Shown: piece by piece, positions 1 to 64,000 of the stretch
How the letters are laid out: the number at the start of each line of letters is the position of its first letter
How positions within the stretch are numbered: position 1 is the first letter of the stretch
From: Amoebophrya sp. A120
Lineage: Eukaryota > Protista > Dinoflagellata
Reading direction: 5' to 3'
Assembly: GCA_905178155.1 (NCBI GenBank)
Contig: CAJINV010000019.1
Coordinates: 786,988 to 850,987 of the forward strand
Length of the DNA: 64,000 nt
Program-made: the position numbers and the translations under genes
The notes under the pieces: model-generated
What the model saw: only the letters and a program-made list of their open reading frames with translations
Database searches by the model: none
What the model was told of the DNA's origin: nothing

Positions 1-23079: not shown

Positions 23080-25185
23080 TTACTTCTTCATCTTCATCAG
23101 GCTCTTCATGATTTTCCCGGTGTGGGCGGTGATCAGCTTGGCCTCCTTGTTCTTGCCCGGGCCTCCAAGCGCCGCGGCCTTGAACTCGGACAGACTGAGC
23201 GTACCGTCCTTGTTCACGTCGGCCTTCTTGAAGATCGCCTTCAGGTAGTCGATCTCGGACTTTCCCAGCGCCTTCATTGTCTTCATGCTGGTCATCTTGT
23301 CCGCGATCTCCTTCAGCATCTGCGGCTTCGGCGCCACGGGAGCTGGAGCGGCGGCCATCATCTTAGATTTCATCTTCATCGGGGTCGGGGCGGCGTATCG
23401 CAAGGAAAAATCCCCCCTCCCCATATCGCAACGAAATCTCTGATGCTGGATTTGCGTAGACAAATCAGATCTGTCTTGCAGAAAGTGCTTGGCGGTATTT
23501 TCTAAGCCTGCTCGTTGGGTATAATGCAGAAGGCGAGCAATTGTGCATGGCAAACAGGTTTGCAGTAGTCGAATGCGCATGACGGACTTGCTCTGGAAAA
23601 ATGCGTCAAATAGCTCCCCTTGCATTATATGCATGACAAAGGTGACTTGTGGCCACAAATCAGCATCACAAATATCCGCTTTGATATGGGGAGGGGGGAT
23701 TCTTCATTTTGATACGGCCATCATCTTCATCATCGGCGTCGCCTTCATCACCGGGGCGGGCTTCGGCGCTGCCGCCTTCATCATCTTCATCATCTTCGCT
23801 TTCATCGGGGCCGGCTTCGGGGCGGGAGCCATCTTCTTCATCATCATCTTCATCTTCATCGGCTTCGGCGGGGGAGCGACAACCATCTATCCACTGCAAA
23901 TATGTCTGGGTCTGGAAGGTTGGAACTTGGGATGCTAGCTTTCCATACCTCGGAAATCTGTATTGCATAACGAACAAAAGTCGCAGCCTCTTTTGTACAA
24001 GGAAGCAAGCAGCACGCAGTTTCTCATGCGGATTGCCCATGAGAAAGCGTTCTGGAAAGTTGTCATGCTAGATTGCATTCGGAACTGTTTCCATCATCCA
24101 CATTTTAGCATCACAAGTTTCCAGACCCAGACATATTTGCATTTGATACCATCGGGGCAGCCATCATCTTCATGGTCATTTTCATCGGAGTAGGTTTCGG
24201 GGCAACCATCATTGCCTTCTTCATCTTCATGGTCATCTGAAGGTGTTTTTTGTACTAGTTGTGTACCGTGGATGTCGAAGTTGATGTTGATGTGCATGAC
24301 GAAATCGCATCACAAATTTGGTCAGCATGACGAAATGGAATTTGTAATGCGGATTTTCCTTAAGAGAGAGATTTGTAATGCATGGCTGCAATCGAAGTAT
24401 TATCTATACCTTCATGGGCTTCTTCATTTTCATGGCCATGGCCATCTTCTTGCGCATGGGCGGCTTGTAGGGAGCCAGCGCCGCGAAGGCCGCCTTCTCG
24501 TCAATCATTTTGGGAGCCGCCGCCATCATCTTCATCGGACTCGGTGCCTTCACCATCACCGGAGACTTGGCCTTCATCGGGGTCGCAGCCATCATTTTCA
24601 TCTTCATCGGCTTGGGAGTGGCCATCTTCATCTTCATCGGGGGCCGGTAGGCCGGGAGAGCAGCGAACGCAGCAGCCTCGTCGATCTCCGAAAGCTCGTC
24701 CTGGTGTTAAGGTTTGGATTTTCAACATTCCGCTATCTAAAATGCTGGTCTTGGATCTACTTTGCATGAGGTATATTGTGTTGCAGAACAACAATCTAGA
24801 CTTCTTTTCTCTTTCTGTAAATGCAAATGCACGTCTCCTTGTCCTAGTCCTGTCACGCGCTATCGATTGAACCATTATGTGAAGATCAAGGTGAACAAAC
24901 CAAAATCAATACCACAAACTCAATATCTACCGGCTCGTCCGCAATGGAACGGCGGGGAGAGGGGGACTTCCTGGGCGACTTCATCGGCGACTTGGACTTG
25001 GCCATGGGCTTGCGCAGCGACGGCAGGGCCGGCATCTTCGGCAGCTTCGGGAGGCGCACATACTTGGAGAGGCGGAACTTCAGCCACGTCTTCTTCGGGA
25101 CGTACTCCACCGGCTCTTGCGCCTCGTCCGGGTAGACCAAGTTGAAGGTCATGTCGTAGCACCCAAGCTCGTATTTGTCGAACAT
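23080..25185 (-). CDS. Met/Lys/Pro/Ala-rich basic protein with a C-terminal EF-hand; 5 exons
   Basis: In-frame joining across two GT-AG introns and two introners; EF-hand loop DVNKDGTLSLSEF after YLKAIFKKA. Confidence 0.8.
23396..23714. mobile_element. Introner family E (TIR TAT...AATCCCCCCTCCCCATATC)
   Basis: TIRs; direct repeat cggcg/cggcc. Confidence 0.9.
23888..24148. mobile_element. Introner family A
   Basis: TIRs; perfect direct repeat ccatc. Confidence 0.92.
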
Positions 25186-27372
25186 CTTCGATGTGGGGTG
25201 TTTTGGGAAGGTTTCTTAAGCGATTTTTCCTCTTGGAGTGTTCTAGCTGTAAAGCCGCGACGAACAAAACCTCCCGAAGGTGTGATTTGTTCTTGTTTAT
25301 TGTCGAAAAAACGTCTGGTGCTGTTTTGTGGTTTTAGTAGTTGAATAAACAACGTGCGAGTTGCTGCGTTGCAAAGTGGTTTTGCGAGTAGTTAAGAGAT
25401 TGGGGAGATTTTGTGGGAAGCAAACGAATTGCTCGTAGTTTTACTGCTGATTGCAGATTAAATGAGTTGACAATGGGTTTGTAGGGAGATACAAACGGGC
25501 TCACAATGTGGACGGAATAGTGGAGTGGTTTCAAATTCCCAACGATGAACAAGCTAGAGTACGTAGGTGGTAGTACGAGTTTTACGGTTACGCTCTTTGT
25601 GCTGTAGTACGACCTCACGTGAACGAACCGACACCAATATATTATAGTGAACGAGCACCACACGACTACAAGAACGCTCTCAACAGAGGACGACTTGAAA
25701 CAGAGCATCGTGGTCAAGCTATTATTTTGCAATTTCCTCTTCAGCGGTACGAGCGCATCATTTTGCACTTTCGGCATCATCAGGACGAGTTACATTTTTG
25801 CGGTAGTTTAAAATGATGCTGTTCCAAAGTCATTCTACGAGACCGATAACGAGACAACGCCGTACACAACCGACTCATGCTTCTTGTTCGCCCAATTTGG
25901 AACTCTCAACGAACTGCACGACTCCTTTGATGTCTGTTGCCTCTACTTTACCTCGCTCGTCTTGTATCTTCAGAAGTGTCCGACGAGTCGACGAGTTTCT
26001 TATAGCAACATTTGCAACTGACGACGGCGCTTGATGTAATAATCGGCGTTACAGCTGCCGCTGGCGCGCATGTAACTACGAAGAGCGTCAGGAGGCATAG
26101 CCTGGAGGGATTTAAGCTTTCTTCAGCCTTGTTGATGATGTTGCTTCGCACATATACGAGATCGCGCACACGACGTGTGGAATGATGTGGAAGCACCACC
26201 TATGGTGGTAGCAACCGAAACACAAGCAAGCCCACCGCTGCGGCCGGGCCGCTAGTGTCAATGCAGAGCAGCGGGTCCTCCGAAGTGATCAGGGGAGAGG
26301 CCCACGCGCCAACAAAATACACTCACCGGCAGGGCGCCCCGGCCAGCACGGGTAATACAGGGCCGCCGCGCCAAGGCTGTGGCGTGCGGCGCCAGATTAG
26401 AGCCGGCGGAGGGAGAACCAACAGCCTCCCCAAAAGGCTCCTGCGTTTCATCTTGGTTCGCTGGGCACCGCAGGCGCGGCGCCGCTCAGCAAACACAGGC
26501 GGCCAGGCGCCGCAAACTGCCCAGGCGCGGCCAAGATTGGCCCCCGTCCGCGAGCCACCGGCGGGAATCAGGGAGGCAACCGGCAGGGGCTTTGTTGGCT
26601 GCGTAAATGTGCGCCCTGGTTGCTTTTGCGTCGGCTCCACTGAAGCGCAGGCGGCCGAGGGCGCCCGCGTCCACCTTCAGCGCCAATGCTTCGCCACGCT
26701 GCGAGGCTCGTCTGTTGGTGTAGTGGTCAAAAGTGGTGTCCGAACCCCATGAAGCCCTTCACGCCGACCCGCTGGGCTTCCGGCAGGTGCCTGTCCACCG
26801 AAGCCGCCGACTCGCTTTTTTCCGTCAACATCAGCGGCGCGCGAGGCAGCAGCCCGAGACACGTAGCCGCCCCCCACACCACAAACCGCGCCGGTTTTGC
26901 ATCCTGCCTGCGCAAACAAGTGCAGCGGTGGCTCATATCGTGCCCTGTCCGACCGCAAAAACCTACGCGCAGTCACATCAGAGGATGGCAAACGTAAGTA
27001 GTAAAAGCCATTCGAAGTAGTCGTTGTAGTTTACTTACAGGAGCGAAAACTCCCTGCGTCGAGTAGATCAGCTTCACACCACTGCCGGAACGCGTACCAA
27101 CTTCTCACAGCTCGCTGATAGTCTCTCGATGTCAAAACACGAAGAAGAGTGGTCAACAAGGACCGCTCGAGCTCGTCGCGCGTACTACTGATACTACCTC
27201 AGGTTTCACTCAACATTCTGTAGGCAAGAAAGTGCACCAGCAGACTGGCACCCATCGCACGTCGCGCAATAGGTGGTGCGCACTTCAATCGTGTTGCCCG
27301 CGCGGTTCCAACTTGATTTTTTTGTCCTTCATCTTCTTCATTCACAACTTCATCCAGCTTAACTGTCACATC

Positions 27373-30300
27373 TCAGCCATTCGGTCTTTTCAAAAAACTA
27401 CTTCCGTCGTCATCCGGAGACGAAAATGGGTTCGTCTTGTTGCTTTTCTTGGAAATAGGTCTACTGTTCGTGCTATTCGACGAAGAGGAAAAATTCGTCG
27501 GACTTGACGTAGATTTAGTATTGTCAGCACTCGACAGAAACGTCTTTGATACAACAGGAACAGCAGCACCTCCCGTTTTACTTTCACTACTTCCCACACC
27601 ACCTACCAGCGTCCTGCTGCCCAGCGCACCACCCTCTGGCAGTAGTACATCTCGTCCCAGTTCACTATCCACACGATTCGCATCGAAGAACGTCATTTGT
27701 CCACTGGTGTTCATGTTCAACATCTCGGTCTTGCTACTAGTTCGTCCTCTGCTGATAAACTGCTCGAAGTCCTCGTGCAGCAAAGCGGTGGAAGAGGAAG
27801 ACGTCGTGGTAACGTTACTTTCACTGCGCTTTTGATGCTGTTGGGCGGAAAACAAAGTAGACGCTGTCGAGGTGGAGATACTGTCATTTTTCTCGTCAGC
27901 ACTCTTCGCTACACCGGAACTGCTATCGGCAGTTGAAGTTGGAAGAATCTCGCCATAGCCATTTTCCGTCGTGGTCCGGTCGGTGGCAGGGGCATGTTCG
28001 CCGGAAACAACTACTGCGCTTGTCACTGCTTCAAGAACTTCTTCTTCTTCTTGAGTGACCTTTCGTCTTGACGAAGATGATGAATGTACGCCGCGGCCGC
28101 CTGGTGAAGTTGTCGACCGAAGAACGTCTTTTTGCGTTCTTGACGAGAAACCTGCATCGTTCGAAACGGGAACCTTCAATCTCTGTGGATCGCCCGAAGA
28201 AAACAAATCCTCCTCCTCCTCGACCGTCGTGCTTTCCTTCGACACAGTTCGCGCATTGTTTTTAACATCGTCGTCTTCTCGGTGTGCGGCCTTTGATGCT
28301 GCCGCGACTTTGATGCTCGAAGATGATTTTACTTCCCGCACTTCTGCGCTTCCGCTTGTCCTGCTGCTACTAACGCGATGCTTTTGATGGCGGCCTTGTT
28401 TTTTGTCACTTCTACTACGATTTCTACTTTTCGCGATGATCGCATCTTCCGCCGATGATGATGAAGTTGCAACTACCCGCTCATCTACTTGTTCCCTCAC
28501 AGTCGGCGACGAAGTCGCGTATTCATCGGACAAGACATCCGCGCCGCCGTGGTCTTCCTCGCTCTGTTTGTGGTCTGGTAACTGCTTGAAGTCGCGTTGC
28601 TGTGGTCTAGTACCAGCATCAGAAATAGCTAGATTGTGCTTCACCTGTCCTCGACGACTGTCTTCATTCTCCCCCTCCTCCCAATAAAATTCTTCCTCCT
28701 CACCAACATCCGCCAGAAATTCCGGGTTCTCCTTCACAAACAAAGGTGTGGCGCTGGCCAGCCCGGCGTAGCGGTGGTTCTGATTTTTTTGGCGAAAAAA
28801 TGTGACACCAATCGCAATTATGGCAATCAAAGACGCTGATCAATACAATTCAATTTCTTGCAAAAATGAATCATGCCACGCAAGGAAACCTGCATCTGCA
28901 TGCGCGGGAAAAAAATTTTCTCGCTTCATTTTTATTTCTAAGAATACCGAATGTCCTCCCAGCACGTGCCACCGGATTCTCCTCGCACTTCGTTCCACCC
29001 AACTGGGCACCAGCATGGATTCGGGCGAGACAAACACATACAGCACCACCACGCTCCAGTACAGCAGAGAGGTGAACAACACCACCGCGAAGGGGACAAA
29101 TCCCAGCCAGCGCCACAGCGAAAACGAGTCGTACCACTCCTGGGTGAGGTAAAAATCCTCGCTTGTGCGGGAGATGAGTTCCATCTGTGCCTCCACGTGG
29201 GTCGGCATCTCCGACGGGTTGGTGATGAGGTACTGGAGATAATCGAGGTCAATGTCCGGCCGCCGGAGGATCTCGCGGGGAATGTCCAGGAGCGGCGAAA
29301 GTTCGACGGAAAGGTCTTGAATCACCATGGTACGGCTGATAGTGATACACAAATTCATTTGATAGAAATATGTCGTGTCTCAAGTACGCAAAAGATACGG
29401 CGGCTTTATTACCGCCAAAAGCAAAGCAAGAAAAGCGTGCTGCTTCATTCATAGCGTTCATAGTTAGGTACATCACGACAAAAAAATCCGAAAGTGCTTT
29501 GTACACAGCAAACATCCCTGGCACGACGAACACCGGTAGCAAAAAGCACAGCATCGCGACGTCACCGAACACCGTGTTCGCCGGTTGAAAGAGCCAGATG
29601 CCCCAGATGACGGTGAAGCCCAGCATGGGGATGAGGAGAAACGGCGTGACGATCGCGGAAAAAAACTGGTGCAGCGACGCGTGTTTGGTCGCCACATCGC
29701 AGAGTAGGTTTTTGTCCAGGAACAGATTGGAAATCGCCTGGTGGACGAGGTTAGTTATTGTTTCTTATTCTTGGGCGACGAAATTTTTCTTGGAGGTATT
29801 TTTAATCTTGTGATGAACATGAATGCAAAAGCAAATGCATCTAATTCTGAGTCTGCATCAGAAAATGTATCTGTCATTCTCCTTCCGCTCCACCCGCATC
29901 AACATTCTATATGTAGTTGTTGAATCTGAATACCGCGTCCCTCTGCGCTGGCAAACTGCTACAGGCCCAAGAGATGAAGTCCCGAAAGTTCGCGCGTCCG
30001 TGAATGTACTGAAACCAGTTGCACAGAACTCGGTAGTATCTCTCGTTCATCTGACCTTCCAACATCACCTCCGCGTTGTTGTAGTCGTAGTTATCTTCGA
30101 GCATCGCTTTCTGTTCCTCTTGTAATAATTCATCGCTGTTTCTTGCCGGTGCTGCGCCAGTAGTTCCTGCTCTTCCGGTTCGCCCAATAGTACTAGCTGC
30201 CGGGTTCTTGTAGTTCCATCGCACAGAGGATGATGACCCGCCTGCGCTGCACTGCAAATTTGTGTCGACGTAAAACAAACTGGACCGGATTTCCAGCGAT

Positions 30301-31449
30301 TTGAACGGTCTCGTTACGGCTGGCGAATCGGAAATCACCAACCCCGTCGCCCATTTCGTGGTCAACAGCAGGTACCCGAGAAGCGCGAAGTAAAAAACGG
30401 ACAAAAGGAGAAGAAACCGCAGCGCGGATTCCCTGCGCGTGTAGAAAACGGACCAGCGCTTACTGTCGTACCACCACTTCAACTTCTCCTCCAGCTGCTT
30501 TTCCTGCTTCTTGTTCAGATAATCGTCGATTCTGTACAGAGTTCTGGATGACGAAGTAGGTGGCCGTGCTGTGACGAGCTGCAGATCATACTGATACAGA
30601 TGGCCAGTAGTAGTTGTACTAGTGCTTGAAGTTCTACTTGAACTTGTCATGCTCTGCAGCATCTCATGCGTCCCGGTACGTAACGCTGGCTGCGCTACGA
30701 GTTGCTTCGACGAGGTTTTTGCTAGGATGGTGGTTCGACCACGTCCGGAAGGTAAAGACGAAACTGTGTTTGTTTGCGCACTCCCGATAGTCGTTTTCGA
30801 ATCTCCAGGTCCACCTCCTGTGTAGTTATAAACCGGTGTTGCATCTTCAGGGGCGTAGGTAAGTTCCTCAAGATGAACATCTTTGTTCGTGTTGTGATCT
30901 TATAACAGGAAAAAGTGTTAACGTTAACGGAACTTGTGATGCAGTAACGCATCAGAAAAAGTGCCCAAATTTGTATTGCATAGCATGCATGAAGGGCAAA
31001 ATTTGTAATGCGTGACTGCCATAATTTGTGAAAACCGTTAACGTCAACACTTTTTTGTTTGATAGATCTTCCGGCGGCAACATCCTCTTCGACATCAGAA
31101 CCTGCGGGGGACGCTGCGAGAAGGTGGGAGTGTATCCTGCGCAAAAGTATCGCACTCGTATTGCAGTCATGCATTACAAATCCTTTTTTTAAGGTAAATC
31201 CGCATTACGAATTTTCTTTCTCATGCTGAGGAAATTTGTAATGCATTTATACGAGTAAGAGACTTTTACAATCCATAGAGTGCTGCTCTGGACAACCTGT
31301 TGTCCTCCTCTTCTACTTCTGCTGCGTGCTGCGTCACCCCGTCGACGGGAAGAGGAGTCGCTGTCTCTCCCACTAGTTGTATTTCCGGTCGTCCTGGACG
31401 TGGTTGTTCGCTGTTGCCCGGTGCGCCGCGGGCGCACGGCATCCGTCAT
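27373..31449 (-). CDS. Hypothetical multi-pass membrane protein with a long Ser-rich tail; last junction uncertain
   Basis: ORFs 31189..31530, 29907..30662, 29249..29695, 28840..29358 and 27373..28830 on one strand; first junctions in frame across introners; several hydrophobic helices. Confidence 0.55.
30901..31064. mobile_element. Introner family G (TIR TAT..A..AAAAAGTGTTrACGTTAACGG)
   Basis: ~30-bp TIRs; perfect direct repeat gatct; removal restores the frame. Confidence 0.88.
31133..31277. mobile_element. Introner family B
   Basis: TIRs; perfect direct repeat gagtg. Confidence 0.9.
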
Positions 31450-34371
31450 GATCCTCGCACCTCCTGCGAATCTTCTCTTGAGCACTGACTGATGAAGCTG
31501 TAAGAACGACTGCCCCGTGGCTAAAATCAATCTGGTGCAATTATTAGAATTTCAAAATCAGGAGTCAAGTGGAGAGCAGCATTGTGCAGGCACGGCATCT
31601 GCATCTCTACTACCGGGTCCTTGCTCAACCGGCTAGAATGAACCTCCTTGAGAAACAAGACAAAGGGCGGGATGAAACAACGATGAACGAAAGACGAGCT
31701 GAATACACATCGCTCGTATACCTCTTCGCCTTCATCACTCAGATGTTATGGACGCGCCGTTTTGTTTTTGCTCAGCTTTGATAAAGTATAGCACAACTCA
31801 AATCGTGGCTACTGTGCAAGTGCATAGTGTCTGCTCATGGCTTTCCTGCGGACGAAGTCTCTCAAATAAAAGGCCAAAAAACGGCTTGGGTTGCTCGCAT
31901 TTCCGTCCAGCTGCCGCTCTTCTCTTTCGATGCACTTGAATCCACGACCTACAGGAACGAAAAAAGTCATTACTTAAGGCCACGGAGGAACACGTGCACA
32001 AGATCTACCCATGCCAGAGTTCTCGGATGAAGGCGGATGTAATTTTTCACATCACCGCCATTTCCTGTTATTTCGCATTTTTTTGCTTGTTAAAAGTCCG
32101 TGACCAACCTACCTCCAAAGTGGAGACGAGGTGTCAGAGTCACGACGATGGAAAATCAAAATAATCGCGCCAAACCATGAGCAAACTTTTGTTGTTTAGG
32201 GGAGAAAATTTTCTAAACCAGCAGCTATAGCTCGTCTTCATCTTGTGTTGTCTTGAGGATGAGTGTGTAGGCCTCGTCCAAGTACGTATTTCCATGCTGT
32301 CAAAAGATTTATTGCAAATGAGAATGGCGTCAAAGTTCATTTTCATTTTCAATCATGTCGTGCACCACACCATTGTGGGTCGTCCTAGCATCCATCTCTT
32401 TACTCACCATTTTCGTTTCCCCGACGACGAGCAGTCGGGGAGCTCCTGCACGTGGTGGTGGCCCGTCGTTGCGTCCCGTCATGACAAAGGAGCAAAAGCT
32501 AGTTCATCTTCCGAGCCGCACTGGTGGTTGTCGCGTTTTTGGTATTATTAAGTAGAAAAGTTGCACGAGGATGTTGAGAAGGAATTATTGAGCAGCATCT
32601 GGTGTAGAGAAACTCTCGCCCTTCACTACGCCGCGGGCTGCGGGTGTCCGGGAAAACACTCTTCCCATTTTTTGTTGCCGTGTTTCTGCTCGTGGTGCAT
32701 CTTGGCCATCTTCAGCTGCGTTGACATGAAACTCTGCAGGCACACCTGGCACTGCAGGGTCATGCATTTTGCGTTGGCGTCGAGCTGCGATTTACCTGGG
32801 TTTTTTTTTTGAGGTGTATAATTTTAATTTCTGCTCGTTTTCATGATCCGTTCCTGCGATTCACAGAAACAGCTACAGTTGCTATAAGCGAATGAGGTGG
32901 ACTGGATGAGCAGGACCTGTTTAATTATTACTACAGAAAAACTGCAGCTATACCATCTTTCGCATATTTTTCTGCCCGCTTGGCGGCGTCTGCTCGTTTT
33001 CTGTTCGCTTCGCATCCGTTAGAGCGGCCCATTTTCGGAGATGCTGTGAGGTAGTGCCGAACTTAAAATCTTCAAAACAAAAAGCAAATCGTAAAACCCC
33101 AGGTGGGCGGTAGTAGTTGCAAAGTTGGTCGTATTTTCTTGGGGGAACAGCTAGCAATTACAGGTTAAAATGAAGTGGTCGCTACTTTTGCAAGAATCTT
33201 CTATCGCGATTGGAAGTACGAGATTTGCACAAAAAGAAAAACTACTATATGATTCGATGGATTTCAAGTGGCTTTTCACGTCTCAAGTCACTGTGGTATG
33301 GGTCAAGTTGAGTCAATGACGTTGACGTCCTTTCGAAAGCAGCTTAAGTTTCATTTATGTATCGTCGAGGCGAACGAAGCGCATGGGTGGATTTGTTCTG
33401 CTTGCTGCGCATGCCAAGAGTTGTTGGGCGTGTTGCGAGGAAGATACTCGGGCTTATGCGGTGCGTCTGTGAGCAGGACGGCGGAGGTGGGCGGCGCGCG
33501 CGCGACGAGCCCCCTCTCCGAATGGATCCTCAACCTCATTCAGCTCAAAGTCAAACAATTATTCTTAGCGAATATACCGATGGATTAGGATCATGTACTT
33601 GCTTCTACTCGTTTCATCCATGTCTCATGGAAGTGATTTCAATTTCTCTCGGAAAAAATGCGCGGTGATTAGCAGCGCAATTTGGATTTGGCGAGTACTA
33701 GACATGACTTCGATCATCTTCGATTCTGTGCGTCATTTTCGATTTTTTTCGATCGGTAATTTGCGCGGAATCAATTCCTGCTGTAACACTTTCTTTCAGT
33801 TTCATCGCCTTCGCCGGCGAAAATACTCCTGCATAATTATTACATTTACATTGCTGTAGCGAGCGTATGATGCTCGCGTAAGCAAAGCATGATTGAATCT
33901 TATTCGTGTATGAGGAGTGCGATGTGAAAATGCACCGAAGCGGAGGTATGCGGTGCGGGTAGTTGTAGTATTGCGACGAGGTTTTACTGAAAAGTCTTGT
34001 TTCTCGTTGTCCTGAACTTGTTTGATGCATGTAGCTCATCTTCGAAGCGTGTAAATATGCCGCACAGAAATTTATTTCTCCACACAGATAATAAACCTCT
34101 ACAACTTCCGCGCACAAACTCCTTGAGCCCGAGCCTCCTTAAACCAAAACGTTGCTGCAGCTGCACATAAGTAGGACTTGTCAAGCTAGGTTCATTCATT
34201 TCCAAACAGATAGACCTTACTGTCTGGCCAAACCATATTGTACATATGAAATAAAGTACAAAAAAAACCACGTGAAGATCATTTTCTACAGACGTCAACA
34301 TCTTCACCCTGCGACCACCACCGGGAAAGAACAAGAAGAACGTAGGACAACATACAATGCTCCTGGATGTC

Positions 34372-37300
34372 CTAGTTCATCTCGGAACAGCACCCATTCG
34401 CGGTTTTTTCCGAAGCTTCCCCGATGGACAGAGTCCGCTTCATACCCGACGAAGAAGGTAATGTCGTGCAGGAGGAACCCATACCCATTTTATTCACTCC
34501 ACTACAACTCCCGCCCGTTCTGTACTTCGTGATCACCATTTCTATGGCGTCGAGCCCCCGCTTGATCTCCGGAAACGACGGCCCGTAGGACAGCCGGACG
34601 AAGCCCGAGTTATTGTGAGGAAAAATCCCCCCTCCCCATATCAAAAAGGTAAGTCGCCGAAAATTTGCAATGCTGATTTGCGACCACAAATCATCTCTGT
34701 CTTGCAAGAAGGCAACTCCACAGGCTCCGCCGCATTATGCAGGCGGTTTGTGATGCTGTTGGGCCTACAGCGCAGACGTTTCTCATGCTAAGAGCCTAGC
34801 TCAAAACCTCTCTACTCAGGCTTGGTATAGACCTGCAGTCCTCTTCAGCAAGACAAATCTGATTTGTGTACGCAAATCCAGCATCACAGACTTCGTTTTG
34901 ATGTGGGGTGGGGGGATTTTTCATTTTGATACGAGTAATTCGAGAACTTCCTGCGATGCCCGGGGTTGACGTCAAAAAACACATATCAAGTGTAAAAGTG
35001 TCGGGGTCTGGAAGAATGCAACTTGTGATGCTGCATTTGGATTCCAACAAACTCTGTATTGCATGAGTACCAAAGGAAATGCAATTTTTGCTACGCTGAG
35101 AAGGCATTTGTCATGCGGAATACGCATCAAGAAGCCCTCAAAAAATCTGTATTGCTAGGGTATGCACCACAGACATCATGGCTCATGCAAAACGTGCGTG
35201 ACAAGTGTCAGAATCTTCCAGACCCAGATATTTTTACAATTCATAACACGCCGGGGCAGACGATGACCTTCCCCTCGTTCAGCATGGTCCGGAAAAACCG
35301 CCTATCAAATGTAAAAATGTCTGGGTCGGGAAGAATGCAACTTGCCATGCTAAATCTGAAGCATGCAAAAATCTGTGTTGCATGATTACCAAAAGTCGTC
35401 CAGTTTTGACCAAGTCGGTAGGGAGTTTCTCATGCAGGATAGGCATGAGAGAGATCGCACAGAATCTGCCATGCTAGGTCCTGCATTCCAGACCTCATGG
35501 GTCATGGAAAAGCTGCATGACAGATCGCGCATTCTTCCAGACCCAGACACTTTTACATTTGATACCCCCAGCAGGTGTTCAACGGAGCCGGTAAACTCGA
35601 GATGTCGCACCAGCAGTAAAACGTCCCCTGCGGCGGGTGTTCCACCACGATGTATGGAAGTGCCAGAATCGAAATTGACAAAATCGAAAAATTTGTGATG
35701 CATAAAATGCATGACGCGGAATACGTGTGTTGCAGAGCAGGCAAGTGAGGCCGATACCGATTGTAAGCCTGTTTGGGGTTATAGCTCGAGCTGCTAAAGC
35801 AACATCATGAGAGAATCGGTCTTCTTTGCCTAAACAGCATTACAAACTGGATTTAGGCACCGCCAGAATTTGTCATGCGCCACTTAGAAACTGGGTTCAA
35901 ACTGGAATCCGTTTTATGCATGACAAATCCTTTCGATTTTGTCGCTTTCGATTCTGACACTCCCATACTATGTTCATCTCGTTTAGCCGGTGCAGGAGGA
36001 AATCCCGTTTGTTATGCATTGCAAAAGTAACGTACTAGTATAAATTGCATTACAAATTTTGGCAAAAAGAAAAGTGGGATTTGTAATGCTGTTTTACTTT
36101 AGGAGGAAGATTTGTCATGCATACTTCGACTACCGGAATTTAAGCACGGGGTCACAATTGTCTTCTTTTTGGGCTTGGTGCGCCAACCCCGCATCGCTTG
36201 CGTTTGTGCCTGTTTTTGCACCTTTTTGCGTGCCTGATTTTCCGCCTGTTTCTGTAGCTGTTTCTGTGCCTGTTTTTGCGGCTGCGCCTGTTTCAGTGCC
36301 CCCCGAGCCGCCACATTCATAGAAGAGGGCACTTTAAGTGCCAAAGTGCCCTCTTCTATGATAGTGTCTGGTAGGCACATGCATAGCACAACGCCGGGCC
36401 GTCTACAAAGCACGCTCACGCACGCAGCGCCTGCCTGCCGCAAAATGGCGCGCGGAAGGGCATCGCAAAAGATACTCCGGGGGCGCTGAATGAATCTGAC
36501 ACAGAATAGGTGCCCGGCAATCCACCTCTTCGGGCATGCCTCTACTCATCCGCCACAGGGCCTCCCAGCGCTGCAGAGCCCGCTGCGCCTTGAATTGCCG
36601 GGGTCGACTGCTGGCTCTGGGTCAGCTTCTGCAACAACTGCTCTGTCCTTTTGTTTGCACTAATCCATTGGGAGCGAAGGGCAACACTCGCACAACCGAC
36701 CACCCAACCAGCCAACTCCCCCTCTTTGTTGCTAGAAGTCCTGCTGGGCCGACATCTTACTAAAAGCAAAGAGAAAGATACCTGCTAAGAGACGGCCACT
36801 CCGTGGCGAATAAAGTTCTACAAAAATATTTGCACTTCAGAAGCATGGTCGTTCCCGATCATATCCGCCGGGGCTGGCATCCCGGCTGCTGACTTCAGCA
36901 GGCTGCTTACTTTCTGCTTCCTTTGACACGGACGAACAAGGGTGGGTTACATCTGCTTTTTTTCAAAAAGGTCTAACCCCCGCTAGTGGGTGGGCACTAG
37001 CGGGGGTTAGCTTCGGACGAATGTAACCCACCCTTGTTCATTTGTTCTAGGATGAACAAAGGTGGGTTACATTCGTCTGACCCTAACCCCCGCTAGTGCC
37101 CACCCACTAGCGGGGGTTAGAACTTTTTGGAAAACAGACAACCTAGCCCACCCTTGTTCGTCGGATCCAAATCATGGCGCTTCACATCGCCGGGTGGGCT
37201 CCGGCGATCAGAGTCGGCGAGCCTCCAAAGACATCAACTACAGAAAACATCTGCAGCGTACCACCCAGAATAAAGTGTTCCGCCATGGTATGGGGCGCGG

Positions 37301-40300
37301 ATTAATATCGCGCACCAGGCCATGCTGCAGAGCCCTACTCCCGACGGAAAACTAAAGGGCTAAGAGCGAAGTTCGCGCCCGCCATGCCGCGCGAAGGGTG
37401 AAATGGGACTGGGCACAACAAGTCACGACACAGTACCTTGAGCCAAAAGCCTCCCACTGCAACACACTTGACATCGATTTCATAATCCACAAGTCTCAAT
37501 AAGCGACGCTTCAGGTTGACATCAATGCTCTGAATGCCGAAAACCTGTCGCGCCAGATCTGCACACACTTAATTGAGACTTGTGGACTAAAAGATCAATG
37601 TGTCAAAGCTTGCGATGTCGGCATTTTGGCTCAAGGTACAATGGCGTGAGTTGCTACGCCCAATCCCTTTTCACCCCTCACGCGGATTGACAACCACAGC
37701 GACGCACCCAGGGGCCGCCCGCGTGGAGGACACGCATGCAGAAATTTTTGGCCCCCTAGGTACCACCGGATAAGTGCTTCTCTGTTCCCTCAGCACGAGC
37801 GGCTTTATCCAGCATTTTACTTCTCCATGTGATGCCGCTTTTTCGCCTTGTTTCGCGCCCTAGTTTTTCTGTTTGTGATTTTTCAAACCGAAGCAACTGC
37901 CACGACCTACTTGCGGCCGCGCTTTGCCCTTTGGTTTTTGCGCTGGAACCCGCGTCAAAAAGTAGAATTGTGACCCCGTGCGTAAATTGAGGCTTTTGAA
38001 GTATCTGCTGCAATTACTACGAGTACGATACTTTTGCACAGGATACTTGTGGCTGAAGAGCAACTGCAGGAGGATGGTTTGCTCCACGACGATATCAACT
38101 GTAAAAATGTCTGGGTCTGGAAGAATGCGCGATTTGTCATGCTGCTTTTCCATGACCCATGAGGTCTGGAATGCAGGACCTAGCATGACAGATTCTGCGA
38201 GACCTTTCGAATGCCTATCCTGCATGAGAAACTACCTCCCGACCTGGTCAAAACTGGACGACTTTTGGTAATCATGCAACACAGATTTTTGCATGCTGCA
38301 GATTTAGCATGACAAGTTGCAGTCTTCCAGACCCAGACATTTTTACATTTGATAGACGAGCTTCGGGTTCAGCAGCGGCACCAAGGCCCGTTGCGTTGGT
38401 AGAGATGGTCCCCCGTCGAGAAATATCAAATGCAAATATGTCTGGGTCGTCTGGAAGATTGCAAGACTTGTGATGCAGATCTCGATGACCCATGACGTCG
38501 GGCATGCAGGACCTAGCATGACAGATTCTGTGAGCAGACCTCTAGCATGCCTATCCTGCATGAGAAATTGCCCCTGAACTTGTCCAAAAGTGGACATCTT
38601 TTGGACATCATGCAACACAAACTTTTGGCACGATCCAGATTTAGCATGACAATCAAGCTGCAACCTTCCAGACGCCAGACATATTTGTAATGCATAAGAA
38701 AGGACCCCGCGGCCCCCACCGCTTCGATAACCTGGTATCCTGTGCAAAACTATCGTACTCGTATTGCAGTCATGCATTTACAAATCTCTCTCTTAAGGTA
38801 AATCAGCATTACAAATTTTATTTCTCATGCTAGGGAAATTTGTAATGCATTTATACGAGTACGATACTTTTGCAATGCATACCTGCCGCGGGCCGACGAT
38901 CCAGCAGACGCGCAACCCCGGCATGCGCCAGTTCTTGGTCAGACCATCGAGGAGGATCACCGGGTCACTGTTCACATCGTCCACGAACTGCGCGGCGGAA
39001 ACCATGCGCCAGTGCGCGTCGGAGGGCGCCATACGCTGCGTGTAAACATACCTGTAAATTTGTATTGCATAGCATGCATGATTATACTAGCGAAAATTTG
39101 TCATGCATGCACGTACCTGAGAAAAATTTATGTCATAATTATGCAGCTCCTTTTGTGGATTATTCATTTTGCTTGAGCAGGAGTCCGAATGCATGAACAA
39201 ATAGACGGCGCAAACATGCACACATTTCTCCTGGTCGTAGATCGATATCTGGATTGCATTTCTATTTGCAATGCAAAAAAAATGTCATAATAAATTACCT
39301 CGAATAGATCTCGTCGATAACCAGCGAGCACTGACATTCCCTTGCAATCCGGACCCAATTCTTCAATTCTTCCCCCTCGACCAACTGCCCCGTCGGGTTG
39401 CACGGATTCGAGAACAGCAACGCGCCCAACCCTTTCCCCACAATCTCCCGCCGGAGTTCCTGTAGCGTCAACCGAAAATTGTTCTCCGGATTCAACAAGA
39501 TCGGAATCGAGTTGATTTTTCCGGTCAAGGAAAATTGGGACAGCAATTCCGTGTACGCCGTGTAGTCGGGCAAAAAATGCCCGAGATTGATCTGGTCCAT
39601 GGCGGCAATTAACCGCGTCAGCGCGAGCCGCCCGCCGCCGACCAGTGCGACGTTCTCCGCTTGGTACAGCGATTGCTTCCCCTTGCGGTACATGTCATTG
39701 TAGAACTTCGCGACCGCGCGCCGGAGCGCCAAATCCCCGTTCACGTTCCCGTAGTGTAAATTTTCCGGGGTCACCTCGAGCTGTTTCAAATCCTGGTCCC
39801 ACGGGCCCTGGATGTGCTCGCTGGGGCCGAAGTTGTGGCTCGCGTTGTTGTGGAGGTGGGCTGCCGGGTTGCTGGTCTGCGCCGCGCAGGAGGGCAGTTT
39901 TCCCGCCTCGATCAATTCCTTGATTCGGTTCCGCACCGACGCCGGCCAGTGCTTCGGTAGCGACGTTTCCGGCGACCCCTGGCCCAAGTTGGCCCACTCG
40001 TGCGCGGTCTGGGCGGAATACCCGACCTTCGCGGCTTCGTCCATCACGTAGATGACGCCCGTTTTCGGGACTTGCCGGAAACCCGGGATCAACCGGTTAT
40101 TTGTCGAACTGGATTTATTCTGCGTCGGTCCGTCCAGGGTCGTGGTGGACGATTGCTGCTGTCGATCTTCCTCGTCCGAGTCCATGGCTAAATCTCGATG
40201 TTGCGACGAAGTAGATCCACTGTTGTTCTTGGTCAGACTGTTGCGCGGACCACGATCTGCTGCACCTCCGGAGGTTGACCCGCAATCGGAGGTGTTGCTG

Positions 40301-40866
40301 GTCATCAAACCGTTTTTAATATCAGCCGCGGAAGAAGAATTTGCGACTGGTTTCGGTGGTAGCGCAGCCTTTCGTCGGACCTGGTACTGTGTGGTTGTCA
40401 CTTTCGTCGTGATTCTAGTGGGGGAGACAGTACCGGAAAGAACGGAGTCATACTCTTCCTCGGGCGTTCCATTATTCTTGTTCCCGGATTGTTCCGGAGA
40501 CATGTTGACATAGTTGTTGACTTTCTGACGATTTTTGCTAAAGGTCGTCTCCACGGTTGTGCAATCGTACGACCCCGGCGCGCGAACTTCCAACTCGTCA
40601 ATCCGGTACAACACGCGCACCACCCAATCCAGATCAGAGGTGATTTGCTGCACCCGCTTGAAGTTGGCGATGACGGCGACGTCGATCCAGCCGGTACAGT
40701 CGTTCTCTTCCGACCCGTGTAGTTTCTCGCGCAGCCAGGTGTCTTTCCACAGGTTTTTGTCGCTGAAGTAATACTCGAGCTGCCGCTGCAACCGCCACTC
40801 GTCCGCAGAAAGCTGCTCCGCGGGCTTCGCGGGGGACGCGGTTGTGGTCATGTGGTCGGGGGCCAT
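34372..40866 (-). CDS. La-motif + PLP-dependent class I/II aminotransferase fusion; 10 exons
   Basis: QLEYYFSDKNL..GWIDVAVIANFKRV (La motif); NLGQGSPE, FSNPCNPTG, VIDEIYS, DGLTKNWRMPGLRVCW (PLP Lys), PQGTFYCWCD, CPGVFFD, FVRLSYG recovered in one frame after removing 8 introners and 1 GT-AG intron. Confidence 0.92.
34611..34931. mobile_element. Introner family E
   Basis: TIRs; perfect direct repeat cgagt. Confidence 0.9.
34984..35245. mobile_element. Introner family A
   Basis: TIRs; direct repeat acaca/acacg. Confidence 0.9.
35303..35564. mobile_element. Introner family A
   Basis: TIRs; direct repeat ccgcc/ccccc. Confidence 0.9.
35653..35967. mobile_element. Introner family F (TIR TATGGrAGTGyCAGAATCGAAA)
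   Basis: TIRs; direct repeat cgatg/ctatg; homologous to 57904-58208. Confidence 0.9.
36317..36361. repeat. Perfect 19-bp hairpin
   Basis: tcatagaagagggcacttt-aagtgcc-aaagtgccctcttctatga. Confidence 0.9.
36931..37162. repeat. Nested palindrome: two inverted ~110-bp arms, each itself a hairpin
   Basis: Each arm has gaacaagggtgggttac...gtaacccacccttgttc (or a close variant) around ctaacccccgctagtg-ggtggg-cactagcgggggttag. Confidence 0.9.
37401..37458 (-). ncRNA. Dinoflagellate SL RNA-like gene (diverged copy)
   Basis: agtgggaggcTTTTGGCTCAAG|GTACtgtgtcgtgacttgttgtgcccagtcccattt; 3' 12 nt of DinoSL plus GTAC donor. Confidence 0.6.
37486..37500 (-). promoter_or_regulatory. Candidate SL RNA upstream element ATTGAGACTTGTGGA
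   Basis: Identical 15-mer ending 27 nt before both SL-like exons. Confidence 0.5.
37572..37586 (+). promoter_or_regulatory. Candidate SL RNA upstream element ATTGAGACTTGTGGA
   Basis: Identical 15-mer ending 27 nt before both SL-like exons. Confidence 0.5.
37614..37671 (+). ncRNA. Dinoflagellate SL RNA-like gene
   Basis: gatgtcggCATTTTGGCTCAAG|GTACAA: 18/22 match to DCCGTAGCCATTTTGGCTCAAG, Sm-like ATTTTGG in the exon, GT donor, GGCGT/ACGCC stem, TTTT end; 58 nt. Confidence 0.75.
38093..38354. mobile_element. Introner family A (opposite orientation to 35303-35564)
   Basis: TIRs; perfect direct repeat gacga. Confidence 0.92.
38424..38696. mobile_element. Introner family A
   Basis: TIRs; perfect direct repeat agaaa. 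Confidence 0.9.
38736..38881. mobile_element. Introner family B
   Basis: TIRs; direct repeat cctgg/cctgc, which supplies canonical CAG|GT...CAG|G ends on the gene strand. Confidence 0.92.
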
Positions 40867-41654
40867 TTTGCGCCACAAGACTCCTCAGTGAAGAGCTCGA
40901 GAAGAAAAAGGAAGGGATATTGGTTATATGGCAACAAGTACCTGCTGAGCTCCAAAATGCGAGCTTGACCTTGAAATTGAAAATTGTATCTATCAGTAGT
41001 TTTTGTATCTATCGACCGTCGTCTACTTTTTCGTTGCAAACGGAAGAGGAAACCTCCAGAAGTTGCAGATTCTACACTCGAAATAAAATGATATTTGACA
41101 CTTGTTTGAACTTCTGCTTGCGATTGGATGAGTTACGCAATTAAGCGATGGCGCTAGTAGTACGAACTAGAACTTTCAATTTTCTCATAATCTTGCACTT
41201 TGAATTGAATTCCACCAATTTTATTTTTGGCATCTCTCAGAAATGGAGGTTGACACATTGACATTGCGTTGAAATCGGAATCAGAGCTACTTCTTTTACT
41301 GGTTTGCATTTTGCAATTACTGTTTCCGTTTTGGATCATCCGGAAGTGTGCATGTACTAGCTTCCACTCTCTTCAACAGTTCCGTCAGTCTGACACGGGA
41401 TCTGGGAAATGATCTTCCTTATCTCCCCGAAATACTTGCGTCGCAGCTGTCTATTCCTGCCCCTCGTCGACATATCGTGCTACAACGAACTTCAAATGGT
41501 GAACAGATACAACTTATCCAGGAGCATGAACCACTCAACAAGAGGTCACCCCTGAGGGAAGGGATCCATGAAGAGCGTCGTCGTGAAAGATATCAATGGA
41601 TCAAGATCATGATGATCCTTACCAAAAAATTAAAATCATTTAGGCACAAGAAAA

Positions 41655-44649
41655 CTATTCCGGCGGAGGTTTCTCTTGCCAACAGACCACTCCATCCACA
41701 CAATCTCTAATGATCTCGAGCCCCGCGCGGTGGACGTCCGGCGCTCCGGACCTTGCCAAAGTTATAACCCGCTCAGGTGTTACAATCTCAAACGTTACAA
41801 TAGAATCTGGAATTTGTGTTGCAAGAAGTGCATTATCTAGCTTACTCCCATAGGATTGCGCATGACAAGTTCTGGAGTCCCAATCCGCACTACAATCTGG
41901 CGAAATTTGTATTGCAGATAGTGGAATGCTGTCCGAGTCTGTCATGCTCGTCATGCAATACAAAACCCAGATTCTATTGTAACGTTTGAGATTGTAACGT
42001 TTGAGCGGGTCATAAAAGTGTAGTTCTTTTTGTCCGCATAGACCTCTAAGAACGACTGCGGGGTCCACAAGTTCTTCGCTTTTGCCTTACAGCTGTCGTC
42101 GTCGATCATGTCAATAGTCACCCCGTAGATTTTGTCGAGCGGCACTTTCGCCTCCTCAAACAGAAACCGCACTGCGGAATAGGTTTCTCGGACCTGCGCG
42201 ATAGGCAGCAACCCGGTAAGTTCGTAAACAGTCCGTGGGCAGTGCTTTCTTGGAAACAGGAGCCCCGGACAGTCCATCACGACCAGTTGCTGGTCGGCGT
42301 CTTTGTCTTTGTTTTCGGCTGAAGTGATGTTCTTAGGCTCTTCACCTCCTGCAGGACCACGCGTGGCATCGTCTATGATTTCGCCAGATTTTTTCTGATC
42401 ATCTGACGCCTCAGCGCCATGATCCAATTTTTGCTGCAAATAATTGACTTGGTCGACAACCTTATCTCCGTTATTTTCACCGCGGATCTCCGGCGTGAAG
42501 TCCAAGTCGTTGTTTTTGTTTTTCGCTCGTCTCCGCTTGTTTTTCTGCTTCTGCCGGTTTCCCTCCGCTGTGCTTAAAGTCGGGGCGGACACGTTTTTCG
42601 TCTCTGTAGTTTCATCAGGTCCTCCTGGTGTCATTTTAGACGCGGCGCCGGCCACACGACCTCCCGCCCCGGAAACGCCGCTTTTCTGCAGTTCCCGGTA
42701 GTCGGTGCGCATTTCGTTTTTCATTTTCTTCATCTCAGATTTCGAGAGGTTCTCGAAGTTTTGCACCTGCTGCGCCACAGACACAGAGGGGAGCACTGCT
42801 GTTATTGGGCCATCAATCGTGGTGGCTTGCGCTTGGCCGCCCTGTGGGGACTTTGATTTGTTTCTTTTCATCTCCTTCTGCAGTTCAACCTGTTTCTCAC
42901 TGTCTAGAAAAATGTGCTGCACATGTTTGGTGTGCCCTGCGGTCCGCGACACGCTCAGTCGGCGAACGCCGAGAATCGCGTTCAAGAGGCTGGACTTCCC
43001 GACGTTCGGGTGGCCTAAGCAGCCGATGGTGATTTTGTTTGTGCTCTTGTCGTGTGGTCCGCCGCGTTTTGGTTTTGGTCGGTCAACGGCTTGCTCATCG
43101 CCGGACAAAACTACCGCAGATGATGTTGTAGTTGACAATTCAATCGCTTTATCCACAATGGCGTTCGCGTATGCGTCCACTTTTTTCCGCACGTCGACCT
43201 TTTTCCCGGCAGGCGGGTTCTTGAGCCGTTTTCTCCGGAAGTTCGCCCCGATATTCTCCACGAATGCTTCGTGGGATTCTTCGTCTAAATGCGGTTGCTT
43301 TGTAAACGGAAACACCGCGGCGAATTCTGGTAGATCGAATTTATGAAACTGCTCACCACTTTGACTTTCATCTCCTATAGCAGGACTTCTGGCCGCCTTA
43401 GTCCTGGTGAAGAACTCCCGCCACTTTTCGAAATCAGCAGTGCTGATCAAATCTACTTTCGTCAACACGAGAAGCAGCTGCTTCCCTTTCACGGCCTCTT
43501 TACTCAAGAACGGGATGTGCATCAAAGGGTTCCGCGCGTCCGCACAGAGGATCAAGACCGTTGACTGCTCGGTCGTGCGCCACAGCTGCCGCCACACGTC
43601 CAGGTTGTATTCGACAGGAGGGATGCTGGTGTAGTACGCGTAATTATTTGATGTTCCTGCGTTATAATTATTAACGGTGGCGTCGTTCGCTTTAGAGATG
43701 TGTTCTCTCGTCGCTTTACACCACGTTGCGAAAGCGAGTTCTTCGGCAGATTCGAGCTCTTCCTTCGTGAGTAAATTCGAGGTTGTAGGCCGGAGCGGGA
43801 AGGGGAGGGCAGAGCCGATGTATTTGCATTTGGAGGAACAAGGTGAATTTGTGCTTGCAGGTCCTGCTGTGCGTGTTGTGGTAGAAGTTGTAAAATCGCC
43901 CGACGTATCAAATGCAAAAATGTCTGGGTCTGGAAGATTGCTACATTTGTCATGCTTGTCTGACATGACTCAAGAATCTGTGATGCATGGGCACGCAGTG
44001 GCCCTCTTGCCTGTCATGCAAAAACGCAGTTTGCCATGAGGAACACGCAACACACAGGAGCCCAAAAATTTGTCATGCTTGGCTTCGTATTGGAGTGGAA
44101 CTCGCATTCACTCTTAGCATCACAAGTTTCCAGACCCAGACATATTTGCAATGCATACGACGACGCCGCAGCTCCACCGGTGCCCACTTCTAAGATTCCT
44201 GCCGCACCACCACCCCCGGCGTGACCCTTAGCATCTTCACTGCTCGTCGCGTTCTCAAGTTCATCTTGTTTGATTCGTCCAGCATCTTCACTAAAAGTTC
44301 TACTTGCAATTATCTTTATCTCCTTGTCTGCAAACTCTCTTCTCTTCTGCACCAGTTCCGTTTCCTCTTTTTCGAAAATGGAGGAAATGATCGCTTTTTT
44401 CTTTCCCAGTTCCAACGTGATCGCCTGCCCGAAGGACTTCACCAGCTCGGGGAGTTTTTCTTCGGCTTTGGAGGCTGAGGACCTGATGGATGACCCTGTT
44501 CCAGAAGACCGGCGCGGTAATGGTTGCGGCGGTTCTTTGTCTTTCTCCCCGGGGCTGTTCGACGCTCTACCTCCCTGCTGCGGCGGGGAGGAGGTGCTGC
44601 TTGGGGGAGATAAGTAGGAGCTACTCGCGTTCTTCTTCTGGTCTGCCAT
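41655..44649 (-). CDS. GNL1: GNL1/LSG1-like circularly permuted GTPase (YlqF/YawG family); at least 3 exons, start uncertain
   Basis: EYNLDVWRQLWR, DARNP, TKVDL (G4), GHPNVGKSS (G1), SRTAGHTK (G2), DCPGLLFP (G3), PIAQVRE, GAPDVHRAGLEIIRDCVDG. Confidence 0.85.
41763..42014. mobile_element. Introner, family C-like (TIR TATrACCCGCTCA...GTTACAATCTCAAACGTTACAATAGAATCTGG)
   Basis: ~45-bp TIRs; perfect direct repeat aaagt. Confidence 0.92.
43906..44157. mobile_element. Introner family A
   Basis: TIRs; perfect direct repeat cgacg. Confidence 0.92.
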
Positions 44650-46166
44650 GGCTTTGATGTAAGCGCTAGACGACGGGATGTGCATCTTCAACATACGAAT
44701 TAGAACAGAAGGAAGGGAAAGACAAAGAAACTTGATTGGAGCAGATTATGTCATCACTTTACGATTATAGATGAAGGTGAAAGAATCAGGAGGGCCACAC
44801 GTCGCTTTTTATTCTATACTGTGTTTATATTGCGGGAAGCAGGGGGGTATATGTAGTCGCTTTTGGTGTACTAGGTGATAGGGTAGAAAATCTTCTCGAG
44901 GGGCGTGCTATAGACCTTCCTGGAAGCGATATGGGCTCGAGCAGCTCGCTCAGCGAATAATAAAATCACACTGGCAAAAATAGCACTACTTGGGACGGCC
45001 GGCATGATAGGAATGAGCTTGTTAGCCTCAGGTCGTGCCACGAAGTTCTGTTATTTATATTTTCAAGGAATTACCCTCAACATTATTTGCGAAATGGAAA
45101 TTCTGTTTTCCATTTTAAGCTGCTACTTATGCAACCGAAACCGATCTTTTTTTTTGTTGAAATCGTATGTATGACTATGAACTATGAAGATCCACCTCTG
45201 GTTGCAGCCTGCCAAAGTAAAGACTTCAGACTCCTTCACCACCAGAGAGGTGTAGGTCAGAGAACAGAGTTCGGCCTCAAGAAGAGTAGAATTTGCGTTG
45301 ACATTGGCAATCAACATCGCCCCTGTTGTTCCTGCTGGCTCCTTCCTTGAAAAATGCAAGGAGCGCGGCGTCGTAGGCTTGTTGAAGACTATCGACCCAT
45401 GAAGAAAACTTTCGTGATGCAAAATCAAGAAGGGGTCCATGGTGCTCAAGTTACAGCAACATGACTCATTGTTTTTTGAAGATGAAGATTGGCAACCGCT
45501 CCTTTACCGACATCAGAATCGAAATTGCGGAGGAGGTGGAGCACCGCGCACCTTTTGTTTTTCACTTTTTCTCGCCCTTTCGTAGTTATTGTATGAATTC
45601 TTTTTGAAAAAATTCTGGCACACATCGATTCTCACTCTTTTGAAAACTAGAAAGAGCATCAACATGTGCAACGTCACTCACTGCTGTGCCAATAGAGTTG
45701 TTTTTTTAATTTGGTTCACACAAAATACTTGCACTTGCACATGCAACAATTTTACAAAAAGTAGTGAAGACTGAGATTCGTAACTACTTGCAATAGAAAA
45801 TACTGAAACTGAAGACCACTGCTCCCGCACCCGCATACATTTGTTGAAAAATTTCTTGGCTTGCGTTTTGGCACACATCGTCCCCATGACGAGTATTATG
45901 AGTACACTACTTACACTACGACAGAAACAACTGCAATGAATCAGCATGACTTGATGAGGTGAAACGTCGTCCGCAGACCGCCACAGATTTCTTGCTGTCA
46001 AGCGTCGTCACATGCGCAGCATGCCGATTGATTTACGTTTGATTTACGTTTGCCCTTGCCCTTCCTCAGCTACAGAAAGCTATGATGGCAATACGAGTAC
46101 GATACTTTTGCACAGGATAGTGACTGGCCGCCGTCGATCCCTCCCGCACGGTAACTTTTATTGCCT

Positions 46167-46426
46167 GATCAAATGCAAAAATGTCTGGGTCTGGAAGAGA
46201 TGGGACTTGTCATGCACATTTTGCATGACCCGTGAGGTCTGTGATGCTGGTGCTAGCATCACAGATTTTTTGAGAGCTTCTTGATGCTAATTACGCATGA
46301 GAAATGCACTCTCCGCGTGCCAAGAGCTGACTCCTCTTGCTGCTCATGCAACACAGATATTTTTAGAATCTGCAGACAGCATTACAAGTTGCATTCTTCC
46401 AGACCCAGACACTTTTACATTTGATA
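46167..46426. mobile_element. Family A element in the duplicated unit (left end GAT, no clean direct repeat)
   Basis: A-type TIRs. Confidence 0.8.
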
Positions 46427-46538
46427 TTCGCTACAGAAAGCTCAAATTCAGGTCGTCCATTTTTTCAAACCGCATCACCATTGCGTGACTGGCTGGCGTC
46501 GATCCCTCCTGCCTTTCGCCCGCTACAGAAAGCTCAAA

Positions 46539-46790
46539 TATCAAATGTAAAAGTGTCTGGGTCTGGAAACTTGTGATGCTGGGTGGCGTCTCATGATGAG
46601 GCCACAAGTGCTGGCTCAACATGACAAGTTTCTGAGCTTCTAGGTGTTGCCTATTCTGCATGACAAACTGCGTTTCTGCATCACAGAAAAACTGGGCTAT
46701 TGGGTGACGTGCATGACAGATTTAAGAGTCATTCCAGACAAGCATGACAAACATGCATTCTTCCACACCCAGACACTTTTGCATTGGATA
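46539..46790. mobile_element. Family A element, duplicate of 47403-47654
   Basis: TIRs; direct repeat tcaaa. Confidence 0.9.
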
Positions 46791-46838
46791 TCAAATTCAG
46801 GTCGTCCATTTTTTCAAACCGCATCACCATTGCGTGAC

Positions 46839-46983
46839 TATGAACTGCAAAAGTATCGCACTCGTATAAATGCATTACAAATTTCCTCAGCATGAGAGAG
46901 AAAATTTGCAATGCGGATTTACCTTAAGACAAAGATTTGTAATGCATGATGGCAATACGAGTACGATACTTTTGCACAGGATA
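46839..46983. mobile_element. Family B element, duplicate of 47703-47851
   Basis: TIRs; perfect direct repeat gtgac. Confidence 0.9.
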
Positions 46984-47030
46984 GTGACTGGCCGCCGTCG
47001 ATCCCTCCCGCACGGTAACTTTTATTGCCT

Positions 47031-47290
47031 GATCAAATGCAAAAATGTCTGGGTCTGGAAGAGATGGGACTTGTCATGCACATTTTGCATGACCCGTGAG
47101 GTCTGTGATGCTGGTGCTAGCATCACAGATTTTTTGAGAGCTTCTTGATGCTAATTACGCATGAGAAATGCACTCTCCGCGTGCCAAGAGCTGACTCCTC
47201 TTGCTGCTCATGCAACACAGATATTTTTAGAATCTGCAGACAGCATTACAAGTTGCATTCTTCCAGACCCAGACACTTTTACATTTGATA
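47031..47290. mobile_element. Family A element, duplicate of 46167-46426
   Basis: A-type TIRs. Confidence 0.8.
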
Positions 47291-47386
47291 TTCGCTACAG
47301 AAAGCTCAAATTCAGGTCGTCCATTTTTTCAAACCGCATCACCATTGCGTGACTGGCTGGCGTCGATCCCTCCTGCCTTTCGCCCG

Positions 47387-49867
47387 CTACAGAAAGCTCA
47401 AATATCAAATGTAAAAGTGTCTGGGTCTGGAAACTTGTGATGCTGGGCGGCGTCTCATGATGAGGCCACAAGTGCTGGCTCAACATGACAAGTTTCTGAG
47501 CTTCTAGGTGTTGCCTATTCTGCATGACAAACTGCGTTTCTGCATCACAGAAAAACTGGGCTATTGGGTGACGTGCATGACAGATTTGAGAGTCATTCCA
47601 GACAAGCATGACAAACATGCATTCTTCCACACCCAGACACTTTTGCATTGGATATCAAATTCAGGTCGTCCATTTTTTCAAACCGCATCACCATTGCGTG
47701 ACTATGAACTGCAAATAGGTATCGCACTCGTATAAATGCATTACAAATTTCCTCAGCATGAGAGAGAAAATTTGCAATGCGGATTTACCTTAAGACAAAG
47801 ATTTGTAATGCATGATGGCAATACGAGTATCAGATACTTTTGCACAGGATACTGACTGGCCGCCGTCGATCCCTCCTGCACGGTAACTTTGATTGCCTCA
47901 TGTTGGTCCTGAACGTCAGCAGCATGTGGGCCCTGATGCGGTGCTGGTGTTCTGCTACCAGGTGGTCCGTCTGAAGATGCTCTTGCAACACTACCTAGAG
48001 CAGGACGTGGTCGAATGACATACCCGCTACCCACCGCATCTCGTAAAAACTTCAGCATTTTTGTATTTCGTTGGCCGTAGGGAACGAGAATCGCAACGTA
48101 GGCTGCAATTGGCTCACTTCTTCCAGTTGCAGCACGACTAGTTGTTCCGGTGCCGGCAACCTCCACATCTTCGTCCAGCTTCAGCAACTGCGCCCAGTTT
48201 TCCAGTAATCTTTTCGCGGATTGGTCCGACACCAGAAACCCACCGCACGTCTTCCTCCCCTGCTGGTCACAGTCGCACAGCATGTCCTGGAGAAACAGCA
48301 GGGACACTTGGTTCTCCAGCTCGGGCAGGACACAGCAGGAACTGGCGCTTCTACACTGCTCGCCTGCCGTGTTCATTACGTCAAACCGTTCTTGCGAGGA
48401 CCTCTTTTCTTCTCCTTCGCAGCTTAGGCAGAACTTTTTGTTGTCCAGAATCAAATCTAAGCTGCTTCTGCTGTATCTCTTCGTCAACCCGGTTCTGATG
48501 TGGCGGATATTGGAAGAGGGCGCAAACATCAGCTGCTCGCTCTGATTCACGTTTCCACATGGGCACAATTGTTCCATCGGCGAGAGTTGCGGGACACCGC
48601 CAACGTCCAGGAGGTAAAAGGTGGACTTTTTCTGTTTATCGTCCCCATCCTGCAACACACGATGATGATCCTGGGGACCACCACCATAATAGTGCCTCTC
48701 CACCCAACGCTGAATCCGGACCGACAGATCTTCGAAAGGACGACCGTAGTAGCCCACACTAGTATCCGTTGCTCGTTTCGCAAGCACCAAGCCGCGAGAA
48801 AAATCAGTCGCAGGCCTGACACTTTTATGCTCCTCGTCCGCTGTGCCAAGCAGGGCGTCCAGCAGGGCTGAGAGTGGATCTTGCAGTTCGGGCACCTCTT
48901 CTTGGTCCTCAGCCAAAGAAACTCTTGAAGATGGCAGCGCTGGCGGAAGGTCTGTCTCGTCCTGGTAAACAGCAGTTGCAAAAAACGGAGATATTGAAGA
49001 TTTTCCAAGTTCTTGTAGATCGTCTGTCTCACTAGATGAGTCTTCAGGAGATGAAACTTCGCGGCCAGTCTGCGTCATGCCGCAAAAAGCAGATTGCTGG
49101 ATTCTTGTTGATGAGACCACAGGACCACACTCCGCCTCTGCTTGTCGTGAAGACGAGGACGCTTTGCGCTTGTTGCCACCGCGAGTGCTGCTTCTACTTC
49201 TCTTACTACTCCTAGAACTTCTATTCGAAGTTTGCCGACAAAAGGCCGCCGCCGCCCCTAAAATCGGCGGTGCTTTTCCGTCTAAGACTTCCGAAGATGA
49301 GGCTTCGTCGCTGCTAGCGGAGGGAAGGGCGGTGGATTTCGTGAGTTTTCGCGTATCGTGGTCGGATTTGAACTCATCGTCTTCGTTGGCACTACCTTCA
49401 ACATGATCTTCCCCGAGCACATGCCACGAAGAACCAATCGCACCCGCATGTTGCGACGTCACTGAAGATGGAGTTCTAGTGGAGACCGAGCCGAAACTGC
49501 GGTGGCGCCGGAGAAAATTATCCGCGGGGGATGATGAGACACTTAGTACTTGTTCGGGTTGATATTCATGGTAGGTAGGAGCTGCGGGCACACCACGGGG
49601 CCCGATCGGCAACCATTTTGATACTTTGCTGGAGGTTGCGCTTTGCTCCTCGTCGACTTCTCGTGTTGCGGCTCCTGACCAGGGCTGTTGTTGGGCGGAC
49701 ACTGGAGGGGCAGGCATTTCTTTAGATGAGCCAGGGATTTTCGTTTGCGCTGCAGAGACCGCTCGGAAAAGAAGGCACGGGGTGGTGGTCGTGTCCCGCC
49801 TGAACGCGACGGCGATAACTGCAATGAAGGACCGTGTCGCCCGGCGAAATGTTGACATCTTGTTCAT
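47387..49867 (-). CDS. Hypothetical protein (hydrophobic N-terminus, Ser-rich region, possible SAM-methyltransferase-like domain); 3 exons ending DDLNLSFL*
   Basis: 704-codon ORF plus two short exons across introners; FYLLDVGG resembles methyltransferase motif I (weak). Confidence 0.65.
47403..47654. mobile_element. Introner family A
   Basis: TIRs; perfect direct repeat tcaaa; empty site visible at 47293-47375. Confidence 0.95.
47703..47851. mobile_element. Introner family B
   Basis: TIRs; direct repeat gtgac/ctgac; empty site visible at 47293-47375. Confidence 0.95.
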
Positions 49868-50441
49868 CTTGGTCCTAAATAGAAGGTGTACAGGTTTTTT
49901 AAAGGAAGTTCTGGGGGGGGTTACATTACTCTAGTACTAGTAGCTCTGAAGAAACACCAAAGTAGACACTAACTGTTCAATATGTAAATGAAATTCGAAC
50001 TACAAGGAAGCGGGATGAACCCACACGTCTTTTCTACTCAAAAACTCATGGTTGCAACAGAAACGATACTGCCGAAAAGTCATATAAAATCTTTATCATA
50101 CATTGGCGGCAATTTCACAGTTCAACTTTCGTTTTCCTCCATCACTGCATGCGATTCTTGAAAAAAGCCGGTTTTGAGTAGTTTGAACGCAACATCATAA
50201 AAAAGCAGCTCGCATGAAGCAGAAGTACGCCTGATCCTTTCTCTAGCGGTGACCACATACTTCTGGAGCGAGACAGCTAATTCTAGAACAGGCAGGCATC
50301 TTGGGATCGTTCCTTTCACCACTACCAGTTTCATCAGTGCCTTGCTGTCACTGCGAGGAGAAATTTTGAATCTTCGTGTAGTCATTTTTTGTGCAGTATC
50401 AGTTGTAAACATTCTTACTTAAGGACATAGCGAGGCCTTCA

Positions 50442-53400
50442 TCAAACTCGATTTTTTCCGCGATAATCAACATCTGTTTCTTTTTCATAGGGTGCTTCAT
50501 CATCTTCTTCGTCTTTCTCTTTTTCCACACAACAAAACGGATCGCAGGAGGACGCCTCATCACCCTCCTGCGGCCCGAGAATCCACGGGTGGTAGTAAAA
50601 CGCGGGGACTACACGTCGACCACGACGATCATGATTCGCTTGCAGTGCCGTAGATGTCACTTTCATCTTGTTTGGATTGCAAGTTTTCGCGCCCCCAGGA
50701 CTCATCTTTTCGTTTTCTCCGACGACATTATCACTCCTCGCATACAACTTTCTGCCGCGAGCTGAAGGTCTCGATCCCTTGCTTGGGGTGGAGTCCGCAT
50801 GGTTAATATCCGCTTCGTTCATGCCATTCACGTGCAGCTCATCTGCGGTGTTGCGGTTCTTGTCCTGATTGTCTTCTTCATCAACCCCAACGACAAGGTC
50901 TTCTCCACCAGCACCCCCAGCAGATGAAATCGACCCGCAATTCATCACGACAACTTCCTCCGCCTCCCCGCGCATGTTCCCGTTTCTTAAGCGGGTCCTA
51001 CACCAGCGCAAAGGGCAGAAAAAAGCGACAAGATTCAGTCTCCACCCCCGGCTGAACGGAGAGCCTTTCGCTTGTTTGAAGTCCTTCAAATATGTGACTT
51101 TGTGCCACGTATGCATTGCAAATATATCTGGGTCTGGAAGAGTGTAAACTTGTCATGCAGGTTTTCGATGACCCTTGAGGTCTGGAATGCGGGACCTGCC
51201 ATGACAGAGTCTGTGAGGTCTCTAACTCTATCATGCCTATCCTGCATGAGAAACTCCCTCCCATCTTGGTCGAAAGTGGACAGCTTTTGGCAGTCATGCA
51301 ACACAGATTTTTGCATGATTCGGATTTAGCATGACAAGTTGCAATCTTCCAGACCCAGACATTTTTGCAATCCATACCACGTCGTCGCCTCCCAGGTGGT
51401 GAGGTTCGCGAAAACCAAATAGGTTTGAAACCCGAGCAACGCGCCCACCATCAAAAGGAACACAAGCACCAGCGTAACAGCGGTCATCAGGAGGAGAAAC
51501 GGCGTGCGCATTCCGGCCAGTTGTGCTTGGACGATTGCAGTACCAATAGTACTAGAGGATGCTGCTCCTGGTGCTCGTGCTCCTATGTGCGGCGTGAGAA
51601 CATTTGCAGGTGCCAATGTGTGCTGGTGGAACTGGTCACCGTAGTACGGTACTGAGGTCGACATCAAACCTTTGTGATCATCCAGTCCTCGGACTAAAGC
51701 ACTTGCAGAAGACGCTGATGCTCCTAACATCAAACTGCTTGGGTGAACTACGGGTGAAATACCTGCGCTCGACACCGCTCCCGTGGCTGCGGCTGACATC
51801 CCCCGTCCATGCAGCATTTTCCCGGCCAGATTGCTCGCGTGGTCACTGTATCAACTGTAAAAATATCTGGGTCTGGAAGAATTCATGTTTGTCATGCTTG
51901 TCTGGCATGAGTCTTAAATCTGTCATGCACGTTACCCAAGAGCTCCGTTTTTCTGTGATGCAGAAGCGCAGTTTGTCATGCAGAGTAGGCAACACCTAGG
52001 AGGAGCTCAGAAACTTGTCATGCTGATCCAGCATTTGTAGCCTCATCATGAGACGCCACCCAGCAACAGCATCACAAGTTTCCGGACCCAGACATTTTTA
52101 CTTTTGATACACTGTAAGATGAACCCGTGTTGTACACCGTTTTTCTGGGCCTAGCGGTCGCACTGGTGATCCCACGACCGGATGAACTGAGCCAGGATTT
52201 CGGCCGAAAAGCGTAAATCACCAGCGCCTTCAATCCGTAAAACAAAAACTGGAGCAATTCGAGGAACTGGAAGAAGAGAAAAAAGTAGAACGATCTCCGG
52301 TTCCATTCCCCGACACAATTGCCAATCCAAGGACAGTAGTGATCATACAGCAATACGCACCGCTTGCTGTCCCGACAGTGCTTGCTGCGCAAGGGCTGGT
52401 ACAGCTCGCAAATCTCGCAGTAGCGGAGACCGTTTGCGTTTGATGCGGGCTCCTTGTGCTGGATCTTTCTTCCCATTTCTTCGTGGTCCAGACTGCCAAC
52501 GGGCGGTGCCTGCTTGGCTTTCGTCAGACTGGATGCAGGTCGGATGACGTCGCTATCTTCATCTGCGTCGATTTGTGTATGGAAAAAAATGTCGAAGTCG
52601 CTATTGACCTGTTTCATCTCGGCCTGATTGACATTGATGTCGGCGTGCAGACAACTACTGCTCCCATGTATCATCAGAAATCATTCTGCCGAACAACTGG
52701 AACTGTATACATTTCAGCTCGTCGTCGTTTTGAAATTCAATCATAGTGCTTGTGACGGTACTAACACTGAGACTGACGGTGAGTAGGAGTACTAGTTGCC
52801 ATGAAGAAATATAGCTACCGCACCACAGGTCGTCGACAACAGATTGTTCTACTCGATTCATACAGCGCCGCTCGATGGGGTTTCCGCATCTGCAGCGGCG
52901 GTTAATACTATCCCCGCCGTAGTTGCCGTTGCCCTCTCCCTGAAGCGGTTGGCGTCCATGTCGAGCACGACATGTTCTTGATCCGCCTCGTGGGTCATTT
53001 CTGTAAGCTCCAGCTCGCCCCCCGGTCCACTTGTTATACGTGTTCTTCCAGGCGAAAGTGCATGTAGCTTTCCCTCGCCGGTGTCCTGGCTCCTCGCGAC
53101 CACGTCGTCCACATGATCATCCTCGACAACCGCGACAAGCTCGTAATTATGCTTCGACGTTCCATCAAGATGTTGCGGCGGTCCTCTCGTAGTACGGTGC
53201 ACCAGCATGCCCAAAAGAATCAGAAACGGGTTCACGCCCCCACTTCCCACGGTCGGAAAGTTTTGCGTCGGGACAAAGCCCGGATCCGCCCAACTGGCGG
53301 AAAAATAGAAGAAAATGGTCAAGAGCATCAAGGGAAGCCAGGGAGGTAGTACGACGTCTATTTGTGGTAGAGGAAAGAAGAAACTAAGCAGGTGGTCGTG

Positions 53401-53925
53401 CACGTGCTCGTGGTCAAGATCACCATAGGCAGCTTCCTCTGCTTTCAAGTGAGTCATTCGGCCTCCTGCTTGAACAAGTCCCGTGGTTGCAATATGCTGG
53501 GTCCTCGTGGGCGACGCTGGGTTCCTGCTCGCAATCTGATTGTCTCCCATAATTCCAACACGTCGCCCAGATACATTTCCATCTATGTTGAGTTTTGGTG
53601 CAGGTGAAGGTCTGGCGTACAAAATTGCCAAAGCAATGCCGAAATGAAGAGTCATCACGCAAACGGGTGCGACAATCCGCTCGTTCTCGAAGAGGGACGC
53701 AATTTTGTTCGAGACACAAGTAAAGCCCTTGATAGCCGCGGGGGCTGTCTGGGAAGCAGCACGGCCAGGCTTTTCCGACATGATTTTGCTTTTACTCATG
53801 GCAGGAAACAAGGTAGAACCAATTACATCAAGGTACACAGAAGCTGCAACTCTTCTGTGAGTCGGGATCTTTGCAAGTTTTCGGTGGCAGAGCTCCTGCA
53901 GCTCTACTTCCAACGTGCTCGCCAC
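50442..53925 (-). CDS. DHHC-family S-palmitoyltransferase (DHYC variant); about 4 exons
   Basis: ADPGFVP; YCEICELYQPLRSKHCRDSKRCVLLYDHYCPWIGNCVGEWNRRSF; NLTTWE; SPFSRGWRLNL; four hydrophobic segments. Confidence 0.92.
51110..51376. mobile_element. Introner family A
   Basis: TIRs; perfect direct repeat ccacg. Confidence 0.92.
51849..52109. mobile_element. Introner family A
   Basis: TIRs; perfect direct repeat cactg. Confidence 0.92.
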
Positions 53926-54530
53926 GACTTGTTCGCAGATGAAGGTGTGAGGAACCTTGTTGCTGCTCGCTGCCGGCCCTTGCGTTCCTCTCCGGCAGGG
54001 TTATGTGTCATGATCTTCAGAAAAATGCGCGAAAAAGAAAAACCCAACCCCTAGTACACTTTCAACAACGCCACCAACACAACAGCACTGATGAGGTGTT
54101 TGGAGGTGGTTGTTTGTCCTCTGATATTTTTCTGCCTGTTCCTGTACTTGTCCTCGAGCCATAGTATCTTTCGGACCCACTTTATTACTTAAGTTCAATC
54201 AAGATCGCCAATCATAGCGTCTCATCATGCTTGTACGGTTCTTTGTCTTTCGCGAGGATTTCAACAAAAAGAAAAGTCATGAAATTGAAAGACGTCGCAG
54301 CTTATATTTACTTTTCCACTTCTCATGCACTTGTACTATTTGACTTTGACTTACTGTCTTCAAAATTACTCTTAAACTGGTTCAGCTTTAGGCTGTCTAT
54401 GAAAAGAGAAAAGAAATATTGACCACATAACGAAAGCTAGCGCTTTTTGCAAGCGCTTTTAAAGAATAAAGGTATTAATTCGTGCAAGAGCAAGACAAAA
54501 TATTCCACCTCGAAAAACACAACTCCGCCA

Positions 54531-57500
54531 TCATCTCCAAGCCATCACATTTCCATTCCCGATCCCGCCCCCACCCGCTGTTGGCGTTGCGCTGCTATTC
54601 CCATTGCTGTAGTTGCCCGTGTTGCTCCGGCCTCGCGCGCCGCCGCTCAAGCTCTTCCGCATCTCGGCAATGGAATTGGGAATCGGAATCGCGCTGCTGA
54701 TGCTGTTATGAACTGCAAATATGTCTGGGTCTGGAAGAGTCCTCGGGGCTTGTCATGCACATGTTGCATGACCCGTCAGGTCTGTGATGCTGGTGCTAGC
54801 ATCACAGATTCTTTGAGAGCTTCTTGATGCTAATTACGCATGACAAATGCCCTCTCCGCGTGCCAAGAACTGACTCCTCTTGCTGCTCATGCAACACAGG
54901 TATTTTTAGAATCCGCAGACAGCATTACAAGTTCCACTCTTCCAGACCCAGATGACATTTTTGCATTTGATAGCTGTTGTAGCTGCCGATGAGTTGCTTC
55001 GGCGAACTGTTTGACGGTGACATCGCGCGCTATCCTGTGCAAAAGTATCGTAGTCGTACTCATTGCAGTATATGCATGACAAATCTTCTTTTCAAAGTAA
55101 AACAGCATGACAAATTCCATTTCTCATGCTGAGCAAATTTGTATATGCAATTCGCACTAGTAGGATACTTTTGCAGTTCATACGCGCGGCGGGGCAACAT
55201 CAATCCCCGACGGCACAGTTATTGGCGTGATCGTATGATGAGGATCATGGTGTAGCAGTCCATGATCCGCTCCTGCTCCCGCCCTGTACGCCGCCCCAGC
55301 ACTGGACGTGGTGTTTCCCAACGCTCGCGGCGGCGGGGGCTGGGGCTCCAACGGGGGATAAGGGGAGTTGGAAATAATTTTCGGCGCCGGGGTTGCAGCG
55401 CGCGTCAGAAGATGATCAGTGGTTGATGTGCTGCCCCCGAAGATGTTGTTGTTCATACGACTACTAGAAGATCCTGGTCCGACTACATGATTAATCTCAT
55501 CGGAAGTTGTACCACCTTGCTGGTGTTGCAGGTGTTTCGCAGCATGGGAATTCGCGCCGGGAGTCGTCGTGCTTTGGGAAGTAGAAAAACCTCCTGTCAG
55601 TGTTCCGGTCGTGCTGTTTTGTTTGCCTAGCAGAGCGGCATAGACGTTTTCCCGAGGAGGTTGATGTGGTTGGTGAGCACCGGTTTGTGCTTGAAGATGA
55701 TGTCCCGGCAAAAAATAGGAACTGTGTCGTGCCTGCTTTAGTGACCCGTCAACTAGTACATGATCCGCGACGCCTTTGGTAGTTTCTCCCCCGGTCCCTT
55801 GCGGTCGGGAAGTCGTCATCACAGAATTATTGTGTGGTCGCAACGGTTGGGGACGGTCGTTCTCGTAGTCATTCATCACGGCCATTCGTTTGCTGTAGGA
55901 CGACGAGTTGCAGCTGCTGGGGGCAACAGCAGCGGCCGTCTGGAAAGTGGGGTTATAGGAATGCAAACTGTTCGGCTGGTGGCAGCTACTCCGTGGTGGA
56001 CTTGAAATGTTATGTGCTGTTATTCCGTTGATGTTTTCACGAGTACCTCCCCCTACTCCCGTGCAGCTGTCAGCGTAAACAATGTTCCTTTCCCCTGTCG
56101 TAGGAAGATGATCAGAAGATGTTCTGCCAAAACTCACACTATTCCGGTTACAGCTCGCACTGAAATTTCCGCTCGTTCTTGTCGGCGAGGGAGACCGGGG
56201 AACCGCGTTTGCGGCGAGACTCTCCGCGAAACCGACACCAACAGCATTTAGGGCGGCGGTGTTTGTTCTTGCAGTAGGGCTACTAGAAGAACCTCTGCCG
56301 GTTGTACTAAGATTGTTGTTGTTCGAACTATTATTGTTCGACGCCCCGTTATTTGTTATCATCCCCGCCTCGTAACTGTTTGCAGCAGCTGAAGCCGGTC
56401 GGTTTTTCGGCGAGTTCGGATTCTGCTGGCCGCTGGGCATACCATCATGGTTCATTATCATTCCACCACCTCCAGGCGAGGATGATGAACTTTGGTTCGG
56501 CACGTAGTTCTCAAAATGCGCACCGCCCGCATGCACCACGTTCATGTTCCTCCTCGTCGGGGGCCGCCGTGCGGTCACCCGCCGGGTGATGATTGGAACT
56601 TGGGATGGTGCTCCGCCAGGCGGTTGAGGTTGGTGCTGAAGTAGATTGTGTGTCGGTCGTTCTCCTCGCACATGCCGCTGTTGGTGTCCTGGCTGTCCCT
56701 GAAGACCGGCAGTGGAGGGCCTCGCAGTGCCGTTGCCGGCAGTTGCACGCATGGAGGTCTTGTGCGGCGAAAGTTGTTGCTGCTGCTGTTGCTGCTCTCC
56801 TACTCGCCCAGTCGCTGCACGATTCGCCGAGTTATTCCTGGCACTACGACGACGAGACGATTGACTTTGACGCTCTTGTAAATGCTGTTCCATACTACTA
56901 GTCCCAGCTGCATAAGTAGGACCTGCTTTGTTTCCACCCAGCACCTGCTCGTGGTAGCTCGTATAATGCCGGGCCCCTGTACTAGCTGGTGTGGTCGTGG
57001 TCAGGGCTACTGCGCCGGCGGATTGCGACCGTGTTTTTTGTAGCGGCTGCTGCGCACCAGGATGTTGGCCTTCGTCTTCTTGTTCTCTGTCAAAGTTATT
57101 CATCTCCCAAGATGATGAACCTCCTCCAAAAACCGCAGCACCACCTTGTTCATCGAGAAATAGCTCGTGGTCTTCGATTTTCAAATTTTCAAATTCGTCG
57201 CCGCCGCATCCGCCGAAAAAGCCCACATTCGCGAAAGCGCTCGCCGGCATGCTGTAGCGGTTGTTTCGGGGAATCTGCTTGCTGGTCGTGTTCGGAGAAA
57301 ACCAAATTTGCTGATCCACATAGTGATTGCCATGACAAGTGGTATCTGGACAATGATTTTCATTGTGCTGATTCAGCATCGGTGGTGCTGTCGCGAAATA
57401 GTTGTTGTTTCGGGTGTAGGGAATGATCGGGGTTGTCAAGCCCCCTTTGATATTGCTGTGTGAAGCTGATGAAGTACGAGTCGCCCGCCCCGCATGTTTT

Positions 57501-60500
57501 ATCCTAGTACCCCTGGAGCACGCACCTCCTCCACCGAACGCTCCGGGACTCGTATTTGGTCTTGCGGGAAGCTCCTGGTGACCACCTCCTTCGGTAAAAA
57601 TCGGATCTTCAGACTCCTCGTCGTCTTGGAGATCCATTTCATCATTTTGCAGCAATAGCTCCTCCTGCAAATCTCTGGCACCTTCTCGTCCTGTGCCTCT
57701 TGCTGCCATCTTCCTCGTTCCCCTCTTGAACTGTCTTTCTTTCTCCGACATCTTCAAGCTTCTCGGAACCGCTGCGGAGGTATTGAAGATGACGTTGTGC
57801 TGCCCGCTACTTCTCTGGTGCAAACCGTTGAGAAACTCCCGGAAATCCTTATAGAGGCGGTCGATTCGGGTGTCCGCGTGCTGCTGCGAAATCTGGAGTA
57901 GGCTATGGAAGCGTCAGGATTGAAATCGTCAAAGTTTGTCATGCATAAAGTGCAACGCAGAAAGTGCCTGTCTTGCAGAGTAGGCAAGAGAGGCAGATTG
58001 TGAGCCTGTTTCGGGGTAGACGTAGAAATAGAACTGCTAAAGTAGCATGACAAAAGGCGTCTTCCTTACCCAAACAACATGACAAACTGGATTTCGGCTC
58101 TACTCAAATTTCTCATGCGCCGCCTAGAAATTGGGCTTCCAACTGGTATCGATTTTATGCATTACAAGTTATGTCAACTTTGTCGATTTCAACTCTGACA
58201 CACCCATACAGGCGCAGCACACTGTAGTCCGCTTTTTTGTGCAGCAACTCCAGGAAGGATCTCGCTTTCGTGTGCTGCACAATGCTGTGCCACTTGTTGT
58301 GCAACTGGGATACTAGGTCGGAACAAATAGAAGCCGGAACGAGGGCGGTAGCACCTGTTGAGCAGAGAAATGGATAGAATCGATTTCCTGCTTAGAATCT
58401 GTTACTGTTTTTGTACTACGATCTACGCAAAAAAAATGGCCTACAACTCGTGACCCGGTTCTTCTACTTGCGAGCAAAAAGCATGATGAGCAAATACAAA
58501 TCACCTTCAAAATGTGTATAATCATAGTACCTTCAACGTCATCCTCTCGCCTCTCCGCCATGACGTTCTCAAACGAGTTCGGCGGCATCGTAGTCCTGCA
58601 CGCGGCGGCCACTACGCCGACCTTCTGTAGTTTATTTCCCGTAGAAGTAGGCGACTCGTCGATCATGTTGTAGCCCTTCTTGCGGTCGACATCGTCCACC
58701 AAGAACGGCGCTGCACAACCAGGAAGTTGTAGAGTCATCTCTGCATCTGTAGCTCCACCTGTACTAGGAGCTCCACCACTTGTCGAAGATGCAACATAAT
58801 TTCCTCCCAGCATCATTTCGACCATGAAGTTGACCAGTTTTAGTTGGTTCTGCAACCCGAGCCGCATCTTTTTTTCCGTTTCCTGTTGAAACGCCTCGAG
58901 GATTTCCCGCAATTTCGTTTCCACCTGAAGTTGGACCTTGTTCTTCTGCTCCTCCTCATTCAGCAAGGCGAGTTTCGTTTCGGAAAACGTCTTATCCTGT
59001 GCCAAAGCATCGCACTCGTAGTAATTGCATTGATTTATGCATTACAAATCTCTTTCTCAAGGTAAATCAGCATTCCAAATTCAATTTGTAATGCTGGGGG
59101 AATTTGCAATGCAATTTATACTAAGTACAATACTTCTTTTGCATTGCATACGTCTTGTCGCACAGGGACTTCATTTGCTCCTGCTCCTTGTGCAGTTTCT
59201 TAATTGCTTGCTGTAGAAGTTTTTCGTGGGAATCCTGCTTTCGTTTCTGCTCCTTCACGGCGTCGACTTGCTTCTCACACGTCTCGGCGTAACTCTTCTC
59301 AAAATTCGTCAGCGTTGCCTCGGTCTTGATGAGCCTGGGAATGGGAGATCAATTTTGATATTGTAAAACCATATGGTAGTAAGTAGTTGTTCGGTTCGCT
59401 GTGTACTTCTTGCTACTGTTGTGTGTCGTATCAGCGATAACAAGAATCACGTGGAGCATGATACGGAAGATATGACCTTGTACGATCCAAGCACTTCTAT
59501 CTATGACGACCTTTACCTTGCCTCCCTCTCGTGCTCCCTTTTCCGCACCATTTTTTCAAAGTCCTCAAAGTCTTCCTGGTCTTGCGCCATCCGTTTTGCC
59601 ATCATTTTCGAGTTATTCAGGAGTTCGGTAATTGCGTTGCTGGACTCCTTCACAAATTTCTCGTTCGATTTCTGCAGCTGTTGCGTTGTGCATTTCAACC
59701 TTTCCTCATTTTCACTGGCCCTCTCGTCCAATTTCTCCTGCATCCACTGCAACCTGGACTCCGCCTCGTGCTTAAACCGCATGAGAAGTTCTTGCTGCTC
59801 AACATCTCTTTCGGGACAAGAAGACGAGTTCTTGCGGTTCTGTTTAATGCCGTAGTTCATCTTGGAGGATTGCTGTTCCGACTCCTCTAGCCTCTGTTGG
59901 TACTCTTCCAAGCAGAGTTGGAAGTGGTCAAAATTCTCGGTCACGGCTTGCAGTTTCGCTTTGATGTGCACTTCGTGCTCCTGAAGCTTGTTTGCCTGCG
60001 CCGTCAAGCAAGTTTCCATTGCCTTCGTGACCGACTCCTCATTCCGGGCGGCAAGGGACCTGATAGTAAAAAACTTACGGTCGGTTTAATATTTTCGGAA
60101 AAGCTGCGAAAACTTTTTTCGACTTCTTCCTACCATGATATAATCAAGCGACAGCGCAGCATCCACCGATCATGACCAAACATCAAGTTCATAAGCCAGA
60201 GCAACGAAGCTGCGTTGATCCGCTCAATATTATGATTGATACCAAATCTCCTGATCTTTTTTCGCCGCCAGTTGATCCGCCAGTTTTTGTAACTGTTCGT
60301 TCTGCATTGCGGCTATTTTGGGATTCATCTTTCCCCAAAGAGAGTCCACAAAAGCGCTGAGAGAGACGTCCTGTCGTGCTCGTGGTTGTTTTCCATGTTG
60401 TTCTGCGCGTCGTTTATTATCATGCGCCTGTGCTTTATTTCCTTTGTCAGCGTGACTGTCCGTGTCAGTGTTGGTCATGTGGCCTTGATCAAGTTTCGTT

Positions 60501-63009
60501 TTTCCATCCTCCATCTCCTCTGCCAAGATTTCTAACAATGTCACGTTCCCTCTCATCCACCTCCTGTTCAGATGACCTTTTGCAGATCGATTTCCAAACT
60601 GCTCGGTCGTGGTGGTTTCGCCGCCAATAAAACTGTTCGCCTTATTCTGTGCTTTCGCAGCATAATGAAAGTTACCGGAAGATGATTGCTGGACGAAGCC
60701 AGGACTGGGTCGTCCAACTGCATCCTGTAGAAGTCCAGTACTTCCTCTATCAGGATTGCCCCTACCCGACGAACTACCAGGGGTACGGTAGGTATTGTCG
60801 TCGCTCAACACATTGCGACCGCTTCCGTGATGAATCATCCCCGCTCCAGCAACGACCTGGTCCAGCTCGTCACAGCACGCACTGTTTTGTTCTTCATCCC
60901 CTTCTACTTCTTCATCTTCTCCAAAAACAAACTCTTTCAAAGCCGAAATCTGCCTTCGCAGTTCCTCGTTTTTCTGTTTCAAGTTGATGATTTCCGTGTC
61001 GTAGGCCATCTTTTCGCACTCCCAATTCTCCACTTTCACCGCCACAGACTCGGACAGCTCCGCGAACGCGAGCTCACATATGCATTGCAAAAGTATCGCA
61101 CTTCTACTCAAAATTGCAATACAGATTTCGATTTCTTTACCCAAAAGCAACAATTTGTCATGCTGATTCAGGTAAAACAAATATATCTGTCATGCCAGAA
61201 TAGCATTGGAATTTCTACGAGTTGTACGAAACTTTTGCACAACAGGATATCACAGTCCTTCACCCAGTTTTCCTGCTCCTGTTGGGAACACTTCAACTGG
61301 AGTTCCCGCTTCTCCAGCATCGCTGAATGGTATTGAAAGGAAAGACTCCCCCTCCCCATATCAACAAGGCCTGCTTCCGAAAATTTGTGTTGCTGATTTG
61401 AGGCCACAGATGGCGTCTGTCTTGCAAGCAGACAAGGGCAGAAGTTTCGCCCCCATTATGAAAGCGATTTGTCATGCTGGTGGGCCTAAAGGCGAGCCAT
61501 TTGCCATGTTGAACACCTAGACCGATACGCCCCTACCTAGCCTGGGCATCTGGCCGCAATGCCCTCCTGCAGTACAAAGCTGATTTGTGTACACAAATCC
61601 AGAAACAGAAATTTCCGCTTCGATATGGGGAGGGGGGATTTTTCCTTTCGATAAATGGTGCTTCAACTTCATGTCTTGCTCCTCGAACCGGAGTGCAAAA
61701 GCCTCAAATATCCTGTGCAAGAGTATTGTAATTGCAATCATGCATATACAAATCTTTTTCTGAAGGGAAATCCGCATTACAGATTTTATCTCTCATGCTG
61801 AGGAAATTTGTAATGCATTTATACGAGTACGATACTTTTGCAATTCATATCAAACTGCGCTCTCAGATCGCTGTCCTGCTCGTTGAACTTGCGCTCCAAA
61901 AACTTGTACAGCAAGTCGTTTCCAACAAGTGGAGGATCGGCGGCCACGACGCCGCGCGAGGTCGTGGTCCTCGTGGTGTAATCTGATGAAGAGGTAGTTG
62001 TGTGGAGCTGATGGTGATGTTGTCCCTGTCGCTCTGACTGGTTGATGATCTTCACATCCTGTTCTTCACGTAATTTATTGCCCGGCGAACGAGCAGGGCT
62101 CGTAGTTTGAAGCATTGTCCTTCTTTGGGCACCAGCTGCTGCTCCTGATGATGATGACTCACACTCATCTACTTCTTCTTCTTCTTCTTGCAGGTAATAC
62201 GTCTCGGGCGAAAGAATCACTGGGCAGGCAGTGGCAGAGCCGGCAGTCGCCACTGCCGTGTTACAACTAGTAGATGAGGGCGGGGTGCTGGAAAATGTTG
62301 CAGTTGCAGCAGCCTTCGTATATATTTTCGACTTCAACGGGGGCGCAGGAGCTGCGGCGGCAAGACCAAGAGTCGTGGCTTGTTTTGTCTTGTAGTTGCG
62401 GTGAGCGTGAGCGGTATTTTTCGGAGAATTATCTGCACTTCTGCCAGCAGCGGACCACGTCGAAGAATCCTCGTTGTTTTTCGATTTTTTGTTCGAACCA
62501 GATGAAGCTACATTTTGATTTTCTTTTTTCGAAGACGACGGACCGCCACTTTTCGTAGTTGATGCAGCTGTCCCCGCCGAATAAAGTTGATGCCGCGTCG
62601 ACGTGGGTTCTACGGGGTAAGAACTCGAAGTGGACATGTTGACGACGCCCGGTTCGCGAAGTTGGTGGTCTTCATCCTCGTCAAAGTCGGTCAGAAGGAG
62701 CCGCTCCGCGGGAGACAAGGGCTCTCTTCCTCTGTTTATGAACTGCAAAAGTAATATCGTACTCCTCGTCCTCGTATAAATGCACTACAAATTTCCTCAG
62801 CATGAGAGAAAAAATTTGTAATGCGGATTTACCTGCTCTCTAATGCATGATTGCAATACGAGCGCGATACTTTTGCACAGGATACTGTTCTGGCAGGGCG
62901 GCGTCGCTGCAGTTGTGGAGATCCCCTTCTTCGCATTTTTGCAGCCGATGGGAAACAGCGGGGACTCGATTTCACGCTCCTGCTCGGGGGAGCAGGAGGA
63001 ATCCAACAT
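54531..63009 (-). CDS. Very large hypothetical protein: central coiled coil, long disordered S/N/Q/G-rich termini; about 12 exons
   Basis: One frame traced from MLDSSC to VMAWR* across 8 introners and 3 GT-AG introns. Confidence 0.75.
54707..54972. mobile_element. Introner family A
   Basis: TIRs; perfect direct repeat gctgt. Confidence 0.92.
55031..55182. mobile_element. Introner family B
   Basis: TIRs; perfect direct repeat cgcgc. Confidence 0.9.
57904..58208. mobile_element. Introner family F
   Basis: TIRs; direct repeat taggc/caggc. Confidence 0.88.
58993..59150. mobile_element. Introner family B
   Basis: TIRs; perfect direct repeat cgtct. Confidence 0.9.
61079..61249. mobile_element. 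Introner family B-like
   Basis: TIRs; perfect direct repeat tcaca. Confidence 0.88.
61331..61653. mobile_element. Introner family E
   Basis: TIRs; perfect direct repeat aatgg. Confidence 0.92.
61709..61849. mobile_element. Introner family B
   Basis: TIRs; perfect direct repeat tcaaa. Confidence 0.9.
62737..62884. mobile_element. Introner family B
   Basis: TIRs; perfect direct repeat ctgtt. Confidence 0.9.
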
Positions 63010-64000
63010 CTTGTTTCGATATAATTGTACGTCGAAATATTAATTAGCCTACTACAATCGAAGAAAGGTCAACGTCTCCACCCTCTTCGTCGCAGCAACG
63101 CAAGAACTTGAACTTCTAGTTCTAGCAGCTGCAGGTGGAGCAAGAAATTACTTCTACGTGTACATACTACAAACCGGCCTCTACTTCGTGTCTCTCTTCT
63201 TGTTTTATTACTCTACTTTCTCAAGTAGAATCTTCGCTCGTCCTCGTACAACTTTCCATCCGCGCCGGTCGAACTCGTAGCAGGAGGCAGCTGCCGCGAC
63301 GTCCGGTCGTGGGCAGGACCAGGTAGGAGGCACGACCTTGTTGGCCAGGTTCGGTGTCTTCGATGCGTTTGCTAGCTTGGTTGCGCGCTGAACAACCTCA
63401 CTCGCTCTAACACTCAAACCGGCTACAAGTCGTGATTTGTCGAAATCGTCACGTTCCCGTCTACGTAGGATTGGTCTTTTCGCAGACAAAAAACTCACGC
63501 ACTTTCTACTACCTGAACTATCAAAACTGCAGTTTTAGACGGGGACAAGGCGATACGTGTGAGATCATGGAAAACAACAGCTTTTTTGGATTTTCGCTCT
63601 CGTTAGTGAGTCTGTTTTTCCACCATCCATAGCATCGGGACAAGGCGAGCACGATGGATCCACAGAGCTTGTAAGAGTTTAACTACGAAGCGCGAAGCCT
63701 TTAACACGTACCTCGGTCCCTTCCCGGCGACCAAGTTTAGAATGGAAATCAGGCAAAACTTTAAGCCAAGCATTCGTGTAATAGCATCGAAAGATCATCA
63801 ACAACGGTGTTACCAAGAGAGACAAAACACGACGTCACTCGTCACTCATCAGCACACCATCGTGCTGCGGACTCACAGAGCTCCCAACTGAGAAAAAGAA
63901 AGGTAAAAGAAAAAAGAAAGCCAAACACAGATAGTTTGACTTTTACCTTGCTGTAGAGAGACAGAGAGACTGCACTACTAGAAAGTTACGGTTTTTTTTT

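Follow-up and report, generated by a model that had tools for sequence, protein, structure and literature searches.

Introner elements of Amoebophrya are described as carrying terminal inverted repeats (TIRs) of the form TAT + 7 nt + AAA, a short border direct repeat and non-canonical ends, and as occurring in many copies (Farhat et al. 2021, PMC7789003), all of which resembles the outer element studied here. Annotated Amoebophrya introns reach 35-90 kb (PMC7789003) and introners bearing ORFs have been described (PMC12130899). Therefore, the length tolerance of these introns is not new in itself. The introner analysis in PMC7789003 took introns of 40-1000 bp, so the nested case of 2,038 nt described below fell outside its range, and the term 'nested' occurs 0 times in the available text of that paper. 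The long/autonomous introners of Gozashti et al. (2025, PMC12130899) are also TIR-bounded, some with ORFs, and act as Amoebophrya introns. In those cases intron and long element are one and the same, whereas here a non-coding second element is a passenger in a short introner; in the available text of that paper the terms 'nested' and 'cargo' occur 0 times.

The nested element in the host gene

The window analysed is a stretch of 64,000 nt from Amoebophrya sp. A120 (GCA_905178155.1, contig CAJINV010000019.1, positions 786,988-850,987, forward strand). It was compared with four contig sets, of which X1 and X2 are DNA-type (sample S1) and X3 and X4 are RNA-type (samples S2 and S3, one study), the RNA status being guessed. 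The host gene and the outer introner are composed as follows:

34932-40866, minus strand: host gene with La and class I/II aminotransferase domains (Pfam, contig joints, translation, introner scan)
36008-36012, plus strand: left copy of the B target-site duplication, TTTGT
36013-38045: family-B introner with its insert, 2,033 bp in total, 153 bp once the insert is removed
36013-36123, unstranded: left part of the B introner with the TATGCATTGCAAAA end, closing with the target TA (alignment)
38004-38045, unstranded: right part of the B introner with the ..TTGCACAGGATA end (alignment)
38046-38050, plus strand: right copy of the B target-site duplication, CTTGT, 4/5 identical to the left copy
36009-38046, minus strand: intron as removed, 2,038 nt, GT..AA, consisting of the B element and one copy of the 5-bp target duplication

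Pfam identified the La domain (E 1.6e-17) and Aminotran_1_2 (E 1.1e-13) in the host gene, whose 3' end extends below 34932, beyond a further introner at 34611-34931 found in the introner scan. Eight exon joints were seen in X4 contigs. The frame is stop-free over the nested-intron joint and the seven other RNA-contig joints, giving 721 residues (...FSHK/RDFL...), in agreement with the first-pass annotation, which had noted an intact aminotransferase frame on both sides.

When the insert was taken out, 36013-36123 and 38004-38045 aligned as a single B introner with 12 other copies in the window, which confirms the proposed nesting of a TIR element in an introner in a gene. Ten intact B copies measured 141-171 bp, with a perfect 5-bp target duplication in eight and a 4/5 match in two. 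The TIRs of B begin with TATGCATTGCAAAA, match inversely at 30/37 positions and fit the TAT + 7 nt + A-run motif taken from PMC7789003, and a border direct repeat of 3-5 nt, a feature of Amoebophrya-type introners, is present (TTTGT/CTTGT). B ends with other flanks were found in ∼190 contigs per run at each end in X1 and X2. Every feature of such introners that was checked was found in the outer B: the TIR motif, the border repeat, genomic repetition and absence from the RNA-type contigs, whose RNA status is guessed.

The inserted element itself has the following parts:

36124-38001, unstranded: nested non-coding TIR element CTTC...GAAG, 1,878 bp, flanked by TA at 36122-36123 and 38002-38003
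36124-36168, plus strand: left TIR with a 16-nt identical core, 34/45 identical to the right TIR
36170-36300, plus strand: T-rich, A-poor subterminal stretch with 12/36-bp tandem units
36303-36375, unstranded: hairpin with perfect 19-bp arms at 36317-36335 and 36343-36361
36922-37171, unstranded: nested palindrome with 120-nt arms, each with a perfect 16-bp hairpin
37835-37945, plus strand: T-rich subterminal stretch, no tandem array found
37957-38001, minus strand: right TIR

The insert, first placed at 36121-38004, is better bounded at 36124-38001 with a TA on each side. The 39-bp TIRs ascribed to it are present and imperfect: 30/39 and 34/45 positions are identical (76-77%), and 30/39 was reached by 1 of 20,000 random interior pairs. 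T-rich stretches do exist near both ends (40% and 38% T, compared with 21% inside), but they share one strand and a tandem array is confined to the left stretch, hence they are not inverted subterminal repeats. The perfect hairpin was found as announced, as was the nested palindrome, whose arms are 86% alike and whose DNA fold has a z of -19.9 (0 of 200 shuffles). Cover was zero at 37002-37091 in X1 and X2 and showed gaps in X3 and X4; palindromes and filters can produce such gaps. The window is free of any N. No Pfam family above the cut-off was found in the 15 of 42 insert frames scanned. Rfam returned 21 matches, all below the gathering score and to hairpin-type microRNA/sRNA models, none of them an SL or snRNA family, and no tRNA or tmRNA was found.

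The insert appears to be one member of a small family of repeats. X1 and X2 contigs along it carry 1-10 differences per 128-339 nt, the DNA-type sets hold several variants that are 96-99% alike, X2 has two distinct variants at 36612-36749, and variant contigs occur in all four sets. Insert contig depths were 80-166 in X1 and 160-234 in X2, as a rough figure ∼3-6 times those of lone B contigs (∼27 and ∼43). Two X3 contigs with other left flanks begin matching at 36122, and the match ends at 38003 in an X4 contig and at 38001 in an X3 contig. The first TA is native in B copies elsewhere, and the full site with TA on both sides was seen once, at the B locus. A 1,880-bp element with an AT duplication would suit the window just as well; the contig ends at 36122 and 38003, however, favour TA. 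A TA target duplication is a feature of the Tc1/mariner (IS630) superfamily, whose members also have a cognate DDE/D transposase that shares their TIR; the duplication at the insert is noted here as a single feature, membership not being claimed. Several Pack-TIR-like features are found together in the insert: TIRs, a TA target duplication, captured host sequence and no detected transposase. Of the features that the first-pass annotation proposed to look for, further copies would be represented by the variant contigs and a target duplication by the TA flanks; no transposase was found in 15 insert frames or in 68 of the 107 window frames of at least 125 aa. The TIR pattern had 0 matches in viral and metagenome contigs, and a scan of 64 of the 201 frames that lie close to intact SL genes in metagenome loci revealed no transposase family. 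The available text of PMC7789003 reports two putative transposases, both from the same strain, the second strain having none.

Removal of the enlarged intron

The joint 36008->38047, predicted beforehand as a junction of 38046 with ∼36007, was found in one X4 contig (depth 20.8), in which two listed exon pieces have 0 other letters, and in one X3 contig (depth 614); such contigs can reveal neither splicing efficiency nor retention. It was absent from DNA-type X1 and X2 (0 contigs). The removed length of 2,038 nt equals 2,033 + 5, and neighbouring introners obey the same rule. The cut may slide by 4 within the duplication, and an AG end is obtained in no register. The proposed ∼13-fold lengthening is borne out (2038/158 = 12.9), and this intron is the sole clear long case among the introner-like pairs found by the window scan. 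Raw RNA runs X9-X11 gave cover only over introner parts and none over exons, and are uninformative for the host gene.

According to the first-pass annotation, tolerance of the lengthening would depend on survival of the outer TIRs. The predicted outer stem of B had 28-33 pairs with shuffled inserts (four shuffles) compared with 30 with the real insert. As shuffling leaves the stem equally well formed, folding says nothing special here, and a need for the insert's own TIRs in maintaining the B stem was no longer assumed.

Alternatively, the spliced contigs could stem from a B introner that lacks the insert in another allele or strain, the insert-bearing allele being rare, unspliced or misassembled. 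The RNA-type runs (S2, S3) and the DNA-type runs (S1) derive from different samples and the RNA status of the former is guessed, so such an origin is conceivable; moreover, among the contigs listed no DNA contig bridges the B/insert junction of the B locus, and every listed insert contig departs from the window copy at some position. However, the exact empty-site joint 36123->38004 is absent among the 15 joints listed, and the listed exon pieces match the window with 0 differences. The window copy differs by 1-7% from its siblings and has clean TA flanks, and the window contains no N, which would agree better with an insertion that is old and has become fixed than with an artefact. An empty-B origin is considered unlikely.

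The first-pass annotation regarded introners as safe havens for other elements. The exact removal in contigs of two RNA-type runs indicates that this introner does shelter its insert; that introners are preferred havens is not shown by one case. As RNA-type assemblies lack exactly the whole 2-kb stretch, it is likely that such introns can shelter other mobile DNA without harm to the gene.

Spliced-leader gene copies in the insert

Two units related to spliced-leader (SL) RNA genes, which encode the short leader that dinoflagellates join to their mRNAs by splicing, lie within the insert, each with an upstream box:

37401-37457, minus strand: degenerate SL RNA gene copy with a GT donor and a damaged T-tract
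37486-37500, minus strand: 15-nt box upstream of the minus unit, identical to 37572-37586
37572-37586, plus strand: 15-nt box, 42 nt upstream of the plus unit
37614-37671, plus strand: degenerate SL RNA gene copy with Sm site, GT donor and T-tract

Exact matches to the 12-nt SL core in the 64 kb were only two, namely these units, and three were found at up to one mismatch compared with 0.71 expected. Aligned to the SL locus L068, the plus unit is 83% identical over 54 nt (E 7.6e-8) and the minus unit 79% over 52 nt, while the rest of the window gave no other match to the 120 SL loci at E 1e-3. The introns of both units (27/35 in plus and 25/35 in minus to L068) are closest to one SL subtype, represented by 8 of 70 distinct intact genes, with scores of 13-19 compared with a median of 7. 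By eye, the plus unit matches the general SL RNA probe of PMC3101222 at 19/19 positions. In one X2 contig, 37622 is immediately preceded by the intact exon start ACCGTAGC, and an intact SL gene appears as a deep contig in one DNA-type run; judged from bin depths, the match to this contig appears to extend ∼70 nt beyond the T-tract. Since both units have the SL intron and a T-tract, which mRNA relics lack, an origin from such relics is disfavoured, and by homology the cargo is a head-to-head pair of SL RNA gene copies. These observations suggest that SL genes in Amoebophrya sp. A120 are many more than one. In viral contigs the SL core had 24 matches, none above 17.5 bits, which were taken as chance. 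In an uncontrolled count, on which no weight was placed, inverted repeats were seen in 34 of 67 SL loci of at least 1 kb.

The two units differ from intact genes mainly at the exon start. Exon bases 1-8 agree at 3/8 positions in each unit, compared with 14/14 (plus) and 13/14 (minus) for bases 9-22 (Fisher p 0.002 and 0.011 for the two units). Stem I, in which the exon start pairs with the donor, is lost in folds of the units. Both exon bases 1-8 and stem I are invariant in 58/58 aligned intact genes, which had been selected for bases 2-8. With an SL model for which 58 intact genes out of the 70 distinct ones were used, the plus unit scored 13 bits compared with 55-66 for intact genes of the subtype, chance 16-mer matches reaching 17.5; the minus unit was not listed among the matches. 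Of the features of a functional SL gene, the complete 22-nt exon and stem I are missing in both units, and the Sm site, GT donor, short intron and T-tract are present in the plus unit; a functional gene would in addition give a capped transcript of ∼55-60 nt. The minus unit also has a 1-nt deletion next to its Sm site, and a variant insert copy carries T>C at 37624, inside the Sm site. With exon bases 1-8 and stem I broken, both units are likely non-functional. The earlier description of SL-like genes as ncRNA cargo is weakened, since the cargo derives from SL genes but looks degenerate.

The pattern of change is uneven, being concentrated in exon bases 1-8, and the plus unit keeps its Sm site, donor, stem II, T-tract and upstream box. 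Uniform neutral decay does not predict this concentration, which counts against the explanation favoured below. The box at 37572-37586 may possibly be a promoter remnant; it is absent within 90 nt upstream of every intact SL gene in loci L001-L120, at up to four substitutions.

Both units could instead be working variant genes for leader-type small RNAs, divergently transcribed from the shared boxes and spread by the transposon. The plus unit, with its 14/14 match at bases 9-22, Sm site, GT donor, 6-bp intron stem and T-tract at the expected ∼58 nt, would suit this, as would the unit arms, which share 15/15 positions of the box and 16/16 of the exon-donor block at an overall likeness of 87/120; SL variants are moreover known in Perkinsozoa, according to the part of PMC9399869 available. 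Against it stand the loss of the otherwise invariant exon start and stem I, a score inside the range of chance core matches, and the damage to the minus unit and to the Sm site of the other copy. In addition, Perkinsus SL-like sequences without the intron yielded no RNA product, according to the available text of PMC3101222. Working genes are improbable. A more far-reaching form, in which a DNA transposon family would spread a divergent SL-derived pair that makes a new class of leader-like small RNAs, with a new 5' end and with Sm site, donor, stem II and terminator kept, and would persist hidden in structure-spliced introners of a lineage with no U1 snRNA found, is given only a slim chance.

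Proposed origin and comparison with known systems

The insert is probably a DNA transposon of the non-autonomous, cut-and-paste kind. Its cargo would be two decayed, likely non-functional SL RNA gene copies, and it resides in an introner that is absent as one exact block of 2,038 nt from contigs that are likely mRNA of the host gene. The B introner would have entered the exon first, with a 5-bp duplication. In a separate event, SL-gene DNA (exon, intron, terminator and some flank) would have been taken up by a TIR element that duplicates TA; this DNA would have turned into an inverted pair and then decayed, and a transposase acting in trans may have spread the element to a few sites. The target of one copy would have been a TA within the variable central part of B, 3 nt into the predicted outer stem of B. 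Because both B ends are intact, the non-canonical route would still remove B with one duplication copy, leaving the protein unchanged, and because the introner is still spliced, the insert would be tolerated.

That the insert is not a transposon but arose from an SL-gene region by foldback or template switching and was put into B by DNA repair, its SL pieces being relics of RNA that had been reverse-transcribed, is very unlikely: its three internal palindromes are typical of template switching, no transposase was found in the frames scanned and the TIRs are imperfect, but the terminal repeats stop exactly at the TA flanks, other copies share these ends with different flanks, both units have the intron and T-tract, and the deep-contig match appears to run ∼70 nt past the T-tract, a flank that an RNA copy would not carry.

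The locus amounts to a natural experiment on a splicing route that has yet to be explained, as a non-GT-AG introner grown 13-fold still gives an exact joint. Exactness despite the second inverted-repeat pair, strong hairpins and SL-type donor site that the enlarged introner holds points to recognition of the intron ends, and the nested case makes testable which repeat pair is read. The locus would also represent a DNA route for scattering SL-gene copies, in addition to the route through mRNA relics that was known before. Since long introns and TIR elements with cargo had already been described and the cargo here looks dead, the surprise is limited.

Pack-TIR or Pack-TYPE elements, including Pack-Mariner, resemble the insert in being non-autonomous and TIR-bounded with captured host DNA, and in occurring, as the variant contigs suggest for the insert, in several copies; in the part of PMC12187468 available they are mainly from plants and carry pieces of protein-coding genes, whereas here an inverted SL RNA gene pair is carried and no partner transposase is known. 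The dinoflagellate SL RNA gene (Zhang et al. 2011, PMC3101222, available text) shares with the units the Sm-site 3' part of the exon, the GT donor, an intron of ∼35 nt and the T-tract. In contrast to those genes, the units have broken exon bases 1-8 and stem I, and they lie head-to-head in a TIR element instead of in tandem or in snRNA/5S clusters. According to the available text of PMC7789003, each genome has one complete SL coding sequence, whereas here a deep SL contig and decayed repeat-borne copies were found. Relic spliced leaders of retro-copied mRNAs, as cited there, are likewise decayed SL exon sequences in genomic DNA, but are without the SL intron and terminator that both units have. 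Finally, in SOS splicing (Zhao et al. 2025, PMC12779559, available text) a TIR-bounded DNA transposon with non-GT-AG ends is also removed from mRNA; that process depends on TIR pairing and on AKAP17A/CAAP1/RTCB, is imprecise and was shown in animals, whereas at the B locus a single exact joint, which removes one target duplication, was found in both contig sets.

A terminal-repeat element nested in a family B introner

The window is eukaryotic, with almost every gene on one strand and a high density of short repeats with inverted ends. These repeats end in TAT + 7 nt + AAA and are accompanied by short direct repeats, which fits the introner elements of the parasitic dinoflagellate Amoebophrya as described in PMC7789003; the organism is probably of this kind. 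The host gene codes for a protein with a La domain and a class I/II aminotransferase; the N-terminal La RNA-binding domain is fused to the aminotransferase by an extended linker of low complexity, within one exon (40866-39298, minus strand), and this fusion is apparently covered by a single 2,953-nt contig. The features discussed are:

36013-38045, B introner (short family-B intron with inverted ends) bearing the insert, target duplication TTTGT/CTTGT
36124-38001, insert with terminal inverted repeats (TIRs), 1,878 bp
37614-37671, plus strand, spliced leader (SL)-like copy, the plus unit
37401-37457, minus strand, SL-like copy, the minus unit

After removal of the insert, the B introner could be aligned end to end with 12 other B copies in the window, in agreement with the first-pass annotation, which had described it as split by an inserted element. 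Intact B copies (n = 10 measured) are 141-171 bp long and have 5-bp target duplications, perfect in 8. An 864-bp local duplication (46539-46983 and 47403-47851) carries one A and one B introner in each copy, at the same target sites.

The insert had been placed at 36121-38004 with 39-bp TIRs. The TIRs exist, with identities of 30/39 and 34/45 (a 30/39 match was reached by 1 in 20,000 random interior pairs), but the best bounds are those listed, with TA on either side. A 19-bp hairpin and a nested palindrome (fold z -19.9) are present, as are the reported T-rich subterminal stretches; the latter, however, share one strand, with a tandem array in the left stretch only. No second copy of the insert was found within the window, and no Pfam family scored above cut-off in the 15 frames scanned of its 42 frames of at least 40 aa.

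Apparent removal of the enlarged intron

Splicing was assessed from contigs of two DNA-type runs (X1, X2) and two runs guessed to be of RNA type (X3, X4), the latter pair from one study and from samples different from those of X1 and X2. X4 contigs show eight joints in the host gene at a common depth of 20.8, among them 36008->38047, which skips 2,038 nt and also occurs in one X3 contig (depth 614); it is absent from X1 and X2. The two long exon pieces listed for X4 show 0 differences to the window, and the joined exons encode 721 residues without a stop, in line with the intact aminotransferase frame proposed for both sides. The removed piece comprises the B element with insert and one copy of the duplication; it starts with GT, and none of the possible registers ends in AG. 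Since an empty B would yield a 158-nt intron, growth is 12.9-fold, close to the ∼13-fold first estimated. Among the contigs listed, no DNA contig bridges the B/insert junctions at this locus, and none of the 15 joints listed is an exact empty-site joint. As far as contigs can show, the enlarged intron is spliced out.

A second B introner of the same gene (38736-38881), in opposite orientation, is likewise removed, and here the duplication yields GT..AG ends. B introners are thus removed in either orientation, whether or not their ends are canonical.

The B ends are untouched by the insert, and in predicted folds the outer stem is identical with and without it. Shuffled inserts also keep this stem, therefore folding reveals nothing particular to the insert seen here. 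In the simplest account, the B ends would define the intron and the middle would be free to vary; the outer repeats may be required for splicing.

Spliced leader gene copies in the insert

The two units are the only exact SL-core matches in the window and lie head to head within an inverted duplication whose arms are alike at 87/120 positions. Scanning metagenome contigs for SL genes yielded 132 matches at 120 loci, 115 with an intact exon start, of which 70 are distinct. The introns of both units are closest to a single subtype (8 of these 70), with identities of 27/35 and 25/35 to locus L068. Because of this match, both units are, judged by sequence, copies of an SL RNA gene; relics of a copied mRNA were rejected, as both units have the SL intron and T-tract. 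This distinct SL intron subtype occurs at metagenome loci L005, L015, L021, L046, L055, L068, L084, L086, L097 and L098 and might serve to mark parasitic dinoflagellates related to this one. Metagenome contig L101 carries two intact SL genes (187-427 and 784-1002) as an inverted, convergent pair with a palindrome nearby.

The SL-like cargo of the first-pass annotation thus stands, but its copies look decayed. Exon bases 1-8 match at 3/8 in both units, whereas bases 9-22 match at 14/14 and 13/14, and stem I is lost in folds. With a model built from 58 intact genes the plus unit scored 13 bits (the minus unit was not listed), compared to 55-66 bits for six intact genes of the same subtype and up to 17.5 bits for chance core matches in viral contigs. 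Another insert copy carries a change in the Sm site. Against decay, the changes cluster at exon bases 1-8, yet the plus unit retains its Sm site, donor, stem II and T-tract; a 15-nt upstream box is likewise retained. Any one of three causes could produce such clustering: a variant RNA, selection against a functional leader, or truncation when the gene was captured. Decay nevertheless seems the best reading.

One X2 contig reads ACCGTAGC immediately before 37622, which completes the 22-nt SL exon. X2 depth at this place is ∼2,500-2,900 across two bins, some 60-70x that of a lone contig, which suggests not one but many intact SL genes; in X1 depth rises (1,863) in the second bin only. We read this as an intact, multi-copy SL unit of the organism matching about 37622-37745, an extent taken from bin depths. 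In contrast, PMC7789003 gives just one complete SL coding sequence. Visual comparison shows a resemblance between the 22 letters preceding the intact exon and the upstream flanks of both units, which suggests that the insert may have captured a whole SL gene. A joint of 37686 to 38008 on opposite strands (depth 104 in X1, 205 in X2) sets a B introner end directly after the point where the SL arms cease matching; another SL unit with adjoining introner likely exists elsewhere.

Insert family and relation to known systems

Variant contigs point to further copies of the insert. X1 and X2 contigs along it differ at 1-10 positions per 128-339 nt, X2 has two distinct variants at one position, and variant contigs also occur in X3 and X4. 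Insert contig depths are ∼3-6x those of lone B contigs, a rough guide, as depth is not a copy number. The insert appears to belong to a small repeat family. Two X3 contigs with other flanks start matching at 36122, and matches end at 38003 in one X4 contig and at 38001 in one X3 contig, which makes TA the likelier target duplication. Tc1/mariner elements typically duplicate TA. The insert is not assigned to this group, as neither its scanned frames nor the 68 scanned of 107 long window frames revealed a transposase.

In one X3 variant contig, 11 letters replace most of the nested palindrome (36979-37158), and a further 33 letters without a match extend past 37450; on the minus strand this position comes directly after an AG. 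The contig could represent an assembly artefact, a shorter copy or a splice junction.

In the literature searched, which leaves out most subscription papers, no report was found of SL RNA genes carried by a TIR element, nor of an Amoebophrya introner with another element nested inside it. The nested, SL-gene-carrying insert is real and its kinds are already known: Amoebophrya has long introns (PMC7789003, whose introner analysis took introns only up to 1,000 bp) and ORF-bearing introns (PMC12130899), and plants have cargo-carrying TIR elements (PMC12187468). SOS splicing (PMC12779559) is a known route triggered by inverted repeats, but it is imprecise and was shown in animals. Euglenid non-conventional introns also range from dozens to thousands of bases (PMC11282704).

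Follow-up and report, generated by a model that had tools for sequence, protein, structure and literature searches.

Back-to-back, 5'-remodelled copies of a spliced-leader RNA gene lie within a multi-copy inverted-repeat element of Amoebophrya

Spliced-leader (SL) RNA genes of dinoflagellates (DinoSL) specify an RNA of 50-60 nt with a 22-nt exon, and their Sm-like site lies in the exon. Non-autonomous Tc1/mariner-type elements (MITEs) and Pack-MULEs have terminal inverted repeats (TIRs), and Pack-MULEs capture genes. The locus described here lies in a 64-kb window of Amoebophrya sp. A120 (by the window we mean the whole stretch of 64,000 nucleotides analysed), in which copies of an SL RNA gene, remodelled at their 5' ends, are carried within a multi-copy TIR element; the structure is real and unusual. 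Like DinoSL genes, the two units have an exact exon 11-22, a GT donor, an SL intron subtype, a T-tract (weak in the minus unit) and the 22-nt register, whereas their 5' decamer has been replaced, stem-loop I has been lost, and they form a divergent pair inside a TIR element. Like MITEs and Pack-MULEs, the element has TIRs, a TA duplication, no coding capacity, captured host fragments and several copies, but its cargo, an SL RNA gene, sets it apart from them. Variant SL types of Perkinsozoa, as described in the available parts of PMC9399869, resemble the units in keeping the 3' end and the GGTA junction. However, those variants retain the 5' ACCGTAGCCA and their use in mRNA has been demonstrated in the same source, whereas the units are altered at that end and are candidate donors at most. 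Leader variation in Amphidinium is scattered, with positions 2-7 little changed in the available text (bioRxiv 10.1101/2024.02.20.581179). Both mRNA SL relics and the non-expressed SL-like sequences of Perkinsus marinus, in the accessible part of PMC3101222, are likewise dispersed and of doubtful function, although relics keep the exon without the intron, while our units keep the intron and tail without the 5' half of the exon.

Amoebophrya introners are inverted-repeat mobile DNA within introns, according to the available text of PMC7789003, and the element, too, is inverted-repeat DNA within an intron. Unlike introners, it is far longer and far fewer in copies, has its own TIR and TA target, and does not set the intron borders. 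No matching transposase is reported for A120 in that text (PMC7789003), and many orphan and truncated SL motifs are described for Amoebophrya AT5 in the accessible part of PMC6482013. In the accessible portions of the open-access literature, we found no description of a DNA transposon that carries SL RNA genes, and the dinoflagellate and perkinsid SL literature examined names no SL promoter in its available text. We favour, with a probability of roughly 0.5, the reading that the units are captured, 5'-remodelled SL RNA gene copies in a multi-copy TIR element, likely as passenger cargo and not as normal donors.

The sequence TTTTGGCTCAAGGTAC is found in the 64-kb window at 37624-37639 on the plus strand and at 37448-37433 on the minus strand, and no further site was found there with up to three mismatches allowed. 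An earlier note on this DNA had proposed two divergent units at these sites (Table 1), each with the 3' half of the SL, a donor and a variant 5' half, and this description holds: exon 11-22 is exact (12/12) and is followed immediately by the GT donor in both arms, and the first ten exon letters differ from the canonical leader DCCGTAGCCATTTTGGCTCAAG at 5 (plus) and 8 (minus) positions. As in the canonical gene, TGC precedes position 1, a purine stands at +1 and the exon measures 22 nt in both units. The Sm-like site ATTTTGG is exact in the plus unit and has C for A in the minus unit. T-rich ends had been claimed for both units; the plus unit does end in four T, but the minus tract is weak, with three T preceded by A. 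As the note had observed, the copies diverge widely while the upstream 15-mer box, the SL 3' end and the donor stay exact, and identity between the arms is accordingly uneven by region: 15/15 in the box, 14/27 at -27 to -1, 3/10 in exon 1-10, 12/12 in exon 11-22, 27/36 in the intron, 12/14 in the next 14 nt, and 5/20, the chance level, farther out. In total, 30 of 116 alignment columns differ. Two exact runs of at least 15 in such a 116-column alignment arose in 1.1% of 100,000 shuffles, a figure uncorrected for the site having been picked out through such a run.

Table 1. Features of the locus, in window coordinates
Feature	Position	Strand	Remarks
Host gene, La-domain + class I/II aminotransferase	34375-40866	-	777 aa, 10 pieces
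Left part of split introner	36011-36123		89/111 against positions 1-110 of intact introner 38735-38881
Non-coding TIR element, 1,878 bp	36124-38001		TA on each side; likely non-autonomous Tc1/mariner-like DNA transposon
Left TIR	36124-36163	+	
Internal fold-back, 33-nt arms	36303-36375		27/33 identical
Internal fold-back, 120-nt arms	36922-37171		103/120 identical
SL-RNA-gene-derived minus unit	37401-37458	-	Altered exon 1-10, exact exon 11-22; host sense strand
Minus unit, 3' features	GT donor at 37436	-	SL-type intron, weak T tract
TA-flanked segment between boxes, 103 bp	37485-37587		Possible nested mini-element (inferred)
15-mer box, minus arm	37486-37500	-	Then one base + TA
15-mer box, plus arm	37572-37586	+	Then one base + TA; promoter-like position, TIR-like sequence
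SL-RNA-gene-derived plus unit	37614-37671	+	Altered exon 1-10, exact exon 11-22
Plus unit, 3' features	GT donor at 37636	+	SL-type intron, 4-T tract
Fragment of another very high-copy sequence	37699-37761		Several different flanks elsewhere in genome
Right TIR	37962-38001	-	X3 contig stops at 38001; X6 contig runs 2 letters farther
Right part of split introner	38002-38045		34/39 against positions 113-147 of introner 38735-38881

A metagenome scan for a shared 16-mer gave at least 120 stretches, from which 119 loci were used, all comparison SL genes being selected by the exact 16-mer. The matches listed held 96 distinct full-length units, 48 of them with an SL-type intron. Leader positions 2-10 carried no change in 45 of these 48, one change in a single gene and two changes in two genes, and more than two changes in the nine positions occurred in none of the 48 SL-type-intron genes among the matches listed; the window units carry 4 (plus) and 8 (minus). 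Their introns, with scores of 18 and 15 where 1,500 random 30-mers reached at most 13.5, pass the same threshold, which agrees with the earlier view that the units are not mRNA relics, and their intron subtype was seen in six metagenomic genes (L192, L209, L181, L123, L148 and L137). A covariance model, which weights the invariant exon heavily, was built from 43 of 44 candidate genes from the matches listed (L223, whose intron looked unrelated, was omitted). It gave 19.8 bits for the plus unit and 8.1 for the minus unit, with a chance match at 14.4 between them, and 58.5-83.6 bits for full canonical genes (38 loci among the matches listed, seven in the training set). Stem-loop I, invariant in 43/43 canonical genes among the matches listed, is broken by the altered first ten letters: 5/8 of its pairs are retained in the plus unit and 3/8 in the minus unit, and the paired donor is lost. 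Intron helix pairs are retained at 4/6 (plus) and 5/6 (minus), and the C-G pair of the intron hairpin, kept in 42/43 canonical genes among the matches listed, is broken in both units, these intron breaks being judged against the introns of relatives and not against A120's own canonical intron.

About 6-7 of the 8 relatives scanned for neighbours lie beside 5S, rDNA or snRNA genes, with rDNA (18S, 28S) or 5S adjoining at L123, L137, L148, L172 and L181 and U4/U5 at L192, the introns of these six being of the units' subtype or a related one; no neighbour gene was seen at L209 or L161 among these 8 loci. L124 holds a degenerate second SL gene copy at 1961-2019, and L189 and L216 have a full leader followed by GTAC without the SL intron, in the manner of relics. 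Elsewhere, Rfam over 35000-40000 gave sub-threshold hairpin matches only, the 15-mer SL pattern had 116 matches in viral contigs with none SL-like among the top-ranked, and the TIR pattern was found in 0 viral contigs and 0 of 235 loci.

The units had been thought to ride in a TIR element. Inverted repeats are indeed present, but the extent of the element had to be corrected: the TIRs are ~40 bp, with a core identical at 31/35, and the element runs between two TA (Table 1). It contains no long ORF, the longest overlapping stop-to-stop frame being 148 aa, and we take it to be of Tc1/mariner type because a TA duplication flanks it. Contigs of the DNA sequencing runs X1, X2, X3 and X6 were compared with the window; X1 and X2 represent one sample, possibly the source of the window, and X6 another. 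Unique regions in X1 have a depth of 26-32, with a single-copy baseline of 29.1. Six X1 element contigs reach 2.7-5.7 times 29.1, and four X2 element contigs 3.3-5.2 times 45.1, an X2 baseline that comes from one contig assumed to be single-copy. Summed contig depth is a rough guide only to copy number, and it suggests that the element is present in about 3-6 near-identical copies. Element copies differ by 1-3%, and more distant relatives are found at 84-92% identity. Carriage by a multi-copy element, as opposed to a single copy, is supported by the depth, by the variant copies and by branching at the right end, where the ends of the X3 and X6 contigs are as expected if different flanks come after the TA.

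The inverted pair is covered by these runs. The whole of 37400-37728 lies in a single X2 contig, which shows 7 differences, the same region is covered in overlap by X1 contigs, and X6, the other sample, covers 37102-37524 and 37619-37749 with the majority element type and both units; X3 lacks cover over 37510-37698 and was not counted as evidence. The copies are not uniform: one X2 contig has a changed letter at 37624, the first T of the Sm-like site in the plus unit, other copies are changed at 37433, the sequence of an X3 contig parts from that of the element within the minus decamer (37450), and the window copy shows differences that no other copy shares. A further X2 contig (depth 68.5), with a joint from 37449 to 37385, carries a direct tandem of two minus-type SL-like units and is a further locus of the same SL-like family. 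Within the element, an X3 contig omits 178 bases of the nested palindrome 36922-37171, which suggests fold-back collapse in another sample, and the fragment at 37699-37761 has a bin depth of 2,214 in X1 and 3,526 in X2, in the thousands and of the same order as that of the canonical SL gene.

The canonical SL gene of the organism is found in very deep contigs, which match the units at 80% or more and then run into the 5' half of the canonical leader and 20-22 more upstream letters ending in TGC; their loose ends lie at 37448 (X1) and 37622 (X2). Its depth is ~103-108 times single copy in X1 and 104 times in X2, as read in these two runs over window positions 37388-37448 and 37622-37657. The available text of PMC7789003 describes a single complete SL gene in A120, together with transcripts that carry a 13-nt leader motif only. 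The depth suggests that what is a single canonical gene in the assembly stands for some 100 repeat copies that were collapsed into one, possibly rDNA-linked. Since this gene is present at ~100-fold depth in the same DNA runs, the units are not needed for ordinary leaders. The proposal that they are SL donor genes is supported as to descent from an SL RNA donor gene; that they are working donors is doubtful, given the broken stem-loop I and the ~100-fold canonical gene.

In X1, the match to the canonical gene extends from 37448 to 37388, ~14 nt beyond the T-tract, an overrun that suggests capture at the DNA level. Upstream, homology of the -22 to -1 regions to the canonical gene is suggestive only: compared with random 27-mers of the window, the minus unit gives p 0.009 and the plus unit 0.11, and these values rise to 0.12 and 0.30, respectively, with TGC fixed. 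On the reading that we favour, an SL gene from the ~100-copy canonical repeat would have been captured at the DNA level, duplicated into a back-to-back pair by fold-back, in the same way as the two other palindromes of the element, and mobilised in trans by a putative Tc1/mariner-type transposase. The 15-mer would be the terminal repeat of a small element inserted at the centre TA, and the units would have ceased to be donors when the 5' decamer and stem-loop I were lost.

It is conceivable, if somewhat less probable, that both units are transcribed as variant SL RNA genes, with the shared box driving them divergently, minor leaders being donated to some mRNAs and the element spreading them. 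In favour of this, the Sm-like site, the donor, the TGC/purine initiator-like start and the box are conserved and the decamer is not; leaders that vary around a common 3' end do occur in Perkinsozoa (available parts of PMC9399869), and the majority element type with both units is also present in the second sample. The A120 mRNAs with the 13-nt motif only, as the accessible text of PMC7789003 has them, correspond approximately to the part common to the variants, but are equally explained by incomplete 5' ends. The loss of stem-loop I and of the paired donor speaks against donation, as do the near invariance of the decamer in the 48/48 SL genes among the matches listed and, among element copies, the Sm-site change and the interrupted allele. 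Neither altered decamer pairs with its own intron end or stabilises its own RNA beyond shuffles (p 0.54 and 0.37). The broader proposition that a DNA transposon carries its own expressed SL gene pair with new 5' halves, seeding alternative leaders genome-wide in a group whose leaders hardly vary in their 5' half, we regard as less likely than not.

Whether the pattern of change reflects selection, as the earlier note had suggested, bears on the same question. The two units together differ at 13/20 decamer positions, at 15/54 intron positions, counted against the majority of six relatives, and at 0/32 positions of exon 11-22 + GTAC (decamer versus intron, Fisher p=0.006). Judged from these letters, the divergence is non-uniform, contrary to what plain decay would give. 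The concentration of differences in the decamers and the retained TGC, purine and exon length are in keeping with selection on the units, but the Sm-site change (37624), the changes at 37433 and the break in the minus decamer among the copies are not, and the ~7 differences in 329 nt available for a check among copies give little power to test selection.

The box enters both readings. The identical 15-mer does lie exactly 27 nt upstream of the 22-nt exon in each arm, at 52 nt from the TTTTGG, and this spacing is equal in both arms although their best alignment has gaps. Its position suits a promoter, and it may be a promoter element, but this part of the earlier claim is weakened by the resemblance of its sequence to the terminus of the element. 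With up to three mismatches, the only other window match to the box is 12/15 at 37986-38000. The plus box + TA is the best of 127,958 window positions when compared with the right terminus + TA (16/21); the left TIR reaches 15/21 and the minus box 14/21, a score common to 8 positions, and the whole resemblance is a post hoc finding. Since no other place in the window resembles the element end as closely as box + TA, the 15-mer may be the TIR of a nested mini-transposon at the palindrome centre. The 103-bp mini-element showed no extra depth, branching or independent copies in X1/X2. Upstream of 68 canonical SL units from other taxa, a few of them duplicated, the best match to the box among the matches listed was 10/15, and the box + SL pattern had 0 metagenome matches; for A120's own canonical gene, the upstream sequence covered 22 nt, short of -42 to -28. 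A box-like 9-nt match 53 nt upstream at L137 (10/15) was rejected as chance level because 9/68 units share that score. As a further post hoc observation, ten letters of the altered minus exon (positions 6-15) match the right TIR letter for letter close to its end (37990-37999) and also resemble the box.

Transcription without donation is improbable, although it would suit some of what is known. The units would then yield Sm-binding small RNAs that act as decoys, helpers or 5' guides, for example as a U1 substitute: U1 was not detected in A25/A120 according to the available text of PMC7789003, SL RNA can take the place of the 5' end of U1 in vitro (work cited by the accessible part of PMC4233971), and the altered part is exactly the 5' ten letters. 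However, the copies are few and lie within a mobile element, and guidance of introner borders by the decamers was rejected, with pairing to 8 donor-side and 8 acceptor-side host-gene borders not in excess of shuffles (fractions 0.10-0.70). Decamer matches within the element were likewise near chance, 9/10 being reached by ~3% and 8/10 by ~16% of random decamers. An origin of the inverted pair in misassembly or in chance similarity, as the repeat-rich locus and the private differences of the window copy might suggest, is highly improbable and largely refuted by the spanning X2 contig, the overlapping X1 contigs, the cover of both units in X6, the number of differing arm columns and the intron scores above the null.

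Even as passengers, such copies are a route for SL gene dispersal and diversification, and they are a candidate source of the orphan and truncated SL motifs of AT5 reported in the available part of PMC6482013. Expressed variant donors, if true, would be far more interesting than passengers. If expressed, the units would be natural mutants testing the need for the invariant 5' decamer and stem-loop I in trans-splicing, they might help to locate an SL promoter, and they would represent a new, mobile class of leader. Three RNA runs (X11-X13, examined over 28000-47500) placed reads on introner repeats only, with 90-95% identity, and left the unique exons without a read, so they carry no information on expression of the units. 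A sigma-70 scan found nothing and has no bearing here.

The host gene was resolved by mapping of the A120 protein into ten coding pieces, all on the minus strand, and the element sits in its intron 38045-36011, so the minus unit does lie on the strand of the host pre-mRNA, as had been noted. Over residues 260-529, the host protein shows 100% identity with one that is labelled Amoebophrya sp. A120; core dinoflagellates supply the next named matches. Most introns of the gene are inverted-repeat introners at very high depth, as the available text of PMC7789003 describes, and the element splits an introner lying inside the host intron: TA is found on both sides of it, its flanks rejoin into one introner, and empty-site joints 36123 to 38008 are present in X1. 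The fusion of a La domain with an aminotransferase occurs in many core dinoflagellates, and the last third of the host gene is interrupted by eight introns, most with inverted-repeat ends. Farther out, at ~32625-32800 on the minus strand, a short reading frame has two cysteines and two histidines spaced, by eye, like those of a zinc finger. X11-X13 come from a differently related strain, and their 90-95% matches to the introner repeats mean that related introner families exist there as well.

What the first reader, a model, noticed from the sequence alone, without database searches (positions are those of the whole stretch)
47293..47375. Intron-free copy of the last exons directly downstream of the intron-containing gene
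Seen: on the minus strand, just after the stop codon, CAGGAGGGATCGACGCCAGCCAGTCAC-GCAATGG...AATTTGA-GCTTTCTGTAG repeats the final three exon segments with both introners (47703-47851, 47403-47654) and one copy of each 5-bp repeat missing. It occurs again at 46429-46511. This directly confirms the element boundaries and the TSD. Inference: either an empty-site duplicate older than both insertions, or an mRNA-templated patch (reverse transcription or RNA-templated repair), which would show the spliced product.
Basis: partly seen in the sequence, partly recalled or inferred. Interest (0 to 1): 0.72.

Follow-up and report, generated by a model that had tools for sequence, protein, structure and literature searches.

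The report
Introner-free duplicate of a gene end
In a marine parasite, an 83-base copy of a gene's last codons lacks the two jumping introns that the gene carries; it is most likely an ordinary local DNA duplicate made before those introns arrived, though a copy written back from spliced RNA is not excluded.

Summary
47293-47375 matches the gene end with both introners and one 5-bp repeat each removed at 81 of 83 bases, and recurs identically at 46429-46511. The gene's protein is identical to an Amoebophrya sp. A120 record, and that record's C-terminus implies splicing that restores the empty site. So the junctions cannot tell cDNA from a pre-insertion duplicate. There is no poly(A), no TSD and no UTR. 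In a related assembly, all 8 introner sites lying well inside local duplicates are filled in one copy only, and two elements are flanked by 75- and 210-bp direct repeats. Best reading (0.55): a DNA duplication, likely tied to E3's insertion, older than both introners, later amplified by unequal recombination. RNA-templated loss (0.22) stays open: two introners are missing at once, the filled form lies on both sides, and divergence dating does not separate the two. A useful empty-site control, probably not a new mechanism.

The parts
47852..49867 (-). Long coding exon A of the host gene (689-aa protein of unknown function)
   Evidence: 100% identity to P0001, named Amoebophrya sp. A120 in NCBI; contigs of three probable RNA runs cover it down to 47853 in the stretch laid
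47703..47851 (-). Introner E1 (149 nt), flanks GTCAG/GTCAC; 7 private differences from relatives against 1 in the second copy, some perhaps assembly errors
   Evidence: X2 record 7
47655..47702 (-). Right TSD of E1 plus exon B (ends in the left TSD of E2)
   Evidence: (family D6)
47403..47654 (-). Introner E2 (252 nt), perfect TTTGA TSD, 5 private differences
   Evidence: two of the five also seen against same-organism contigs
47387..47402 (-). Right TSD of E2, exon C and stop codon
47376..47386 (-). Spacer u; joins the copy at a GCA microhomology; with the next 2 bases it matches the terminal flank at 9 of 13 positions
47293..47375 (-). The finding: introner-free copy of the last 26 codons, the stop and 2 nt
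   Evidence: 81 of 83 identical to the element-free gene end
47032..47290 (-). Element E3 (259 nt), same TIR family as E2, no 5-bp TSD, terminal A replaced; begins 2 nt after the copy
46168..47031 (-). Second 864-bp unit: 47 nt of exon A (2 private changes), E1, B, E2, C, u, introner-free copy (46429-46511), E3
46082..46167 (-). Third, partial unit: exon A piece plus the first 38 nt of E1
   Evidence: identical to the start of unit 2 for 86 nt
46045..46081 (-). Exit junction into a last exon C, stop and unique 3' flank
   Evidence: the junction was not tested against reads

Best explanation
The 83-nt piece is an introner-free copy of the gene's last 26 codons inside a tandem array, most likely a DNA-level duplicate made before E1 and E2 inserted. 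Shown: the sequence match, the array, the TSD-less element E3 directly behind the copy, and another exon A copy directly behind E3. Inferred: (1) E3's insertion, or the repair of a break at it, duplicated about 110-120 nt of the still empty gene end; (2) E1 and E2 later inserted into one copy with ordinary 5-bp TSDs; (3) a microhomology-joined duplication and unequal recombination between exon A copies made the 864-bp repeat and put the filled form on both sides of the empty one; (4) a deletion cut the last unit. The copy would then be the pre-insertion allele kept next to its gene, with no RNA step needed.
For: Spliced product and empty site are the same sequence, so the junctions need no RNA. 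No poly(A), no flanking TSD, the copy stops 2 nt after the stop codon and lies head to tail at its own gene. In loci of a related assembly with the same element families, all 8 element sites lying well inside local duplicates (a ninth lies 6 nt from an edge) are filled in one copy only; in L005 each paralog has its own elements, which a cDNA copy cannot give. Elements without a 5-bp TSD but flanked by long direct repeats occur there: L053 (75 nt) and L045 (about 210 nt). Of 23 duplicate pairs, 5 end within 8 nt of an element, against a null mean of 0.87 (P about 0.002; the 23 were picked by hand from 40). Two insertions close together are common: 91 of 283 spacers between neighbouring elements are 100 nt or less (these loci were selected for holding elements). 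The exon A piece behind E3 differs from the gene at 2 of 47 sites, against 2 of about 670 for the rest of the unit without E1 (Fisher p = 0.02), as if it were older than the 864-bp repeat.
Against: Both elements must be younger than a copy that differs at only 2 of 83 sites, and these 2 may be one slip event; exons B and C are identical while E2 carries 5 of 252 private changes. The likelihood ratio from divergence runs from 0.14 to 2.8, favouring 'after insertion' in three of four settings. The order of E3 against E1/E2 cannot be set (0.30 older than both, 0.25 younger than both). Filled units lie on both sides of the copy and the last unit starts E1, so this history needs about five rearrangement steps. 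Element flanks are not enriched for duplicates overall: 4 of 506 against 83 of 4000 random sites. The comparison duplicates are older (82-96% identity), and each of the short ones lacks one element, not two.
Confidence: 0.55

Rival explanations
1. RNA-templated origin: spliced transcript or its cDNA patched a break, or converted one unit of an already duplicated, introner-filled array, removing E1 and E2 together (perhaps E3 as well, since spacer u reads like the E3 site without E3).
For: Two adjacent introners are missing exactly, at the gene's 3' end; joint loss of adjacent introns is taken as support for reverse-transcriptase models (PMC4256211, passages). Filled units flank the copy on both sides. 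Divergence is compatible with a young copy. A120 is reported to have introners attributed to LTR and non-LTR retrotransposons (PMC12130899, passages), so reverse transcriptases are plausible. mRNA-templated break repair is shown in human cells (PMC12065846, abstract).
Against: No poly(A), TSD or UTR. The known RNA-repair signature is intron deletion in the gene itself, whereas this gene keeps its introners. No RNA-only feature exists in the copy. The reciprocal pattern in L005 shows that the DNA route operates in this lineage.
Confidence: 0.22
2. Precise loss at the DNA level: a filled duplicate lost both elements by transposase excision with repair through the 5-bp repeats, or by polymerase slippage across the folded-out hairpins in one error-prone copying event.
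For: Folded as single-stranded DNA, E1 and E2 pair their ends and bring the two TSDs together (-33.7 and -47.7 kcal/mol; no shuffle control was run). The locus carries several slip-like scars. The X2 contig runs E1 end - B - C - E3 start, which taken literally is a unit with E1 but without E2.
Against: Needs two exact losses. That contig may be a path made by graph simplification through the shared 49-nt exon B (inference from my knowledge of such assemblers). Precise excision by slippage is recalled from bacterial transposons; one search gave no paper that describes it.
Confidence: 0.13
3. Assembly error in part: the real array has another unit number or order (for example E1+/E2- units), and the fully introner-free copy or the exit junction is misbuilt.
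For: The only listed contig over B|C continues into E1; its depth is 3.8 and 5.9 times the gene's in X1 and X2 where the assembled array predicts 2.3 (the tool warns that depth is no copy number). E1 in the gene copy has 7 private differences against 1 in unit 2.
Against: Spacer u and the two changed bases occur only in these two copies within the window and are not something an assembler would make up; the E2-free junction followed by E3 is in the contigs; X2 record 7 carries unit-2 letters across the exon A|E1 junction at about 3 times the gene's depth, matching three such junctions.
Confidence: 0.1

Closest known systems
Introner elements of Amoebophrya A120 (Farhat et al. 2021, PMC7789003; passages, last third of Results, and section 23 read)
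   Same: E1, E2 and E3 have inverted repeats starting with TAT; E1 and E2 have 5-nt direct repeats at the exon boundary and many relatives.
   Different: In the parts read, the paper describes no empty-site copy beside a gene and no element flanked by a long duplication; its supplement was not read.
Empty-site paralogs of transposon or introner insertions (general knowledge; L005, L042, L067, L075 here)
   Same: A local duplicate without the element and with one TSD copy.
   Different: Two elements are missing within 83 nt at 97.6% identity, inside a higher-order array.
Transposon-induced tandem direct duplications (maize Ac/Ds reversed-ends transposition, PMC3744419, abstract)
   Same: Direct copies joined at a class II element, with a second element end close by.
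   Different: There the breakpoints carry the element's own TSD; none is recognisable at E3, and no transposase is known for this family.
Reverse-transcriptase-mediated intron loss and RNA-templated break repair (PMC4256211, passages; PMC12065846, abstract); dinoflagellate retrogenes (search listing)
   Same: Exact joint absence of adjacent introns at a 3' end.
   Different: The gene keeps its introners; the copy is a short tandem fragment with no poly(A) or TSD.

Membership tests
Amoebophrya A120 introner elements (E1, E2) | Terminal inverted repeats starting with TAT | tested here: met
Amoebophrya A120 introner elements (E1, E2) | 3-5 nt direct repeats at the exon/intron boundary | tested here: met
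   TTTGA/TTTGA for E2; GTCAC/GTCAC for E1 in unit 2, one mismatch in the gene copy
Amoebophrya A120 introner elements (E1, E2) | Member of a repeated family | tested here: met
   42-68 distinct full-length relatives in the window and fetched loci, best 88-94%
Amoebophrya A120 introner elements (E1, E2) | Spliced out of the mRNA | tested here: inconclusive
   The database gene model implies it; no read or contig showed the junction
Processed retrocopy | Introns absent at exact junctions | tested here: met
   not diagnostic, because the empty site is the same sequence
Processed retrocopy | Poly(A) tail and 3' UTR | tested here: not met
   The copy ends 2 nt after the stop; 2 A bases and E3 follow
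Processed retrocopy | Flanking target-site duplication, dispersed site | tested here: not met
   Tandem to its gene, joined at a 3-nt microhomology
RNA-templated intron loss | Joint exact loss of adjacent introns | tested here: inconclusive
   Both absent, but loss cannot be told from never having been there
RNA-templated intron loss | Loss of a canonical intron that has no empty site | not testable with these tools
   No canonical intron lies in the copied 83 nt; no whole genome is held
Transposon-induced tandem direct duplication | Element at the junction of direct copies | tested here: met
   E3 begins 2 nt after the copy and is followed by another exon A copy
Transposon-induced tandem direct duplication | Element-type TSD at the breakpoints | tested here: not met
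   No 5-bp repeat at E3 and its terminal base is changed; so it is filed as working like this class, not as a member

The most novel reading that the evidence does not exclude
The copy is a molecular record of introner loss through RNA: a spliced read-through transcript was written back into the gene's own tandem array and erased two, perhaps three, introners at once. This would be a route by which an introner-flooded genome purges its new introns.
Probability: 0.2. Interest if true: 0.7.

Novelty: new member of a known kind. Interest (0 to 1): 0.3.

Why it matters
On the best reading it is a built-in empty-site control: it shows that these introners make a 5-bp TSD, longer than the most common repeat arrangement described for A120, and that the modelled splice restores the pre-insertion codons exactly. 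It also points to a small recurring class of introner-family elements flanked by long duplications. If the RNA reading were true, it would be rare direct evidence for RNA-templated intron loss during an introner invasion, an open question in intron evolution.

Tried and rejected
No whole genome is held and the fetched loci could not be searched as a genome, so there was no genome-wide scan and no ortholog. The search for related loci with P0001 found no relative among 121 pattern matches; the protein search returned only the protein itself among proteins of 369-1176 aa; Pfam and the Atlas gave no usable family. No RNA holder was listed as such. Raw RNA runs X9-X11 laid 7, 2 and 0 reads, all on an element end, so they are no test. 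Contigs of probable RNA runs X3, X4 and X6 stop at 47853 with 6 unplaced letters and none was laid on exon B or on the copy; X2 has no cover over about 47355-47377. These holes prove nothing. A GT-AG reading of E1 in the gene copy would add one codon and does not match P0001. Dating by private differences does not order the events. A general enrichment of duplicates at element flanks was not found. Viral contigs had no match to the element-end pattern. The first comparison was misaligned by 2 nt and was redone. In one search, 7 of 12 hits were elements matching their own ends and were dropped; 5 are real. Paper searches listed no report of such a copy in Amoebophrya; most were seen only as listings, and subscription papers and supplements were not seen.

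Full report
Setting. The ORF at 49867-47852 (minus strand) is identical to P0001, a 689-aa protein that NCBI names Amoebophrya sp. A120; it was the only hit. The window is dense in TAT...ATA elements with terminal inverted repeats and mostly 5-bp flanking repeats, matching the A120 introners described in PMC7789003 (passages and the last third of Results). No whole genome is held.

Observation. Removing each with one 5-bp repeat gives 83 nt that match 47293-47375 at 81 positions, and 46429-46511 is identical. The two changes lie in one codon and create a 4-base tandem repeat, so they may be one slip event (inference). Of 29 window elements, picked by hand from the list after dropping nested and cross pairings, only the four E1/E2 copies have an empty-site junction elsewhere in the window.

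The junctions cannot show RNA. The element-free gene end translates to the C-terminus of P0001. So the modelled splice removes the element plus one repeat and restores the pre-insertion sequence; cDNA and empty site are the same letters. P0001 is a gene model, not a read. My own read tests did not show the spliced junction.

On the minus strand the order is: exon A, E1, B, E2, C with stop; 11-nt spacer u; introner-free copy; 2 nt; element E3 (47290-47032); then 47 nt of exon A, E1, B, E2, C, u, copy and E3 again (period 864); then exon A, 38 nt of E1, a jump to a last exon C, and unique flank. E3 has no 5-bp TSD and a changed terminal base. The copy has no poly(A), ends 2 nt after the stop and joins u at a GCA microhomology. 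u resembles the terminal flank at 9 of 13 bases (binomial p about 0.001, after the fact) and also reads like the E3 site without E3.

Is it in DNA? Contigs of X1 and X2 (one sample, possibly the window's source, so not independent) bridge B|C without E2 and run on into E3. In X2 the same contig goes on upstream into E1's end. This is either a path through the shared 49-nt exon B or a real E1+/E2- unit. X2 record 7 spans exon A|E1 with unit-2 letters at about three times the gene's depth, in line with three such junctions, and suggests that some odd letters of E1 in the gene copy (7 private differences against 1) are assembly errors. The 5' junction of the copy and the exit junction were not confirmed.

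Comparison set. A scan with an element-end pattern returned 143 loci (about 635,000 distinct 31-mers) of another assembly with the same element families; they include no ortholog of this gene. Among 399 elements, 12 had an empty-site match in the same locus; 7 were self-matches and 5 real. After stripping elements, 40 local duplicate pairs were found; 8 element sites lie well inside such pairs (L005, L042, L067, L075) and none is filled in both copies; in L005 each paralog has its own elements. Two elements, at L053:11990-12301 and L045:7217-7401, lack a 5-bp TSD and are flanked by direct repeats of 75 and about 210 nt, the geometry of E3. Of 23 hand-picked pairs (dropping overlapping tandem repeats, the L005 pieces and the long inverted L047/L048 duplicates), 5 end within 8 nt of an element; null mean 0.87, P about 0.002. 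Against this, element flanks are duplicated no more often than random sites (4 of 506 against 83 of 4000). Close double insertions are common (91 of 283 spacers at most 100 nt).

Dating. Private differences are 1 of 145 (E1, unit 2), 5 of 252 (E2) and 4 of 259 plus the terminal base (E3). They do not order E3 against E1 and E2 (0.30 against 0.25), and the likelihood ratio of 'duplicate first' to 'made after insertion' runs from 0.14 to 2.8 with the assumptions, below 1 in three of four settings. Dating therefore gives no support to my best reading.

Mechanism. I favour a DNA duplicate older than E1 and E2 (0.55). It needs only events seen in this lineage: duplication beside an element, insertion into one copy, and recombination in a tandem array. 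One history that fits every junction (inferred): E3 duplicates the empty gene end; E1 and E2 enter the downstream copy; a duplication joining the 3' flank to exon A makes u and the 864-bp unit; recombination between exon A copies moves the filled form into the gene; a deletion trims the last unit. The RNA route (0.22) needs four or five steps, one of them rare, but it explains most simply why two introners are missing together and why filled units lie on both sides. Precise loss at the DNA level (0.13) and partial misassembly (0.10) remain.

Relation to known systems. E1 and E2 meet the sequence features of A120 introners. The copy fails the retrocopy tests. The E3 arrangement works like transposon-induced tandem duplications in maize (PMC3744419, abstract) but lacks the breakpoint TSD, so it is not filed there. 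RNA-templated loss is known from PMC4256211 (passages) and PMC12065846 (abstract). Earlier scan notes from other genomes describe filled and empty introner sites in tandem copies; they are unchecked and are not used as support. Verdict: real, a new member of a known kind, interest 0.3, with a one-in-five chance of the more striking RNA reading.

Noticed in passing
window 47261-47292 and 47401-47432: E2's right end and E3's left end, with 2 flanking bases each, form a perfect 32-nt inverted repeat around exon C, u and the copy (-44.8 kcal/mol as DNA). The end variant is common in the family, so this may be chance, but such facing ends could be used together by a transposase.
   Followed up: partly
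L053:11913-12376 and L045:7005-7615: Introner-family elements flanked by 75-nt and about 210-nt direct repeats instead of a 5-bp TSD; L067 and L075 show one-sided versions.
   Followed up: partly
L005:9416-18616: Two tandem paralogs (about 82% identical) with reciprocal introner presence and absence, plus a 165-nt internal repeat with an element in one unit only.
   Followed up: partly
window 47703-47852: E1 in the gene copy has odd letters near both ends and a G at 47852 that creates a GT...AG-looking intron; contigs suggest the unit-2 letters are the common form, so these may be assembly errors.
   Followed up: partly
window 46081-46082: Jump from inside E1 to the last exon C with no clear microhomology; deletion or assembly join, not tested.
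   Followed up: no
window 34611-35967, 38093-38881, 54707-55182, 61331-61849: Clusters of two to four elements separated by short stretches (about 40-90 nt); many window elements have one mismatch in the 5-bp repeat.
   Followed up: no
window 39295-40884 (-): One ORF carries both a La domain and an aminotransferase class I/II domain; neighbours include an MMR_HSR1 GTPase (41951-43969) and a DHHC palmitoyltransferase (52072-52680).
   Followed up: no
L048:3269-5429 and 14926-17086: A 2161-nt perfect inverted duplicate, possibly an assembly artefact.
   Followed up: no
window 15494-15677 and 16002-16233: Tandem arrays with 21-nt and 40-nt periods.
   Followed up: no
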